DNA from: Anaerolineales bacterium
GTDB taxonomy: Bacteria > Chloroflexota > Anaerolineae > Anaerolineales > E44-bin32
NCBI GenBank assembly: GCA_037379555.1
Contig: JARRJK010000013.1
Location: forward strand, 3,514 to 67,513
DNA length: 64,000 nucleotides
Direction of reading: 5' to 3'
Shown here: one piece after another, positions 1-64,000 of the stretch
How positions within the stretch are numbered: the first letter of the stretch is position 1
Layout of the letters: the number at the start of each line of letters is the position of its first letter
Position numbers and translations under genes: made by a program
Notes under the pieces: generated by a model
What the model was told of the DNA's origin: nothing
Databases searched by the model: none
Seen by the model: only the letters and a program-made list of their open reading frames with translations

Positions 1-1
1 C

Positions 2-1324
2 GTGACAGGTGCTGTTCGAGCAGAACGAGCTGTTGTCGACGCCGCCGGGGTTGCCGGTCGTATGACAGTTGCTGCAGGACGGCTCCAGCACATCGCGGTG
101 GAGCGAGATCCAGTTTGGATTGCGGTGCGAATCGGGCTCCGGACCGCGGCTGATCTCGACTTCGGCGACGAAATCGGTCGGCCCCGCTTCGACCGGGATC
201 GAGTGGCACAGGTTGCATTCGAGGCGGATCGCCTGCGCCTGGGGATCAAGGTGTTTGCCGTCGTGGCAGCGGAAGCATCCGGGCGAGTCCTTGTGACCGA
301 CGTTTGAGGGGTGGCTGTTCCAGTCCGCTTTTTGCTCCGGGTACACGCTGGTGCTGTAGGAATCCTGGAGCACTTCGATCGCCTGATCGACCAGCCCGGA
401 GGAATCGGCGAAGAATTCGGGGTAGTTGACCCGGTAATAATCCCGCAAGCTCTCAATGCCGATCAGCGCCATCTCGACCGAAGCGTACTTGGCGCTGAAT
501 ACCTCGACGGCTTTCAAGCGTATATCGGGGATATCAGCCGAGATCTGCTCCCTTGCCATCAGGTTGTCTACCAGGTCTTCAGGATGCAGGATCAGGTGAG
601 TGATGCGGTTGTGACAGGTGATGCAATCCATCAGCTTGAGGTCTTCTGGGTTGATCGACGCGGGATCGATCTCTGAGTCGATCGCGACGTAATCCGTCAC
701 GCTGCCATCGTCCTCGACCACCTGCACGTACGGGATGTCTTGTTCCTCGGGGTCAGTCGGCAGGTAGTAGACCTCGTTCAGGATATGCCAGTGGATGCCG
801 CGGCCGAGACCCTCCCGTTCGGAACCACCGCCGGTCTTGAGCGTCATATAGATGCTGATCGGGGTGTTATTGCGATCGGGCTCGAAGCGGCGGATCTCGA
901 GCAGGGTGTCGCTGGAGAATTTCTCGGGGAAATGGCAGCGTTCGCAGCTCTCACGCGCCGGACGCATATCGTGGGCCCGGATCGGGAACTCATAGGTCTT
1001 GAACATTGTGGCGAAGATGTGCTTGATATCGCCAGCCTTGCGCGTGACGCGGGTGGCGATGAAGCCGCGTCCGATATGGCACTCAACGCAGTCGATTCGG
1101 GCATGCGGGGATACCAGGTAGGAGGTGTACTCGGGCGGCATCGTGTGGCAGCTGGTGCCGCAGAATTCGGGCGAGTTGGTGTATTCCCAGCCGATCGGAA
1201 TGAGCAGCAGGATGACAATCGTCAGCGCGCCGAGGACCAGGTAGGGGCGCAGGCGCACCCACAGGGTTGCATCTTGTGGTGGGAAAAAGAAACGTTGCAG
1301 ACGTGCTCCGAATCGACGAAGCAT
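2..1324 (-). CDS. Membrane-anchored NapC/NirT-like multiheme cytochrome c. C-terminus lies beyond the left window edge. Absent from the supplied ORF track.
   Basis: I translated the minus strand myself from ATG 1324..1322, which has GGAGGA 8 nt upstream. I checked all 441 codons and found no stop down to position 2, which explains why the track omits it. Sequence starts MLRRFGARLQRFFFPPQDATLWVRLRPYLVLGALTIVILLLIPIGWEYTNSPEFCGTSCHTM... It has one N-terminal TM helix, then CGTSCH (CX3CH), CVECH, CERCH, CITCH, CFRCH, CNLCH, CSNCH and CSNSTCH at the edge. Confidence 0.8.
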   Translation of the reverse strand, partial: MLRRFGARLQRFFFPPQDATLWVRLRPYLVLGALTIVILLLIPIGWEYTNSPEFCGTSCHTMPPEYTSYLVSPHARIDCVECHIGRGFIATRVTRKAGDIKHIFATMFKTYEFPIRAHDMRPARESCERCHFPEKFSSDTLLEIRRFEPDRNNTPISIYMTLKTGGGSEREGLGRGIHWHILNEVYYLPTDPEEQDIPYVQVVEDDGSVTDYVAIDSEIDPASINPEDLKLMDCITCHNRITHLILHPEDLVDNLMAREQISADIPDIRLKAVEVFSAKYASVEMALIGIESLRDYYRVNYPEFFADSSGLVDQAIEVLQDSYSTSVYPEQKADWNSHPSNVGHKDSPGCFRCHDGKHLDPQAQAIRLECNLCHSIPVEAGPTDFVAEVEISRGPEPDSHRNPNWISLHRDVLEPSCSNCHTTGNPGGVDNSSFCSNSTCH

Positions 1325-1378
1325 GGCGCATACTCCTCCATAATTATGGCGATCGTTATCCAACCTGCAGATCTGTTG

Positions 1379-2581
1379 CTATTGCTTGGGAGCTCCGGCA
1401 GAAATCCACTCGATGACCTGCTCGAGCTCGGCATCCGTCAACTGGCCTGGATGCCCCCCCGCCCGCTGCACCTGTACCAGCATGCTGGCTTCAGGATCGC
1501 CAGGCACAATCGCTGGGCCATCCTCCCCACCTTGCAGCGCTTTCTCATACGTTTGCAGCGATAAGCCGCCGACCGCCGTCACACCGTGGCACGTTCCGCA
1601 GCGGTTGCGGAAAAGCGCCTCGAAACCGCCATCCCAGGATTGATCGCTGATCACGAACGCCTCGCCCGTCGGGGTTGGTGGAAGCGTGGGCGTCGGTTCA
1701 GGGACAGCGGTGACAAAAACATCGGCCGTTTCGCCCTGCGGTATGGTTGTGATGCTGGTTTGTTCTCCGGTGACATAAAAGGCTACCCCAGCCAGCATCA
1801 GCACGCTCAATACCCCGGCGACTGGCAGGAAGACCCGCTGCCGGCGGCGCAGGACTTCCGGCGCTGGATCGCGATGGATTCGACCTGCTTCGATCCTCTC
1901 CAGTTCCGCTGGATGTTCTTCCTCCATCTCCTCCTGGGTCAGATAGCCGGTGAACATGCTGCGGTTGAAGTGGCGCAGGTGCACGTGATAGAAGTGCCAG
2001 AGCAGGATAGCCAAAACAGCCAGGATCGCTTCGGCACCATGGGCAGCCTTGGCGGCCGGGATGAATTCTCCAGGCATGATACGGGTCGTGAGGATGGGGT
2101 TCCACATCATGAAGCCGGTGAGAGCCATGATCACGATGCCCCAGACCACCGCCAGGTACTCCATCTTCTCAGCGTAGGAGTAGCGGCCGTAGCGGGCCTT
2201 ATGCTTGCTCACCCCGAAATAAGCCAGCAGGTCCTGATAGAGATCCTTGAAATCCTTCAGGCCGGGAAGCATCGTCCAGGAGACGCGCCGGACGTAGACC
2301 CGGTACAGCAGCCCGATCACGTGGTAGATGCTGACCAGCATGAGCACGATCGCCGAGCTGCGGTGGATCACGCGCACCGGTTCGATACCGCCAAAGAGGC
2401 GGAAAAAGCCGATGCTGACCTGAACATCAGGGAACTTCTGCGGCAGACCGGTGATCGCCAGGATCGTGAAGGAGGTCAACATCACGATATGTTCAAGGCG
2501 CTGCGAGAGGTCGAAGCGCAGGAAACGTTTCGGCTTTTCCTTGTTCGATTCGTGCTGAACGGCGGGGCGCGGCTCACTCAT
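1379..2581 (-). CDS. Diheme cytochrome b (FdnI/HydC, Ni_hydr_CYTB-like, 4 TM) fused to an extra TM helix and a C-terminal monoheme cytochrome c domain
   Basis: 400-aa ORF. The N-terminal region has conserved His in TM helices (RLEHIV, IHRSS, YHV, AHGAE, WHFYHVH). The C-terminus reads FRNRCGTCHGV...GDPEASMLVQ..., resembling the planctomycete-type cytochrome c (PSCyt1) domain. It is a paralog of 3837..4574. Confidence 0.8.
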   Translation of the reverse strand: MSEPRPAVQHESNKEKPKRFLRFDLSQRLEHIVMLTSFTILAITGLPQKFPDVQVSIGFFRLFGGIEPVRVIHRSSAIVLMLVSIYHVIGLLYRVYVRRVSWTMLPGLKDFKDLYQDLLAYFGVSKHKARYGRYSYAEKMEYLAVVWGIVIMALTGFMMWNPILTTRIMPGEFIPAAKAAHGAEAILAVLAILLWHFYHVHLRHFNRSMFTGYLTQEEMEEEHPAELERIEAGRIHRDPAPEVLRRRQRVFLPVAGVLSVLMLAGVAFYVTGEQTSITTIPQGETADVFVTAVPEPTPTLPPTPTGEAFVISDQSWDGGFEALFRNRCGTCHGVTAVGGLSLQTYEKALQGGEDGPAIVPGDPEASMLVQVQRAGGHPGQLTDAELEQVIEWISAGAPKQ

Positions 2582-3840
2582 AAATCACCCCCCGCGTCAT
2601 CGCTTTCATCTAGAGCTTGCGTCTTATCGCTCTCGCCTTCGCCGTCGGTGGAAAAGCGCTGGTCGCCCTCCGATGGGGCAGGCGGCTCTTCGGGCTCAGA
2701 CTCGGCTTTCGCAGCCGCTCGCCGCTTCCGGATATACCAGGTGACATCAAGCACAACCAGCACGCCCATCCCTCCCAGCAGGCCCGGGATGAAGATGCTG
2801 TAGAAGAGATTCACGTAGTAGACCAGCGGGTTGTGCTGTGGGGATGGAATATAGTGCGAGAGCCAGGCGCCCGAGAAATTGGTGGTTGCGTCGGGATGGC
2901 ATACCTGGCAGCGTTTGAGCAGGTTCTGCTTGAACTCCAAGCCACTCTCAGGGTCACTCACGCTTTGAATATCGTGCACGCCATGGCAGTCGTAGCATAC
3001 GGCCTTGTTGGTCGGAGCATCGGGAGAGACTTTCTCGAAGATGGTGACGGTGGTGCCATGGAAATCGGCGACGTAGGTGTTCAGCACCTGAGTCGAGATG
3101 CCGTACTTGTCCATGATCTTGGGGTCGGTATGGCATTTAGCACAGATTTCCGGCGAGAGTAGCCGGAAGCGGGCCGTCGTTGGATCCTCGATGTTGTGCA
3201 CGCCGTGGCAGTCGATGCAGGTCGGCACATCACGGTTGTTCTCGTTGACAAGCGCATTGCCGTGCACGCTGGTCAGGTACTTGCGGTAAATCGCGTTGTG
3301 GCACTTGGCACATGTGACCGGGATGTGCAGCCGCGCCTCGGGCAGCAGTTCGTCCGTGCGCGGGTCGGTCAGCTGTTGTATGTTGTGTGCCCCGTGGCAG
3401 TCGGTGCAAATGGCAGCCTGGCGGTTGCCTGATTCGAGAGCGTTTTCATGCACGCTGTCGAGCGTGCGCTCGTACTGTCCCGAGTGGCATCGAAAACAAG
3501 CATCATAGAGTTCGAGCGCCAGATCGCGCTGATCAGTAGCGCTGAATGACGGGTGAGGGTACCCCTCGAGATCGGTATGGCACTGCACGCAGGCATAGCC
3601 GAGCTTGCCGTGAATCGAATTGTCGTACACCGCCTGGTCGATATAGAGCGAAGCCGTTTCTCCGTTCTCGAGCTGGAAGGTGAGTCCGGAATCGGCATGG
3701 CATTTGAGGCAGCTCTCGTTGCTCACACCGGCCTGGGGTAGCGGGGTTGCGTCAGCCCGGTGTGTGGTCAATGCAAGCGTGACCGCAATGGCGGCGAGGG
3801 CAAGGGTGAGGATGGTCCAATGTCGGATGCGATGACTCAC
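2578..3840 (-). CDS. Nonaheme cytochrome c with signal peptide, C-terminal TM anchor and acidic tail
   Basis: 420 aa with 9 CXXCH motifs (CLKCH, CVQCH, CFRCH, CTDCH, CAKCH, CIDCH, CAKCH, CYDCH, CQVCH). C-terminal hydrophobic helix IPGLLGGMGVLVVLDV. ATGA start/stop overlaps with both neighbouring genes. Confidence 0.85.
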   Translation of the reverse strand: MSHRIRHWTILTLALAAIAVTLALTTHRADATPLPQAGVSNESCLKCHADSGLTFQLENGETASLYIDQAVYDNSIHGKLGYACVQCHTDLEGYPHPSFSATDQRDLALELYDACFRCHSGQYERTLDSVHENALESGNRQAAICTDCHGAHNIQQLTDPRTDELLPEARLHIPVTCAKCHNAIYRKYLTSVHGNALVNENNRDVPTCIDCHGVHNIEDPTTARFRLLSPEICAKCHTDPKIMDKYGISTQVLNTYVADFHGTTVTIFEKVSPDAPTNKAVCYDCHGVHDIQSVSDPESGLEFKQNLLKRCQVCHPDATTNFSGAWLSHYIPSPQHNPLVYYVNLFYSIFIPGLLGGMGVLVVLDVTWYIRKRRAAAKAESEPEEPPAPSEGDQRFSTDGEGESDKTQALDESDDAGGDL

Positions 3841-4574
3841 TCGGGCTCTCCGTCTGGCGGCGGACTTGTCTCGCCGGTCAGGCGCTCAAATTCACGTTCA
3901 TGGAATTCGCGCATTTCGCGTTCGCTCAGCCGGCCTGTGAAGATGCTAAGGTTGAGCCGTTCGATGTGGACGTGGTACGAATGCCACATGACGACGAAGA
4001 TCGCCGCTGCGATCGCCTCCGCGCTGTGGGCGAGCTTCGCGGCGGGGATGATACCTCCAGGCAGCACGCGCGTAAAGAGCACCGGGAACCAGATCAGCAG
4101 CCCGGAGAGGATCATGATCGCTATGCCAAAAATGAAAAACCAGTAGGTGAACTTCTGCTGGAAGGTGAACTTGCCGAAGGAAGGCTTTTTACGGTCAATG
4201 AAAAGCAGCCAGCGCAGCATCTTGAAGCCGTCGCGCACATCTTGAACGACAGGGAGCATCTCGCCGCTCAAGCGCCGCTGGAAGAGCCGGACGGTTGTCC
4301 GCCCGACGTGGTAAAGCGCTTCGGCGATCAGCAAGACGGCGGCGATATGGTGGATCGTCTGGATCATCTCGACGCGTTCGGGTGTGGAGAGGATGTACTG
4401 GCTCCAGCTGGCGGCGCGGTACTTCTGGGGTAGGCCGGTCAGCAGCAGCACGGTGAAGGTGATCAAAAAGAGCGCGTGCTCCCAGCGCTGTGCGAGCGAA
4501 AAACGGACGAAGGTACGCTCGGTATGCACATGGCCATCCCGCGCAGTTTTTAGAGTTGATTCGTTTGCGGTCAT
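3837..4574 (-). CDS. Diheme cytochrome b (FdnI/HydC-like, 4 TM)
   Basis: I chose the internal start MTANEST at 4574. It has GGAGGA upstream and an ATGA overlap with the stop of the upstream gene at 4571. The track's longer start at 4736 would overlap the upstream cytochrome gene. Motifs RWEHALF, IHHIAA, AHSAE, WHSYHVH. Confidence 0.8.
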   Translation of the reverse strand: MTANESTLKTARDGHVHTERTFVRFSLAQRWEHALFLITFTVLLLTGLPQKYRAASWSQYILSTPERVEMIQTIHHIAAVLLIAEALYHVGRTTVRLFQRRLSGEMLPVVQDVRDGFKMLRWLLFIDRKKPSFGKFTFQQKFTYWFFIFGIAIMILSGLLIWFPVLFTRVLPGGIIPAAKLAHSAEAIAAAIFVVMWHSYHVHIERLNLSIFTGRLSEREMREFHEREFERLTGETSPPPDGEPE

Positions 4575-5586
4575 GGCAAGTTCCTCCGCACACGGTCCAC
4601 CGTCGCCCGAATGATGCGCAGCAGGACGTAGCCGCCCGCCAGCAGCAGGGTAAAGGGCACGAAGTACGAATAGAAGGCATTGGTATAGAAGACCAGCGGC
4701 GTGCGTTCGAGGCTGATCTCGTTGTGCCCGGTCCACGCTCCGGTCCAGTTCGGCCCGGCGTCAGGGTGGCACTTGCGGCAGGTCGTTAGCAGGTTCTCGG
4801 AGCTGACCGTTGAGGCCGGGTTGCTCGCAGGCAGGATGTTGTGGACGCCGTGGCAGTCGGTGCAGACCGCGCTCTCGTGCCAGATCGTCGGCCAGTTGGC
4901 TTTATAGACCTCGACATCGACGCCGTGCCAGGAGATGCTGTACAAGTTGTAGACATCGGTGTCATAGCCGTACTTGGCCATCAATTCAGGGTTGGCATGG
5001 CAGCCAGCACACAGCTCCGGCGAGCCGATGCGGAAGAGCGCGGTGCGCGGGTCTTGAATGTTATGTCAGTGTGGCACTGGCCGCACGTCTCGGAGATCAG
5101 CGACCGCGGTTCATCAGGGTACTGGGTGTAATGTGCGCCGTGGCAGTCGGTGCACACCGGCGCTTCCAGATGGCCAGCAGCAGCGATGTCAGCGTGGATG
5201 CTGTCTAGGCTGTTCTCGTAATTGGTGGCATGGCAGGTTCGGCAGGTGAGATAGAAAGCCCGGGAGAGTTCCCGCCGCGTGTCGTATTCGATTTCTGGAT
5301 GCGGGTAGCCGGTGATTTCGGGATGGCAGGAGTCGCAGCTGATGCCGATCTGTTCGTGGACCGATCCTTCCAGGCGCTTGGCGTCGATGGTCAGCGGCAG
5401 CACTTCCCCACTGGGCAGTTCGATCTCAAGGTCGGGCTGCGTGTGGCATGCGAGGCACTCCTGCTCTTGAAACTGGCTCTGCTGAGGATTTTCATCGGCA
5501 AAAGCCGGTGCGACGAGCAAACAAAGTGCCAGAAGCGCCAGGCTGAGCAGTATCATTCGTGAGAGATTTCGCCGTGTGTGGATCAT
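4571..5586 (-). pseudogene. Multiheme (8 x CXXCH) cytochrome c, paralog of 2578..3840, split by a single-nucleotide frameshift near 5065
   Basis: Track ORFs 4981..5586 and 4571..4984 are the N- and C-terminal halves of one protein that aligns to the 420-aa paralog. The alternate frame reads HNIQDPRTALFRIGSPELCAGCHANPELMAKYGYD directly after CGQCHTD. Duplicating one C (GAC-CAT) restores CGQCHTDHNIQDP, matching CIDCHGVHNIEDP in the paralog. Confidence 0.75.
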
Positions 5587-5763
5587 CTACGAGATCTCCT
5601 CGACTTCGGTTTCCTCGACCTGATCGTCCTCGCTGTTGTTCTCCATGATCAAACCCCACTTGCGCAGATAGTGCGAAATCAGGAGCATGATCCCGAGCGG
5701 CACCAGGCAGCGGCCGATGAACATGAGCGCTACGACAATTGGATTGGCGATAGTTTCATCCAT
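5587..5763 (-). CDS. Small single-TM protein with acidic C-terminal tail
   Basis: ATG at 5763 has GGAGG 8 nt upstream. Its stop TAG abuts the ATG of the next gene at 5586. Sequence: MDETIANPIVVALMFIGRCLVPLGIMLLISHYLRKWGLIMENNSEDDQVEETEVEEIS. Confidence 0.5.
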   Translation of the reverse strand: MDETIANPIVVALMFIGRCLVPLGIMLLISHYLRKWGLIMENNSEDDQVEETEVEEIS

Positions 5764-5801
5764 ACGCACTGCCTCCGAGCGCGCTGACCCGGGAAAGGGA
5801 G

Positions 5802-5826
5802 TAGCCGCACTGATCCAGTGCGGCTA
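5802..5826 (-). other. Intercistronic perfect 10-bp stem-loop between the NrfD-like gene and the small ORF
   Basis: TAGCCGCACT-GATCC-AGTGCGGCTA. No U-tract follows it on the transcribed strand. Confidence 0.5.
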
Positions 5827-5850
5827 TCTTGGACTGATCCCGGAGCTTTG

Positions 5851-7086
5851 TCAACCAGCCGCGTGCGTCTCCTCATCCGGCCTGAACAGCGGGAGGAAGC
5901 GCATCGCCAGGGTGAAGATCAGGAAGATGTAGCCGACCACGCCCAGCACCACGCCCCATTCAATCAGCGCCGGGGTGTAGGATTGCGGTGGGAGCACGTA
6001 TTCTGTGCCGGGCGAATAGGATACGGGCACGATCAGGCCAGAAACCGTCACGTTCCAGCGGTTGATCAGGATACCGGCCGCCGCGCTCAGCGCTCCGATG
6101 ACCAGGTTGACCGGCCGGCGGTTGAAGCGCGGCACAAGGAACATCAGCACCGGGATGATAATGCCCAGGAATACCTCGCCCACCCAGAACCAGAACCCGT
6201 AGGCGGTGAACAGGTTGAGCGTGCGGAAAGCCCGCTCCGAACCGGGCGTCGATCCGTAATACGTCACAGCGGCGAGATCCCAGAATTTGATATAGGCGTA
6301 CACCAGCAGCGTCAGCCCGCTGAAACGGGCGATCGTGCGCAACAGATCATGGGCGATCGTGCGCTTGCCGCTGATCCATTCCAGGATGAAGGCCGCCGCC
6401 ATCGTCACCGCTGGGCCGACGGCGATCGCCGATACGATGAACATGATCGGCATGCTCGGCTTGAACCAAATCGGGCGGGCCTTGATGATGCCATAGGTCG
6501 CGCCGAGCGATGACTGGTGCAGCAGTGAGACGAGCAACCCTGCGACAGCCAGGACCGGTGCTACACGGTGCAGCGCGTGTCCGAACTTCCGCAGCCATGG
6601 CAGGCGGTTGAAGATATGCGACTCGACGATCACAGGCGCGAACTCGACTAGCATGATCGTCAGGTACAGCGTGATGCACCAGGTGATCTCCCATAGGACC
6701 GAGTGCACGTTCCAGTAGATCCAGGGGTGGTAGAAGCGGTCCGGTCGGCCGATGTCCATCACCAGTGTGAGCAGAGCGGACGTATAGCCGACCACGCCGA
6801 CCAGTACGGCCAGGCGGATGACGGAGCGAAAGCGTTTGATGCCGAAGATGTACACGACGGCCGAAAGCGTGAAGGCGCCTGCACCGAGGGCGATCGATGA
6901 GAGATCGATCGTGATCCACAAACCCCAGGGAACGGCGTTGGTCAGGTTGGTGACGACCAGCCCTTCTTTGAAAACGACAATCGCCGAGACGACGCCAATC
7001 AGCAGCAGCAAGCCTACCAGTCCGAACCAGGCGACGGTTCCTGGGCTGACATTCAATTGTCGATTGCGGAGTGTGATCGTCGCCAT
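5851..7086 (-). CDS. NrfD/PsrC-family polytopic membrane quinol-interacting subunit
   Basis: 411 aa and highly hydrophobic with many TM helices. It sits immediately downstream (2-nt gap) of a Tat-exported 4Fe-4S protein, which is the classic NrfCD/PsrBC arrangement. Confidence 0.85.
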   Translation of the reverse strand: MATITLRNRQLNVSPGTVAWFGLVGLLLLIGVVSAIVVFKEGLVVTNLTNAVPWGLWITIDLSSIALGAGAFTLSAVVYIFGIKRFRSVIRLAVLVGVVGYTSALLTLVMDIGRPDRFYHPWIYWNVHSVLWEITWCITLYLTIMLVEFAPVIVESHIFNRLPWLRKFGHALHRVAPVLAVAGLLVSLLHQSSLGATYGIIKARPIWFKPSMPIMFIVSAIAVGPAVTMAAAFILEWISGKRTIAHDLLRTIARFSGLTLLVYAYIKFWDLAAVTYYGSTPGSERAFRTLNLFTAYGFWFWVGEVFLGIIIPVLMFLVPRFNRRPVNLVIGALSAAAGILINRWNVTVSGLIVPVSYSPGTEYVLPPQSYTPALIEWGVVLGVVGYIFLIFTLAMRFLPLFRPDEETHAAG

Positions 7087-7088
7087 GG

Positions 7089-7916
7089 CTATGCTTCCTC
7101 GCTGACCGGAATGTAGTACACACTGCCTTCGGTCCCCAGCTCATCCCGCAAGCGAGTCGTCGGCTGACGGTCGAGTACCTGGGAGATGTTGCTCTCGGGG
7201 TCTTTCAGATCGCCGAAGACGCGCGCCCCGACCGGGCAGATGTTGACGCACGCGGGTGTCGCTTCGCGCGCTTCGCCTGGAATGAGCCCTTTCTTTAAAC
7301 CGCTGTCGATGCGCTGGACGCAGAAAGTGCACTTCTCGACCACGCCGCGTGGCCTGCGCTCCACCTCCGGCACGCCCCAGGTCGGGACATATACGTTCTC
7401 ATCGCTGCGGGCTTCCCAGTTGAATTTGCGGGCGTCGTAGGGACAGGCCACCTCACAGTAGCGGCAGCCGATGCAGCGTTCGTAATCCATGATCACCAGT
7501 CCGTCCTCGCGCACGTAGGTCGCCCTCACCGGGCAGACCTCGACGCAGGGGGCGTGCTGGCAGTGAAGGCAGGGACGGCTGAAGTAGAATTTGCGGCCGT
7601 TGACCGTGCTGTCCTCGACCACGATGTTCCAGGGTTTATCAGGGGCGACGTCGTTTACCGCCGAGCAAGCCCGCATGCAATACTCGCAGCCGATACATTT
7701 GCGCAGGTCGATCACCATGCCCCAATGATGATCACCAGAGGCACCATGGACCTCCTCCTCGGTCGTGAGCTGCTGGCGCTTGAGGTTGCCGAAGGGCGAC
7801 AGCGGGCCGGTCGTGACGAGGTAGGCGGCCAGCGACGAGCCCGCCGCCGTGGCGGCGATGCGGGTGAAATCCCGCCTCGTCAGCTTGACCTTAACTTTCG
7901 TTTTCCGTCGACTCAT
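7089..7916 (-). CDS. Tat-exported 4x[4Fe-4S] ferredoxin subunit (NrfC/PsrB/DmsB-like)
   Basis: Twin-arginine signal LTRRDFTRIAATAAG. Cys clusters CIGCEYCMRAC, CLHCQHAPCVEVCP, CIGCRYCEVACP, CTFCVQR, ACVNICP. I chose the start at MSRRKTK (7916). It overlaps the upstream gene by 26 nt. Confidence 0.85.
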   Translation of the reverse strand: MSRRKTKVKVKLTRRDFTRIAATAAGSSLAAYLVTTGPLSPFGNLKRQQLTTEEEVHGASGDHHWGMVIDLRKCIGCEYCMRACSAVNDVAPDKPWNIVVEDSTVNGRKFYFSRPCLHCQHAPCVEVCPVRATYVREDGLVIMDYERCIGCRYCEVACPYDARKFNWEARSDENVYVPTWGVPEVERRPRGVVEKCTFCVQRIDSGLKKGLIPGEAREATPACVNICPVGARVFGDLKDPESNISQVLDRQPTTRLRDELGTEGSVYYIPVSEEA

Positions 7917-8907
7917 CCTCGTCGTCTCCTTCAATCTCAACCAGCTCAATGTTGCGGCTTACGATCCAGGCCGCCACCGCGCCAGTCGCCAGACCCACGA
8001 TCGCGCCCTGCGCCAGGCCGGTGTACAGCCGCACGCTGGCTTTGTCCTCCAGGTCGGAAATCTGCTGCTCCTGCTCCTGGACCAGCCGGCGCAGCTCGTC
8101 CGTATCGAGATCCTTGAGCGTCTGGACTTCGCCAGTGAGTTCAAGGATCACATCGCGGGTGTGCACCGTATCCTGGTGGCAGCCGATGCAGGCTTCGGAA
8201 CCGACGGTGAAGGTATGGCCGGTCGGGATCAGGCCCTCGATCGGGTCCTCCGTGCGCGGGCTGGTGTACATATGGCAGTTCGAACACTCGAGTCCGGCGT
8301 TGGCATGGGAACTGTGGGTGAACGAATCGCCGTTGTCATGATGGCAGTTAGTGCATAGTTCAGTGACCGTGGCTGCCAGCGGCTTCTGGGCATGCGGATC
8401 GTGGCAGGACTGGCACTCGATTCCGGCCGCCCGGTGCGGGCTGGCTAGCCATTCATCGGTCGTGGTCTTATGGCAGGTCGCGCACAGGTTGTGATCCGGT
8501 GTGACCGACATCGGTTCAGCCGGATGTCCCGGTTGAAACGGTCCATGACACGATTCGCACGTTACACCCTCAATAGCGTAGGTGCCTGCCTCGGCGTCAT
8601 AGCCGGTGGTATGGCACTCCAGGCAGTCGAATTGGCTGCCCAGTTCACTCCAGTCTTTCTGGAAGATCGGTGAGGAGAATGCCCGTGCATGGCGGGTGAG
8701 CTGCCATTCGGCGTGAATCTCCTTGTGGCAGACGGCACAGGTCTCGGGCCCGGCGTAAGCCCCTTCCTGTGGGGACGGCTTTGGGGCGGGTGAAGCGGAG
8801 GCCGTACGAGCGTATCCGCTCGCCGCGCCCAACGCGAGGCAGACGGCGAAGGTGATAGCGAACGCAGCCGCCCCTCTCCCGATCCTTCGGTTCATCAGTC
8901 GTTTCAT
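7891..8907 (-). CDS. Octaheme cytochrome c with signal peptide, C-terminal coiled coil, TM anchor and acidic tail
   Basis: 338 aa with 8 CXXCH motifs (CAVCH, CLECH, CESCH, CATCH, CQSCH, CTNCH, CSNCH, CIGCH). The C-terminus reads ...ELRRLVQEQEQQISDLEDK..GLAQGAIVGLATGAVAAWIV..EIEGDDEDESTENES. AGGAG lies 8 nt upstream of the ATG at 8907. Confidence 0.85.
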   Translation of the reverse strand: MKRLMNRRIGRGAAAFAITFAVCLALGAASGYARTASASPAPKPSPQEGAYAGPETCAVCHKEIHAEWQLTRHARAFSSPIFQKDWSELGSQFDCLECHTTGYDAEAGTYAIEGVTCESCHGPFQPGHPAEPMSVTPDHNLCATCHKTTTDEWLASPHRAAGIECQSCHDPHAQKPLAATVTELCTNCHHDNGDSFTHSSHANAGLECSNCHMYTSPRTEDPIEGLIPTGHTFTVGSEACIGCHQDTVHTRDVILELTGEVQTLKDLDTDELRRLVQEQEQQISDLEDKASVRLYTGLAQGAIVGLATGAVAAWIVSRNIELVEIEGDDEDESTENES

Positions 8908-8969
8908 GCCTGTGCTCCTGTATCAGCTCACTCCACCAGCGGTCGTTGCACACTGCGTGGGCGAAATGA

Positions 8970-8985
8970 CCCATTCATGAATGGG
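8970..8985. promoter_or_regulatory. Perfect 16-bp palindrome CCCATTCATGAATGGG in the cytochrome operon leader or operator region
   Basis: The sequence is its own reverse complement. It lies 63-78 bp upstream of the octaheme start codon at 8907. Confidence 0.45.
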
Positions 8986-9066
8986 GGAATCAACCTACTT
9001 TCCCTCCGTACAAGCATGCTAACGCGAGCTTCCTATGGCATACAGTATCGCTGCTCCTCGATGAAT

Positions 9067-9082
9067 TGTGATATATATCACC
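9067..9082. promoter_or_regulatory. CRP/FNR-family binding site candidate (TGTGA-N6-TCACc; core 14-bp perfect palindrome GTGATATATATCAC)
   Basis: Matches 9 of 10 positions of the CRP consensus TGTGA-N6-TCACA. It also reads GTGAT-N4-ATCAC, close to the FNR consensus TTGAT-N4-ATCAA. On the minus strand, a -10-like TACTGT (9046..9041) would place a transcription start about 41 nt from the site centre, which is class II geometry. Confidence 0.5.
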
Positions 9083-9268
9083 TTTCAGGTAAAGCGTGTC
9101 GCATACAGATTGGTATGCAGTATGCTCTCTTTGGACACTCGCGCCTCGCGAACGATTTCATCCCCCATTAATCAAGCTATGGAAGAATCATACGTGTTGC
9201 ATGATTGGGTCGATTGAACCTACATCGGTTTGATGACAATCGTCCTCTCCAGAACAGCCGATGAAAGA

Positions 9269-9277
9269 TGATAGAAT
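9269..9277 (+). promoter_or_regulatory. Extended -10 promoter element (TGATAGAAT) for the ccm operon
   Basis: TGnTAgAAT lies 51 nt upstream of the ccmE ATG. The same GATAGAAT(T/C)C box recurs at 33111 and 63767, each time upstream of a gene. Confidence 0.4.
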
Positions 9278-9327
9278 TCGTGGGCTTTATGGACTGGTAA
9301 AACAGGGCCTCATGGGAGTTGAACCGT

Positions 9328-9849
9328 ATGACTGACAGGAAAGCAGAGAATCTACCCGCTGGGAGTAGCGGTCGGGCGAAGTTCCTGATCGGCGGCCTGT
9401 TGATCGTGGCAGCGATCGTCTATCTGATCGCTTCTTCCACGCAAGCTGCAGCGCAGTACTACCTGACGATCGATGAACTGATGGTCAAGGGCGAAGCGAT
9501 GCGTGACCGTGACGTGAAGATCTCCGGCGCGGTCGACGGGGAGACGATCGCCTACGATGCCAAAACCCTGACCTTGACTTTCGACATCGCCAACGTCCCG
9601 GGCGACCTGGACGAGATCGAGCAGGCCGGTGGGCTGGCGGAAGTGCTGCATCAGGCGGTCAATAATCCCGATGCCCGGCGCCTGACGGTGATGTATGAGG
9701 GGCCGATGCCTGATCTGCTGCGGAATGAAGCCCAGGCGATCGTCACCGGACGGCTGGGCGATGACGGTGTGTTCCACGCCGACGAACTGCTGCTCAAGTG
9801 CCCCACACGCTACGAGGAAGAGGTCCCGCTGCAGTCGGAGCAGGGTTGA
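9328..9849 (+). CDS. ccmE: Heme chaperone CcmE, Cys-variant (CXXXY)
   Basis: N-terminal TM anchor. MYEGPMPDLLRNEAQAIVTGRL...ADELLLKCPTRYEE aligns with E. coli [22 protein letters not shown]...AKEVLAKHDENYTP. I prefer the ATG at 9328 (GGGAG 9 nt upstream) over the track's TTG at 9319. Confidence 0.85.
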   Translation: MTDRKAENLPAGSSGRAKFLIGGLLIVAAIVYLIASSTQAAAQYYLTIDELMVKGEAMRDRDVKISGAVDGETIAYDAKTLTLTFDIANVPGDLDEIEQAGGLAEVLHQAVNNPDARRLTVMYEGPMPDLLRNEAQAIVTGRLGDDGVFHADELLLKCPTRYEEEVPLQSEQG

Positions 9850-9929
9850 ACCCTGCGGGTCGCGATGCGGCCCCGACGCTGATCGTTCGCGTGTTCCCCA
9901 TGAGTTACTGAATCAGGAGGCCTGGCTTC

Positions 9930-12002
9930 GTGATCGCCAATTTTGGATATTTTGCACTGATCATCACGTTTGTCACAGCTTTGTATGGCGCCGGCGCAGC
10001 AGCATACGGCGCCATTCAGCGCAAGCCGGAGCTGGTCGAAAGCGCCCGGCGGGCGATGCTGCTCACTTTTCCTCTGACCTCACTGGCGGCGCTGTCGATC
10101 ATCGCCCTGCTCGTCGGCGGACATTACGAAATCCGCTACGTAGCGCAGGTCACGAGCTCGAGCATGCCGACCTACCTCAAGGTGACCGCGCTGTGGGGTG
10201 GGCAGGAAGGATCGCTGGTCTTCTGGTCATGGCTGATGTCGGCGTTTGCCACGGCAGCCAGCCTGCGCAAGTGGGAGCGTGACCGCGAGCTGCTGCCGTG
10301 GATCATCGTGGTCACGATGGTCACGCTGGCTTTCTTCCTCTCGCTGGTGATCTTCTTTGAGAATCCGTTTGTCCGTTTATGGCTGACGCCCACTGGCGAG
10401 CAAGTCGGCGCCATGCTCCAGCCGGCTGGCGCCCGGGCGCTGACCCCCAGCGATGGGCAGGGCTTGAACCCGCTGCTGCGGCACCCCGGCATGGTCATCC
10501 ATCCGCCGATGCTTTACCTGGGCTTCGTCTCTTTCGTCATCCCGTACGCGTTCGCCATGGCGGCGCTGATCACACGCCGCAGCGACGACCGCTGGATCCG
10601 CATCACACGCCGCTGGACGCTCGTCGCCTGGCTGTTCCTTTCGCTCGGACTGATCCTGGGTGGGCGCTGGGCATATGATGTGCTCGGATGGGGCGGGTAC
10701 TGGGGCTGGGATCCGGTTGAGATCGCAGCCTTCATGCCCTGGCTCTCCGGGACGGCCTTCCTGCACTCGGTCATGGTGCAGGAGAAGAAGGGCATGCTCA
10801 AGCATTGGAACATGGTGCTGATCATTCTCACCTATGCGCTGGTCATTTTCGGCACCTTCCTGACCCGCTCGGGCGTGCTCTCCTCCGTGCATGCCTTCGC
10901 CCAATCGGCTATCGGGCCGATGTTCTTCATCTTCATCGGCATTACCTCGATCAGTTCGCTGGCGCTGCTTGTCCAGCGCTGGTCGATTCTGAAAAGCGAT
11001 AATCACCTCGAGTCGATGTTCTCGCGCGAGGCGCTTTTCCTGCTGAATAACTTGCTCTTCATGGGCATCCTGGTCATCTGCTTCTGGGGCGTGATCTTTC
11101 CCCTGATTTCGGAATTGGTCACCGGATCGAAAGTCACCGTCGGCCCGCCGTTCTACGAGCGGGCGACCAGTCCGCTTTGGTTGGGCCTGCTGCTGCTGAT
11201 GGGCGTGGCCCCGCTGTCGGCATATGCCAGCAGCACCTTTCGGACGATCGGCCGGGCGGCCTGGAAACCGGCGCTGGCCTCGCTGGCTGTCCCGATCGGC
11301 ATGTTCGCAGCCGGGTACAGCAGCATCGGCGCCATCCTCGGCTATTGGCTCGCAGCTTTTGTAGCCATCGTGACGCTTTACGAGTTCTGGCGTGGCGCGC
11401 TCGCCCGCCGACGGCGGCATAGCGAGTCACTGCCGCTGGCGCTCTGGCGCCTGGCCGGCCGCAACCGCCGCCGCTATGGGGGCTATGTGATCCACCTCGG
11501 CGTCGTGCTGATGGCGTTCGGCATCATCGGCATTGAGGTCTTCCAAACCGAAACGCAGGCCACGCTTGCACGCGGCGAACAGCTCACCCTCGGCCGCTAT
11601 GTGATGACATACGATGCGCTGACGCAATTCGACACCGCCGATGGGCGCAATGTCGCCCGGGCCGTGGTCTCGGTATATCACGATGGCAAATATGTCGGCG
11701 AGCTCTATCCGCGCAAGGACTACTACTACGTCTCACAGCAGCCGATGACCATTCCCGGCGTGCGGTCGACGCTGGAGGATGATTTCTACGTCCTGCTTGT
11801 CGGCTGGGAACCGATCGCGCAGCAGGGTGCGACCTTCAAGGTGTATCACAACCCGCTGGTCAATTTCGTCTGGCTCGGCGGTCTGGTATTCATTCTGGGC
11901 ACAGCCGTCGCCGCCTGGCCAGATCAGGACCCGGAGCCTGCCCGCAGCCGCCTGCGGTCGCGTGGCCTGACGCCGGGGGCATACCCGAGGAAAGCGACAT
12001 GA
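9930..12002 (+). CDS. ccmF: Cytochrome c-type biogenesis heme lyase CcmF
   Basis: 690-aa polytopic protein with the WWD motif WGGYWGWDPVE. GTG start with GGAGG upstream. Confidence 0.9.
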   Translation: MIANFGYFALIITFVTALYGAGAAAYGAIQRKPELVESARRAMLLTFPLTSLAALSIIALLVGGHYEIRYVAQVTSSSMPTYLKVTALWGGQEGSLVFWSWLMSAFATAASLRKWERDRELLPWIIVVTMVTLAFFLSLVIFFENPFVRLWLTPTGEQVGAMLQPAGARALTPSDGQGLNPLLRHPGMVIHPPMLYLGFVSFVIPYAFAMAALITRRSDDRWIRITRRWTLVAWLFLSLGLILGGRWAYDVLGWGGYWGWDPVEIAAFMPWLSGTAFLHSVMVQEKKGMLKHWNMVLIILTYALVIFGTFLTRSGVLSSVHAFAQSAIGPMFFIFIGITSISSLALLVQRWSILKSDNHLESMFSREALFLLNNLLFMGILVICFWGVIFPLISELVTGSKVTVGPPFYERATSPLWLGLLLLMGVAPLSAYASSTFRTIGRAAWKPALASLAVPIGMFAAGYSSIGAILGYWLAAFVAIVTLYEFWRGALARRRRHSESLPLALWRLAGRNRRRYGGYVIHLGVVLMAFGIIGIEVFQTETQATLARGEQLTLGRYVMTYDALTQFDTADGRNVARAVVSVYHDGKYVGELYPRKDYYYVSQQPMTIPGVRSTLEDDFYVLLVGWEPIAQQGATFKVYHNPLVNFVWLGGLVFILGTAVAAWPDQDPEPARSRLRSRGLTPGAYPRKAT

Positions 12003-12493
12003 AACGCAGGCTCATCCACTCGGTTGGCATCATCCTTCTGCTGCTGGCGTTTCTGCAGCTGGAGGCGTTCAGCGCGTTTGGCCAGGGCAGTGGACCGACG
12101 GATGATGAGGTCAACGCGATCGCCAGCCAGCTCTATTGTCCGGTCTGTGAGAATGTGCCGCTCGATGTCTGCCCAACGCAGGCATGCGTGCAATGGCGGG
12201 CGACGATTCGCGAAAAGCTCGCCGCCGGTTGGAGCGAAGACGAGATCAAACAGTACTTCGTCGAGCAATACGGCGCCCGGGTGCTCGCCACCCCGCCTGC
12301 TGAAGGCCTGAACTGGCTGGTCTACGTCCTGCCGCCGGCGGCGCTTTTAGCCGGCGCCTTTGTGCTGTTCCGCGCCGTGCGGACATGGCATGCAGAACCA
12401 GAACCCGCGGCAGGCCCGGTGCCCCCTGAGGAAGCAGAAGACGACCCTTACCTTGCCAAGCTGGAGGAAGAGCTGAAGCGCCGGGAGGTTTGA
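11999..12493 (+). CDS. ccmH: Cytochrome c biogenesis thiol-disulfide protein CcmH
   Basis: Signal peptide, LYCPVCENVPLDVC (the CXXC motif of CcmH/NrfF), then a TM helix. It aligns to E. coli LRCPKCQNNS...YGNFVTYDPP. ATGA overlap with ccmF. Confidence 0.8.
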   Translation: MKRRLIHSVGIILLLLAFLQLEAFSAFGQGSGPTDDEVNAIASQLYCPVCENVPLDVCPTQACVQWRATIREKLAAGWSEDEIKQYFVEQYGARVLATPPAEGLNWLVYVLPPAALLAGAFVLFRAVRTWHAEPEPAAGPVPPEEAEDDPYLAKLEEELKRREV

Positions 12494-12517
12494 CCCGGCT
12501 CAGGCGATGAAGATCTG

Positions 12518-13093
12518 ATGACGGATGAAGTTTCCACCAACGATAACTCTGTGAAAGTTCCACAGCGCTCGACGAATCTGCGCTGGGGTGTCATCGCGGC
12601 CTTCGTGCTGCTGATCGGACTGCTCGTCGTGCTCGGCCTCGGGCTTAAACGCACGTCACAGGGACCGATTGGCGTCGGCGACGAAGTCCCGGACCTAACC
12701 CTGACGACGTTCGACGATGGCGATATCCATTTCGAGGACCTGCGAGGTCAGGTCATTGTGGTGAATTTCTGGGCTTCGTGGTGCAAACCCTGTGAGGGCG
12801 AAGCAGCCGATCTGGAGACAGCCTACCAGATGTACCGCGATCAGGGAGTGGTCTTCCTGGGGGTAGATTACGTCGATACCGAACCCGAAGCGCGCGGCTA
12901 TCTCGAGCAGTTTGAGATCAGCTACCCGAATGGGCCCGACCTGGGCACGCGCATCTCTCAGGCGTTCCGCATTCGGGGTGTGCCGGAGACGTATGTGATT
13001 GGACCCGATGGCCGCCTGGCGGCGGTGAAGATCGGCCCTTACAACTCGCTTGACGAGATCGTCGCTCATATCGAAACGGCCCTGGCTCAATAG
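12518..13093 (+). CDS. ccmG: Membrane-anchored thioredoxin-like thiol:disulfide oxidoreductase (CcmG/DsbE/ResA-like)
   Basis: N-terminal TM helix, VVNFWASWCKPCEGE (WCXXC), and position within the ccm operon. Confidence 0.8.
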   Translation: MTDEVSTNDNSVKVPQRSTNLRWGVIAAFVLLIGLLVVLGLGLKRTSQGPIGVGDEVPDLTLTTFDDGDIHFEDLRGQVIVVNFWASWCKPCEGEAADLETAYQMYRDQGVVFLGVDYVDTEPEARGYLEQFEISYPNGPDLGTRISQAFRIRGVPETYVIGPDGRLAAVKIGPYNSLDEIVAHIETALAQ

Positions 13094-13213
13094 CGCGCTT
13101 GGAAGACTCTCCCTGCAGTCCGCTGACAGTCCACAGCCGACCAACGTGCCGCAGGCATGTGCGACGTGGTGGCAGTACGGCAGGACCGCAAGCGGCAAAG
13201 TAGAGGGTGAATT

Positions 13214-13678
13214 ATGGATCTTGGATCAGTCTTTCTGGGCATTGCCCTATTTCTGGTTGTGACGGCCATCCTGGCGCGCCCGCTGCTTGAGCATGCCGCA
13301 TCCACAGTCAGCGATGCGGAACGCCAGCTCTCGATGTTTCAGGCTGAACGCGATCGGATTCTTAACCGGCTGCAGGAACTCGATATGGATTTTGCGATGG
13401 GCAAGATCCTGGAAAGCGATTATCAAAATGAGCGGCGCGGATTGACGCAGGAGGGGGCAGATGTGCTGAGGGAGATCGACGCGCTGCGTTTGGGTGATAT
13501 CCCCGGCGGTGAAGCGCAGGCGCTGGAAGCGCGCATTGAGGCGGCGGTTGCCACCGCTCGCTCCAAGGCTCAAACCGGAGGCGGGTTCTGCCCGAACTGC
13601 GGCGCACCGATTCACAGCGGTGATCAATTCTGCACGCGCTGCGGACAGGCGCTGCAGCACGCGGAGGTGGAGGCATGA
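13214..13678 (+). CDS. CcmI-N-terminal-like membrane protein with C-terminal zinc ribbon
   Basis: N-terminal TM helix, then a coiled region LNRLQELDMDFAMGKILESDYQNERRGL resembling the CcmI cytoplasmic leucine-zipper loop, then CPNCGAPIHSGDQFCTRCG. There is no TPR region. Confidence 0.5.
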   Translation: MDLGSVFLGIALFLVVTAILARPLLEHAASTVSDAERQLSMFQAERDRILNRLQELDMDFAMGKILESDYQNERRGLTQEGADVLREIDALRLGDIPGGEAQALEARIEAAVATARSKAQTGGGFCPNCGAPIHSGDQFCTRCGQALQHAEVEA

Positions 13679-15597
13679 AGCTCCGCATGCTCGTGCTTGG
13701 CCTTTCCCTGGCGCTGCTCACAGGCTGCTCACTCGCCGGCGATATCACGCCTCCACCGGCCCTGGCGACTCAGCAGGCGGCTCAGGTCTCAGTCCAGAGC
13801 ACGCCTCTCAGTTCACAGCCCGAGCAAGCCTCCGATGAGCAAGCGTCCGCTCCCACGCCGCCGGATGCCAATCCTTCCCTCATGAGCGGTGCTTTGATCT
13901 ACGTTGAGCGCTGCGCCCCCTGTCATGGTGAAGACGGATTGGGCCGGGGCAGTATGGCTGCTAATCTCGAAATTCCGCCCAGCCCGCTGGGCGATCCGGC
14001 GTTCGCCGTCCAGGTTCGGCCGGAGGATTGGTATGCGATCGTGACGCAGGGGCGGATGGAGCGTTTCATGCCGCCTTTCGCCAGCCTGAGCGATGCGCAG
14101 CGTTGGGATGTCGTTGCTTACGCCCTCAGTTTGAGCACACCCGGCGAGGTGGTGGCCGAGGGGGAGGAGCTCTACAGCCAGGTATGCATCGAGTGCCATG
14201 GCCCGACGGGAGCCGAAGGCACTGCTGAGATCGATCTCACGGCGCCGGCCTTCTACGCCGGGCAGTCGCTTGAGTCGCTCGAGGCGACCATCGCGTCGGG
14301 CGGAAACGGCATGCCGGCTTTCGCCGAAACCTTCGATGCAGAGCAGCAGTTGGCGCTCGCAGCATACGTGCGTTCGCTTGCATTTGGGGGTGCGCCTGCC
14401 TCGATGATGGCGGGTACATCGGAAACGGCTGAGAGCACACCTGCTGCCGGTGAGGCAGAAACCGCTCCCAGTGAAACTGAATCAATTCCAGTGCTGGGAA
14501 GTATTGAAGGACAGATCACGAACGGCACGCCGGGCGGCGAACAACCGGGAGCGCTTGAGGTTTCGATCGTCGGATTTGACAACGATCAGCCGGTCTTCAC
14601 CCGGGACGTCACAGCCGATAGCGAAGGCCACTACGCCGTCGACGGCGTTGAGGTCGTGTTGGGCCGGATCTTCGGGGCGATCGTGGAGTATGAGGGTGTG
14701 CCCTACTACTCCTCTGCCGGTCACCTGCTGGAGGGGGAGCCTGAGCTGCAGCTGCCGATCACCGTTTTTGAAACCACTCCTGATATAAGCTCGGTTCGTA
14801 TAGACCAGATGCACGTGATCTTCGATTTCTCCGTCGCAGGACAGGTCGAAGTGTCTCAACTCTGGCTCGTATCGAACAGCAGTGACAGGACGGTTGTGCA
14901 ATCGAACGGGCAGAACGCGATTCCCGTGGACCTCCCGCAAGGCGCTGCGAATCTGAGTTTCGGCGACCAGGCAGGCGGGGCGCTCTATACTCCGACGGAT
15001 ACCGGCTTTCTGATGCACGAACCGGTTCGGCCGGATGACGCGCTCGAGCTGATTTTCAGCTTCACGTTGCCCTACACGCGCAGCCTGGATTACGAACAGA
15101 CGATGGCTCTCTCCGCGGATTCCATCGATGTGATCACCGAGCGCAACGCTCCCCGCATCTCGGGTCCTGAGCTTACGTCAATGGGCGAAAGATCCATGGG
15201 CGAGATCCAGCTTCAGACCTATCAGCGGCCGGGTCTGGCGAAGGGCGAGCTGCTCAAGCTCGAACTGAGCGGCCAGCCGGGATCCGCTTCCTCCGGCTCA
15301 TTCAACACCAACCTGCTGATCGGCCTTGGAGCCCTGGCCCTGGCGCTGGTCATAGCTGGTCTCGGATTTTGGCAGCTGCGCATGAAACATGAACCTGATC
15401 CGCAGCGGCAGGCGGAGGTGGGGAGTAGCCGAGCAGGCGGGCCGGACCATGCGATGGATCGTGACAGGCTGGTGCAGGCGATCGCAGGCCTGGATGCCGC
15501 TTTTGAGGAGGGCAGTATAGATGCCGCGGAATATCACGAACGGCGGGATGCGCTCAAGCGGGAACTGATGAATCTCATGAGTGAGGAGCATGATTGA
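13675..15597 (+). CDS. Diheme class I cytochrome c lipoprotein with a large beta-rich domain, a C-terminal TM helix and a cytoplasmic tail
   Basis: Lipobox LLTGCS. Heme motifs CAPCHG...FMPPF and CIECHG...GMPAF. TM helix LLIGLGALALALVIAGLGFW. The tail AFEEGSIDAAEYHERRDALKREL repeats the motif seen in the preceding gene. Confidence 0.75.
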   Translation: MKLRMLVLGLSLALLTGCSLAGDITPPPALATQQAAQVSVQSTPLSSQPEQASDEQASAPTPPDANPSLMSGALIYVERCAPCHGEDGLGRGSMAANLEIPPSPLGDPAFAVQVRPEDWYAIVTQGRMERFMPPFASLSDAQRWDVVAYALSLSTPGEVVAEGEELYSQVCIECHGPTGAEGTAEIDLTAPAFYAGQSLESLEATIASGGNGMPAFAETFDAEQQLALAAYVRSLAFGGAPASMMAGTSETAESTPAAGEAETAPSETESIPVLGSIEGQITNGTPGGEQPGALEVSIVGFDNDQPVFTRDVTADSEGHYAVDGVEVVLGRIFGAIVEYEGVPYYSSAGHLLEGEPELQLPITVFETTPDISSVRIDQMHVIFDFSVAGQVEVSQLWLVSNSSDRTVVQSNGQNAIPVDLPQGAANLSFGDQAGGALYTPTDTGFLMHEPVRPDDALELIFSFTLPYTRSLDYEQTMALSADSIDVITERNAPRISGPELTSMGERSMGEIQLQTYQRPGLAKGELLKLELSGQPGSASSGSFNTNLLIGLGALALALVIAGLGFWQLRMKHEPDPQRQAEVGSSRAGGPDHAMDRDRLVQAIAGLDAAFEEGSIDAAEYHERRDALKRELMNLMSEEHD

Positions 15598-16288
15598 GGT
15601 CAGGGGTCTGGTCAAGACCTTCGGTCCCAAGCCTGTGCTGAAGGGCGTGGATTTTCACGTTGGCGAGGGAGAGTTCGTCGCGCTGCTTGGCCCCAATGGA
15701 GCCGGTAAGACGACCTTTCTGCGAATTCTCGCCACGCTGTCGCGCCCGCGCATCGGTTCGGTGCGGATTGCTGGCCACGCCCTGCCGGGACAGGCGGCTG
15801 CCGTCCGGCGGCGGCTGGGAGTTGTCTCACACCAGCCGCTTCTTTACGGCGATCTGACAGCGGAGGAGAATCTGCACTTCTTCGGCCGCATGTACGCCAT
15901 CGAAGGTCGTGAAGACCGCGTTCGCGAAGTCCTCAAACTGGTCGGCCTGTATCCGCGGCGGCGGGACCTGGTGCGCGAGTTTTCGCGCGGCATGCAGCAG
16001 CGGCTTGCGATTGGACGGGCGGTGATGCACCGCCCGGACGTCCTGCTTTTCGACGAGCCGCACACCGGGCTCGATCAGGATGCGCGCGTCATGCTCGACA
16101 CGGTGCTGCGCGAGATCACTACGGGCGGACGAACCGTCGTCATGACCACGCATGATCTCGACCGGGCGGCGGAGCTCGCTGACCGGATCGACATTCTATC
16201 CAGAGGCAAAATCGAAGCTTCGGTCGAGAGCGATCGAACGGATGTGGGCCAGCTGCAAGAGCTTTACCGCGAGGTCACACATGCCTGA
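15581..16288 (+). CDS. ccmA: Heme exporter ABC ATPase CcmA
   Basis: Walker A GPNGAGKTT, ABC signature FSRGMQQRL, Walker B LLFDEP. The start is uncertain (GTG 15581 or ATG 15590). Confidence 0.85.
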   Translation: MRSMIEVRGLVKTFGPKPVLKGVDFHVGEGEFVALLGPNGAGKTTFLRILATLSRPRIGSVRIAGHALPGQAAAVRRRLGVVSHQPLLYGDLTAEENLHFFGRMYAIEGREDRVREVLKLVGLYPRRRDLVREFSRGMQQRLAIGRAVMHRPDVLLFDEPHTGLDQDARVMLDTVLREITTGGRTVVMTTHDLDRAAELADRIDILSRGKIEASVESDRTDVGQLQELYREVTHA

Positions 16289-17006
16289 GCCAGCCGTGAA
16301 CCTGCCCTCTGTCCGGGTTGTCCGGCATCCGCTGCTCGATTACCTGCGTGCGATTGGTGCCGTGATCTGGAAGGACGTGCTGGCGGAGTTCCGCAGCCGC
16401 GAGCTGCTCAGCGCGATGCTCGTGTTCTCGCTGCTAGTGATCCTGATTTTCAACTTCGCGCTCGAGCTCGACATCCGCACGCGCGCCACGGTCGCCTCCG
16501 GAGTGCTGTGGGTGACCTTCGCCTTCGCGGGGACGCTGGGGCTCAACCGTTCGATGGCGATTGAGAAGGACCGCGGCTGCCTCGATGGACTGCTGCTGGC
16601 GCCGGTCGACCGGAGCGCGATCTTCTTTGGCAAGGCGATCGGCAATCTGATGTTCATGGCACTGGTCGAGTTGATCGTGCTGCCGGTTTTCTCCGTCCTG
16701 TACAACATGAACCTCTTCCATCCCGGCCTGCTCCTGGTCGTGCTGCTGGGATCGATCGGGTATGTCGCCGTCGGGACGCTGCTGTCATCGATGGCTGTTC
16801 ATGCACGCACACGCGACGTCTTGCTGCCGATCCTGCTCTTCCCGGTCGCCATCCCGGTGCTGCTGGCAGCCGTCAAGGCGAGCAATGGGTTTTTACAAGC
16901 CGTCGAGATGGCCGATATCTGGCCGTGGCTGAACCTGCTCATCGTTTATGATGTGATCTTCATCGCGGTGTCCTTCATGGTTTTTGATTACATCGTCGAA
17001 GAATGA
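16281..17006 (+). CDS. ccmB: Heme exporter permease CcmB
   Basis: Start ATG 16281 overlaps the ccmA stop. About 6 TM helices. The track ORF start at 16152 lies inside ccmA. Confidence 0.8.
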   Translation: MPEPAVNLPSVRVVRHPLLDYLRAIGAVIWKDVLAEFRSRELLSAMLVFSLLVILIFNFALELDIRTRATVASGVLWVTFAFAGTLGLNRSMAIEKDRGCLDGLLLAPVDRSAIFFGKAIGNLMFMALVELIVLPVFSVLYNMNLFHPGLLLVVLLGSIGYVAVGTLLSSMAVHARTRDVLLPILLFPVAIPVLLAAVKASNGFLQAVEMADIWPWLNLLIVYDVIFIAVSFMVFDYIVEE

Positions 17007-17052
17007 TGCCTGCTTGCAGCATGATACCCGTCAACCTGTGGAGTATGTCGAA

Positions 17053-17754
17053 ATGAAACCTATGCCAACCGCACTCAAAGCATTGAACGTATTTACGAGC
17101 GTCGTCTTCGCCATTGCGCTGTACCTGGTGCTTTTTTATGCACCACGTGAAGCTGTGATGGGGGACGTGCAGCGGGTGTTTTACTTCCACGTCGCCGCCG
17201 GTTGGGTGGGCGCGCTGGCTTTCCTTGTGACCGCTATCGCGGGCATCTTCGTCTTGCTGCGGGGCGATCACCGCTGGGATCAACTCGCGCTGGCATCGGT
17301 CGAGATCGGCGTGGTCTTCACCTTCATCAACATTGTCACGGGCTCGATCTGGGCCAAGCCGGTCTGGAACACCTGGTGGACGTGGGACCCGCGCCTGGTG
17401 ACGGCGACGGTGATGGAGTTGATTTACCTGGCCTACCTGATGCTGCGGCAGGGGATTGAGGATCCGGACCGGCGTGCCAGGTTTGCAGCGGTTTACGGGA
17501 TCGTGGGCTTCCTGAGTGTGCCGCTGACATTCCTCTCAATCCGCATCTTCCGTACCATCCATCCAGTGGTGGTCGGGAGCAGCGATCCGACTGCCCAGGG
17601 CACGTTCGACATGACACCCAAAATGCGCCTGGCGTTCTTCTTCAGCTTGTTCACATTCACCTTCGTCTACGCCACGCTGCTCTGGCATCGGCTGCGCTTG
17701 CAGCAGTTCAAAGAGCGCATCGAAGAGCGCAAGCTTCAGGCGCTGACAGCCTGA
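17053..17754 (+). CDS. ccmC: Heme exporter/handling protein CcmC
   Basis: WWD motif WAKPVWNTWWTWDPRLV. Polytopic. Start at MKPMPTALK. Confidence 0.85.
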   Translation: MKPMPTALKALNVFTSVVFAIALYLVLFYAPREAVMGDVQRVFYFHVAAGWVGALAFLVTAIAGIFVLLRGDHRWDQLALASVEIGVVFTFINIVTGSIWAKPVWNTWWTWDPRLVTATVMELIYLAYLMLRQGIEDPDRRARFAAVYGIVGFLSVPLTFLSIRIFRTIHPVVVGSSDPTAQGTFDMTPKMRLAFFFSLFTFTFVYATLLWHRLRLQQFKERIEERKLQALTA

Positions 17755-17773
17755 GATCGGGGAGCGATAACAA

Positions 17774-17929
17774 ATGTGGCTTCAAGAAGCAGCAGCAAAT
17801 ACGTTCGGATACATGGTCCTGGGGTATGCTGTGATCCTCGGAACCATGACGTTATTCATCCTGAGCATCGCGCTGCGTACACGCAGCTTGCGCAGAGATG
17901 AGGAACTGCTGGACGAACTCGAACAATAA
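17774..17929 (+). CDS. ccmD: CcmD-like small single-TM protein (51 aa, below the ORF-track size cutoff)
   Basis: My own translation: MWLQEAAANTFGYMVLGYAVILGTMTLFILSIALRTRSLRRDEELLDELEQ*. It sits immediately after ccmC, which is the expected position for ccmD. Confidence 0.55.
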   Translation: MWLQEAAANTFGYMVLGYAVILGTMTLFILSIALRTRSLRRDEELLDELEQ

Positions 17930-17942
17930 AATTGAGTTCAGA

Positions 17943-18896
17943 ATGCCCATGCGCGTCCTGATCACCGGAGCCGCTGGCAACCTCGGCTCCCTGCTCGCCG
18001 AGCATCTGCTTGCATCCAATGGAATCCAGCTGCGGTTGATGATCCATCACAAGCCGCTGTCGGATAGGATCCGCCAGGCGGATGTTGAAGTTGTCCATGC
18101 GGATCTTGGACGGCGAAGCGTGCTTCCGGCAGCCGTTGATAACGTGCAGGTCGTAGTCCATTTCGCCGGAGAGCTGTTCAAGCCCTGGCCGGAACGGTTT
18201 CTCCAGCGGACCAATGTCGATTATGTGTGCAATCTCCTTCAGGCCAGCACGCAGTCCGGTGTCCAGCGCTGGATTCTGGTCAGCTTCCCACATGTAGAAG
18301 GCGAAACCAACCCGGAGCGACCTGCCACAGGCCGGCTGGATGGAAAACCCGAATCGATTCATGCACGCACACGCCTGGCGGCGGAACACGCGCTGTTCGA
18401 AGCCAGCGAGCGCTCGGGGATGACGGCTGTCGTTCTGAGGCCGGGGATGATCTACGCCCGCAATGTGCTGATGATCGAGGCGGGGCGCTGGCTGATGAAG
18501 CGCAGACTGCTGCCCGTCTGGCCCAGGGATACCTGGATTCACCTGCTGTCATTGCCCGATTTCTTCGCCTGCACCGAGGCGGCGATCTGTAAACCCGACG
18601 TAAGCGGCGTGTATAACCTTGGCGACGATGCGCCCCTGACCCTGCAGTCCTTTCTCGATCAACTTGCCGAGCACTGGGCTTTCCCCCGCCCGCGGCGCAT
18701 GCCCTGGCCGCTCTTTCCGCTGGCCGGACTGCTGACTGAGATCGGCGCGGCGCTCGCCCGTACACCGGCGCCCTTGACACGTGACTTCGTGCGCATCGGC
18801 CGTGCGTCCTATGCAAGTGACACCTCCCGCATGAAGGCTGATCTGATCGATCAACTGGCGTACCCGACGCTGGCGGATGGCCTGAGCCTGCTGTGA
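17943..18896 (+). CDS. NAD-dependent epimerase/dehydratase (extended SDR) family protein
   Basis: Rossmann motif VLITGAAGNLGSLL at the N-terminus. Start at MPMRVLITG. Confidence 0.8.
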   Translation: MPMRVLITGAAGNLGSLLAEHLLASNGIQLRLMIHHKPLSDRIRQADVEVVHADLGRRSVLPAAVDNVQVVVHFAGELFKPWPERFLQRTNVDYVCNLLQASTQSGVQRWILVSFPHVEGETNPERPATGRLDGKPESIHARTRLAAEHALFEASERSGMTAVVLRPGMIYARNVLMIEAGRWLMKRRLLPVWPRDTWIHLLSLPDFFACTEAAICKPDVSGVYNLGDDAPLTLQSFLDQLAEHWAFPRPRRMPWPLFPLAGLLTEIGAALARTPAPLTRDFVRIGRASYASDTSRMKADLIDQLAYPTLADGLSLL

Positions 18897-18948
18897 TCTG
18901 AGAGACTTTGATTCCTGCGAGGAACGGGCATGCTGCAAGGTTTGGTGG

Positions 18949-19629
18949 ATGATGATGGACCGTATGCGTGAACTTGGCGATGAATTTCGGCGGGTGGTGC
19001 TCACTCAGCCAAGCGTCCTCGATGTGGTCCTGCCCCCGGTTGTGTACCTTGTCGTCAGGGCGATATTCGGCTTTAGCTATGCTGTCGCGGCTGCGCTGAT
19101 CCTGGCGATTTTCCTTGGAGCGCTGCGTCTCCGGCGCAGACATACACTCTGGTATGCGCTCGCAGGCCTGTTGGGGGTGGTGCTGGCCGCGCTCCTCTCC
19201 CGTTTCACTGGGTCCGAAGCAGGCTACTTTCTGCCGGGCATCGCCTCCGGTGGGCTGACCGCATTGGCGTGCCTGGTGAGCGTGCTGATCCGGCGGCCGC
19301 TCGTCGCCCTCACAAGCCATCTCGCTCGGCGCTGGCCTTTGGGCTGGTACCGGCATGAGCGTGTCCGGCCGGCGTATTCCGAGGTCACGCTTGCCTGGGC
19401 GGTCTTCTTCGCGCTGCGAGCTGGCCTGCAGTTTGCGCTGTATCGCCAGGCTTCCGGCACGCTGCTGGCAGTTCTGAATCTGCTTTCGGGCTGGCCGGCG
19501 ACTGTTCTCCTGCTGGTCGCCAGCTATCTTTATGGCACATGGCGCCTGCGCTCGCTGGGGGGGCCGAGTGTGGACGAATTCGTGCTGGGCAGCCCGCCAC
19601 CGTGGCAAGGCCAACAACGGGGTTTCTGA
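18949..19629 (+). CDS. Integral membrane protein of unknown function (DUF3159-like)
   Basis: 226 aa with 4-5 hydrophobic helices. No catalytic motif recognised. Confidence 0.45.
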   Translation: MMMDRMRELGDEFRRVVLTQPSVLDVVLPPVVYLVVRAIFGFSYAVAAALILAIFLGALRLRRRHTLWYALAGLLGVVLAALLSRFTGSEAGYFLPGIASGGLTALACLVSVLIRRPLVALTSHLARRWPLGWYRHERVRPAYSEVTLAWAVFFALRAGLQFALYRQASGTLLAVLNLLSGWPATVLLLVASYLYGTWRLRSLGGPSVDEFVLGSPPPWQGQQRGF

Positions 19630-19683
19630 CGATCGGGAACTCGGGTGAGGGAAGGGACGTTAACAGTAGGAAGGAGGTTCGTG

Positions 19684-20121
19684 ATGAAAAAACTTGCGCT
19701 TCTCACTGCGCTTCTGTTGACTGCGATTCTGGCTGCCTGCGCGGGTGGAACCATCGAACCGACTCCTACCATCCCTTCAGACGGAGAAGTCCTCCATGGC
19801 AAAGCGACAGTTGAAGAGGTAGATATCGTCTTTATGGAGTCTTTTCCGCTGCAGGTGCGTGTCACAGCCAAGGGATATCTGGCCGATTCATGCACCACCA
19901 TCGACGAAGTCATCGTGAACCGGGTCGAGCGCACGTTCACGGTCGAGATCACAACGGCGCGGCCAGCGCATGCGATGTGCGCCCAGATCGTGCAGCCATT
20001 CGAGAAGTCCATTCCGCTCGATGTCTACGGCTTGCCAGCTGGCGATTATTCGGTCGACGTCAATGGGGTTACGGCAGGGTTTACCTTCACGCAGGACAAT
20101 ATCCTGCCGGATGCCGGGTAG
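19684..20121 (+). CDS. Lipoprotein of unknown function
   Basis: Signal peptide plus lipobox MKKLALLTALLLTAILAAC. Small beta-rich domain with two Cys. Confidence 0.6.
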   Translation: MKKLALLTALLLTAILAACAGGTIEPTPTIPSDGEVLHGKATVEEVDIVFMESFPLQVRVTAKGYLADSCTTIDEVIVNRVERTFTVEITTARPAHAMCAQIVQPFEKSIPLDVYGLPAGDYSVDVNGVTAGFTFTQDNILPDAG

Positions 20122-20143
20122 CGAGCGTCAAAACGAAGGAAGG

Positions 20144-20171
20144 CCGCGAGCAACTGCTCGCGGTCTTTGCG
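20144..20171. terminator. Bidirectional intrinsic terminator between convergent genes
   Basis: CCGCGAGC-AACT-GCTCGCGG is a perfect 8-bp stem, followed by TCTTTGCG. Confidence 0.6.
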
Positions 20172-20184
20172 TTGTAAAGCCGGT

Positions 20185-20673
20185 TCAGGCCTTGAGCAGC
20201 GTTTCGAGCCGCCGGGCGGACTCAGCCTCGATCTCGGCGTGCAGGCTGTTGCCATGCGAATCCATCGTGACCACCGCAGGAAAGCCCTCCACTTCGATCA
20301 CCCACATTGCCTCAGGCACGCCGAAGTTCAGTTTATGAACGCCGCGCACTGCACGCACGCTCTGAGCGATCAGTGTGGCGGCCCCGCCGATGGCATGCAG
20401 GTAGACTCCCGGCACTGTCGCACATGCGTCCAGCGTCTTGGGCCCCATCCCTCCCTTTCCGATCACGGCGCGCAGGTCGAAGTGTTGCATGACCTCGCCC
20501 TGGTAAGGTTCCTCGCGCGTGCTCGTCGTCGGCCCGGCGGCGACAAAGCGGTAGATCATCCATTTATGCGCTGCATCGCGCCCGGTGAGCATCACACCTG
20601 ATAGCGATACGGGATCACCGACCTCCAGGGAACGGACGATATCCGCTGAGAGCGGAAGATCAAGCGTCTTCAT
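20185..20673 (-). CDS. Class I Fe-S fumarate/tartrate hydro-lyase, beta subunit
   Basis: 162 aa. GDPVSLSGVMLTGRDAAHK... is typical of the beta region. It is adjacent to the alpha subunit. Confidence 0.85.
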   Translation of the reverse strand: MKTLDLPLSADIVRSLEVGDPVSLSGVMLTGRDAAHKWMIYRFVAAGPTTSTREEPYQGEVMQHFDLRAVIGKGGMGPKTLDACATVPGVYLHAIGGAATLIAQSVRAVRGVHKLNFGVPEAMWVIEVEGFPAVVTMDSHGNSLHAEIEAESARRLETLLKA

Positions 20674-20685
20674 GAGTCCACCCCT

Positions 20686-21558
20686 TCAGCTGTACTTGAT
20701 CGAACCGGCGTGCACGGTCATGCGGCGCCGTCGATGCGCCCAGCACATATATGATACAGAAACGAAGTAGCTCGCCGGCAAACGGTGCATGCCGCGCAGC
20801 TTGACATCCAGAACCGTCGTTTTTCCGCCGAAACCCATCGGGCCGATGCCGAGCTTGTTGGCCTCGTTGTAGAGGCGCTTTTCCAGCGCTGCCAGCTTCT
20901 CGTCCGGGTTTTGATCCTTCAGTGGCCTGAACAGGGCTTCCTTTGAAGCGTAGTAGGATGAGCCGCGGTCGCCGCCGATTGCCACGCCGAGCACGCCCGG
21001 CGCGCAGCCTTTGCCCTGGGCGCGCTGGACGGCATCGAGCACCACCCGCCGCACCCCCTGCAGGTCGCGGCCAGCGCCCAATCGGCTGTCGGGCAGCGAA
21101 TACTGTGCGCCGACGTTTTCGCATCCGCCGCCTTTAAGGATCAGATCGATGATCAGGTCTTCACCTTCAACTTCCTTGAAGTGAATGGTCGGAAATGCAT
21201 CATCCCCGAGATTGTTCCCGCTGTTGACGCCGGAGACGGTATCTACGGCGTTGGGCCGCAGGTAGGTGTGTTCCGTCGCCGCGGCCACGGCGTCCCTGAT
21301 CTGCGCCTTCAATTCGCGCGTGCTCCAGCCTGATGGATGCTGGACATCGAAGATAGGTGTGCCCGTATCCTGACAGATGGGTGTGCTGTTTTCGCGGGCC
21401 AGGGCAACGTTCTCCAGAATGCTGTCCAATGCACCCTGGGCAGCGGATCCCTTGGACTCCGCTTCGCGAGCCTCTTCAAGCACCTTCTGCACATCAGGGG
21501 GAAGATCGGTCGAAGTTCGGCGGATCAATTCGAGCAGCGGTTCACGGAGGTCCTGCAT
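20686..21558 (-). CDS. Class I Fe-S fumarate/tartrate hydro-lyase, alpha subunit
   Basis: 290 aa containing PICQDTGTPIF and a GGCENVGAQY-type motif. Confidence 0.85.
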   Translation of the reverse strand: MQDLREPLLELIRRTSTDLPPDVQKVLEEAREAESKGSAAQGALDSILENVALARENSTPICQDTGTPIFDVQHPSGWSTRELKAQIRDAVAAATEHTYLRPNAVDTVSGVNSGNNLGDDAFPTIHFKEVEGEDLIIDLILKGGGCENVGAQYSLPDSRLGAGRDLQGVRRVVLDAVQRAQGKGCAPGVLGVAIGGDRGSSYYASKEALFRPLKDQNPDEKLAALEKRLYNEANKLGIGPMGFGGKTTVLDVKLRGMHRLPASYFVSVSYMCWAHRRRRMTVHAGSIKYS

Positions 21559-21698
21559 GCGATCCCCTCTCTTTTCACTCCCGGAGGCATTCCGGAAAGT
21601 CTGAATTCATTCTTCTCCTGCTCCGCCGGAGCGAGAAGTGATGAAGCGCGCTTCCTGGGGCGCAGGATTTCGCTTTTCAAGTTGGACGATAGTTAGCA

Positions 21699-22532
21699 TC
21701 AATCGGACGGATCTGTCCGTGCAACAAGAATAGAGCATGTGGCGCTGGAGAACAGCTGTGGACCCACGTTTCCCAGAGCCAACCGGTTGAAGATGCGCTT
21801 GGGTTCCGGGGCGCCGATGACGATCAGGTCGTAATGCCCGATCTCTTCCGCCCGCAGGATCTCTTCGGCGACCACACCATGGCGCAGTTCGAGTTTGGCT
21901 TCCACGCCACCTTCCTCGGCTCGTACAGCCGCCTGGCGCAGATGCTTGGCGAGCGGTGTATCGCGCTCCAGGACGTCCTGCAGTGTTTCGTCCAGAGCCT
22001 GCAAGCCAGTGTACATCCAGGGGGAGCCGCTCGCGACGTGCAGGATGGTAGCGTGCGCCCCGGTCACGGCTGCCAGCGCAAGCCCGCGGTCGATGACGAC
22101 GTTCGAAGCTGGATGTCCGCCGGTGCAGATCAAGATGTTCTTCAAGGCAGAGGGGGGGTTGCGGATCAAGAGCACCGAATCAGCGATCCGCTCGGCCAGG
22201 CGCTGGCTGAGACGGGTTGCCACGCGGTTGCCAAGACCGCGCGAAGTGCCGAGCACAACCAACTCATGCTCCTCCGGATCCAGTTCCTGCTGGATGATCT
22301 GCTTGAAATCTCCCCGGGCCTGTATCACCTGATCCGGTTCTTGATCCAGGTACCGGCGGGTGTCTGCGATCAAGTCCTTGTCAGCGGCCCGCCTGCCCCG
22401 CACGTGAAGAAGGGTCAGCTTCAAGCCCAGGGCTCGCGTCACAAGCTCGGCGAAATGTATGGCGGCGGCATCCGGTCCGCGCTGCCCGATGCAGATGATC
22501 GATCGCCCGCCGCTCGGAGCTGAAGCAGTCAT
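21699..22532 (-). CDS. Tandem universal stress protein (UspA) domain protein
   Basis: Two Usp-like halves ending in VLGTSRG and VIGAPEPK. Start chosen at MTASAPSGG. Confidence 0.7.
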   Translation of the reverse strand: MTASAPSGGRSIICIGQRGPDAAAIHFAELVTRALGLKLTLLHVRGRRAADKDLIADTRRYLDQEPDQVIQARGDFKQIIQQELDPEEHELVVLGTSRGLGNRVATRLSQRLAERIADSVLLIRNPPSALKNILICTGGHPASNVVIDRGLALAAVTGAHATILHVASGSPWMYTGLQALDETLQDVLERDTPLAKHLRQAAVRAEEGGVEAKLELRHGVVAEEILRAEEIGHYDLIVIGAPEPKRIFNRLALGNVGPQLFSSATCSILVARTDPSD

Positions 22533-22551
22533 TTCAAACCGCCCTCCCTGC

Positions 22552-23442
22552 TCAAATTCCCACCCGCAGCAGCACCATAATTGCCGCAAGCAGTGGAAGA
22601 ATGGAAAACATCAAGCGGATCGTCGGTCCAGAGAAGTAGCGCGTGCCGACGGCGCCGATCTGTGCACCGATCGCAGCCCCGGTGTGCATCGTGAGGGCGA
22701 TCATGATATCGACGTTTCCTTTTAACGCATGGCTGATTGTGCCGTAGCCAGCCGAGATGATGATCTCGAAAAGATCCGTCCCAACGGCGACGTGAGTCGG
22801 AATACCGAGCACATAAACCAGCAGCGGCAGGCGCAGAAACCCTCCGCCGACGCCGAGGAAGCCGGCCAGGAACCCGGTCAGCGTGCCAACCAGGATGACA
22901 GCCCAGATCGAAACCCTGCTAACTCCAGAGACGGGCAGGCGGATCAGTGGCGGAAGGCGAAGCAGGCGAGTGGTGACGCTGGTTCCCTCCACTTCTGAAA
23001 CTTCCTCGGCTTTCAGTTGATCAGTCCGCTTCATGCGTATCGCACGCAGACTTTCCCAGCCGGTGAAGAGCCCGATCGCCGTCAGGATGAAGACGTAGCT
23101 GTAGCCGACGACGTGCTCGATATTTCCCAGTGTCTTGAGGTACTCGAGAAATTGGGCGCCAAGCTCGATGCCGGGAATCGTGCCGATGATCATGAGCAGG
23201 CCGAGCCGCATGTCGACATTGCCTAGCGCCCGGTGTCGACGGGCGGCGACGATTGATTTGCCCGTCATATGTGCCAGGTCGGTGCCCACGACGAAGTTAA
23301 TCGGCACCCCGGTCCAGATCATGAGCGGACCGGCGAGAAAGCCGCCGCCCACGCCAAAGAATCCGCCCAGCACGCCCACAACAAAACCGATGCCAGCCAG
23401 AATGAGCGGGTGGATAAAGACGTCGGAGATCGGGAAGAACAT
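22552..23442 (-). CDS. TauE/SafE family anion (sulfite) exporter-like membrane protein
   Basis: 296 aa, polytopic, with repeated GxGGG motifs (GGFFGVGGGFLAGP and AGFLGVGGGFLRLP). Confidence 0.75.
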   Translation of the reverse strand: MFFPISDVFIHPLILAGIGFVVGVLGGFFGVGGGFLAGPLMIWTGVPINFVVGTDLAHMTGKSIVAARRHRALGNVDMRLGLLMIIGTIPGIELGAQFLEYLKTLGNIEHVVGYSYVFILTAIGLFTGWESLRAIRMKRTDQLKAEEVSEVEGTSVTTRLLRLPPLIRLPVSGVSRVSIWAVILVGTLTGFLAGFLGVGGGFLRLPLLVYVLGIPTHVAVGTDLFEIIISAGYGTISHALKGNVDIMIALTMHTGAAIGAQIGAVGTRYFSGPTIRLMFSILPLLAAIMVLLRVGI

Positions 23443-23444
23443 GA

Positions 23445-23720
23445 CTACTTCCGAAGCCCGAAACGGCGCACCAGCCAGGAGGTCAGGCGTTCGAGCAGTA
23501 CCCCCTGAATGACGATGGCGGCGAGCGCGGCTGCTGCATAGGGGAGCGGCGCTTCCTGGTAGAGATCTGCCAGATACCGTTCCGCCACGCGCAGTATCAG
23601 CAGGTAATAGGCAATCACCAGGGGCGTGTAAATCGCTAACTCCGCCAGCAGGCTGCGAAGCAGTGGCTGGAGTGAAGGATCGCCTACAGGGAAGCGCTTT
23701 TCCCCGTCACCCTTGGGCAT
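23445..23720 (-). CDS. Small two-TM membrane protein, unknown function
   Basis: 91-aa ORF separated from the TauE gene by a 2-nt gap. Confidence 0.4.
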   Translation of the reverse strand: MPKGDGEKRFPVGDPSLQPLLRSLLAELAIYTPLVIAYYLLILRVAERYLADLYQEAPLPYAAAALAAIVIQGVLLERLTSWLVRRFGLRK

Positions 23721-23865
23721 CTCAATTACCTCCGGAGAGCACGCTGTTTGCTAGTCGGCAGTTTCTGGAGTGCGCTCATTATACGCGATCTACTTCCGCA
23801 GGGTGCTTCAGCATCTCAAGCTTTGTCGGACCACCCGGTGCAGAAAGCATGTTAAACTGCTGACG

Positions 23866-26235
23866 ATGGATGGGAAGTCGATTCAGAAGCTTGAGCTGCC
23901 GCTCATTCTTGAGCGTTTGTCCAGCTTTGGGGCATTTTCAGCCTCCAAGGCGCTGGCGCGCGATCTTCAGCCGGTTGTGGATCCTGAGCAAATCGGGCGT
24001 CGCCTGCAGGAGACGACCGAAGCACGCTTGCTGCTGAGCATTGCAGATGATGCCAGCGTGGGTGGAGCACATGATATTCGCACGGAGGTCGGGGCGGCCG
24101 AGCGGGGGGCGGTGCTCGAACCCGGCCAGCTGCAGGATATCAAGCATACGCTCATTTCAGCCCGCACACTGCGACGGCGGTTCGAGAAGGATGAGGATTA
24201 CCCTGCCCTGACCGAGATCGCGCTCAGGCTTGAACCGGCGGAGGGCTTGATCGATCAGATCAGCGCTACGGTGGACGAGCGCGGCCAGGTGCCGGATCAG
24301 GCTTCACAGACGCTGGCTTCGATTCGTGCTGAACAGCGCGTCGCACACGATCGCCTGATAGGTAAGCTGCAGAACCTGATCGCCGATTCGAGCATCGCCT
24401 CGATGCTGCAAGAACCGATCATCACACAGCGCGATGGGCGGTTCGTCGTCCCGCTGCGCGCAGAATTCAAGGGCCGGATCAAAGCCGTGGTCCACGATCA
24501 ATCCTCCTCCGGCGCAACGCTCTTCGTTGAACCGCTGCAGGTGGTCGAACTCAACAACCGGGTGCGCGAACTGGAGCTCGCCGAGCGGGATGAGGTGCGC
24601 CGATTGCTGGCGGCTGTCTCCGCGCAAATCGCGGACCATTCCGAATCAATTCGATCGACGGTTGAAGCGCTGGCGGAACTCGACCTGGCCTTTGCCAAGG
24701 CGCGCTATGCCAACACGCTCGACGCTGAGGAGCCGATGCTTGCGCCATTCCGGGAGCAGGACTCTCATCCTGGATCCACCCTGCGCTTTATCCAGGCTCG
24801 ACACCCGTTGCTTGATCCCAGGCAGGTCGTGCCGGTCGATCTCGTACTCGATGACGAGACCTACGCGCTGGTCATCACCGGACCCAACACCGGTGGCAAG
24901 ACGGTGGCACTGAAGACGGCCGGGCTGCTGGTCCTGATGGCCGAATGCGGGCTGCATCTGCCGGTCGAATCGGGCTCGAGTTTTTCACCGTTCGAAGACA
25001 TCTTCGCCGATATCGGGGACGAACAATCGATCGAGCAGTCGCTCTCAACATTCTCGGCGCACATCTCGAACATCATCCGCATTCTGGACTGTGCTGGAGT
25101 GCATTCGCTCGTCCTGCTGGATGAGCTTGGCGCGGGCACCGATCCGCAGGAGGGCGCCGCGTTGGCCCAGGCGCTGCTGGAGGCATTCCTCGAGCGGCGC
25201 TGCACGACGCTTGTCGCGACTCACTATTCGGCTTTGAAGCTCTTCGCTCACAACGCTCCAGGAGTGAGCAACGCCAGCGTCGAGTTCGACCTGGAAAGCC
25301 TGCAACCAACTTATCATCTTGCGGTCGGTCTTCCTGGTCGTTCGAATGCGCTGGCTATCGCCAGCCGGCTGGGTCTCGAGCAGCCGATCATCGAGCGTGC
25401 CCGGACGATGGTGGCGCCAGAGGAGCTTCAAGCGGAAACGCTGCTGAATGAGATCTACACTCAGCGTGACCAGGCGCGGGAAGCTCGGGGCCAGGCCGAG
25501 GAAGCCCGCAAACGGGCCTATGCCAAAGGCCGCGAGCTCGATCAGCGCCTGGAGGGGATCGAAGATGAGCGGTTGCACATCCTGAGGGATGCGCGCGCTG
25601 AAGCGCAAGCGGAACTCGAGCAGCTGCAGGATGAGATCGCCGGGTTGCGGCGCCGACTGGCTATCGCCGGGCAGCCGCTGGACGCGCTCGGAGTGCTGGA
25701 GCAGGAAGCCGGGGCGTTTGCCGACCAGGTCAGCGAGCCGGTTGTGCGCGCAGCTCCCGAAAAGCCAGCCGAGCGTCGACCGCTGCGCCTGGGAGACCGT
25801 GTGTATCTCTCCCCGATTAACGCTGAAGGGGTGATCACGGGTTTGAGCGAGGACCAGGCGGAGGTTCAGGTCGGGAGGCTGCGGGTGCGAGCGCGCCAGG
25901 ATGAGATTCGCCTGCGTGGCGAAGCGCAAACGGAAGAGCGTGCACAGCCCGAGCCCACGCGCGCGGCTCCAGTTCCCGACAGAGTCCCGCCGCTCGAACT
26001 CGATTTGCGCGGCCGAACAGGCGAGGAAGCCCTGGAAGAGTTGGAGCGCCGCCTGGATGCAGCCTATCTTTCGGGCATGCCCTATGTACGGGTGATCCAT
26101 GGCAAGGGCACTGGCAAGCTGCGTCAGGTGATCCGGGATTGGCTGCGGACCAATCACTACGTTGAGTCCTTCGAGGCAGGCACGCCGGCTGAGGGGGGCG
26201 ACGGTGTGACCGTGATCCGGCTGAAGTCCGGGTAG
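23866..26235 (+). CDS. mutS2: Endonuclease MutS2 (MutS-like ATPase with C-terminal Smr domain)
   Basis: Walker A ITGPNTGGKTV, LLDELGAGTDP, and a C-terminal Smr region LDLRGRTGEEALEELERRLD...VIHGKGTGKLR. Start at MDGKSIQKLE. Confidence 0.9.
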   Translation: MDGKSIQKLELPLILERLSSFGAFSASKALARDLQPVVDPEQIGRRLQETTEARLLLSIADDASVGGAHDIRTEVGAAERGAVLEPGQLQDIKHTLISARTLRRRFEKDEDYPALTEIALRLEPAEGLIDQISATVDERGQVPDQASQTLASIRAEQRVAHDRLIGKLQNLIADSSIASMLQEPIITQRDGRFVVPLRAEFKGRIKAVVHDQSSSGATLFVEPLQVVELNNRVRELELAERDEVRRLLAAVSAQIADHSESIRSTVEALAELDLAFAKARYANTLDAEEPMLAPFREQDSHPGSTLRFIQARHPLLDPRQVVPVDLVLDDETYALVITGPNTGGKTVALKTAGLLVLMAECGLHLPVESGSSFSPFEDIFADIGDEQSIEQSLSTFSAHISNIIRILDCAGVHSLVLLDELGAGTDPQEGAALAQALLEAFLERRCTTLVATHYSALKLFAHNAPGVSNASVEFDLESLQPTYHLAVGLPGRSNALAIASRLGLEQPIIERARTMVAPEELQAETLLNEIYTQRDQAREARGQAEEARKRAYAKGRELDQRLEGIEDERLHILRDARAEAQAELEQLQDEIAGLRRRLAIAGQPLDALGVLEQEAGAFADQVSEPVVRAAPEKPAERRPLRLGDRVYLSPINAEGVITGLSEDQAEVQVGRLRVRARQDEIRLRGEAQTEERAQPEPTRAAPVPDRVPPLELDLRGRTGEEALEELERRLDAAYLSGMPYVRVIHGKGTGKLRQVIRDWLRTNHYVESFEAGTPAEGGDGVTVIRLKSG

Positions 26236-26373
26236 CACCCCGGCAGGGAGCTGAGCAGGATCACCGCCGTTCATCTTTGCCAGCGGATGCGATTCAAATT
26301 CAATCTGTCTTCCGGCGGCGGGTTGTTGGTCTTGATGATCACGTGTGGTGATCACACACGAGGGGAGCTTGCT

Positions 26374-26721
26374 ATGAATCCACTGGTTGAATCCTTGGGC
26401 CCGGTGTTCATCGCCGGTTTCGCGCTGCAGCAGTTGCTTGAGCTGCTGGATCCGATCCTCGACCGGGTGCTCAAGTCCCAAAAGGATTGGTTGATGAGCG
26501 GGCTGGCCTTCTTCCTCGGGCTGGGGATCACGCTTGTGCTCGGACTGCGCGTGCTCGCTCCGTTCGGCCTGACGCGTGCGGGCTGGCTGGATGCGCTGCT
26601 GACGGCGCTGCTCATTTCGAGCGGCACCAAGTGGCTGAACGACCTGCTGAAGATCATCAGCTACAAGAAACAGGAGCTGAAAGCGCGCGCAGCACTTCGG
26701 GAGGCCGAGGTTAAGAAGTGA
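26374..26721 (+). CDS. Small membrane protein, unknown function
   Basis: ATG at 26374 with GAGGGGA upstream. 3 predicted TM helices and a basic C-terminus. Confidence 0.45.
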   Translation: MNPLVESLGPVFIAGFALQQLLELLDPILDRVLKSQKDWLMSGLAFFLGLGITLVLGLRVLAPFGLTRAGWLDALLTALLISSGTKWLNDLLKIISYKKQELKARAALREAEVKK

Positions 26722-26727
26722 GCGTTT

Positions 26728-27309
26728 ATGCGGGAACGGGATGCAATGGCTGAAGTTATTCGGTGCTTTGGCACTGGCGATCCACTGATGGAGCAGTACC
26801 ACGACGAAGAGTGGGGCGTGCCGGTCTACGATGATCAGCAGCTCTTTGAAAAGTTGCTGCTGGATGGCTTCCAGGCCGGCTTGTCCTGGCGCACGGTGCT
26901 CCACAAACGCGAGAACTTCCGTCAGGCTTTCGACGGCTTCAATCCAGAACGTATGGCGCGCTATGGTGAGCGGGACCGCGAACGACTGCTTTCAAACGCT
27001 GGCATCATTCGCAACCGCCTCAAGATTGATGCTGCCATTATCAACGCCCGCGTCTACCTTAATTTGCGGGAGGAGCAGGGATCGTTCTCCGATTTCATCT
27101 GGTCTTTCACGGATGGCCGCACGTTAAAAAACGCTCCGCACACATGGGAAGACGTGCCCAGTTCCACGCCCGAATCCGACGCCATGTCCAAGGCTTTGAA
27201 GGCACTCGGCTTTAAATTCGTTGGGACGACGATCTGCTACGCCTTTATGCAGGCGGTCGGCATCGTAGATGACCATCTGCGTTCGTGTCATCGTTTTGCC
27301 GGTGGCTGA
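26728..27309 (+). CDS. tag: DNA-3-methyladenine glycosylase I
   Basis: YHDEEWGVPVYDDQQLFEKLLLDGFQAGLSWRTVLHKRENF is the Tag signature region. The start may instead be ATG 26746. Confidence 0.85.
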   Translation: MRERDAMAEVIRCFGTGDPLMEQYHDEEWGVPVYDDQQLFEKLLLDGFQAGLSWRTVLHKRENFRQAFDGFNPERMARYGERDRERLLSNAGIIRNRLKIDAAIINARVYLNLREEQGSFSDFIWSFTDGRTLKNAPHTWEDVPSSTPESDAMSKALKALGFKFVGTTICYAFMQAVGIVDDHLRSCHRFAGG

Positions 27310-27341
27310 TGGGGGAGCAAACGCTTTAAGCAAAGCGTCTC

Positions 27342-27369
27342 TTGACAGCGTCGATCTTTGGCCTAAAAT
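27342..27369 (+). promoter_or_regulatory. Sigma70-type promoter of the pyr operon (TTGACA-N16-TAAAAT)
   Basis: -35 TTGACA at 27342..27347 and -10 TAAAAT at 27364..27369, about 140 nt upstream of pyrC. Confidence 0.5.
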
Positions 27370-27471
27370 GTCCAAGAATACACCATGCCGGATATGAACC
27401 ATGCCTTGTCTCACCCAGCTGCCTGTCCTGAGGCCGGAGCCTCGCGACGGGCATTTTTTACTTCTGAACCC

Positions 27472-27495
27472 GGAGCCGAAAGGCTCTCTTTTTTT
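27472..27495 (+). terminator. Leader hairpin plus U-tract (candidate pyrimidine-responsive attenuator)
   Basis: GGAGCC-GAAA-GGCTC followed by TCTTTTTTT, ending 15 nt before the pyrC start. A second U-run (GGGCATTTTTT) lies at 27449..27459. Confidence 0.45.
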
Positions 27496-27509
27496 GTCTG
27501 CTCGCAGGA

Positions 27510-28583
27510 GTGGCGATGATTCAGCTGCCGGGATTGATCGATCCGCATGTGCATCTGCGCGATCCGGGCGCGACACATAAGGAGGATTTCAACAGCGGCA
27601 CCAAAGCCGCCCTGGCGGGCGGATTCACGGTTGTGCTTACGATGCCCAATACCTCTCCACCGCTGACCGACCCCGCCAGTCTGGAGTTGGCGGAACAAGC
27701 GGGGGCAGCCAGAGCGCGTTGTGACTACGGTATTTTCCTTGGAGCAGGAGTGGGTAATACTGGACAGGCCTTCAGGCTTGCCGGGCGCACCTGCGGCCTC
27801 AAGCTCTACCTCGACCAGACCTACGGCCCGCTGCGGATTGAATCGCTTGAGCAGATGGAAGCACACCTGAATGCCTGGCCAAAGTCAAAGCCCATTGCGG
27901 CCCATGCGGAGAGGCGCAGCCTGGCTGCGTTGCTGCTCCTGGCCGGCTTGCAAGACAGATCGGTGCACATTTGCCACGTCAGCCGCAGAGAAGAAATCCT
28001 GCTCATCCGCAAGGCGAAGGAGCAGGGTTTCCGGGTCACCTGTGAGGTTACGCCGCATCACCTGACGCTTACCGAGGACGATTTGCCGCATCTCGGACCC
28101 GGACGAGGGGAGGTGCGGCCGCGCCTTGCGACCCGCCGCGACCGGGAAGCACTGTGGGAAAACATGGATGTGATTGACGTAATCGCTACAGATCACGCGC
28201 CCCATACGCTGGCGGAGAAAGACGGCGAAAATCCGCCGCCCGGTTTCCCAGGACTCGAGACCTCACTGGCGATCATGTTGACAGCCGTCAGTGAAGGTCG
28301 AATGACGCTGGAGGCGTTAATCGAGCGCATGCACACCAACCCGGCGCGCATCTTCGGCGTGCCAGCGCAGCCCGACACATACATACTCATCGATCCCGAC
28401 GCGCGATGGACCGTGCAGGCAGCGGGGCTTTTCAGCCGCTGCGGCTGGACGCCGTTCGAGGGCTTGCAGTTGCGAGGGCGTGTCCGTGAGGTCCGGCTGC
28501 GCGGGGAAACCGCTTACAGTGATCGCCAAGTGTTATCCAGCCAGGGGAAAGGCAGGAACCTCTTCAATCCAGTGGAAACCTAG
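27510..28583 (+). CDS. pyrC: Dihydroorotase
   Basis: GLIDPHVHLRDPG (HxH metal site), GLKLYL (candidate carbamylated Lys), VIATDHAPH. Confidence 0.85.
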   Translation: MAMIQLPGLIDPHVHLRDPGATHKEDFNSGTKAALAGGFTVVLTMPNTSPPLTDPASLELAEQAGAARARCDYGIFLGAGVGNTGQAFRLAGRTCGLKLYLDQTYGPLRIESLEQMEAHLNAWPKSKPIAAHAERRSLAALLLLAGLQDRSVHICHVSRREEILLIRKAKEQGFRVTCEVTPHHLTLTEDDLPHLGPGRGEVRPRLATRRDREALWENMDVIDVIATDHAPHTLAEKDGENPPPGFPGLETSLAIMLTAVSEGRMTLEALIERMHTNPARIFGVPAQPDTYILIDPDARWTVQAAGLFSRCGWTPFEGLQLRGRVREVRLRGETAYSDRQVLSSQGKGRNLFNPVET

Positions 28584-28604
28584 GAGATATTCAAGGAGAG
28601 AGAT

Positions 28605-29603
28605 ATGGCCACATTTGTTCCACCCACAGAACGCAACACGCCCAGTCCGCACCTGCCGCTTGGGGATCACCGCACGGCTCCATTCTACGGGCACGACATC
28701 CTGTCTGTTTCCCAGTTCAACCGGGATGATCTCGAATATATATTTGGCGTGGCGAAGGAAATGCGGGCGATGGTCGAACGCATCGGGACCTTCGACCTGC
28801 TGAAGGGGAAGATCCTGGCCAACCTGTTCTATGAACCCTCCACCCGCACATCGTCCTCGTTCACCGCCGCGATGGAGCGCCTGGGGGGCAGCGTGATCCC
28901 GATCAACGAAGTGCATTATTCATCCGTGGCAAAGGGCGAATCGCTGCCCGATACGATCCGCACGCTGGAATGTTATGCTGATGTCATCGTGCTGCGCCAC
29001 CCGGAAGTGGGATCGGCCAAGCTGGCTGCCGACTACGCGCGTAAGCCGATCATCAATGGGGGCGATGGGACCGGCGAGCATCCGACCCAGGCGCTGCTCG
29101 ACCTGTTCACGATCATGGAAGAGTTGGGCGAGGTGGATGGATTGACAGTCACGATGCTTGGCGACCTGAAATACGGCCGGACGGTCCATTCGCTCGCCCG
29201 GCTGCTGTCGCTGTATGACGTGCAGCTGCGCTATGTCGCACCGGATATCTTGGCGATGCCGCCCGGGCTGATGGCTGAGCTGGAGGCGAAGAACCTCCCA
29301 CAAGCTTCATATACGACGCTTGAACCGGTGCTGGCTGAAACCGATGTACTCTACGTCACACGCGTGCAGAAGGAGCGCTTTGAGGACCTGGAGCAATATG
29401 AGAACGTGAAGGGCTCGTATGTCATCAGCCCGGAAACGATGAAGGGCGCCAAGGACGAAATGATCGTGATGCACCCGCTGCCGCGTGTGGGCGAGATCAG
29501 CATGGAGCTCGACTCAGATCCGCGCGCCGCATACTTCCGCCAGATGGAATATGGCCTCTACCTGCGTATGGCGCTGCTGGCGATGGTTCTAGGCAAGGCA
29601 TGA
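28605..29603 (+). CDS. pyrB: Aspartate carbamoyltransferase catalytic subunit
   Basis: [27 protein letters not shown]. Confidence 0.9.
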
Positions 29604-31003
29604 GCTTCTTTCAACGGCTTCAGAGACGCGTCGACCAGGCCGAGTCGCTGCTTTGCGTTGGACTCGACCCGCATCCGCAGTTACTGCCTGGGACCAGCCC
29701 GGCCGCAGCAGAGGCGTTCTGCCTGGGATTGATCGAAGCGACGGCTGAATATGCCTGCGCTTTCAAACCGAACGCGGCCTTTTTCGAGGTCTACGGTGGG
29801 CCGGGCTGGGAGGCGCTGGCGCGGGTCATCCGGGCTGTTCCGCAGGGGATCCCTGTCATCCTGGATGCCAAACGCGGCGATATCGCCTCCACTTCCAAAG
29901 CCTACGCGCAGGCTGCCTTCGAAGCCCTCGGCGCCGATGCGATCACGCTTAGCCCTTATCTCGGGCGCGATTCCATCGAGCCATTCATCGAGGATCCGGA
30001 GAAAGGTGCCTTCCTGCTGTGCAAGACGTCCAACCCTGGAGCCGGCGACCTGCAGTCGCTGATCGCCACAGGGGATCGTGAACTGTACCGGGTCGTCTGC
30101 CGTCTGGCGCGGATATGGAATACGAGCGACAACATCGGGCTCGTGGTCGGTGCAACCGACCCGGGTGCAGTGGCGCAGATTCGATCGGATGCCCCGGAGA
30201 TGTGGCTGCTCGCGCCCGGGGTCGGTGCGCAGGGCGGGGATCTGCAGCGCGCGCTGGAAGCAGGTTTGAGAGAAGATGGAAGTGGCATGATCATTCCGGT
30301 TTCGCGTGCGATCGCGACAGCCGGCGACCCGCGGGAGGCGGCAAGTGATCTGCGGGCGGCGATTAACACGCAGCGTGCAGCGCGGCCAGCAAGCAGCCGG
30401 GATGCAGTTGATGCCAGAGGCAGTCTTGCGGATGCGCTGTTCGAAGCCGGTTGTGTGCGCTTCGGCAGATTCACTCTGAAGTCGGGTCTTGAATCCCCGG
30501 TCTACTTTGATCTCCGGCGCCTGGTATCACACCCGGAGCTGCTCAATCAGGTCGCGCATGCCTATCTTCCATTGCTGGCTGGACTTTCCTTCGACCGGAT
30601 AGGGGCATTGCCTTACGCCGCACTGCCAATCGCGACTGCGATCTCGCTCGCCGGCGGCTGGCCGATGGTCTACCCTCGTAAGGAGGTCAAGGACTACGGC
30701 ACACGGGCGGAGGTGGAAGGCGAATTCAGCTCCGGCGAGACGGTCGCGTTGATCGACGATCTGGCGACCACTGGCGGGAGCAAGCTGGAAGCGATCGAGC
30801 GGCTGGAGGCGGTGGGTCTGCGCGTGCAGGATGTGGTTATCTTGATCGACCGGGAAGGCGGAGCGCGCGAGCAACTCAGCCGGCAGGGGGTGGAAATGCA
30901 TGCCGTGCTTCAACTGCGTTGGATGATCGACCGCTGGGAGCGGCTGGGCAGGGTTTCTACCGCGGACTGCGACGCTGTAAGGCAGTTTCTGGCTGGGACG
31001 TAG
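29600..31003 (+). CDS. pyrF-pyrE: Fused orotidine-5'-phosphate decarboxylase (N-terminal) / orotate phosphoribosyltransferase (C-terminal)
   Basis: N-terminal half: LCVGLDPHP and [12 protein letters not shown] (type 2 ODCase). C-terminal half: [16 protein letters not shown] and [14 protein letters not shown] (PRPP-binding loop). One 467-aa ORF. Confidence 0.85.
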
Positions 31004-31066
31004 AGCATGCTCCAAGCCTATTAATGTGAAGATCCGTGCAGGAATCGACTGAACCCAATTGCCATC

Positions 31067-31996
31067 ATGAATGAGCGAGCCAACGACCAGCACCGGAGCG
31101 TTCTCCAGGCGCTCTTCGTTACGCTACTCTGGTCCAGTTCATGGGTGCTGATCAAGTGGGGTTTGGCTGATATTCCGCCGCTGACATTTGCGGCGTTGCG
31201 CTATTCGCTCGCCGCGGCGTTGTTGCTCGCGTGGTTCGGCTTTCGCTACCGCACACGGTTGCGCTCGATTGGACGGTCCATGCGATCCCGCCTGGTGCTG
31301 CTTGGGATCTTCTACTATGCCCTGGCCCAGGGTTCCTTATTCGTTGCCCTGGACAACTTACCAGCGGTAACTGTCAATTTGATTCTCAGTTTCACCTCCG
31401 TCATCGTGGGACTGGCTGCTGTGCCGCTGCTGAATGAGCCGTTCACGCGCAGGCAGGTTGGCGGTGTTGGGCTGGCAGTAGCTGGCGCATGCACTTATTT
31501 CTTTGCGAGTGCCCCGACTGGTACGAGGGCAAGCCTGGTGGGTTTTTCGGCGGCAGTTCTTGGATTGCTCTCGAACGCAACGGCAGTCCTGCTGGGCCGC
31601 TCCGTCAACCGGGAGGGCACGCTTGAACCAGGCGGGGTGACCGCGATCAGCATGAGCATCGGGGCAGCGATCATGCTGGCCGTGGCCATGCCCGTGAGCG
31701 GTTTGCCCCCGCTGAGCGCGAAGAACTGGTTCTTCATCATATGGCTGGCCGTGGTGAACACTGCTTTCGCCTTCACGCTCTGGAACCACACGCTGCGGAC
31801 ACTGAGTGCACTTGAGTCGAGCATGATCAACAGCAGCATGATGATTCAGATTCCGATCCTGGCCTTGATCTTCCTCGGTGAGTCTCTGGATGCAGCACAG
31901 GTGCTGGGACTGGCGCTCACGGTCTGCGGCATTTACCTCGTGCAGCGCTGGAGCAAGGCCGGACGGCCGGAACAAGCGCCGCAGATGGGCCGATGA
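31067..31996 (+). CDS. EamA/DMT-family transporter
   Basis: 309 aa with 10 predicted TM helices in two EamA-like halves. ATGA overlap with pyrD. Confidence 0.8.
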   Translation: MNERANDQHRSVLQALFVTLLWSSSWVLIKWGLADIPPLTFAALRYSLAAALLLAWFGFRYRTRLRSIGRSMRSRLVLLGIFYYALAQGSLFVALDNLPAVTVNLILSFTSVIVGLAAVPLLNEPFTRRQVGGVGLAVAGACTYFFASAPTGTRASLVGFSAAVLGLLSNATAVLLGRSVNREGTLEPGGVTAISMSIGAAIMLAVAMPVSGLPPLSAKNWFFIIWLAVVNTAFAFTLWNHTLRTLSALESSMINSSMMIQIPILALIFLGESLDAAQVLGLALTVCGIYLVQRWSKAGRPEQAPQMGR

Positions 31997-33027
31997 CTTT
32001 CTACCCCCGCGTCTTGCGCCCGCTGCTCTTCCGTCTCGAGCCAGAGCGAGCCCACGCGCTGACGCTGCGGGTCTTGCAGCTTGCGGGCGCGGTTCCGGGC
32101 GCGCTCGTTTTGCTGCGAGCAATCTACCGTGCGCCGGATCGCCCAGTGCGGATTTTCGGTTTGAATTTCTCAAACCCGATCGGTTTGGCTGCCGGTTACG
32201 ACAAGGATGGACTGGCCGTGGGTGGGCTGGCTTGCCTGGGCTTCGGCCACCTCGAGGTCGGCACGGTGACCCCTGAGCCGCAAGCTGGGAACCCCCGCCC
32301 GCGTGTGTTCCGGCTTCCATCAGATCAGGCCTTGATCAACCGCATGGGATTTCCCAACGACGGTGCGGAGGCGCTCCTCGAAGGCCTGCGGCGTCATGTC
32401 CGGCGTGATTTCATCCTTGGTGTCAACATCGGCAAGGGCATGGCAACTCCGCTGGAGGGGGCGGCTGACGATTATCTGCACCTGCTTGACATGTTCTACG
32501 ACAGCGCCGATTACCTGGCTGTGAATGTGTCCTCCCCCAATACCATTGGACTGCGGCGGCTGCAGGCGCGCGAGGCGCTTAACTCGCTCCTGCGGTCGCT
32601 GGCGGATGCCCGCAACGCGCGAATCGAATCGGGTAGCCTGCGCAAACCACTGCTGGTCAAGCTGGCGCCTGACTTGAACACGGCGGAGCTGGACGATGCG
32701 CTTGATGCGATTACAGGCAACGGGTTCGACGGTGTGATCGCGACCAACACCACCGTTGATCGGGCAGGTCTGCGTGACGCACGCCGGGTCGAGGGTGGGG
32801 GATTGAGCGGTGCACCGCTGCGTGCCCGCTCGACCGCGATGGTTCGAGACATCCAGCGCATGACCTCTGGCAGGCTGCCGATTATCGCCACAGGGGGTGT
32901 CTTCACTGCAGCGGACGTCAGCGAAAAACTTGATGCCGGAGCCGCGCTGGTGCAGTTGTATACTGGGCTTGTCTACCGGGGCCCGGGCCTTGTGAAGTCG
33001 ATTCTGGTTTCGCTTGCGTCTGGATAG
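31993..33027 (+). CDS. pyrD: Dihydroorotate dehydrogenase (quinone), class 2
   Basis: NRMGFPNDG, VNIGK, SSPNT, GGLSG, ATGGV motifs. Confidence 0.9.
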   Translation: MTFYPRVLRPLLFRLEPERAHALTLRVLQLAGAVPGALVLLRAIYRAPDRPVRIFGLNFSNPIGLAAGYDKDGLAVGGLACLGFGHLEVGTVTPEPQAGNPRPRVFRLPSDQALINRMGFPNDGAEALLEGLRRHVRRDFILGVNIGKGMATPLEGAADDYLHLLDMFYDSADYLAVNVSSPNTIGLRRLQAREALNSLLRSLADARNARIESGSLRKPLLVKLAPDLNTAELDDALDAITGNGFDGVIATNTTVDRAGLRDARRVEGGGLSGAPLRARSTAMVRDIQRMTSGRLPIIATGGVFTAADVSEKLDAGAALVQLYTGLVYRGPGLVKSILVSLASG

Positions 33028-33191
33028 ACTTGCTCCGTACGCCACGTGCTTTATGGAAGTGCGTCATCATCCGCAGCGAAAGTTAGGTCCGGGCTACCAG
33101 TGAGTCAGTGGATAGAATCCGGCGTCGAGCGCGAGGTCGGGTTTGTCTGGTGAGAAAGCCTTAAGACTGCGTCGCCGGCGAGGGGGATCCG

Positions 33192-34277
33192 ATGGACGAC
33201 GTTCGCCAAACGACTTTCCGAACACACCTGGCCGCCGCCGGCGTGCTGCTCCTGCTGGCTATGCTCTTCTTTTACTTCCTCATGCAATCGCGCCCGGCCA
33301 GGCCCGAAAGGGCAGCTGCGCTTTCCGGGCAGGTTTTTGTTTCTGTCTACTTCAGCGAGCCCGGATCCCCGGCCGCGAGCTCACTGCGCGGCGGTCCGGA
33401 CGCCGAGCTTGCTGCGGCGATCGACGGAGCGCGTTTCTCGGTCGATATGGCCGCCTACCGTCTGGACCTGTGGAGCTTGCGCGATGCATTGGTCGATGCT
33501 AAAAGGCGCGGCGTGAGAGTACGGCTTGTGATTGAAGGCGACCACGCAGCTGCCCCGGAGGTAGAAGCCATCCGCCGGGCTGGAATTGAAGTTGTCTCGG
33601 ATCAGCGTGATCCGCTCATGCATCATAAGTTTGTTGTGATCGATCGCTACGAGGTGTGGACCGGTTCGATGAATTTCACACTGAATGGCGCTTACCGCAA
33701 CAACAACAACCTGATCCGAATTCAATCCAGTGAACTGGCTGTGGCTTATCAGGATGAATTTGAAGAGATGTTTCTGGAAAAACGGTTCGGTGCGCTGTCC
33801 GCGCCCGACCGACCCCGTGACAGAATCGAGATCGGAGACGGGTGGGTGATTGCCTATTTTTCTCCCGACGTGGATGTCGCCGGAGCGCTGGATCCATGGC
33901 TTGCCTCCGCCCAGGAGGAGATCATACTGTTAGCCTTCAGCTTCACCAGCGATATGCTTGCCGATCGGTTGATCGAGAGGATGGAGGCCGGCGTGGGCGT
34001 AGCAGGAGTTTTCGAGGCCTCACAAGCTTCGAATACGGGTGGTGAGTATGACCGGCTGGCTGCAGCCGGCGCCGAGCTGCAGCTCGATGGCAACCCGCAT
34101 GACATGCACCATAAGGTGATCATCATCGATCGGACACTCATCGTCACCGGTTCCTACAACTTCAGCCGGGCTGCAGAGGAAGAGAATGACGAAAACCTGC
34201 TCCTGCTTTACAGCCCTGACGTAGCCAAGGAATACTTGATAGAATTCAGCCGCCTGGACCAGGCAGCAGCTCGATGA
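33192..34277 (+). CDS. Membrane-anchored tandem-HKD phospholipase D-family (Nuc-like nuclease) protein
   Basis: N-terminal TM helix. Two HKD motifs: HHKFVVIDRYEVWTGSMNFT and HHKVIIIDRTLIVTGSYNFS. Confidence 0.8.
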   Translation: MDDVRQTTFRTHLAAAGVLLLLAMLFFYFLMQSRPARPERAAALSGQVFVSVYFSEPGSPAASSLRGGPDAELAAAIDGARFSVDMAAYRLDLWSLRDALVDAKRRGVRVRLVIEGDHAAAPEVEAIRRAGIEVVSDQRDPLMHHKFVVIDRYEVWTGSMNFTLNGAYRNNNNLIRIQSSELAVAYQDEFEEMFLEKRFGALSAPDRPRDRIEIGDGWVIAYFSPDVDVAGALDPWLASAQEEIILLAFSFTSDMLADRLIERMEAGVGVAGVFEASQASNTGGEYDRLAAAGAELQLDGNPHDMHHKVIIIDRTLIVTGSYNFSRAAEEENDENLLLLYSPDVAKEYLIEFSRLDQAAAR

Positions 34278-34301
34278 AGTTGAACGGGGAGGGAATGCAG
34301 C

Positions 34302-36764
34302 ATGAGTGGCGAAAACGAGTTCTTTATTGGCCGCAGCTACGACTTGAAGGGGGAAAAGCTGGGGGAGGAGATCTACTACGACCCTGATGATCTGACGACG
34401 CACGGCGTTGTGGTAGGGATGACAGGGTCAGGAAAAACCGGCCTGTGCGTTGACATTCTCGAGGAAGCCGCCCTGCAAGGCATCCCGGCGCTGATCGTCG
34501 ATCCAAAGGGGGATATCGCCAATCTGCTGCTGCATTTTCCAAACCTTGCCCCGGCTGATTTCAAGCAATGGGTCGATCCGGATGAAGCCCGGCGCGAAGG
34601 AATCAGCATTGAGGAATTGGCAGGGCAGGAAGCGACGAAATGGAGCCAGGGCCTTGAAAAGTGGGGTATCGGCTCGGAGAGGATGGATCGCGTACGTGAA
34701 GCTGCTGAATACGCCGTGTACACCCCGGGCTCCGACGCCGGTATTCCGGTCAGCATTCTGGCTTCGCTGAAGTCCCCCGGACTCGCCTGGGAGGAAAACC
34801 GCGAGCTGCTGCGCGAGAAAGTATCCAGCACCGTCACTGCGCTGCTCGGGCTGGTTGGCATCGAGGCCGACCCGGTCCGCTCACGCGAACACATTCTGCT
34901 GGCCAACCTGTTCGAAGCGAGCTGGCAAGCCGGCAAGGATATGGACTTGATGGAGCTGATCCGCCAGATCCAATCGCCGCCGATGGCGCGCCTGGGTGCG
35001 TTCGAACTGGATCAGTTCTACCCCGAAGATGATCGCTTTGAACTCGCAATGCTGCTGAACAACCTGCTCGCGTCGCCGACCTTCGAGGCCTGGGTCGAGG
35101 GCGTACCGCTCGATATTGAGAGCCTGCTCTGGTCGAATGGGAAACCACGCCATAGCGTTTTCTACCTGGCCCATCTTCCCGAGAGTGAGCGCATGTTCTT
35201 CGTAACGCTGCTGATGACGGCTGTCGAAAGCTGGATGCGAAGCGAGTCGGGTTCATCCACGCTGAAAGCCCTGATCTACTTCGACGAGGTGCTTGGCTAC
35301 CTGCCTCCGGTCGCCGTCCCACCTTCCAAACCGCCGATGCTGCGCTTGTTGAAGCAAGCCCGCGCCTTCGGCGTTGGGCTGTTGCTAACAACGCAGAATC
35401 CCGTCGATCTGGATTACAAGGCCTTGAGCAACGCCGGAACGTGGTTCATCGGCAAGCTGCAGACCGAGCAGGACAAGGCACGCCTGCTGGACGGTTTGGA
35501 ATCGTCGGATTCGGGCGCAGCGCTGGAGCGTGATGATATCGATCGCTTGATCTCACAGTTGAGTAGCCGGGTGTTTATTTTGCACAACGTGCACGAGAAA
35601 GCGCCCAGGGTTTTCCACACTCGATGGGCGATGGCCTATCTTCGTGGTCCGATTACGCGCGAACAAATCCGCCCGCTCAACGAACTGGTGCATGCCAGCA
35701 CTGCTGCCACTGCTGTAGCAGCGACGCCCGATGGCGCAGCCGCTCGTCCGCCGGCCGACTCGGCGCTTAGCGCAACTAGGCCGGCGGTACCCCAGGGGAC
35801 GGCGGAATACTTTCTGCCGGGCAACCTGACCGCCTCGGACGCCCTGCAAGCGGCCGGGCGGACAGTAGAGACAGCGCAGGCCGAAGGATTGATGTATCGT
35901 CCGACTTTGCTGGCTCAGGCGGCGGTCCGCTATCTCGACCGCAAGCACGGGATCGATCAACTGGAGAGCACTGCCGCCATCGTCGATGAAGCAGACCGCA
36001 GTGGAGTGGTGCGTTGGGAGGATTGGATCAACCCGGCCCTGGAAGCAGCGGATCTTGACCACCCCCCGGCGCCCGAAGCGCTCTACGCAGATCTGTTCTC
36101 ACCCTTCAATGAGCCAGTCCAGCTCCGTTCGCTCGAAGCCGATTTCAAGGACTACATTTATCACAGCCAGGGGCTCAAGCTCTTTTCCAACGCCGAGCTC
36201 GAGCTTCTGGCTGAACCCGGTACAACCGAGGCCGGATTCCGGGAGCAGCTCAGCGAGGCGGCGCGTAAAGCCCGTGATGAGGAAGTTGAGGCCCTCAAGG
36301 ACAAGTACGAGAACAAGGTCGACCGCGTGCAGGATAAGCTGACAAAGGAAGAGCGTGAGCTGGCGGAAGATGAATCCGAGCTGTCGGCGCGCAAGATGGA
36401 AGAACTGGCGACGCACGCTGAGAACATCCTCGGCCTGTTCAGCGGCTCACGCAGCCGGCGGCGGGTTTCGTCATCCCTGACCAAGCGCCGCATGACCGGC
36501 AAAGCCAAGGCCGATGTGGAGGAATCGCAGCAGGTGATCGAAGACCTGAGAAAAGAACTGGTCGAGATCGAAGCCGAACTGAAGGCTGAGGTTGAACAAA
36601 TCCACGACCGCTGGGCCGCGATTGCCAGCGAGGTCGAGGAGACGGTCATCACGCCCTACAAGAAGGACATCCGGGTTGAGTACTTCGGAATCGCCTGGAA
36701 GCCATATTGGCGGATCCGGGCGGATGATGAATCGTTCGAGCTTCCGGCTTACGAAGCGCGCTAA
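34302..36764 (+). CDS. YjgR/DUF853-like (HerA/FtsK-superfamily) P-loop ATPase with a roughly 330-aa C-terminal coiled-coil extension
   Basis: Walker A GMTGSGKTG followed by ALIVDPKGD. Walker B LIYFDEV. GVGLLLTTQNPVDLD parallels E. coli YjgR GVGVYFVSQNPSDIP. The C-terminus is rich in heptad-like EEVEALKDKYENKVDRVQDKL... Confidence 0.7.
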   Translation: MSGENEFFIGRSYDLKGEKLGEEIYYDPDDLTTHGVVVGMTGSGKTGLCVDILEEAALQGIPALIVDPKGDIANLLLHFPNLAPADFKQWVDPDEARREGISIEELAGQEATKWSQGLEKWGIGSERMDRVREAAEYAVYTPGSDAGIPVSILASLKSPGLAWEENRELLREKVSSTVTALLGLVGIEADPVRSREHILLANLFEASWQAGKDMDLMELIRQIQSPPMARLGAFELDQFYPEDDRFELAMLLNNLLASPTFEAWVEGVPLDIESLLWSNGKPRHSVFYLAHLPESERMFFVTLLMTAVESWMRSESGSSTLKALIYFDEVLGYLPPVAVPPSKPPMLRLLKQARAFGVGLLLTTQNPVDLDYKALSNAGTWFIGKLQTEQDKARLLDGLESSDSGAALERDDIDRLISQLSSRVFILHNVHEKAPRVFHTRWAMAYLRGPITREQIRPLNELVHASTAATAVAATPDGAAARPPADSALSATRPAVPQGTAEYFLPGNLTASDALQAAGRTVETAQAEGLMYRPTLLAQAAVRYLDRKHGIDQLESTAAIVDEADRSGVVRWEDWINPALEAADLDHPPAPEALYADLFSPFNEPVQLRSLEADFKDYIYHSQGLKLFSNAELELLAEPGTTEAGFREQLSEAARKARDEEVEALKDKYENKVDRVQDKLTKEERELAEDESELSARKMEELATHAENILGLFSGSRSRRRVSSSLTKRRMTGKAKADVEESQQVIEDLRKELVEIEAELKAEVEQIHDRWAAIASEVEETVITPYKKDIRVEYFGIAWKPYWRIRADDESFELPAYEAR

Positions 36765-36788
36765 AACCTGTAAATCCGCGAGCATCCA

Positions 36789-36821
36789 CGGTGCTGCCGA
36801 TTCGGCAGCACCGTTTTGTTT
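36789..36821. terminator. Strong intrinsic terminator
   Basis: CGGTGCTGCCG-ATT-CGGCAGCACCG is a perfect 11-bp stem, followed by TTTTGTTT. It lies between convergent genes. Confidence 0.75.
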
Positions 36822-36973
36822 CCCATGCATTCTGTTTCCAGTACCGCGCTTCGTTCTTCCGCTTTCGATGATGCCGCAGGCCAGGTGCTGAGGGAGCCCC
36901 TTTCCGGGGCATGAAACAGCCCCCGCCGACCTGCGAACGCACGATCACGTGACCGGGCGAAATGATGCTTGGG

Positions 36974-38273
36974 TCATTCAAGATCGGTCCGGTGATGGCG
37001 CAGCCAGAACGCCCACAAAATACCGGGTAGCAGCGTCGCGATTCCGAGGGCTCCAAGCAGCCCGCCTGTGGAAAGTCCGGAGCTGTCGAGAGCCCAACCG
37101 CCCGCTGCAGCGCCGATCGCGCTGGCCAGCGTGAAAAGGGCGAATTCGGTCGAGAAAACCCGCCCGCGCACCCTGTCTGGGGCGAGCTGAAAGAGCAACT
37201 GCGTCGAGAAGACCCAATTAATGCCGCCGCCGAAGGTGCGTAGTGCGTTTCCGAACAGGACGAGTGCGAAGCTCGCCAGCGGGGCGCTGATGAGCAAGCC
37301 GGCTGCAGTGACGGCATATCCCAGGGCGATCGCGACTGCCATTGGTTGCCTGCGATCGCCTGTCAGACGGCGTGCCAGAACAGGACCGAGCCCGGTTCCG
37401 ATCCCGGCCGCCGTGTAGAGCAAGCCCAGGCTGATCCCTCCTCCCTCACCGATGACGAAGATCCGCTCGGCGATCCTGACCTGAATCACCTGATAGGCAC
37501 CGTTCGACATCAGGCTGATAGCAGCCTTGTGCAGGGCGACGAGCAGGATCACCGGACGTGCGGTGAGGTAACGCAAGCCATACATAGTCTCCCAGGACAG
37601 CTGCCGGCCGCAGGTCGGCGCTGACCTCCCCAGGAGCATGAGTGTATGCAATTCTGCTGATGAACATGGCAGAGAGCAGGAAGGTCAGGCTATCGACGAT
37701 GAACGCCGGCTGAAAGCCCCAGCCGCCGGCTACAAGTCCACCCAGGGCGGCACCGACAGCGAGCATAATCGACCATGTGACGGAGGTCAGGGTATTGGCA
37801 GTCCCCAGCTCGGCGCGTGTGACCAGGTCTGGCAAGACGGCGTTGCGGGTTGGGAAGAAGATGCCGGTGATGGCGAGTTGGACCGCGGTCAGCAAATAGA
37901 GCAACCAGACATCGCCGGCGGAGCGGACGAGCAGGAAGCCGAGTACGACCAGCGCTCGTGCCATATCGCTGAGGATCAGGATATGCTTCCGGTTGTAGCG
38001 GTCTGCGAGCACGCCCCCGATTGGGCTGATCAAGAACGGTGCCAGCATCCGCACGACGAACAGGCCGCCGATCGCCAGGCCCGATCCCGTCAGCTGGCCG
38101 ATGAGTGACGCCGAGGCGATCAGGTTGAACCAGTCGCCGAGCAGACTGATGATCTGTCCGAACCACAGGTTGCGGAAGTTGGCGTTGGCGCGCGCCAGCT
38201 GAAGGTAGCCGACCGGGGATTTCCTGTTCTCAAGCTCTCGCGCCGGGCTGCGCCCGGAGGATGAATGCGGCAA
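36974..38273 (-). pseudogene. MFS transporter (EntS/MFS_3-like) interrupted by a frameshift
   Basis: Track ORFs 37446..38273 (N-terminal 6-TM half, ...LADRYNRK...) and 36974..37651 (C-terminal half, SWETMYGLRYL...) overlap in different frames. The meaningful sequence switches frame between about 37598 and 37650. Confidence 0.7.
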
Positions 38274-38318
38274 TCCTGACCTCTCGGCTTTAGCGGCGGA
38301 ACAGTGGCCTATTGTACG

Positions 38319-40088
38319 CTATCGGGCGGATTTCCGAACCACGTGGACCGAGTCCAGTTCCTCCACCATCACCTCCTGTACCTGGGCTGCGTAGGCAGCC
38401 GCATACCATTTGCTCTCCTGGAGCAGCTTCTCATGGGTTCCCAGGGAGGTGATTTTTCCGCCTTCAAACACGATGATTCGATCGAGATGCTCAAAACCGA
38501 TCAGCCGGTGAGTCGCGATCAGCGTCGTGCGCGAGCGCATCAATTCCCGGAGTGTTCGCAGCAGGGCGGTGCGTGCAGGATGGTCGAGGTGGGCATCGAA
38601 CTCATCCAGGATCAGGATCGGAGCTGCATGCAGTATTGTCCGGGCGATGGCCACCCGCTGCCTTTCGCCTGCACTGAGGGTTAGGCCGCGTTCACCAATC
38701 CAGGTATCCAGGCCGTCTGGAAGCGAGGACAGAAAATCACTGAGTCTGGCTTGCGTGATGGCATACATGAGTTCGTCATCGCCTGCTTGGGGCCGGGCGA
38801 GTAGCAGATTGTCACGCAGCGTACCAGTGAAGAAATCAGTTCGCTGGGTGATGACCGACATGCGTGCGCGCACCGCGGCCGGATCAAGAGAGACTAGGTC
38901 CACGTCACCAAGGAAGATCCGGCCATCTTCGAACGGCCACAGACGGGTGAGGATGCTGATGAGCGTCGATTTACCAGCTCCACTCGGTCCTACCAGCCCA
39001 AGAGAAGCCCCTTGTGGCAGGCGGAGATCTACCTGGGAGAGTGCGAGCGGTTCGCCGGGGTGATAGCGGAAACTCAAGCCAGATATCTCGAGGTGGTACC
39101 TGTCAGGCATCGGCACCGGCGACGCAGGAGGTTGAACGGAGACAGGGCGATCGGCGAGTTCAAACAGCCGACGCGCGGCGGCAGTCTGTTTATCAAGCCG
39201 CCGGAAGGTCTCGCTCAATGGAGCGATCGCTTCGGAAGAGGCCACCAATGCCAGCAGCAGCACGGGCAGCATGTAGCCCGGAATCGCTGCTTCCAGGATG
39301 CGGGGAATCAGCGTCAGGATCAAAGCAAGCACGGTCAGGTCCGTGAGTAATCCCGGGATGGCTTCAGCAAATCCTTGCAGGCGTGCTGCGCGCAGCTGAT
39401 CGTCGGCGAACGTGGTTTCCAACTTCGCGAGCAGATCTTCCTGGCGCTGCGTGGCTCCCGCCAGCAGCAGATCTGGGAGGCCTTGGATCAGGTCCAACTG
39501 CGCAACCTGCATACGCGAGCGGAGCAAGATTAACTGCGAACCGACACTTCTTGAGAGTGCAAGCATGATCAGAGGCATGATCAGTCCGCCGAGCAGGAAG
39601 AAACCAGCCAGTTCGAATCCCAGGCGAATGTCGAATGTTGCCAGGAAGAAAGCCCCGGCCAATGCGCTTCCCAATGCCACGCCGAGCGGTGCCAGGCCCC
39701 GCACGAAGAAGTCGTCCAGCGTTTCGATATCACTGACGATGCGTGTCAGCAGGTCGCCGGAATGAAGGCCGGCCAATCCGGCGGGGGCAAGCGGCCCGAT
39801 CCGATTGAAAAACGAGGTTCGCAAATGGGCGAGAATTTGAAATGCGACCGAGTGCGTCGTCAGGCGTTCGAGGTAGCGCAGGATGCCGCGCAAAAGGCCA
39901 AAAGCCCGGACAGCCACAATTGCCACCTGGAGCTCGGCAATAGATGGCTGCAGCGCCGCGCGCGCGATCAGATAGGCCGATGTCGACAATAGGCCCACAC
40001 CGGCGGCGACGGTCGCGGTTCCGAGCAGCACCGAGAGCAGCATCCGGCCGGTATAGGGCAGGCTGAGGCGAAACAGGCGCAGGATCAC
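38319..40088 (-). CDS. cydC: Thiol reductant ABC exporter subunit CydC
   Basis: 6-TM permease domain plus ABC ATPase (GPSGAGKST, LSAGERQR, ILDEF). Follows cydD and cydAB. Confidence 0.8.
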   Translation of the reverse strand: MILRLFRLSLPYTGRMLLSVLLGTATVAAGVGLLSTSAYLIARAALQPSIAELQVAIVAVRAFGLLRGILRYLERLTTHSVAFQILAHLRTSFFNRIGPLAPAGLAGLHSGDLLTRIVSDIETLDDFFVRGLAPLGVALGSALAGAFFLATFDIRLGFELAGFFLLGGLIMPLIMLALSRSVGSQLILLRSRMQVAQLDLIQGLPDLLLAGATQRQEDLLAKLETTFADDQLRAARLQGFAEAIPGLLTDLTVLALILTLIPRILEAAIPGYMLPVLLLALVASSEAIAPLSETFRRLDKQTAAARRLFELADRPVSVQPPASPVPMPDRYHLEISGLSFRYHPGEPLALSQVDLRLPQGASLGLVGPSGAGKSTLISILTRLWPFEDGRIFLGDVDLVSLDPAAVRARMSVITQRTDFFTGTLRDNLLLARPQAGDDELMYAITQARLSDFLSSLPDGLDTWIGERGLTLSAGERQRVAIARTILHAAPILILDEFDAHLDHPARTALLRTLRELMRSRTTLIATHRLIGFEHLDRIIVFEGGKITSLGTHEKLLQESKWYAAAYAAQVQEVMVEELDSVHVVRKSAR

Positions 40089-41815
40089 CGTTTCCTCCCG
40101 CTTGCAACCGCCAACCTGGCATATGGTCCGTCTGTCTCAAGCAGCGAGGCATGCGTCCCTGCCTGGACCACGCGCCCGGATTCCATGATGATCACATTTT
40201 CAGCCAGTCTCGCTGTTCCCAGCCGATGTGTGATGATGACGGCTGTGCGGTCGGCAAGCAGTTCACGCAGCATGCCCAGCAGGGAAGCTTCCGTCAGCGG
40301 ATCAAGGTTGGCGGTCGCTTCATCAAGCACCAGCAGCGGCGCATCCTTCAAGCACGCCCTGGCGAGTGCGACGCGCTGGACCTGGCCGGCGCTGAGGCGC
40401 AGGCCGCGTTCTCCCAGAGGGGTATCGTAGCCTGCGGGCAGAGCGAGCAATTCCTGATGCAGGCCTACCGAACGTGCGGCACGGACCACCTGCTCAAAGG
40501 ATGCCTCCGGTCTGGCAAGCCGGATATTCTCGAGCGCGCTGCAGGCAAAAAGATGCGGGTTCTGCGGAACCCATGCGATCTGCTTGCGCCAGGAGCGAAG
40601 GGGGATCGACGCCAGCGGTTTGCCGTCGACGAGGATCTGGCCGGAATCCGGATCGATGAAGCGCAGCAGCAGCTTTGTCAGCGTCGTTTTCCCACATCCG
40701 CTAGGACCGAGAACTGCGATCTGCTCGCCGGCGCGTAGGCGGAAATCAAGCTCGTCAACAGCGTCCAGGCTCCGGCCCGGATAACTGAAGGACACTCGCT
40801 CGAATGCGATCTCGCGAGGGATAATCCCGGCGGTGTGGGCCCTCACCGGGCGCTCCGGCGAGGAGATCTCGATGATGTCATACATTCGCGTGGCGGCCTC
40901 AAACCCGGCCATGCCGGCGTGGAAGCGGGCGCCGAGCGCGCGCAGCGGCGCATAAAACTCAGGCGCGAGCAGCAGGATGAAGAACGCTGCCTCGAAGTCC
41001 AGCCGCCCGTAGAGCAGACGCAGCCCAATCTCCACAGCAACGATGGCTGTCCCGAGCATGGCAACCCATTCTAGGATCAGCGCCGAAAGAAATGTCACCC
41101 GCAGGACTTCCATTGTCGAGTGCCGGAAGCGGTCCCCGGCGCGCGCGATGCGTTCGCTCTGGGCGCGCAGCTGACCGAGCAGTTTAAGTGTCGTGAGGCC
41201 CTGCAGCGAATCGAGCAGAATTGCGCTCAACCAGCCCAAGGAGCGCCAGCGCTGGACCGTCATGCGCTCAGCTCTGTCGCCGATCAGGATCATGAACAGA
41301 GGGATCAGTGGACCGGTGACCAACAGCACGAGCGCTGTGACGAGGTCGATCGGAGCGAGGGTGACGAGCATTGCGAAGGGTATGGCTGCTGCCAGAACGA
41401 GCTGAGGGAGGTAGCCTCCGAGGTATGCATCCAGGGCTTCCATACCTTCTGTGAGAGAAATCAACAGATAGCCGCTTCGCTGCTCGTTAAGCCATTGCGG
41501 ACCGAGATGGACGATGGCAGACGTGAGGTGTGTGCGCAGCCTGCGTTTAATTTGATTTGCCCCGGACTGGGCGCGGTCATGCTGGGCGACATGCAGCGGC
41601 ATCTTAAGCAAGGCCAGCGCAAGCCAGCCCAGGAGCAAGGGGAGTACTGCCGTTGCATCCTGCCGCTCGAGGAATATGCGGGCAACCACGCGGCTTAGCA
41701 GGTACGCCTGGAGGATTGTGATCAGTGCGCTGATCAAGCCGAGCAGAATGGTCAGGCCGAGATCACGCGAGGCTGGCCGGATCGAGGCCAGCAAGCGGCG
41801 TTCGATTCTCAACAC
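40085..41815 (-). CDS. cydD: Thiol reductant ABC exporter subunit CydD
   Basis: Permease domain plus ATPase (GPSGCGKTT, LSAGQVQR, VLDEA). ATGA-type overlap with cydC. Confidence 0.8.
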   Translation of the reverse strand: MLRIERRLLASIRPASRDLGLTILLGLISALITILQAYLLSRVVARIFLERQDATAVLPLLLGWLALALLKMPLHVAQHDRAQSGANQIKRRLRTHLTSAIVHLGPQWLNEQRSGYLLISLTEGMEALDAYLGGYLPQLVLAAAIPFAMLVTLAPIDLVTALVLLVTGPLIPLFMILIGDRAERMTVQRWRSLGWLSAILLDSLQGLTTLKLLGQLRAQSERIARAGDRFRHSTMEVLRVTFLSALILEWVAMLGTAIVAVEIGLRLLYGRLDFEAAFFILLLAPEFYAPLRALGARFHAGMAGFEAATRMYDIIEISSPERPVRAHTAGIIPREIAFERVSFSYPGRSLDAVDELDFRLRAGEQIAVLGPSGCGKTTLTKLLLRFIDPDSGQILVDGKPLASIPLRSWRKQIAWVPQNPHLFACSALENIRLARPEASFEQVVRAARSVGLHQELLALPAGYDTPLGERGLRLSAGQVQRVALARACLKDAPLLVLDEATANLDPLTEASLLGMLRELLADRTAVIITHRLGTARLAENVIIMESGRVVQAGTHASLLETDGPYARLAVASGRKR

Positions 41816-41865
41816 CGCGCCTGTGTTTCAATCAACTGCCCGGAACCGGAGCGCGCGGGAGCCAT

Positions 41866-42879
41866 TCAGTATTCCAGACTCGATTCATGCGAGATGCGCC
41901 CGCGAAAGATGTAGTAAGACCAGCCTTGATAGGCCAGCACCAGGGGGAGAAAAATCAGGGCGATGATCGTCATTGTGCGCAGCGTGTAGTGGGATGAAGC
42001 CGCATTGTAGATCGTCAGGCTCCAATCCGGGTTGAGGCTGGATACGAGAACGCGTGGATGCAGGCCGCGAAAGATCGTCAGCGTTGAGAAGACGATGCAT
42101 ACACCGGTCATGATGAATGCCCATCCCCCGCGGCGCTGCCGGATGAACCAGCCGGCGACGAGCATGGCCGCGCCGGCGCTGAGCGGGATCACGCCGGGAT
42201 TGATGCCAAGCCGCTGATACATGTCCGTCACGAAGTACCCCCCGCCGACCGCGAACATGCCAGCGACGACAGCGATCGGCCACAGGCGCCAGGCTGCCTT
42301 GAACGCACGAGTGCGCAGAGGGTCGTCGAGCTTGAACGTCAGAAACAGTGCGCCGTGGAGAGTGAAGATAACAAGTGAAGCGATCCCGGAAATCAGCGCG
42401 TAGGGATTGAGCAGGTTCCAGAACCCGCCGGTGTAGGTCATGGAGGCGTTGATCGGGAGACCTTCCAGCATGTTGCTCATGGCGACGCCCCAGAGCAGCG
42501 CCGGCACTGCGCTGCCCGCACACAGCATCCAGTCCCAGGCATGCCGCCAGCGCGGGTCTTCGACCTTGCTGCGGAATTCAAACGCCACCCCCCGCACGAT
42601 CAGGGCCAGCAACATGATCACCAGCGGAATGTATAGTGCGCTGAAGAGGCTTGCGTACCAGTGCGGGAACGCTGCGAACATCGCGCCGCCGGCGGTTATC
42701 AGCCACACCTCATTGCCATCCCAGAAAGGGCCGATGGTGTTGATCATCATCCGGCGCTCTTTATCATCTCGCGCCAGGAATGGGAGCAGGATTCCCACAC
42801 CGTAATCAAAGCCTTCCAGGAAAAAGAAGCCGACAAACAGGACTGTAATCAGAATGAACCAGAGGTTGTTGAGATCCAT
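41866..42879 (-). CDS. cydB: Cytochrome bd ubiquinol oxidase subunit II
   Basis: 337 aa. The N-terminus MDLNNLWFILITVLFVGFFFLEGFDYGVG is typical of CydB. Confidence 0.9.
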   Translation of the reverse strand: MDLNNLWFILITVLFVGFFFLEGFDYGVGILLPFLARDDKERRMMINTIGPFWDGNEVWLITAGGAMFAAFPHWYASLFSALYIPLVIMLLALIVRGVAFEFRSKVEDPRWRHAWDWMLCAGSAVPALLWGVAMSNMLEGLPINASMTYTGGFWNLLNPYALISGIASLVIFTLHGALFLTFKLDDPLRTRAFKAAWRLWPIAVVAGMFAVGGGYFVTDMYQRLGINPGVIPLSAGAAMLVAGWFIRQRRGGWAFIMTGVCIVFSTLTIFRGLHPRVLVSSLNPDWSLTIYNAASSHYTLRTMTIIALIFLPLVLAYQGWSYYIFRGRISHESSLEY

Positions 42880-42903
42880 GGGGTCCCTCCAGGTTGTTGC
42901 CGA

Positions 42904-44265
42904 TCAAGCCGGAGACGCTGATGTTCGTGGTTCTTCGGCGGGTGGGCGCGCATTCCGCGCCAGTAGATAAACATCGAGCGCCATCAGGAAGCCGTAAATC
43001 AGTGTAAAGATGATGATGGAGAAGACCAGCATCCCCGTGCTGACGTTTGGTGAGGCGGCATCAGCGGTCTTCTGCAAGCCGAACACGATCCAGGGTTGGC
43101 GGCCCATTTCCGTCAGCAGCCAGCCGGTCGTGTTCGCCAGGTAGGGCAGGGCGATGGCGTAGGGGAGCCAGCGGAAGGCGCGCCCGAGCTGCGGGAAATG
43201 ATCACGCATGACCAGGACGAGCGCATAGAATCCGAGCGCCAGCATCAGGAACCCCGCGCCCACCATCAGGCGGAAGGACCAATACGTCACCGGCAAGATG
43301 GGAACGTAATTCCCCGGGCCGTACTGCATTTCGTACGCCCGTTGCAGGTCGTTCAAACCGAGGATCTGGCCGTCGAATCGGTTGTACGCGAGGAAGCTGA
43401 GCAGGCGTGGAACCCGGATCGACCAGACTTCACGTGTGCCGGAGAGATCCCCGATTGTCAGTAAAGACATCGGGGCGGGGTCGGATGTCTGCCAGAGCGC
43501 TTCGGCGGCCGCCATTTTCATCGGCTGGGCTTGGACCATGTGCTGAGCTTGAGAGTGGCCAATCAGGATCACCAAGGCTACGGCGATCGTCCCATATACG
43601 CTGGCCCAGCGGAACGAGCGCCGGAAGAGCGGATTCTGCGCGTGACCGCGCAGCAGATTGTAGGCGCTGATCCCCAGCACGAAGAAGGCGGCGGTTGTCA
43701 TCCCGGATGCGAGCACATGCGGGAACTGCACCCAGACGTGCGGGTTGCCGAGCAGCGCGAAGAAATCGGTCATCACCGGCCGTCCGGCGCGCAGCGCGTA
43801 GCCGACCGGTTCCTGCATGAAGGAGTTCGCGATCAAGATCCAGAGCGCGGACAGGTTTGACCCAATGGCGACCAGCCATATCGTCGCCGCGTGCAGCCGC
43901 TTCGAAAGGCGGTCCCAGCCGAAGATCCAGATCCCGAGGAAGGTCGATTCGAGAAAGAAGGCCAGCAGCGCTTCGATCGCCAGCGGCGCGCCGAAGATGT
44001 CACCCACGAAACGCGAATACTCCGACCAGTTCATGCCGAATTGAAACTCCATCACGATCCCGGTCACCACGCCCATGGCGAAGTTGATCAGGAACAGCTT
44101 CCCCCAGAATTTCGCCATGCGTTTGTAGGTTTCATCTCCAGTGCGGACGTAGACGGTCTCCATCAGCGCGACCAGGATGGAGAGCCCCAGAGTCAGCGGG
44201 ACGAAGAAGAAGTGGTACACGGAGGTGATGGCGAACTGCCAGCGTGCCAGGGCGACTTCAACCAT
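42904..44265 (-). CDS. cydA: Cytochrome bd ubiquinol oxidase subunit I
   Basis: LARWQFAITSVYHFFFVPLTLG, GWxxxEMGRQPW-type motif (GWLLTEMGRQPWIV). Start at 44265 with GAGGGAGA upstream. Confidence 0.9.
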   Translation of the reverse strand: MVEVALARWQFAITSVYHFFFVPLTLGLSILVALMETVYVRTGDETYKRMAKFWGKLFLINFAMGVVTGIVMEFQFGMNWSEYSRFVGDIFGAPLAIEALLAFFLESTFLGIWIFGWDRLSKRLHAATIWLVAIGSNLSALWILIANSFMQEPVGYALRAGRPVMTDFFALLGNPHVWVQFPHVLASGMTTAAFFVLGISAYNLLRGHAQNPLFRRSFRWASVYGTIAVALVILIGHSQAQHMVQAQPMKMAAAEALWQTSDPAPMSLLTIGDLSGTREVWSIRVPRLLSFLAYNRFDGQILGLNDLQRAYEMQYGPGNYVPILPVTYWSFRLMVGAGFLMLALGFYALVLVMRDHFPQLGRAFRWLPYAIALPYLANTTGWLLTEMGRQPWIVFGLQKTADAASPNVSTGMLVFSIIIFTLIYGFLMALDVYLLARNARPPAEEPRTSASPA

Positions 44266-44340
44266 GATGGGATCTCCCTCGATAAAACGATTCGGCAGGG
44301 TGTGCGTCCTGAATGCCGATAGTGTCAACTTTCACAAGCA

Positions 44341-44369
44341 AGTATAGCGGCAGGTAGCCCGCTTGTCAT
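44341..44369 (-). promoter_or_regulatory. Sigma70-type promoter for cydABDC (ATGACA-N17-TATACT on the minus strand)
   Basis: The plus strand shows AGTATA (44341..44346) and TGTCAT (44364..44369) with a 17-nt spacer. Confidence 0.45.
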
Positions 44370-44438
44370 CTGGCGGCCAGGGGGATCTCCCGGATCAGGC
44401 GGACAGGGCGGGGGTTGCGGGGTGACCGTAGGGCAAGA

Positions 44439-45473
44439 TCAGGCGATCACCCAGTTGGGGAGCACGTCGATATCGAGCGCATCGCGCTGCCCGGAGAGGA
44501 AGCGTTGATGGCCAGCCGCGGCGATCATGGCGGCGTTGTCGGTACATAAGTCAATCGGGGGAACGCGCACCGGTACTTTGGAACGGGCGAGGAATGACGC
44601 TCGCAGAGCCCGGTTGGCCGATACGCCCCCGGCGACAAGCAGCTGACGGGCATCCAGCTCATCCGCTGCTGAGAGCGTTTTTCCAACCAGCACGTCGACA
44701 ACCGCCGCCTGAAAGGAAGCGGCCAGGTCCGCCACCGGCAGGTCGCTCGTTGGCACCTCCACCCCAGCTTCAAGCTCAGGTTCGAGTTCCCGCACTTCGC
44801 GCAGCACCGCCGTCTTCAAGCCGCTGAAGGAGAAGTCCCATGTATCTTCCAACCAGGCGCGCGGGAATTCGAACGCTGTCGGATCGCCGCCTTCGGCAGC
44901 TTTTTCGATCGCCGGGCCTCCCGGGTAACCCAACCCAAGCAGACGGGCGACCTTGTCGAACGCTTCGCCGGCCGCATCGTCGAGCGTGGCGCCGAGGCGG
45001 TCGTAGCTCAGGTGATCCTGCATCAGCACAAGCTCGGTGTGCCCGCCTGAGACGATCAAACCCAGAAGCGGAAACTCTGGCTCACGCTCATCTTCGATCA
45101 ACCACAGCGAATACAGGTGGGCTTCGAGGTGATTCACGCCGATCAGGGGTAGGCCGGCTCCCATCGCAAGCCCCTTGGCCATGTTGACGCCGACGACGAG
45201 CGATCCAGCCAGGCCCGGGCCGCGCGTTACGGCGATTGCATCGAGCGAGTCCAACCCGACATGCGCCTGCGAGAGAGCCTCAGAGACCACGCTTTCGATG
45301 CGCTCGATATGCGCGCGCGAGGCGAGTTCCGGGAACACCCCGCCGAAGGGGGCGTGCAGCTCCACCTGCGAGGAGACGATGCTGCTCAGAATTTGGCGGC
45401 CATTATCGACGACCGCCGCCGCCGTCTCATCGCAGGAGGTTTCGATGCCCAGTATGCGTGTGGTTTCGTCCAT
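44439..45473 (-). CDS. tsaD: tRNA N6-adenosine threonylcarbamoyltransferase TsaD
   Basis: ILGIETSCDETAAAVV and GVNHLEAH motifs. Confidence 0.9.
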   Translation of the reverse strand: MDETTRILGIETSCDETAAAVVDNGRQILSSIVSSQVELHAPFGGVFPELASRAHIERIESVVSEALSQAHVGLDSLDAIAVTRGPGLAGSLVVGVNMAKGLAMGAGLPLIGVNHLEAHLYSLWLIEDEREPEFPLLGLIVSGGHTELVLMQDHLSYDRLGATLDDAAGEAFDKVARLLGLGYPGGPAIEKAAEGGDPTAFEFPRAWLEDTWDFSFSGLKTAVLREVRELEPELEAGVEVPTSDLPVADLAASFQAAVVDVLVGKTLSAADELDARQLLVAGGVSANRALRASFLARSKVPVRVPPIDLCTDNAAMIAAAGHQRFLSGQRDALDIDVLPNWVIA

Positions 45474-45497
45474 CGCGTCGGCTCCCGGGTTTATGCG

Positions 45498-46661
45498 CTA
45501 CATCGCTGGCAGCTTCAAGACCAGGTCCTTGGAGAAATCGACCATCGTCTCAGCTGATCCATCTGGCCGGATCCAGACCGTGTCCTCAATCCGCACGCCC
45601 ATGCCCCGGTCGGGGTAGTACAGGCCCGGCTCGACGGTGAACACCATGCCCGGTTCGAGCCGATCCTGATTGCCCTCGTTGTCGGCGAAAGACGGCGCTT
45701 CATGAACATTCAAGCCCAGACCGTGAGCGAGCGAGTGGACATAGCGGTCCCGACAGAGCGTGTCCGCCCGGAGCGATTTCGAGACCGCCTTGAACACGTC
45801 GAGAACATCGGCGTGGAGCTGGGCGACATCGTCCGGTGCGTAGCCCAGGCACCAGGTGCGGGTGAAATCGTAGAAGTACCCGCCTCCAGCCTCACAGGGG
45901 AAGATATCGAAAATGATCGGCACGCCGACTGGCAGCGGGTCGCTGTCGGTGCCGGCGCTGTGCGGGATCCCGGCCTCGCGCCCGACGGCGAAGATCACGC
46001 CCTCCGGATTCTCAGCGCCGCGCATCGCCAGCCATAAGTTGATCTTCTGCTTCACATCGCCGATCGTGAGCTGTTCCCCCTCGCGGTTCACCAGGAATCC
46101 ATCCTTGACAGCGTGTGAGGTGAGGAAGCTGGCTACGTCCGATACGACGGCGAGCGTGATCTTGCCGATCGCCCGGATGCGTTCGATCTCGGCCTCGTCC
46201 TTTGTTACGCGCGCTTTCATCAGCACCGAGCGGATCTGATTCTCGCCGATCACCTCGATCCCTGGAACGCGCTCTTCCAGCAGGCGCATCGTGCTCATCG
46301 CCGGGCCGAACTCCACCCTGCCGTAGGCGGCGATGCGCCCGGTGACACCCAGTTCTTTAAAGATCCGTTCGAGCGTCATGGCATCCGTCAGGTTGGCATC
46401 CCCGCCGTTCTGCTTATAAAAGTCCATCAAGCCGTAATGATAGAGGTTCTCGGTCCGCAGGCCGCTTGCGGCAGCCTCCTCGCGCTCCATGGGCAGGTGG
46501 AAGTGAACCGGATCGGCTCCACGCTGCTTGATCAGGAAGCCGGCTGAGACGTGGTGGATCCCCAGGAAGTACGTCATATGCGGGTTATGGGTCGCCGGTC
46601 CGCGCACGAGCAGCGCGTCGATCTTCGCTTCTTCCATCAGACGATCGAGGTCGGATTTCAT
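45498..46661 (-). CDS. M24-family Xaa-Pro aminopeptidase
   Basis: FDIF...YFYDFTRTW, HGLGLNVHEAP, EPGLY, RIEDTV metal-ligand motifs. Confidence 0.8.
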   Translation of the reverse strand: MKSDLDRLMEEAKIDALLVRGPATHNPHMTYFLGIHHVSAGFLIKQRGADPVHFHLPMEREEAAASGLRTENLYHYGLMDFYKQNGGDANLTDAMTLERIFKELGVTGRIAAYGRVEFGPAMSTMRLLEERVPGIEVIGENQIRSVLMKARVTKDEAEIERIRAIGKITLAVVSDVASFLTSHAVKDGFLVNREGEQLTIGDVKQKINLWLAMRGAENPEGVIFAVGREAGIPHSAGTDSDPLPVGVPIIFDIFPCEAGGGYFYDFTRTWCLGYAPDDVAQLHADVLDVFKAVSKSLRADTLCRDRYVHSLAHGLGLNVHEAPSFADNEGNQDRLEPGMVFTVEPGLYYPDRGMGVRIEDTVWIRPDGSAETMVDFSKDLVLKLPAM

Positions 46662-46688
46662 GCCACTTCTCCTGACTATGCTCTTCGT

Positions 46689-48044
46689 TCAGTCCTGCAG
46701 CCCGAGTGCCCGGATCAGCCCTTCGAGCAGGACCTGATCCTGGTCGGGCAGGACCGTGCGCGGATCGAGCACAAGTCGATCCGAATCGATACGGGCGATG
46801 ATCGGCAGGTCGAGAAGGCGCAATTCCGCTGCCAGACGGTCTGGCTGCTCGTGGTCAAGGGCTAACAACCACGTAGGCAGGGTTTCCTCTGGCAGGCTTC
46901 CACCTCCCACCGTCGAGCGGCCTTCGATCAGTGTGCCTCGATTCAGTGCTTCCCGCCAGCCGCCGGCGCGCTTCTTGAGCAGTTCGAGCGGGGATGAGAT
47001 CATCTGCCAGACGGGGATCTGATCCAGCGCCTCATCACGCAGGTAATGTTCCAGCGTGGCGCTCAGCGTCGCCAGACATAGCTTGTCCGGGCGAAGGGCG
47101 CGTGCCAATGGATGCTTGCGGAGCTTATCAATCAGCGTTTTATCCCCGACCAGCACCCCGGCCTGTGGTCCGCCAAGCAGTTTATCCCCCGAAAAGGCTA
47201 CCAGCGGTGCTCCTGCCTGGAGCGATTCTTGCACGGTTGGCTCATGCCCGAGTCCGAAAGGTTCGGTGTCAAGCAAGGCGCCCGATCCGAGGTCATCCAG
47301 CAGGACCAGATCGTGCGTTCTGCTGATTTCTACCAACTCGGGCAGAGAGGGTTCAGTCGTGAACCCGACAAGCTTGAAGTTCGAATGGTGCGCCCGCATG
47401 ATGGCAGCGGTCTTGTCGCTGATGGCGTGTTCGAAATCCGCCAGGTGGGTGCGGTTCGTCGTTCCCACCTCGACCAGCTTCGCTCCTGACTGCTTGAGCA
47501 CGTCCGGGATGCGAAAGCCGCCACCGATCTCAATCAACTGCGAGCGAGAGATGAGAACTTCTTTGCGCTTGGCGAGTGCGGTGAGCGCCAGCAGGATGGC
47601 GCCGGCGTTGTTGTTGACGACCAGCCCTGATTCGGCGCCTGTGATGCGGGAGAGGAGTCCTTCAACATGCTGATCGCGTTTGCCGCGTTTACCGCTCGCC
47701 AGATCGTATTCGAGCGTGCTAAAGCCGCCCGCAACGGAGAGCACTGCTTGCTGCGCGGCACGGCTCAGTGGGGCGCGTCCCAGGTTGGTGTGAATGATGA
47801 CGCCGGTCGCGTTGATCACAGGACGCAGAGATGCCATCAGCCATGTTGATGCCAGGCGACGGGCACGCTCTACGATCTGATCTGGCGTGGGATTGGGGCT
47901 TCCGCCACGAATGGCCTGGCGCTCAAGCTCGAGTTGCGACCGAAGCGCCTGGAGCGAAAGCGGCCGTCCGATCTCCTCGATCAGATCTGCAGCCGATTCG
48001 AGCCCGAGCAGGCCATCCACAGATGGCAGGTCGCGCAGGCTCAC
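46689..48044 (-). CDS. selA: L-seryl-tRNA(Sec) selenium transferase
   Basis: LRDLPSVDGLL at the N-terminus and FSGDKLLGGPQAG (PLP lysine). I chose the GTG start at 48044, which overlaps the upstream stop (GTGA). The track's start at 48167 lies inside the upstream gene. Confidence 0.85.
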   Translation of the reverse strand: MSLRDLPSVDGLLGLESAADLIEEIGRPLSLQALRSQLELERQAIRGGSPNPTPDQIVERARRLASTWLMASLRPVINATGVIIHTNLGRAPLSRAAQQAVLSVAGGFSTLEYDLASGKRGKRDQHVEGLLSRITGAESGLVVNNNAGAILLALTALAKRKEVLISRSQLIEIGGGFRIPDVLKQSGAKLVEVGTTNRTHLADFEHAISDKTAAIMRAHHSNFKLVGFTTEPSLPELVEISRTHDLVLLDDLGSGALLDTEPFGLGHEPTVQESLQAGAPLVAFSGDKLLGGPQAGVLVGDKTLIDKLRKHPLARALRPDKLCLATLSATLEHYLRDEALDQIPVWQMISSPLELLKKRAGGWREALNRGTLIEGRSTVGGGSLPEETLPTWLLALDHEQPDRLAAELRLLDLPIIARIDSDRLVLDPRTVLPDQDQVLLEGLIRALGLQD

Positions 48045-48439
48045 CGGCGGCCCCTGCGCGTATTGCGTTCGAGCGTGCGAAGGAACCACTCGACAGCGGC
48101 CAGCCCGACCGCGAGCAGCACGGCAAGCGAGAGCGTCAGGCTGCGGTTGATCTGGAGCCAGGCGCAAATCTCACCGAACAAGGCGAAAAGCAGCGCCTGG
48201 CGGAGCAGTGTGGAAGCCGGTGTGTTCTGGCGGCTATCGAACCGGCGGTGGAGCACCCAGACGAAGGGCAGCGCGGTTCCGGTGAGCGCGACGGCGAGCA
48301 GGAAAAAGAACAACCAGCGTGGGCCAACGGTGGGCACTGTGCTGAGCAGCAGCAGGACCAGCCCCAGCCAGCCGAATGCGGCCATGATGGCGGCGCTGAT
48401 CATCAAACTGCGGTAGGGTGACGATGGCTGATCAAACAT
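48041..48439 (-). CDS. Membrane protein of unknown function (4 TM)
   Basis: 132-aa hydrophobic ORF, translationally coupled to selA. Confidence 0.5.
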   Translation of the reverse strand: MFDQPSSPYRSLMISAAIMAAFGWLGLVLLLLSTVPTVGPRWLFFFLLAVALTGTALPFVWVLHRRFDSRQNTPASTLLRQALLFALFGEICAWLQINRSLTLSLAVLLAVGLAAVEWFLRTLERNTRRGRR

Positions 48440-48552
48440 TTAACGCGGTTCTCATCGACTTGGTGGGAATTATAGTCCAGCGCCCTTTCGCTTGGAAAAT
48501 GGCTGCGCGCGAGCTGTGGAATGGGCTGGGGTATAATCCGCCGCGGGACCCC

Positions 48553-50451
48553 ATGTCGCTGATTCAGGCCAACCACCTTTCCAAATCCTACGGCGCGCAG
48601 GACGTCTTATCCGGCGTGAGCCTGACCATACCCCGCCAGGCCAGGATCGCCTTGATCGGCCCGAACGGCATCGGAAAGAGCACGCTGCTGCATCTGCTGG
48701 CCGGGATCGAACAGCCGGATGGCGGAAGCCTGCAGTTCGCGCGCGGGCTTGAGATCGGCTTTCTGCCACAGGAGTCTTCCTACGGCGTTCAGGACTACGC
48801 GGGTGATACGGTCTGGGAGTTATGCCAGGGGGCATTTGCCGATCTGCTGCGCAGTGAGCAAACGTTGCGTGAGCTCGAGCAGGCTATGGCTGATCCACGC
48901 CAGGTGGACGAGGCGATGGTGCGCTACGGGGCGCTGCAGGAGTCTTTCGAGCTGGCCGGCGGCTATACGTATGAAGCCCGCATCCGACAGGTGCTGGGTG
49001 GCCTCGGGTTTGCTCCGGAGGAACTCGAAACTCCGATCAACCGTCTTTCAGGTGGGGAGAAGACGCGCACGCTGCTCGCCCGGCTGCTGCTTGAAGACCC
49101 CGACCTGCTAATCCTCGATGAGCCCACCAATCATCTGGATCTCGAAGCGATCGAATGGTTGGAATCGTGGCTGCGCGATTTTGCAGGGGCGGCGGTGATC
49201 GTCTCGCATGACCGATATTTCCTCGATCGGGTGATCGACCAGATCTGGGAATTGAGTCCCGAAGGCATCAGCCTCTTCCGCGGTGATTACTCTTCCTACC
49301 TGCAGCAGCGGGCGCAGCGCATGGCGTTACTGGAGGCGCGTTTTAAAGCTCAACAGGCGCACATCGCAAAAGAACAGGATTACATCCAGCGTAACATCGC
49401 TGGCCAGAACACGCGCCAGGCGCAGGGCCGGCGCAAGCGCCTCGAGCGTATGCTGCGCGATGAAGCTGTCGTGCTGCCGGAGACCAGCCGCACCGCCCAG
49501 ATCCGCTTCGAACAAGCCAAGCGGTCGGGCGATATTGTCTTGCAAACCTCGGGGTTGGCGATCGGCTATCCAGACGCAGATGCCCCGCTTTTCTCGGTGC
49601 CGGACCTGACGCTGCTGCGAGGTGAGTGCGTCGCCCTTGTCGGACCTAACGGCGCCGGGAAAACGACGTTCCTGAAAACGCTTTTGGGCGATCTGGAGCC
49701 GTTCAGCGGGGAAGTCACGCTGGGTGCGGGTCTGCAGTGCGGGTATTTCGAACAGGCGCACGAGAGCCTGCGTCCTGAAAAAACGCTGCTGGAGGAGGTG
49801 CTGGGTTCCGATCCCAGCCTGCGCATCTCGGAAGCGCGCAGCCTGCTGGGCCGCTTTGCATTCAGCGGCGACGAAGTGAAGAAGCAGGTTAAAGTTCTGT
49901 CAGGCGGTGAGCGCGGCCGTCTCGCTCTGCACAAGCTCGTCCTGCAGGGCGCCAACCTGCTTCTGCTCGATGAACCAACCAACCACCTGGATATCCCTTC
50001 GCAGGAGACGCTGCAGGCCGCCCTCGAAGTTTTTAATGGCACGATCCTGCTCGTCTCGCACGACCGCTACCTGATCCGAGCGCTGGCGAGCCAGGTCTGG
50101 GTTGTGACCCCGGATGAAGGTCAGCTTGAGGTGCACGTAGGGGGATACGATGCGTATGAACAAGCACGGCGGCAGGCCAGGCAGCAGGCTGCGGCGGTTG
50201 AAGTGGAGCGAGTGCGGACGGCCGTAAAATCACCACACCGCACCTCCGCCCGGATCGACCTTGAGAGCCTGGAGGCCAACATCGCGGCGCTTGAAATGGA
50301 ACTGGCACAGGTCTCACGTTTGATCGAGGAAGCAGGTGCAGACCTCGATCAGATAATGAAACTGGGCGAACGCTACGCCGCGCTGCAGGAGACGCTTGAG
50401 GGCAAACTGGAGCAGTGGGAGCAAGCCGCGCACCAGTCGGAATCGGCGTGA
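48553..50451 (+). CDS. ABC-F family ATPase (two ABC domains, no permease)
   Basis: GPNGIGKST and GPNGAGKTT Walker A motifs. LSGGEKTR and LSGGERGR signatures. C-terminal coiled coil. Start at MSLIQANHLSK. Confidence 0.85.
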   Translation: MSLIQANHLSKSYGAQDVLSGVSLTIPRQARIALIGPNGIGKSTLLHLLAGIEQPDGGSLQFARGLEIGFLPQESSYGVQDYAGDTVWELCQGAFADLLRSEQTLRELEQAMADPRQVDEAMVRYGALQESFELAGGYTYEARIRQVLGGLGFAPEELETPINRLSGGEKTRTLLARLLLEDPDLLILDEPTNHLDLEAIEWLESWLRDFAGAAVIVSHDRYFLDRVIDQIWELSPEGISLFRGDYSSYLQQRAQRMALLEARFKAQQAHIAKEQDYIQRNIAGQNTRQAQGRRKRLERMLRDEAVVLPETSRTAQIRFEQAKRSGDIVLQTSGLAIGYPDADAPLFSVPDLTLLRGECVALVGPNGAGKTTFLKTLLGDLEPFSGEVTLGAGLQCGYFEQAHESLRPEKTLLEEVLGSDPSLRISEARSLLGRFAFSGDEVKKQVKVLSGGERGRLALHKLVLQGANLLLLDEPTNHLDIPSQETLQAALEVFNGTILLVSHDRYLIRALASQVWVVTPDEGQLEVHVGGYDAYEQARRQARQQAAAVEVERVRTAVKSPHRTSARIDLESLEANIAALEMELAQVSRLIEEAGADLDQIMKLGERYAALQETLEGKLEQWEQAAHQSESA

Positions 50452-50457
50452 TATAAT
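50449..50457 (+). promoter_or_regulatory. Extended -10 promoter (TGATATAAT) upstream of the LCP gene
   Basis: Perfect match to TGnTATAAT, overlapping the ABC-F stop codon and 47 nt upstream of ATG 50505. Confidence 0.5.
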
Positions 50458-50504
50458 CCGCCGGTCCACAGATTTGACCGAATTGTCGTCTGGGTTTTCA
50501 CAGG

Positions 50505-51947
50505 ATGAGCGAGCCGAAACGAAGCAACCGCAAGCGAGTGAGTATTCCGCCAGCACTGATTAAAGTGCTGGCTGGGGCATTTATCATCGCTGGACTGCTC
50601 TCGATCTACCTGGTTTACAGTGCAGTGCGTGACCTGGCCAGCAGCTGGTCTGGTAGTGGCCTGCCCTCGTTTTCCATCTCGCGTGATTCTGGGACGCAGC
50701 CTTCCGGCGAAGCCCTACCCACCTCGACCGTCGCGCCGCTCGAACAGCTGCCGGATCCATGGAAAGGTAATGAGCGTGTGACGGTGCTCCTGATGGGGCT
50801 CGATTACCGCGATTGGGAAAGCGGCGAAGGTCCGCCACGCACCGACTCGATGATGCTGGGGACGGTCGACCCGGTTTCAGAGACCGCCGGGATGCTCTCG
50901 ATCCCACGTGACCTGTGGGTTGAGATCCCGGGCTACAGCCACGGACGCATCAACACGGCTTATTTCCTCGGAGAGCGTGACCGGCTGCCGGGCGGTGGGC
51001 CGGAGCTGGCGGTTAAAACGGTCGAGAACTTCCTCGGCGTTCCAATCAATTACTACGTTCAGATTGATTTTACGGCTTTTGAACGCATGGTCGATGAGCT
51101 CGGTGGCGTCGAAATCAACGTGCCGGCGGAGATCACCGTTGATCCGATCGGCCCCCACAACACCGTCACACTCGAGCCTGGCGTCCAGACGCTGAGCGGC
51201 CCGGTTGCACTTGCCTACGCCCGCAACCGCCATACCGATGGCGGCGACTTCGACCGGGCCCAGCGCCAGCAGCAGGTCGCGCTGGCGATCCGGTCGCAAA
51301 TCCTGCGGCTGAACATGCTGCCGACGCTGATCGCCAAGGCGCCAGCCCTGTACAACGATCTGGCGGAGGGCATCCGCACCAACCTGAGCCTCAACCAGAT
51401 GATCGCGCTCGGACTGCTGGCGCTGCAGATCCCACCCGAGAACGTCACCCAGGGTGTGATCGCGCCGCCGGACATGGTGACGCTCGAGTCGGTGACCTAC
51501 GGCGGCGAGGATGCGCAGGTGCTCAAGCCGGTGCCCGACCAGATCCGTATGCTGCGCGACCAGGTGTTCGCGGCAACCAGCGCGATCGGCCCCTCGATTT
51601 CAGTCGAGGATCCGGCGGTGGCGGCAAAGTCGGAAAATGCGAAGGTCGCCGTCCTAAATGGCGCCGGTGAGGAGGGGCTTGCGAGCCGCTTTGCCGAAGC
51701 CTTGGAGGCGCTGGGATTCACCGTGACAGAGATCGGGAACGCGGATCGCATGGATTATCCGACGACCCGCATCGTGGATTACACCGGCAATCCCTATACG
51801 GCACAGTACCTGGTCGATTTGATGGATCTCACGCAATCTCAGGTGCTTTCCCAGACCGTCCCCGATAACGAGATAGATCTGGCGCTTGTGGTTGGCTATG
51901 ACTGGCAGCAGCTCTACGGCATGCTGAAGGCCGCAGCTCCAAATTGA
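50505..51947 (+). CDS. LytR-CpsA-Psr (LCP) family cell-envelope phosphotransferase with LytR_C-like C-terminal domain
   Basis: N-terminal TM helix, VLLMGLDYRD...RTDSMMLGTVDP...SIPRDLWVEIPG. C-terminal VAVLNGAGEEGLASRFAEALEALGF. Confidence 0.85.
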   Translation: MSEPKRSNRKRVSIPPALIKVLAGAFIIAGLLSIYLVYSAVRDLASSWSGSGLPSFSISRDSGTQPSGEALPTSTVAPLEQLPDPWKGNERVTVLLMGLDYRDWESGEGPPRTDSMMLGTVDPVSETAGMLSIPRDLWVEIPGYSHGRINTAYFLGERDRLPGGGPELAVKTVENFLGVPINYYVQIDFTAFERMVDELGGVEINVPAEITVDPIGPHNTVTLEPGVQTLSGPVALAYARNRHTDGGDFDRAQRQQQVALAIRSQILRLNMLPTLIAKAPALYNDLAEGIRTNLSLNQMIALGLLALQIPPENVTQGVIAPPDMVTLESVTYGGEDAQVLKPVPDQIRMLRDQVFAATSAIGPSISVEDPAVAAKSENAKVAVLNGAGEEGLASRFAEALEALGFTVTEIGNADRMDYPTTRIVDYTGNPYTAQYLVDLMDLTQSQVLSQTVPDNEIDLALVVGYDWQQLYGMLKAAAPN

Positions 51948-51973
51948 AATCCAGCCAATCGGGAAAAGACTCA

Positions 51974-52004
51974 GGGCCATTGCTCTCAATGGCCCGTTTT
52001 TGTT
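51974..52004. terminator. Intrinsic terminator between convergent genes
   Basis: GGGCCATTG-CTCT-CAATGGCCC is a perfect 9-bp stem, followed by GTTTTTGTT. Confidence 0.7.
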
Positions 52005-52020
52005 ACATCGGCATCAGGCT

Positions 52021-52536
52021 TCAGGGAAAGAGCAGCAGCGCCCCCGCGCCGGCCAGCAAGCCAATCACCGCGCCGGCGGCAACGTCGGTTGGGTAATGCA
52101 GGCCCATCCAGACTCGCGCCAGCGAGACCAGCGGTGCCCAGAGTATGAGCAGTACCGCCAGCCAGAGTGGCCCCCAGCCGAAAGCAAGCACGGCAAGCAT
52201 GGCCGCCCGGGCGGCGTGGCCGGAGGGGAAGGAGTGGGGGTCTGAGCGTCGGTAAATCGCTCCCCATTCTCCGGCAGGGCGCTCGCGGCGCACGCGGAAC
52301 TTGATCACGAGCACGATCAGAGCCAGCGCCAGGATGGAGACCCCGACCCGGGCCGCCCAGGCTTTCCACGGTTCGGGCGCTGCGAGCCAGAGCAACCCGA
52401 GCCCGGTGAGCCAGAACCAGGAATCGCCTGAATGAGCCAGGACGATCGCGATGCGGCGACGGTTGCCTGGGCGGTCGGCGACGCCGAAGCGCTGAAGCCA
52501 GCGTTCATCGAATTCGTTCCAGCGCTGCCAGTTCAT
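52021..52536 (-). CDS. PAP2-family phosphatase (membrane)
   Basis: KFRVRRERP...SFPSGHAARA...YPTDV matches the KxxxxxxRP / PSGH / (S)RxxxxxHxxxD tripartite pattern. Confidence 0.75.
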   Translation of the reverse strand: MNWQRWNEFDERWLQRFGVADRPGNRRRIAIVLAHSGDSWFWLTGLGLLWLAAPEPWKAWAARVGVSILALALIVLVIKFRVRRERPAGEWGAIYRRSDPHSFPSGHAARAAMLAVLAFGWGPLWLAVLLILWAPLVSLARVWMGLHYPTDVAAGAVIGLLAGAGALLLFP

Positions 52537-53309
52537 GCTGCGACTGCCCTCCGGGAAAGATCACCTTCGAGCAGAAGCAGCTGCTCTGGTTTATCGGCGT
52601 CCATTGCCAATTCTGCGAAGGGCGAGACCGTCGCCCGGCCCTTCAATTGAAGTCGCTTACTGACTTTGCGTTCAGCGCTTTCGAGCGTGAGCATGCGGGT
52701 GAGTGTTAAAAGCAGCAAATCCCAGCCGAGGAGCGACGCCTGTCGCAGGACGTTCTTCCGGGCCGCGATCAGCTTATCCCACAGTTCCTCCCTCGCAACG
52801 AGTCCGATGCGCACCACGTTCAGATCCCCACCACAGTATTCACCGCCACGGATGCGCAGAAAGGAGCGCCTGGATGATGGGAAGCGCTGCTCCATGACCT
52901 GACGTGAGACCACGGCGTAGTCCAGATCGGCATCCGCCTGGTTCGCGGCCTCGATGCGCCAATCGACGATTTCGGGTGTGATGGCCGGGATGTCGCAAGA
53001 GGCGAGCAGGACCCGCTGGCTGTCAGGCCGGTTAAGGCGGATCTGCTCCAACCCTGCTCTTGCGTTAGCCAGGATTCCATGGTTGTCCGCCAGGCAGTCC
53101 ATCTCCTTCGCGCTCTGCAGTCCAGCATTCGGCTCGAGGCCGATCAGCACGATACGGTCTACCCGCTGCGAAGCAGAGAGGGCATCGATGACCCATTGCA
53201 CCATCGGCCGCCCGGCGATGGGTATCAAAGCCTTGCTCGTCTCTCCATAGAGTTCGAAAAGCGGTTCGGTTGGCTCGATCGTTCCTCCTGCCAGGACGAT
53301 TGCATCCAT
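52533..53309 (-). CDS. MobA-like NTP-transferase family protein
   Basis: MDAIVLAGGTIEP...ALIPIAGRPMVQWVIDAL is a nucleotide-binding N-terminus. ATGA overlap with the PAP2 gene. Confidence 0.6.
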   Translation of the reverse strand: MDAIVLAGGTIEPTEPLFELYGETSKALIPIAGRPMVQWVIDALSASQRVDRIVLIGLEPNAGLQSAKEMDCLADNHGILANARAGLEQIRLNRPDSQRVLLASCDIPAITPEIVDWRIEAANQADADLDYAVVSRQVMEQRFPSSRRSFLRIRGGEYCGGDLNVVRIGLVAREELWDKLIAARKNVLRQASLLGWDLLLLTLTRMLTLESAERKVSKRLQLKGRATVSPFAELAMDADKPEQLLLLEGDLSRRAVAA

Positions 53310-53314
53310 CTGCT

Positions 53315-53686
53315 TCACCTCTTTCGGCCTTCTGCCGCGCTTCCCGTGCAGCGCTGCCACAGAAAGGCATCCAGATCTATCCGGCCGCGATCATCGAAGC
53401 GGACACCTTCATCTTCGAGCAGAGCTCGCTGGAGTTCATGGCCGGGGCGCAGGCTGCTCTCGCCGCGCGCGTTGAGCACCCGGTGCCAGGGCACACCTTC
53501 CGGGCATTTAGCCAGCGCGTATCCAGCCCAACGCGCTTTGACCTGATCGTAGGCTAGTGGGTCGATGCCCGCCGGTGGGGGGATCATCGCTGCGAGCCGG
53601 CCGTAGGTGCAAACCCGGCCCGGCGGTATTTGGCGGCACAGCTCATAGATCTGGCTATCGAATTCAGCACGTGGTTTGGAGGGCAT
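53315..53686 (-). CDS. Alkyltransferase-like (ATL) protein: MGMT DNA-binding domain lacking the acceptor Cys
   Basis: PPGRVCTYGRLA...VPWHRVLN. PWHRV replaces the PCHRV active site. Confidence 0.75.
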   Translation of the reverse strand: MPSKPRAEFDSQIYELCRQIPPGRVCTYGRLAAMIPPPAGIDPLAYDQVKARWAGYALAKCPEGVPWHRVLNARGESSLRPGHELQRALLEDEGVRFDDRGRIDLDAFLWQRCTGSAAEGRKR

Positions 53687-53691
53687 CGCGT

Positions 53692-54645
53692 TTAATTCTC
53701 CCGAGCTTCTGCATTCAACACGCGCCGCTGAGGCTGCAAGCTAATCTCATCGATGATCGCCTGCAGCTCCCCCTGCGTCAGGTGGCGGCCCTTGCCGGAG
53801 GCTGCGATCAGGGCAGCTTCCATCATGTTCGTGCCGAAGGAGCGGCCGTCGATGACGGGTGTCGAAGTTATCAGATCAGCGACACCAGCCTCTCGAAAGC
53901 GCTGGACATCACGGTCCGTTGTTGTGTTGGTGATGATGATCTTGCCGGGCAGTTCGGCAGGCATGTAGCGGCGGATGTAGTGGCAGTCACCGGCGATGAC
54001 GCTCGCCCAGCGGTAGTAGCGGCCCCAGCGCGGCCGGGAGCTCTCCTGTTTTTCACCCGTTGGGTACAACCACTCAAACGGCAGCCGGCCGACGATCGGA
54101 AGCAAGAGCCGGGCGAGCAGGCGCAGTGCTCGCTCACTGTGCAAAGGCAGTGGCAGGCCCAGGCCGAACATCAAGTCGCCGATCACGCATTCATAGCCTC
54201 CGGCAAGGAAGCTGTGGGCCATTCCCCAGCGGTCGGCGCCGCTGGTGACGAGGGCCCGGCGCGGCCGTTCACCAAGGCCGACGTGCTCATCGACAAATGC
54301 GGCCAGCTGAGCTTCAATCGTATTCTTCAATCCGGAACCATCTGCGATCGGTGTGAGCGTGACGTCGCGCACGAGGCTCTGCACAGAGTAGAGGGGGTAG
54401 GTGCGGTCCGCAACCCGCAGGGCCAGGTCGGTCCCACCGACGCCGAAGGCGTCGATCTTCCCATCGAGTTCACGGAACAGTTGCGCGGCACGCTGCATAT
54501 CGCCATCGGTGCCGATGCGTTCGATCTGCACCTGCTGGCCAAGAAGCTCGATCTGAACCGACTTGTCACGCCTGGAAGAGCCGATGCTGATGCTGACTGC
54601 GCGTTTCAATACGCCTCCCGGCAGAGATTCCGCTATGTTCCCCAA
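53692..54645 (-). CDS. Conserved protein of unknown function
   Basis: 317 aa. The N-terminus AVSISIGSSRRDKSVQIELLGQQVQIERIGTDGDMQRAAQLFRELDGKIDAFGVGGTDL recalls a family I have seen labelled quinate 5-dehydrogenase-like without experimental support. I could not verify that here. Confidence 0.45.
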   Translation of the reverse strand: MGNIAESLPGGVLKRAVSISIGSSRRDKSVQIELLGQQVQIERIGTDGDMQRAAQLFRELDGKIDAFGVGGTDLALRVADRTYPLYSVQSLVRDVTLTPIADGSGLKNTIEAQLAAFVDEHVGLGERPRRALVTSGADRWGMAHSFLAGGYECVIGDLMFGLGLPLPLHSERALRLLARLLLPIVGRLPFEWLYPTGEKQESSRPRWGRYYRWASVIAGDCHYIRRYMPAELPGKIIITNTTTDRDVQRFREAGVADLITSTPVIDGRSFGTNMMEAALIAASGKGRHLTQGELQAIIDEISLQPQRRVLNAEAREN

Positions 54646-55466
54646 TCCCGCAGGTAAAGAAAATCATAGCCAACGGTGCGGTTGCTTAATTTGGCGATCG
54701 GCGGGAGCACACGCTTGTACTGTGTTTGGCGGATGCGCTCAACGACGTTCTCAACGAAGGTTCGGTTGAATCCGGCTTCGATGCAAGATTGCGGCGAGTA
54801 GCGCTGGTCGACAAGCTTGAACAGCAGGCGGTCGACGTCCGCATATGTGAAACCCAGCTCGCCTTCATCTGTCTGTCCGACCCACAGATCTGCTGAAGGC
54901 GGCTTCTCAATGATGATTTCCGGGACACCGATTGCCCGTGCGAGCTGTCGGACCTGTGTCTTATAGAGATCGCCGATCGGATTGAGCGCGCTGGCGCTAT
55001 CGCCGAACAACGTTGTGTAGCCAAGCAGGATTTCGGTCTTGTTGCCGGTGCCGATCACCAGTCCATCGAAGGCAGCCGAATGGTCGTAAAGCACGATCAT
55101 GCGCGCCCGGGCCATCACGTTGCCACGCCGCACCTGATCCATGCCTGGATGGGATTCGAAATAGGGTTCGACCATCGGCGTGATGTCGTAGGTTTTCGAC
55201 TGCACGCCGGTTTTCTCGATCACCAGCTTTGCGTGTTCCCTTGATTCGGGGCTGGATGAGGCATATGGCAGCATGAGCGCAAGCACGTTCTCCGGGCCGA
55301 TAGCCTGGGCAGAGAGGAAGCAGGCCAGGGCGGAATCGATCCCTCCCGATACGCCGACCACACCGCGCTCAAAGCCGGCGCGTTGAATCTCTGAGCGAAT
55401 GAAGCCGGTCAGGATGCGGGTCGTCAGCTCGGGGTTGATGGCGAGCGATTCCTTGTCTTCCACCAT
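54633..55466 (-). CDS. nadE: NAD+ synthetase (NadE, synthetase domain only)
   Basis: GVSGGIDSA PP-loop. ATG at 55466 with AAAGGA upstream. Confidence 0.9.
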   Translation of the reverse strand: MVEDKESLAINPELTTRILTGFIRSEIQRAGFERGVVGVSGGIDSALACFLSAQAIGPENVLALMLPYASSSPESREHAKLVIEKTGVQSKTYDITPMVEPYFESHPGMDQVRRGNVMARARMIVLYDHSAAFDGLVIGTGNKTEILLGYTTLFGDSASALNPIGDLYKTQVRQLARAIGVPEIIIEKPPSADLWVGQTDEGELGFTYADVDRLLFKLVDQRYSPQSCIEAGFNRTFVENVVERIRQTQYKRVLPPIAKLSNRTVGYDFLYLRDWGT

Positions 55467-55493
55467 GGAAAATCCTTTCAACCGCCCTGGCGA

Positions 55494-56369
55494 TCAGGAC
55501 CGGCTGTTCGTCGGGCGGGTCCGATCGAGAATGCGCGCCAGTTCCTTCGACATCAGATGCGTGCGTTCGTCGCGCAAGACCGGCAGGCGGGCGCGTGTGC
55601 GGTGCAGCTGCGCAAGATCGAGTTCGGCAAAGGTGAGCGCAGGTTCGTGATCCGGGCCTCGGACCAGCAGCAGGCCGTCCGGATCAAAGACCGTGGCTCC
55701 ACCCCAGAAGTTCAACCCATCTTCGAACCCGACCCGATTGGTATGGGCGACGAAGATCGTGAAAAGGCTGGCGTAGGCCTGGTTGATGCGCTCAACCCAG
55801 TGGGCCGATTCGAGCCGGTCGGCATGTGAAAGGCCCCGGCCAGGGGAGGCTGAGATCATGATCAGCAACTCGGCGCCATCGAGCCAGAGCAGATAGGGAG
55901 GTGAGGCATGCCAGAAATCCTCGCAGATCAGCATTCCGAAACGGCCCAGCCGGGTGTCGAAAGCGCGCACGGAATCTCCCCAGGCGAAGAAGCGCCCCTC
56001 ATCGAAGAGCCCGTACGTTGGCAGGTATACCTTACGGTGGATATGGACGACCTCTCCCCGCGAGAGATAGGCTGCCGCGATGTAGAATCGTTGGCGCCGT
56101 TCCGCTTCCACAAAACCCACGACCAGATCGAGATCCTTGCTCGCTTGCAGCAGCTGGCCGAAGACTGGATCCTGCGCGTCTGGGTGCATGGCCACTTCCG
56201 GCGTCAGGTCTTGCAAGACATAACCGGTCATTGAGAGTTCGGGGAAAACCAGCAGGTCCGCAGCTTCTTTGCGAGCGCGCTCGATCAATGAAAGGTGCTG
56301 CGCGAGATTCGCGTCGAGATCGCCGAGGACGGTATTGATTTGGGCCAGGCCAAGCTTGAGTTTCGACAT
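55494..56369 (-). CDS. Carbon-nitrogen hydrolase (nitrilase superfamily), probable glutaminase partner of NadE
   Basis: FPELSMTGY (Glu), HRKVYLP (Lys) and LICEDFW (Cys) form the catalytic triad pattern. It sits directly upstream of nadE. Confidence 0.8.
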   Translation of the reverse strand: MSKLKLGLAQINTVLGDLDANLAQHLSLIERARKEAADLLVFPELSMTGYVLQDLTPEVAMHPDAQDPVFGQLLQASKDLDLVVGFVEAERRQRFYIAAAYLSRGEVVHIHRKVYLPTYGLFDEGRFFAWGDSVRAFDTRLGRFGMLICEDFWHASPPYLLWLDGAELLIMISASPGRGLSHADRLESAHWVERINQAYASLFTIFVAHTNRVGFEDGLNFWGGATVFDPDGLLLVRGPDHEPALTFAELDLAQLHRTRARLPVLRDERTHLMSKELARILDRTRPTNSRS

Positions 56370-56454
56370 GGTGCTCCTAACGGTGCACAGATCTTCGGCG
56401 TCTGGCGGCGAATACTCGAATACGGCGCGGGGTCGGGTGAGCCACCAGCGCCTC

Positions 56455-57237
56455 TCAACCCTTCTGGAAGGATATCAGGAAAGCGGATGCTCCGGCAATG
56501 GACAGCGCCAGGCCGGCCAGCGTGTCTGCCCGCATGTGGAACACGATGGGCACTGGATCAGCCCGAGCCAGGCTGGCACGCAGAATGCTCAGAGCGACCG
56601 CAGTGAAACTGATGGCCGCGAGCCGGCCGGACGGCATCCTGCAGGCCGTGGTGAAATTCAATAGGGCGAGTCCACCCAGAAGCGGGATCAAGCCTATCAG
56701 CGCGGCCGGCCAGCGGGAACTGCGTGTCGCGAACATATCGTAGGTGTTGAAGAGTGGGAGAGAAGCCCGCACCGGAATTCCGTATGCACAACCATCCAAC
56801 CAGCAGCCCATCCAGCAGCCTATGGCGACGATCAACCCAGGGATAGCAAGCCGGTCGAGGATCGCGCGCAGCGGAAGGTCGGAAACCAGCGCGTAAATCC
56901 CGGCTCCGAGTACAGCGCCGACCGCTCCGCCGGCTCCGTTCAACCCTCCCTGCCACAGCCAGAGGATCTCAACCGGGTGCTCAAAGTAGTACGCTGCATA
57001 AGCCCCGACGAAGCACAGCCGGGCCAGCAGGAGCCCTAATCCCAGGGACCACGCAGCCGCGGGCAGCAGATCTTGCACGGTCTCAGTTGACTCGCGGCTC
57101 GCATCCTGGAGCATCAGCCAGGCGATGCTGAGCAGCACCCCGGCGGAGAAGATCCACGGGTAGACGATGGCCGCACCTCCCTGCAGGCAGCAATAATACA
57201 CCGCCGCCGCAGGCATATCAATCATGGAAATCTGCAC
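56455..57237 (-). CDS. Prolipoprotein diacylglyceryl transferase (Lgt)-like membrane protein
   Basis: 260 aa, polytopic. WQGGLNGAGGAVG and IGCWMGCWLDGCAYG resemble Lgt motifs. The family assignment is tentative. Confidence 0.5.
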   Translation of the reverse strand: MQISMIDMPAAAVYYCCLQGGAAIVYPWIFSAGVLLSIAWLMLQDASRESTETVQDLLPAAAWSLGLGLLLARLCFVGAYAAYYFEHPVEILWLWQGGLNGAGGAVGAVLGAGIYALVSDLPLRAILDRLAIPGLIVAIGCWMGCWLDGCAYGIPVRASLPLFNTYDMFATRSSRWPAALIGLIPLLGGLALLNFTTACRMPSGRLAAISFTAVALSILRASLARADPVPIVFHMRADTLAGLALSIAGASAFLISFQKG

Positions 57238-57309
57238 TCCGGCTGTGGGCGGATTTCGTTGGAACGCGGGCGATTGTATAATCTGCTACCCAATGGAGGA
57301 GAAGAGCTT

Positions 57310-58458
57310 ATGGCTGAATTGGAAATCACAACTGTCGAATCTCCTGCTGAGCTGCTGGAATTCATCAGCTTGCCCTGGAAGGTCTACCAGGGAAATCGCT
57401 ACTGGGTACCCCCGCTGATCTCGGAGCGGCAGGAGTTCCTTGATCCGAACAGGAACGCATTCTTCGAGCACGCACACGCACGGTACTTCATCGCGCGGCG
57501 TGCCGGAGAGTCCGTTGGGACGATCGCAGCCTTTACCAACGACGCCTACAATCAGTTTCAAGGGGTGAACTTGGGTTTCTTCGGATTCTTTGAAGTGCTG
57601 CCAGACCCGGAGGCGGCAGGAGCGCTCCTGAAGGCAGCCGAGGGCTGGATCCATGATTCCGGGCATGATGCGATGCTCGGACCGGCGCAGTTCTCAACGA
57701 ACGACGAATCGTTCCTGCTGATCGATGGTTTCGATGATCCACCGCGCGCCCTGATGACCTACAATCCACCTTACTACAAGAACTACATCGAGGCGGCGGG
57801 CCTGACGAAAGCGATGGACGTCTGGGCTTACTCGATCAGCGTGCCAGACTTCATCAAAAATGTTCCCGAGAAACTTGTGCGCGTGGCCGAGAAGGTGCGC
57901 GAACGTTTTGGATTGCACATTCGCCCGATCCGCATGAGCGAATTCGATGTCGAGGTGGAGCGCTTCAAGAAGGTCTATAACAGCTCCTGGGAAAAGAACT
58001 GGGGCTTCGTACCCATGACCGACGCCGAAATCGACCATCTCGCCGCGAGCCTGAAGCCGATCATTGACCCGAACCTGGTGCTGATGGTGGAGGTCGATGG
58101 CGAGGTGGTGGGCAGTTCGCTCTCCATTCCGGACCTGAATCAAGCGCTTCTGCCGGCCTACCCGCGCCCGGGGAAGCCTGAGCTGCTCACCATGGCGCAG
58201 TTGTTCTGGAACTGGAAGATCCGGCGCAAAGTCGAATGGCTGCGGGTCGTGGCGCTCGGGGTGCTGCCGCAGTATCGGGCGAAGGGCGTCGATGCCCTGA
58301 TGTACCTGGAGACGGCCAAACGTGCGGCTCCCAAGGGGTACAAGTGGGCTGAGATGAGCTGGATTCTCGAGACGAATGAAATGATGAATCGCTCAATCCG
58401 CATGCTGGGGGGCGAAATCTACAAGACCTACCGCATGTACGAAAAGCCCGTACGCTGA
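57310..58458 (+). CDS. Putative GNAT-fold acyltransferase-like protein
   Basis: 383 aa, ATG with GGAGGAGAAGAG upstream. It resembles a widespread uncharacterised N-acetyltransferase-like family. Assignment by recollection only. Confidence 0.5.
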   Translation: MAELEITTVESPAELLEFISLPWKVYQGNRYWVPPLISERQEFLDPNRNAFFEHAHARYFIARRAGESVGTIAAFTNDAYNQFQGVNLGFFGFFEVLPDPEAAGALLKAAEGWIHDSGHDAMLGPAQFSTNDESFLLIDGFDDPPRALMTYNPPYYKNYIEAAGLTKAMDVWAYSISVPDFIKNVPEKLVRVAEKVRERFGLHIRPIRMSEFDVEVERFKKVYNSSWEKNWGFVPMTDAEIDHLAASLKPIIDPNLVLMVEVDGEVVGSSLSIPDLNQALLPAYPRPGKPELLTMAQLFWNWKIRRKVEWLRVVALGVLPQYRAKGVDALMYLETAKRAAPKGYKWAEMSWILETNEMMNRSIRMLGGEIYKTYRMYEKPVR

Positions 58459-58592
58459 CGGTTGGAAATATTGCGGTCTGCAAAGGTCGCAGGGCGGAAT
58501 GTCTGCTGGTTGTCGGTTTTCCGGTATGATGTATTAAGGTTCCTGCCCTATCCTCGGAGCGAGCGAAGGTCTGGAGGAGAAGGGAGGCCTGA

Positions 58593-59204
58593 GTGTTGGA
58601 ATCGCCGTTATTCCCAAATTTGCTCTATCTGGTGCTCGTGGCCGGGATCTGGATCGCCGCGCTGGCAGTCGTCAGCCCGGGGACGGGCGTGCTCGAGCTG
58701 CTGGCGCTGCTGGCCCTGGGTGCGGCTGGCGTAGGGACGCTATTCGCACCACTCAATGCATGGGCGCTGCTGCTGCTGCTCGCCGGCGCCGTGTTCTTCG
58801 TGCTTTCACTGCGCTTCATCAAGCCCGGAATCGGCTTGGTTATTTCGGCGCTGGCGTTCAGCCTGGGTTCGACTTTCCTGTTCGAGCCGCAGCAGGGCAT
58901 TGTGGCCGTGCATCCGATCCTGGCGCTCGTCGTATCGCTGCTCACCATCGGTTACTTCTGGCTGGCCGTGCGCAGTACCGTGCTGGCGCAGCGTTCTCTG
59001 CCGACGATCGACCTCTCACGGGTGATTGGAGCGGTCGGTGAGGTGCGTACGCCGCTTGACCCACAGGGCTCGATCTACGTCCTGGGTGAACTCTGGACAG
59101 CAGAAAGCGAAACCCCGGTGCAGCCTGGCCAGCATGTGAAGGTTATCGCCCGTGACGGGCTGATGCTGACGGTTATACCCATTGAGAATGAAAAGACTCA
59201 TTGA
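58593..59204 (+). CDS. NfeD-family membrane protein
   Basis: 4-5 TM helices plus a C-terminal OB-like domain GEVRTPLDPQGSIYVLGELWTAES...VKVIARDGLMLTV. It precedes an SPFH gene. Confidence 0.8.
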   Translation: MLESPLFPNLLYLVLVAGIWIAALAVVSPGTGVLELLALLALGAAGVGTLFAPLNAWALLLLLAGAVFFVLSLRFIKPGIGLVISALAFSLGSTFLFEPQQGIVAVHPILALVVSLLTIGYFWLAVRSTVLAQRSLPTIDLSRVIGAVGEVRTPLDPQGSIYVLGELWTAESETPVQPGQHVKVIARDGLMLTVIPIENEKTH

Positions 59205-59231
59205 TCGGATAGATAGAAGGAGGTTGAAGGC

Positions 59232-60122
59232 ATGAATGTCACAGTCCTTGCTTGTCTGGTTGGAACTGTAGGGTTGGTCGCTCTGGCCGTCCTCGGCAGC
59301 GCGATCCGCATCGTTCAGGAATACGAGCGACTGGTCGTCTTTCGGCTTGGCCGCTGCGTGGGTGAGCGTGGGCCGGGCCTGGTGCTGCTGATCCCGTTCA
59401 TCGAGCGCGGGGTGAAGGTTGACCTGCGTGAGCAGGTGCGCGAAATCCCTCACCAGACTTCGATCACGCTTGACAACGCCCCGATCGCGATCGACTTCAT
59501 CTGGTACTACAAAGTCATCGACGCGATGCAGAGCGTGATTCAGGTTGGCAACTTCGAGGCGGCTGCGCAGGGCATGGCAACCACCACGTTGCGTTCTGTG
59601 ATCGGCGGCATTGCGCTGGATGATGTGCTCTCGCAGCGAGACCACATCAACCAGATGCTGCGCGTCAAGCTGGACGAGGTCACCGAACGCTGGGGTGTGA
59701 AGGTCACCAACGTCGAGATCCGCGAGATCATTCCACCCAAAGACGTCCAGGACGCGATGAACCGGCAGATGACGGCCGAGCGCGTACGGCGCGCCGTGGT
59801 GACCGAGTCAACCGGCCAGCGCGAAGCGGCGGTGAATGTGGCGGACGGCGAGAAGCAGGCCGCTATCTTGCGTGCCGAGGGTGACAAGCAATCGAACATC
59901 CTGCGGGCGGAAGGCGACCGGGAAGCGCAACTCCTGCGGGCGGAGGGCTTCTCCAGCGCGCTGGAGAAAATTTACGGCATCGCAAAGTCGATTGATCAGA
60001 AGACGATGACGCTGCAGTACTTCGAGACGTTGAAGACCATGGGCACCAGCCCTGCGACGAAGTTCATCTTCCCGATGGAATTCACCAGCTTGCTGGACAG
60101 CTTCCGCAAGGGTGAGGAGTAG
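59232..60122 (+). CDS. SPFH/Band 7 (stomatin-like) protein
   Basis: IRIVQEYERLVVFRLGR...PGLVLLIPFIE and an AEG repeat region RAEGDKQSNILRAEGDREAQLLRAEG. Confidence 0.9.
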   Translation: MNVTVLACLVGTVGLVALAVLGSAIRIVQEYERLVVFRLGRCVGERGPGLVLLIPFIERGVKVDLREQVREIPHQTSITLDNAPIAIDFIWYYKVIDAMQSVIQVGNFEAAAQGMATTTLRSVIGGIALDDVLSQRDHINQMLRVKLDEVTERWGVKVTNVEIREIIPPKDVQDAMNRQMTAERVRRAVVTESTGQREAAVNVADGEKQAAILRAEGDKQSNILRAEGDREAQLLRAEGFSSALEKIYGIAKSIDQKTMTLQYFETLKTMGTSPATKFIFPMEFTSLLDSFRKGEE

Positions 60123-60162
60123 ACCGACGCGGATAACAAACGGATCTTATCGAGAGGACAAG

Positions 60163-60600
60163 GTGGAAATTCGCGCCGCGAGCTGGCGCGATTTCCGCCC
60201 GGTCCACCGTTTGGAAAAGGTCTGCTTTCAGAAGGATGCGTGGCCCTGGATTGATATTCTGGCTGCGCTGACATTCCCGGAGACGGTGCGCCTGGTTGCC
60301 GAAAGCAACGGGCGCATCGTCGGCTGTGTGGTCGGGGACCGCCGCCAGCGGAAGCGGATGGGGTGGATCGCGACGATCGGCGTGCATCCCGATTTCCGCG
60401 GGCGGCGAATAGGGGCCCAGCTGCTGGAAGCCTGTGAACGTGCCCTCGACGTGCCGAATGTCCGCCTCAGCCTGCGTCCCTCGAACGCGGCCGCGCTGCA
60501 GCTCTACCGCCGGCAGGGATATACCGAGATCGATCGCTGGCCACGCTACTATCGCGGCGGTGAGGATGCCCTGGTGATGGAGAAGCTTATCTCCGCTTGA
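60163..60600 (+). CDS. rimI: GNAT acetyltransferase, RimI-like
   Basis: IATIGVHPDFRGRRIGAQLL (acetyl-CoA binding motif A). GTG start with GAGAGGA upstream. Confidence 0.65.
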   Translation: MEIRAASWRDFRPVHRLEKVCFQKDAWPWIDILAALTFPETVRLVAESNGRIVGCVVGDRRQRKRMGWIATIGVHPDFRGRRIGAQLLEACERALDVPNVRLSLRPSNAAALQLYRRQGYTEIDRWPRYYRGGEDALVMEKLISA

Positions 60601-60622
60601 TTTCGCGCCGTGTGATTGGCCT

Positions 60623-60651
60623 TTGACCGGCTCACCCGGCTCTGGTACAAT
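60623..60651 (+). promoter_or_regulatory. Sigma70-type promoter of rplI (TTGACC-N17-TACAAT)
   Basis: -35 at 60623..60628 and -10 at 60646..60651. The leader contains a 9-bp stem GAGCGCCGC-AC-GCGGCGCTC at 60684..60703. Confidence 0.5.
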
Positions 60652-60734
60652 CACCACCTGCAGGGCGTGGTACCCTTCGCCCGGAGCGCCGCACGCGGCG
60701 CTCATACTTTGTGAACGAAAGGGCTTGAGGAACG

Positions 60735-61412
60735 ATGAAAGTATTACTCCTGAAGGACGTCTACAAGTTAGGCCGGGCGGGCGATGTTAAGAAGGTCGCC
60801 GATGGATACGGGCGCAACTTCCTGCTCCCGCAGCGTTTGGCCACACTGGCCACGCCGGGTGCGATGAAGCACGCCGAGCGAATTCGCGATGCGGCAGCCA
60901 AGGAACGCGCCCGGCTGAACGAGGAATTAGGCGCAGTCGCAGAACAACTCAACGGCACAACGCTCACCTTCCCGGTCAAGGCCGGTGAGACAGGCAAGCT
61001 TTACGGCTCAATCACCCCGGCGATGATCATGGACGCGATCGAAGCCGAAAAGGGCATCCAGATCGACAAACGCCAACTGGATGCGCAGCCGATCAAGACG
61101 CTTGGCGTGCATAAGGTTGAGGTGCGGCTCACCATTGATTTGGTGCCCGAACTGACAGTTGTCGTGCACCGCGAGGGCGAAGCGCCCGAAACAGCCTACG
61201 GCCTTGAGGAAGAACTGGTGGAAGAGGCCGAGCAGGCCGGCCAGTTCGTCGATCTGCAAGCCGAGCTCGAAGCGGAGTTCGATGTCGCGCTCGAAGAAGC
61301 CGAGGCCGAGATGGAAGAGATGCTCCAGGGCGAGCCTGGCGAAACGCCGCCTGATACCTTCTTGGAGCAGGACGCCGAGGCTGAGTCCGGCAGCGAAACC
61401 GACGAAGGCTGA
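60735..61412 (+). CDS. rplI: 50S ribosomal protein L9 with a roughly 75-aa acidic C-terminal extension
   Basis: MKVLLLKDVYKLGRAGDVKKVADGYGRNFLLPQRLA is the L9 N-domain. The tail is rich in E/D/A. Confidence 0.9.
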   Translation: MKVLLLKDVYKLGRAGDVKKVADGYGRNFLLPQRLATLATPGAMKHAERIRDAAAKERARLNEELGAVAEQLNGTTLTFPVKAGETGKLYGSITPAMIMDAIEAEKGIQIDKRQLDAQPIKTLGVHKVEVRLTIDLVPELTVVVHREGEAPETAYGLEEELVEEAEQAGQFVDLQAELEAEFDVALEEAEAEMEEMLQGEPGETPPDTFLEQDAEAESGSETDEG

Positions 61413-61426
61413 TCCAAACAGCCCCT

Positions 61427-61474
61427 AACCACCGGCGTCAGTTCGTTTCGTCCTGGCCGGTGGTTTGCTTTTTC
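61427..61474 (+). terminator. Intrinsic terminator after rplI
   Basis: AACCACCGGC...GCCGGTGGTT forms a 10-bp stem with an 18-nt loop, followed by TGCTTTTT. Confidence 0.55.
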
Positions 61475-61485
61475 TGGTGATCTCG

Positions 61486-62382
61486 ATGGAAGAGATCGGA
61501 AAGACACTTCGAGAAACGCGCGAGCGCCTGGGTTTGACGCTTGAGGAGATCGAGCGCACAACGCGCATCCGAAAGGCCCGCCTGGAAGCATTAGAGCGGG
61601 GCGAGCTGGACAGCATGCCTTCCCAGGCTCAGGCGCGCGGCTTCCTGCGCAATTACGGCGAAGCGCTCGGTTTGGATGTGCAAGAACTGCTCGCCCGTTA
61701 TGACGCGGCGCGCGGCCATAAAGCCTCCCGGCCACTACCTGCAGACGATCGCAGCGAGCCTCGAACCAGCCCGGGCAGACGGTCCGCCTCTGAGCTTGTA
61801 TTGACCACGTTGATCGCACTGGCAGTTATCGCCGTGCTCGTATGGGGCAGTGGACAGTTGATCGAGGCCTTGAACGCCGAATCGGCTACTCCGACGGAAG
61901 AAATCGTGCTCGCTCCGCAGGTTGAGGAAGCAACACCTATACCACCAGCTGCAAGCGCCACAAACCCCGCCTCTGGCGCCTCAGCAGTCGAGCCGACCGC
62001 GATCACACCCACGGCCACACTCATCTTGAATGTGCTCGACCAGGTCAACCTGCGAATTCTGGCCGAGACCGATTCTTTTGCCGAGGTCGTGGTCGATGGC
62101 GAGCAGGTTTATCGTGGTCGACTGCAAGCCGGCGAGCAATTGAACTACACGGGCGATACAGCGATCGAGGTCACCACCGGCAATGCCGGCGGATTGCGCG
62201 TCTTTTTCAACGATCGTGATGAAGGATTGATGGGGGAAATCGGGCAAGTTGTGGTGCGTATCTGGACGCCGCGTGGCGCCCAAACTCCGACACCAACGGT
62301 GACCGTCACGCCCACCCCTTCGCCGTTCATCACGTCGACCTCAACCCCGACGCAAACCACCCTTCCCAGCCAGGTTCCCTGA
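61486..62382 (+). CDS. rodZ: RodZ-like cytoskeleton protein (HTH, TM helix, PT-rich linker, DUF4115-like C-terminus)
   Basis: MEEIGKTLRETRERLGLTLEEIERTTRIRKARLEALE (XRE-type HTH), TM helix LVLTTLIALAVIAVLVW, C-terminal beta domain. Confidence 0.7.
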   Translation: MEEIGKTLRETRERLGLTLEEIERTTRIRKARLEALERGELDSMPSQAQARGFLRNYGEALGLDVQELLARYDAARGHKASRPLPADDRSEPRTSPGRRSASELVLTTLIALAVIAVLVWGSGQLIEALNAESATPTEEIVLAPQVEEATPIPPAASATNPASGASAVEPTAITPTATLILNVLDQVNLRILAETDSFAEVVVDGEQVYRGRLQAGEQLNYTGDTAIEVTTGNAGGLRVFFNDRDEGLMGEIGQVVVRIWTPRGAQTPTPTVTVTPTPSPFITSTSTPTQTTLPSQVP

Positions 62383-63737
62383 TGATGAATGACCGTTTTC
62401 ACCTCGTCTCGCTTGGCTGCGCCAAGAACACCGTCGACTCTGAATCGATGGCCGAACTGCTCGGCCGCGCGGGATTCAGCCCCAGCAGCACGCCCGATGA
62501 GGCGAGCGTATTGATTGTTAACACATGCGGTTTCATCGGGCCCGCGAAGCAGGAATCGCTCGCGGTGCTGCGCGACCTGGCCGAGGCCAAACGCCATGGC
62601 CAGCTGCTGATCGCAGCCGGTTGCCTGACCCAGCGCTACGGGGAGGAAATCCTTCATCAGGTGCCAGGAATCGACGGCATACTCGGCACGCGCCGCTGGA
62701 TGGACATCGTGATGGTGGTCCGGGAACTGCGCGGCGCGGGCGCTCCTGCCCCGCTGTATCACCTTCCGGATGTCCCTACGGTGGGCACCGATGAAGGGCA
62801 TGTGCTGCGGGCAGCGCGGCAGGGAGCAAGCGCCTATCTCAAGATCGCCGATGGCTGCCGCAGGCCATGTGCATTCTGCGCCATCCCGCTGATCAAGGGG
62901 ACGGCGGTCAGCCGGCCCGCGGAGCGCATCCTCGATGAGGCGCGCCAGCTGCATGACCGCGGCGTGCGGGAGTTGATTCTCATCGCCCAGGATACAACCG
63001 ATTACGGGCACGACCTGGGAATGCGAGACGGGCTGGCCTTGCTGCTGGAGCGGCTGGTAAAGGCAGTGCCCGACATGGATTGGATCCGCATCCTTTATGC
63101 CTATCCCGGCTATGTAACGCCGCGCCTGATCGAAGTCATGGCAGCCCACCCGCAAATCCTGCCCTACCTGGATATGCCGCTGCAGCACGCCGACACCGGC
63201 GTGCTGCGCGCCATGCGACGGCCAGCGAATCTCGACTGGGTCTACCGGACTTTGAGCGATATGCGCAGCGCGCTGCCGGGACTCGCCCTGCGGACGACGT
63301 TCATCGTCGGCTATCCCGGCGAGACCGAGCCAGCTTATGAACGCCTGCTTGAATTCGTGCGGGCAATTCGCTTCGACCGCGTCGGGGTTTTCACCTTCTC
63401 CTTCGAGCCCGGGACGGAAAGCGAAAGCCTCGGCGATCCGGTTCCGGAAGAGGTTAAGCAGGAACGCCGGGCGCGTTTGATGGAGCTCCAGCAGGAAATC
63501 TCGCTCGAGATCAACCAGACATTCGTCGGCCGTGAGCTGGATGTGCTCGTGGAAGGCCACGGGGAGGGACTTTCCTTCGGCAGGTCCTACCGGGATGCGC
63601 CTGAGATCGACGGAATGGTCATTCTCGAGGGCGAATTGGAGGTCGGAGAGCTGACTTCCGCCCGCATTACAGGTGCCATGCCCTACGATCTAACCGGCGT
63701 TCCTGACTCCGTACCGAAGCGAATCATTCAGCCGTAG
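62382..63737 (+). CDS. rimO: Ribosomal protein S12 methylthiotransferase RimO
   Basis: N-terminal [12 protein letters not shown], radical-SAM [12 protein letters not shown]-terminal TRAM domain. Confidence 0.9.
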
Positions 63738-63765
63738 CCAGAATCAGGGGCGCTCAAGACCCGTA

Positions 63766-63774
63766 TGATAGAAT
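63766..63774 (+). promoter_or_regulatory. Extended -10 promoter element (TGATAGAAT) upstream of moaA
   Basis: Matches TGnTAnAAT, 77 nt upstream of ATG 63851. Confidence 0.4.
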
Positions 63775-63850
63775 CCCCTTGATTTCAGACCTGCCCGCTG
63801 GCGAAGCACTCGGCGGGCACGCCGTGCTATATGAGATGGGTATAAGTGTG

Positions 63851-64000
63851 ATGTCTGACCAGCCCGATGACGCAAGGGATACATTTGGCCGCCACCTGAG
63901 GGATCTGCGCATTTCGGTCACCGACCGCTGCAACTTCCGCTGCACGTACTGCATGCCGAAGGATATTTTCGGCGTGGATTATCCCTTCATGCCGCGCGAA
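63851..64000 (+). CDS. moaA: GTP 3',8-cyclase MoaA (5' fragment, continues beyond the window)
   Basis: My own translation: [41 protein letters not shown]..., carrying the radical-SAM CxxxCxxC motif of MoaA. Confidence 0.8.

Follow-up and report, generated by a model that had tools for sequence, protein, structure and literature searches.

The first 8907 nucleotides of the window (the whole 64,000-nucleotide stretch of Anaerolineales DNA that was analysed) are best explained as the upstream portion of an operon that is conserved in Anaerolineae and has only electron carriers as products. This operon joins several membrane quinone-reacting modules and about 35-55 haems; no catalytic subunit of the molybdopterin, NrfA-type (CXXCK) or oxidase kind was found within the 15-kb block. 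The haem motif numbers are not a product of chance, as they are conserved among orthologs at 47-92 % identity. Nine reading frames (g1-g9) lie on the minus strand (Table 1), and the intervals between them, from g1 to g9 and with overlaps as negative values, are -26, +2, +87, 0, -4, -4, -4 and +54 nt, a spacing that by itself suggests co-transcription. A preliminary description had placed all the genes on this strand with gaps under 85 nt, which is only slightly off, for g3 and g4 are 87 nt apart when counted from the ATG and 81 nt when counted from an upstream GTG. Its count of nine genes, however, is an artefact of the window, because the co-directional block extends at least three genes beyond position 1, and the Rieske/cytochrome b complex encoded there had been missed. 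All of its domain assignments (Fer4_11/Tat, NrfD, Ni_hydr_CYTB twice, PSCyt1 and Cytochrom_NNT, each above the Pfam cut-off) were upheld by the HMM, PDB and fold searches.

Table 1. Features of the cluster and its flank, in window coordinates
Feature	Position	Strand	Description
g1	7891..8907	-	octahaem c-type cytochrome, 338 aa
g2	7089..7916	-	Tat-exported ferredoxin-like subunit, 275 aa
g3	5851..7086	-	NrfD-family integral membrane subunit, 411 aa
g4	5587..5763	-	single-TM peptide, 58 aa
g5	4571..5586	-	membrane-anchored multihaem c, frameshifted in window
g6	3837..4574	-	FdnI/HydC-type dihaem cytochrome b, 245 aa
g7	2578..3840	-	nonahaem c-type cytochrome, 420 aa
g8	1379..2581	-	dihaem b + extra TM + monohaem c, 400 aa
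g9	1..1324	-	NapC/NirT/NrfH-type membrane cytochrome, cut by window start, 5' 441 codons only
g1/ccmE intergenic region, 411 nt	8908..9318		presumed divergent promoter region
System I cytochrome c maturation operon	9319..17754	+	divergent from g1-g9

Module A comprises an octahaem cytochrome c (g1), a Tat-exported four-cluster FeS protein (g2), an NrfD-type subunit (g3) and a small TM peptide (g4). The g1 product has eight CXXCH motifs (eight haems in 74 of 82 orthologs), an N-terminal signal/anchor, a coiled-coil segment and, in the TM scan, a C-terminal TM helix at 298-316; it matches Cytochrome_C554, Paired_CXXCH_1 and Cytochrome_C7 in Pfam, and its named homologs come from Anaerolineales/Chloroflexi only. 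Its AF2 model, with which the fold search was run, was of poor quality. The g2 translation contains the twin-arginine motif TRRDF and 16 Cys in four Cys4 ferredoxin motifs, and the protein is of the PsrB/NrfC/DsrO/QrcC type (Pfam Fer4_11, 62.9 bits; NCBIfam DsrO 207.8 with a cut-off of 200, QrcC 175.6, TtrB 156 and NrfC 130.7). For g3, the presumed quinone site of the module, Pfam NrfD scored 114.7 bits across 309 residues and the NCBIfam models ranked as QrcD (285, cut-off 570), HmcC (178), HybB (140), DsrP (48) and NrfD (36); a profile of 16 orthologs had a sole match in the PDB, the NrfD-family chain 8k9e_C (E=0.0017). The g4 peptide, with one TM in the TM scan and an acidic tail, matches no family in Pfam or NCBIfam and has orthologs at the same position in 37 loci (33-79 % identity); it may resemble the small hydrophobic fourth subunit of Hmc/Nhc.

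Modules B1 (g5/g6) and B2 (g7/g8) are two paralogous "split CbcL" pairs, in each of which a nonahaem cytochrome c that is anchored through a C-terminal TM helix is matched with a dihaem cytochrome b of the FdnI type. The g5 protein is a paralog of g7 (42 % identity), and its stop overlaps the start of g6 by 4 nt, in the ATGA manner, in 52/52 loci. Nine CXXCH motifs (found in 71 of 78 orthologs) are combined in g7 with a signal peptide, the C-terminal helix and an acidic cytoplasmic tail; its homologs number 505 cluster representatives at E<1e-30, and it weakly matches OcwA (6i5b), a surface cytochrome of Thermincola. The sole solved sequence relative of g6 and g8 is FdnI. With four TM helices and a Ni_hydr_CYTB score of 44.2 bits in Pfam, g6 matches FdnI (1kqf_C) at E=2.5e-5, four of its His aligning with those of RACHW, ILHPF, LLIHAA and ILIHMY; conservation of H33, H75, H183 and H198 across 58 orthologs is 100 %. 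The g8 protein runs from the FdnI-type dihaem b (Ni_hydr_CYTB, 54.3 bits) through a fifth TM and a Pro/Thr linker to a PSCyt1 monohaem c domain (38.8 bits) at its C-terminus. It matches FdnI in sequence at E=5.8e-9, and 1kqf_C is the only significant Foldseek match of its model (E=5.4e-7, TM 0.75); its b-haem histidines H31, H73, H181 and H196 are 100 % conserved, and of its more than 3400 homologs those with names are from Anaerolineales/Thermoflexales. Fused c-b proteins occur among the N-terminal homologs of g7, and single chains that unite g7-like and g8-like parts are found in Anaerolineae (P0271), Ca. Schekmanbacteria (P0234) and Planctomycetota (P0239 and P0309). Because such natural fusions exist, each c/b pair can be regarded, on Rosetta-stone evidence, as one unit of CbcL architecture, which supports the earlier "split CbcL" reading.

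Module C consists of g9, a membrane cytochrome of the NrfH/NapC type that has nine haem sites. The window contains 441 aa of g9, with six CXXCH, one CX3CH and one CX4CH; the full-length protein, on the JGI metagenome contig L001 (11258-12964), has 568 aa, seven CXXCH, a CX3CH-x-M and a CX4CH, and ends in a PSCyt1 monohaem domain. Both atypical motifs occur in 39/39 orthologs. Cytochrom_NNT scored 45.1 bits (cut-off 24.1) and NrfH 57.7 (cut-off 134), and the likeness to NrfH is limited to the N-terminus with its single TM. Outside the window, g9 is followed by a Rieske/cytochrome b6-type complex, in which seven cbb3/c6-like monohaem c domains are attached to subunit IV, and, beyond it, by lipoprotein cytochromes of 5, 6 or 10 haems with long collagen-like or Pro/Thr-rich linkers, one of them weakly matching GSU1996, the Geobacter 'nanowire' cytochrome. 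A PSCyt1 domain forms the C-terminal end of g8, g9 and bc subunit IV alike, which suggests a common hand-off point.

On the other side of g1, the intergenic region holds no ORF assigned to a gene and, since a consensus promoter scan of it gave nothing, its promoter is presumed only. A complete ccm operon adjoins the cluster there, in the order ccmE, ccmF, ccmH, a thioredoxin-like gene, a 640-aa dihaem lipoprotein, ccmA, ccmB and ccmC (Pfam CcmE, Cytochrom_C_asm/CcmF_C, CcmH, AhpC-TSA/Redoxin, Cytochrome_CBB3, ABC_tran and CcmB); the cluster has ccmEF(H) upstream in 25 of the 80 related loci. A bd oxidase is also encoded near the cluster.

Several known systems share parts of this organization. 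CbcL (GSU0274) of Geobacter sulfurreducens, a menaquinol:periplasmic cytochrome oxidoreductase for low acceptor potential with the relatives MtoC and MtrH, resembles the B modules in its published architecture: a nine-CXXCH outer-face domain joined to a HydC/FdnI-type dihaem b, about six TM helices in all (here one in g7 and five in g8) and a quinone site presumed to be cytoplasmic-side (bioRxiv 10.1101/2022.08.31.506072; PMC6295460; PMC9129911). In the cluster, however, the c and b domains are encoded by two genes that are translationally coupled, such a pair occurs twice in tandem, the second b adds a monohaem c domain and the c domain is longer (about 320 vs 250 residues). No homolog of CbcL had turned up in Chloroflexi in a 2018 survey (PMC6295460). 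The combination seen in g1-g3, of an NrfD with a cytochrome c on the outer face and a ferredoxin-like subunit that is Tat-exported and has four clusters, recurs in Geobacter Cbc4 (CbcSTU), Desulfovibrio Qrc and Hmc/Nhc, DsrOP, NrfBCD and the ACIII core, and the composition of Cbc4 is exactly that of g1-g3 (bioRxiv 10.1101/2025.04.14.648717). But g1 is an Anaerolineae-specific octahaem protein anchored by a C-terminal helix, whereas CbcS is a NapC-type tetrahaem, QrcA a hexahaem and ActA/NrfB a pentahaem cytochrome. Membership in Qrc, ACIII, Hmc, Dsr or Nrf was rejected, as the preliminary description had anticipated: the cluster is without the molybdopterin-like subunit (QrcB, ActB) and second NrfD (ActF), the NarI-type b or CCG protein (HmcEF, DsrMK) and NrfA, and its equivalog scores, DsrO excepted, are below cut-off. 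Like NrfH, CymA and the NapC/NirT proteins, g9 begins with one TM helix followed directly by a haem site of the CH-x-M signature, but it has nine haem sites in 568 aa where NrfH and CymA have four, its first site is CX3CH, a CX4CH comes later and a PSCyt1 domain forms its end. For ImcH, three TM helices and seven haems are described (PMC6295460), and the ImcH likeness proposed earlier found no support here. The methanophenazine:cytochrome c oxidoreductase Mco of ANME-2, put forward as the entry point in the membrane for extracellular electron transfer in cells that lack an outer membrane, is likewise split, with a VhtC/HydC-family b gene beside a 7-11-haem cytochrome gene (PMC9012536); it is, however, archaeal and uses methanophenazine, and it is a single pair with no stacked NrfD, NrfH-like or Rieske/b modules. 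Thermincola potens and Ardenticatena maritima also combine the lack of an outer membrane with membrane- and wall-associated multihaem cytochromes (PMC5808234), but no comparable set of quinone-reactive modules has been described in either; the cytochromes described in Ardenticatena have at most seven haems, with no such membrane cluster reported.

The many multihaem cytochromes of the Anaerolineales had already raised the suspicion of extracellular electron transfer (PMC7399161; bioRxiv 10.1101/2021.08.23.457424), and the monoderm cell proposed earlier fits the Anaerolineae/Chloroflexota placement and the published view of the envelope (PMC5808234, PMC7399161). We infer from the sequences, with about an even chance of being right, that the cluster is an electron conduit from the menaquinone pool to the cell surface, and the inference extends to direction, acceptor and complex formation; the lipoprotein cytochrome neighbours strengthen it. 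To judge from the TM and signal features and the Tat motif of g2, the c-haem domains and the FeS protein would all lie on the outer face of the cytoplasmic membrane. Menaquinol would be oxidised on the P side by NrfD and the NrfH-like protein and also on the N side, at sites reached through the pair of b haems in every FdnI-type subunit (the proposal made for CbcL), with the Rieske/b complex as a further site. Electrons from the modules could then pool in a shared network of about 45-55 haems and leave through lipid-anchored cytochromes whose linkers may reach the wall of a cell without outer membrane, towards insoluble or high-molecular-weight final acceptors such as Fe/Mn oxides, humics or partner cells. 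The parallel modules probably correspond to different redox-potential windows, as do ImcH, CbcL and CbcBA in Geobacter, and the chain may be reversible.

FdnI itself reduces quinone and QrcD is a menaquinone reductase subunit; with g3 closest to QrcD, g2 matching QrcC and DsrO, and g6 and g8 of the FdnI type, the sequences therefore fit an inward flow equally well. The cluster would then consist of cytochrome c:menaquinone reductases comparable to Qrc and the Fdn-N redox loop, in which low-potential donors outside the cell or in the periplasm (reduced humics, Fe(II) complexes, cathodic surfaces, partner cells) deliver electrons to the outer haems, menaquinone is reduced electrogenically by the FdnI-type b subunits and the NrfD module, and the co-encoded Rieske/b complex re-oxidises menaquinol towards oxidases or N-oxide reductases. 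The presence of a quinol-oxidising bc complex in the operon makes this chain coherent, Fe(II) oxidisers have the CbcL-family proteins MtoC and MtrH (PMC6295460), and Ardenticatena gives anodic as well as cathodic current (PMC5808234). We nonetheless regard electron entry as unlikely: the Rieske/b block is not core, as only 23 of 80 loci carry it, yet the lipoprotein decahaem is kept in related loci, and the cluster has no donor-oxidising enzyme such as a hydrogenase or formate dehydrogenase. A Rieske/b complex of this kind, bearing monohaem c domains, is moreover typical of ordinary aerobic or denitrifying chains, which counts against the conduit, as does the limited occurrence of the block among the loci. 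The locus could simply be the main menaquinol:cytochrome c oxidoreductase operon, a periplasmic-face hub with no dedicated extracellular role that feeds haem-copper oxidases and reductases of soluble acceptors whose genes lie elsewhere, its multihaem proteins serving as wires or capacitors inside a supercomplex. PSCyt1 monohaem domains typically donate to soluble partners, and the nearby bd oxidase indicates that the organism meets O2. We find such a hub improbable in that, among known aerobic or denitrifying chains, none calls for an octahaem-FeS-NrfD module, two nonahaem/b pairs and a nine-haem NrfH-like protein side by side. The genes conserved next to the cluster, moreover, encode not reductases but lipoprotein multihaem cytochromes that have wall-spanning linkers, and most loci do without the bc block.

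The conduit reading also has to reckon with the state of g5. The earlier haem counts of 8+8+9+1+8 were reproduced, but the eight of g5 require reading through a frameshift. In the window this gene is split into ORFs in different frames at 4981-5586 (five CXXCH) and 4571-4984 (two CXXCH), a further motif falling in the shifted frame. L001, which is 99.9 % identical to window 1-12487, has 94 extra nt between window positions 5065 and 5066 and encodes an intact g5 of 369 aa with nine CXXCH, as do 52 of 60 orthologs in haem number. Module B1 may therefore be dead in this strain, and the 94-nt deletion could mark a pseudogene in a decaying, not fully functional island, or an assembly error; the truncated 201-aa product is on record in no other assembly. 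We consider it very unlikely that this accounts for the locus: the other eight genes are intact with few substitutions relative to L001, the junction has no microhomology or repeat that could explain an assembly collapse, and the paralogous pair g7/g8 could compensate. The defect, moreover, concerns one gene in one assembly and leaves the identity of the cluster unexplained.

The island is not singular but one instance of a widely conserved Anaerolineae cluster. The order 1-2-3-(4)-5-6-7-8-(9) is found again in dozens of Chloroflexota species genomes, almost all of them labelled Anaerolineae/Anaerolineales, and g1, g2, g3, g5, g6, g7 and g8 occur all together in 37 of 80 loci, many of whose contigs end early. 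No paper describing the cluster was found in the literature. What is conserved in many uncultured Anaerolineae is an apparently undescribed cluster, assembled from parts of known kinds.

The nine electron-carrier genes g1 to g9 form a row on the minus strand, and a six-frame ORF listing with translation of window positions 1-8907 agreed on this point with the preliminary description (table below). From g1 to g9 the successive junctions measure -26, +2, +87, 0, -4, -4, -4 and +54 nt. A consensus scan for promoters and terminators gave counts no higher than in shuffled sequence and none at gene boundaries, and Rfam had no matches in the window. What had been observed in this stretch proved to be real and conserved, but one of the genes is frameshifted and the unit is cut by the window.

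Genes of the electron-carrier cluster and the neighbouring maturation operon (window positions)
Feature	Position	Strand	Description
g1	7891-8907	-	338 aa, eight CXXCH, N-terminal signal/anchor, C-terminal TM helix
g2	7089-7916	-	275 aa, TRRDF twin-arginine motif, four Cys4 ferredoxin motifs
g3	5851-7086	-	411 aa
g4	5587-5763	-	58 aa, one TM helix
g5	4571-5586	-	not one frame in the window
g6	3837-4574	-	245 aa
g7	2578-3840	-	420 aa, nine CXXCH, C-terminal TM helix
g8	1379-2581	-	400 aa
g9	1-1324	-	cut by window start
System I maturation operon	9319-17754	+	full, divergent, upstream; ccmE, F, H, thioredoxin-like, dihaem lipoprotein, ccmA, B, C

Both defects are revealed by L001, a JGI metagenome contig that is 99.9 % identical to window 1-12487 and extends past its first position. 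In the window, the ORF of g5 (4981-5586) stops after five haem motifs and the remainder lies in another frame. L001 carries 94 additional nucleotides (its positions 7423-7516) between window 5066 and 5065, inside g5; their deletion in the window takes out one CXXCH and shifts the frame. The intact g5 of L001 encodes 369 aa with nine CXXCH, the number also found in 52 of 60 g5 orthologs, so the eight haems first attributed to this gene came from reading across the frameshifting deletion. The truncated product was absent from other assemblies on record in an exact look-up, and a look-up of the same kind for the 821-aa MutS2 returned none; there is no repeat at the deletion junction. The deletion may be a real strain variant or an assembly fault.

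The unit is also longer than the nine genes originally proposed, since L001 continues through g9 into further genes. Full-length g9 has 568 aa with seven CXXCH, a CX3CH-x-M motif directly after the TM helix and one CX4CH; both atypical motifs, and with them the CH-x-M signature, are kept in 39 of 39 orthologs. The next genes, starting 29 nt past g9, encode a Rieske protein, a b6-like cytochrome and a 704-aa subunit IV that bears seven monohaem c domains. This segment (L001 12994-16272) is matched by Pfam Rieske, Cytochrome_B and Cytochrom_B_C, and the NCBIfam scores were 235 bits for b6 (subfamily cut-off 325), 82 for b6f Rieske and 34 for subunit IV. By sequence, it is a member of the Rieske/cytochrome b family (Rieske 2Fe-2S, split b6 and subunit IV) with no named equivalog. 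The co-directional twelve-gene block comprises 43 c-haem sites, six b haems, four [4Fe-4S] clusters and a Rieske centre. Further on in L001, more widely spaced, lie the genes of two lipoproteins, one with six haems and a collagen-like Gly-X-Y linker and the other with five haems; counting both, the c-haem total reaches 54.

The same PSCyt1-type monohaem C-terminus recurs in three proteins of the unit: g8 (residues 315-400), L001 g9 (482-568) and the subunit IV protein (L001 14158-16272, residues 602-704). The copies in g9 and subunit IV are 43 % and 32 % identical to that of g8. That three membrane modules with no other relationship end alike hints at a common hand-off site.

The unit is widespread in one part of the bacterial tree. 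There are more than 3400 homologs of g8, and every named one comes from an Anaerolineales or Thermoflexales MAG. A scan of one genome per GTDB species gave at least 589 related stretches; the best 80 of these loci, whose six-frame ORFs were searched with the L001 proteins, are all from Chloroflexota and almost all labelled Anaerolineae or Anaerolineales. The closest is 82 % identical to the window, so the window's species is not among the GTDB representatives. The gene order 1-2-3-(4)-5-6-7-8-(9) recurs among these loci, and a synteny search thus bore out the arrangement that had been described from a single contig. The g7-g8 pair is present in 74 of the 80, accompanied in 49 by g5-g6; g1, g2, g3, g5, g6, g7 and g8 occur together in 37, with g9 and the Rieske/b block added in 13. 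These counts are lower bounds, because many contigs end within the cluster. Nine CXXCH are found in 71 of 78 g7 orthologs, the stop of g5 overlaps the start of g6 by 4 nt in 52 of 52 loci, and the remaining junctions are tight too. In variant loci, for instance, a further collagen-linked octahaem lipoprotein lies upstream, g5-g6 are missing or g1-g3 are inverted; a decahaem lipoprotein of about 720 aa often follows the bc block or takes its place. This comparative evidence is strong that the cluster is one selected unit, and co-transcription is predicted. In most of the loci (L004-L083) the terminal gene encodes the ~720-aa lipoprotein, which consists of two five-haem repeats and weakly matches Geobacter GSU1996 (3ov0); the closest relatives of the window have a single five-haem unit in its place.

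The domain calls of the preliminary description all held, each above its Pfam gathering score: Fer4_11 in g2, NrfD in g3, Ni_hydr_CYTB in g6 and g8, PSCyt1 at the C-terminus of g8 and Cytochrom_NNT at the N-terminus of g9. Judged by sequence, g9 is a member of the NapC/NirT superfamily (PF03264, 45.1 bits vs 24.1, residues 30-112), comprising its N-terminal TM helix and first haem-binding region. A phmmer search of the PDB with g3 gave no match; a 16-sequence g3 profile found a single NrfD-family chain (E=0.0017). For g6 and g8 the sole solved sequence relative is E. coli FdnI (1kqf_C; E=2.5e-5 and 5.8e-9, respectively). Four histidines of g6 align with histidines of FdnI, which are its haem ligands, and the b-haem histidines are invariant (100 %) in 58 g6 and 76 g8 orthologs. 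The AlphaFold2 model of g8 has a pLDDT of 66 (80-87 in the helical core), and FdnI was its sole significant match among PDB folds (E=5.4e-7, TM 0.75). FdnI has four TM helices and both termini in the cytoplasm; because g8 adds a fifth helix to this arrangement, its c-haem domain is placed outside, as haem attachment requires. The model of g1 is poor (pLDDT 55), its best fold matches being HAO-like, MccA and NrfB, all at E>0.01.

These assignments bring the two c/b gene pairs, g5-g6 and g7-g8, close to CbcL, in which a HydC/FdnI-type dihaem b with six TM helices comes after nine c haems (PMC6295460; PMC9129911; bioRxiv 10.1101/2022.08.31.506072). An outer-face domain with nine CXXCH is present in g7 and in intact g5, and a HydC/FdnI-type dihaem b with four histidine ligands in g6 and g8. 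Neither the window nor any of the 80 related loci encodes the two parts in one gene, and no NCBIfam CbcL model matched. A HMMER search of the full library with g7 gave 505 cluster representatives at E<1e-30. Several are single chains in which a TM helix joins a nine-haem g7-like half (34-50 % identity) to a b half that resembles g8/g6 (35-54 %); examples are P0271 and P0129 (Anaerolineae MAG), P0234 from Ca. Schekmanbacteria, and P0239 and P0309 from Planctomycetota. The existence of such fusions of both halves is good evidence that the two genes of each pair work as a single unit laid out like CbcL, the likeness to CbcL being drawn from its published description. Apparent g7-g8 fusions in loci L035 and L039 (783 and 829 aa) span masked-N runs read as X and were set aside as artefacts.

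Two Planctomycetota loci, L086 and L087, contain fused CbcL-like genes (622 and 636 aa) directly downstream of response-regulator genes, and no NrfD or NrfH modules were found near them. Since the fused gene stands alone there, stacking seems, from this small sample, to be specific to the Anaerolineae.

The earlier statement that the cluster is not Alternative Complex III, Nrf, Qrc, Hmc or Dsr was upheld: defining subunits are absent, and all equivalogs except DsrO are below threshold. Alternative Complex III has a large ActB (molybdopterin-like plus FeS), two NrfD proteins (ActC and ActF), the pentahaem ActA and the monohaem ActE; against these stand, in the block, a single FeS protein of 275 aa, a single NrfD and an octahaem cytochrome, without a molybdopterin-like subunit. 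Qrc, whose cytochrome QrcA is a hexahaem, was rejected on its scores (QrcD 285.3 vs 570 for g3, QrcC 175.6 vs 400 for g2) and on the absence of a molybdopterin-family gene (QrcB) from the block, and Hmc likewise (HmcC 177.9 vs 550 for g3; HmcB 74.7 vs 420), as the block lacks the NarI-type b (HmcE) and CCG (HmcF) proteins, types that Dsr requires as well. For NrfABCD/NrfHA, NrfC (130.7 vs 377.6, g2), NrfD (35.6 vs 347.6, g3) and NrfH (57.7 vs 134.2, g9) are all sub-threshold, no block protein has a CXXCK motif and there is no NrfA. A Psr/Ttr reading fails on absent defining subunits and sub-threshold scores. The gene g3 was also matched by NCBIfam HybB (140). As to DsrMKJOP, g2 just exceeds the DsrO cut-off (207.8 vs 200), but DsrP reaches only 48.3 vs 350 with g3, and genes for DsrM, DsrK and DsrJ are absent; annotation pipelines will probably mis-name g2 as DsrO.

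The layout of g1-g4 (cytochrome, FeS, NrfD, small TM protein) presumably resembles that of Nhc. Geobacter Cbc4 (CbcSTU) consists of a membrane-anchored tetrahaem NapC-type cytochrome, a four-[4Fe-4S] protein and an integral membrane subunit (bioRxiv 10.1101/2025.04.14.648717); by this description the FeS and membrane parts, g2 and g3, are alike in kind, whereas the cytochrome g1 differs in being octahaem with a C-terminal anchor. An independent precedent for splitting such a b/multihaem pair where there is no outer membrane is the ANME Mco system, in which a VhtC-type b lies beside a cytochrome with 7-11 haems (PMC9012536). The cluster would function like CbcL plus a Cbc4/Nhc/Qrc-type module plus an NrfH-type dehydrogenase, and is a member of no named complex.

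The cluster encodes electron carriers only, with no catalytic subunit. Four or five of these belong to quinone-reacting families (NrfD, two FdnI-type b, the NrfH-like protein and Rieske/b), and all c-haem and FeS parts have signals for export or anchoring, which puts them on the outer face. The interpretation offered at the outset, an outward conduit from the quinone pool to the cell surface, is partly supported by these results, and we give it about an even chance. Menaquinol would be oxidised at the NrfD, FdnI-type b, NrfH-like and Rieske/b sites, and electrons would spread via membrane-anchored haem proteins. From there they would reach cytochromes held by a lipid anchor, the linkers of which, collagen-like or rich in Pro/Thr, could cross the wall of cells that lack an outer membrane. 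As with ImcH, CbcL and CbcBA in Geobacter, the modules running in parallel may serve acceptors of different potential; cytoplasmic proton release would make the FdnI-type modules low-yield routes (bioRxiv 10.1101/2022.08.31.506072). Flanking multihaem lipoproteins carry collagen-like Gly-X-Y right after the lipobox Cys (about 7 triplets in L001 16854-17861, about 14 in the related locus L042, 1791-3041), and weak NCBIfam matches link them to Scl/Lcl collagen-like adhesins. The stretch may be a rigid stalk keeping the haems off the membrane.

The same carriers could also admit electrons inward, an unlikely reading that draws on the QrcD-like and FdnI-like parts, which are quinone reducers in model systems, and with which the downstream bc complex would fit. 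It is similarly improbable that they form an ordinary hub on the periplasmic face supplying soluble acceptors. A quite doubtful extension is that the four or five quinone modules, instead of being alternatives, make up one Anaerolineae-specific supercomplex with an internal menaquinone loop, converging on the shared PSCyt1 hand-off. Its P side (NrfD, NrfH-like, Rieske/b) would oxidise quinol, and on the N side quinone would be reduced or oxidised via the FdnI-type b haems. If true, a monoderm bacterium would possess a machine for extracellular electron transfer that saves energy or adjusts to the potential of the acceptor, and nothing of this sort is known to have been described for Geobacter, Shewanella or Firmicutes.

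The surroundings of the cluster offer several separate observations. Within the ccm operon, a 640-aa lipoprotein (13675-15597, +) combines two c-haem domains of cbb3 type with a large beta-rich region that has no assignment, and a TM helix lies at its C-terminus; we know of no System I maturation component like it. Genes cydA and cydB for cytochrome bd oxidase lie with a cydDC-type ABC transporter pair at 38319-44328 (-), so the organism can use or detoxify O2. Selenocysteine synthase SelA is encoded at 46689-48167 (-), hence the organism makes selenoproteins; several of the cytochromes weakly match NCBIfam '(seleno)protein' cytochrome families. At 33192-36764 (+) a PLD-family nuclease-like gene (PADLOC DrmC-like, E=1e-22) precedes one for an 820-aa HerA/DUF87-like ATPase (mad8/HerA matches), and the pair may be a two-gene defence system.

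The full-text literature searched, which leaves out most subscription journals, did not describe this cluster. It goes no further than remarking on the wealth of multihaem cytochromes in Anaerolineales genomes and on a potential for extracellular electron transfer (PMC7399161; bioRxiv 10.1101/2021.08.23.457424); a 2018 survey found neither CbcL nor CymA homologs in Chloroflexi (PMC6295460), and the Ardenticatena cytochromes are different proteins (PMC5808234). All parts of the cluster are of known kinds; what seems new is the form they take here, with the parts conserved in combination, split pairs in tandem, an NrfH-like protein of nine haems and PSCyt1 ends in common. The Anaerolineae count among the most abundant uncultured bacteria of sediments, aquifers, soils, sludge and anode biofilms, and the many multihaem cytochromes in their genomes have repeatedly raised the suspicion of extracellular electron transfer. 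To our knowledge, nobody has identified the route by which electrons leave their quinone pool. The cluster is a concrete, testable candidate for this missing membrane step, and its gene order can serve as a marker in surveys, while the split and fused forms make a natural series for the study of CbcL-type enzymes. That several quinone-reactive architectures are kept in one operon is relevant to how cells lacking an outer membrane match respiration to the potential of the acceptor.
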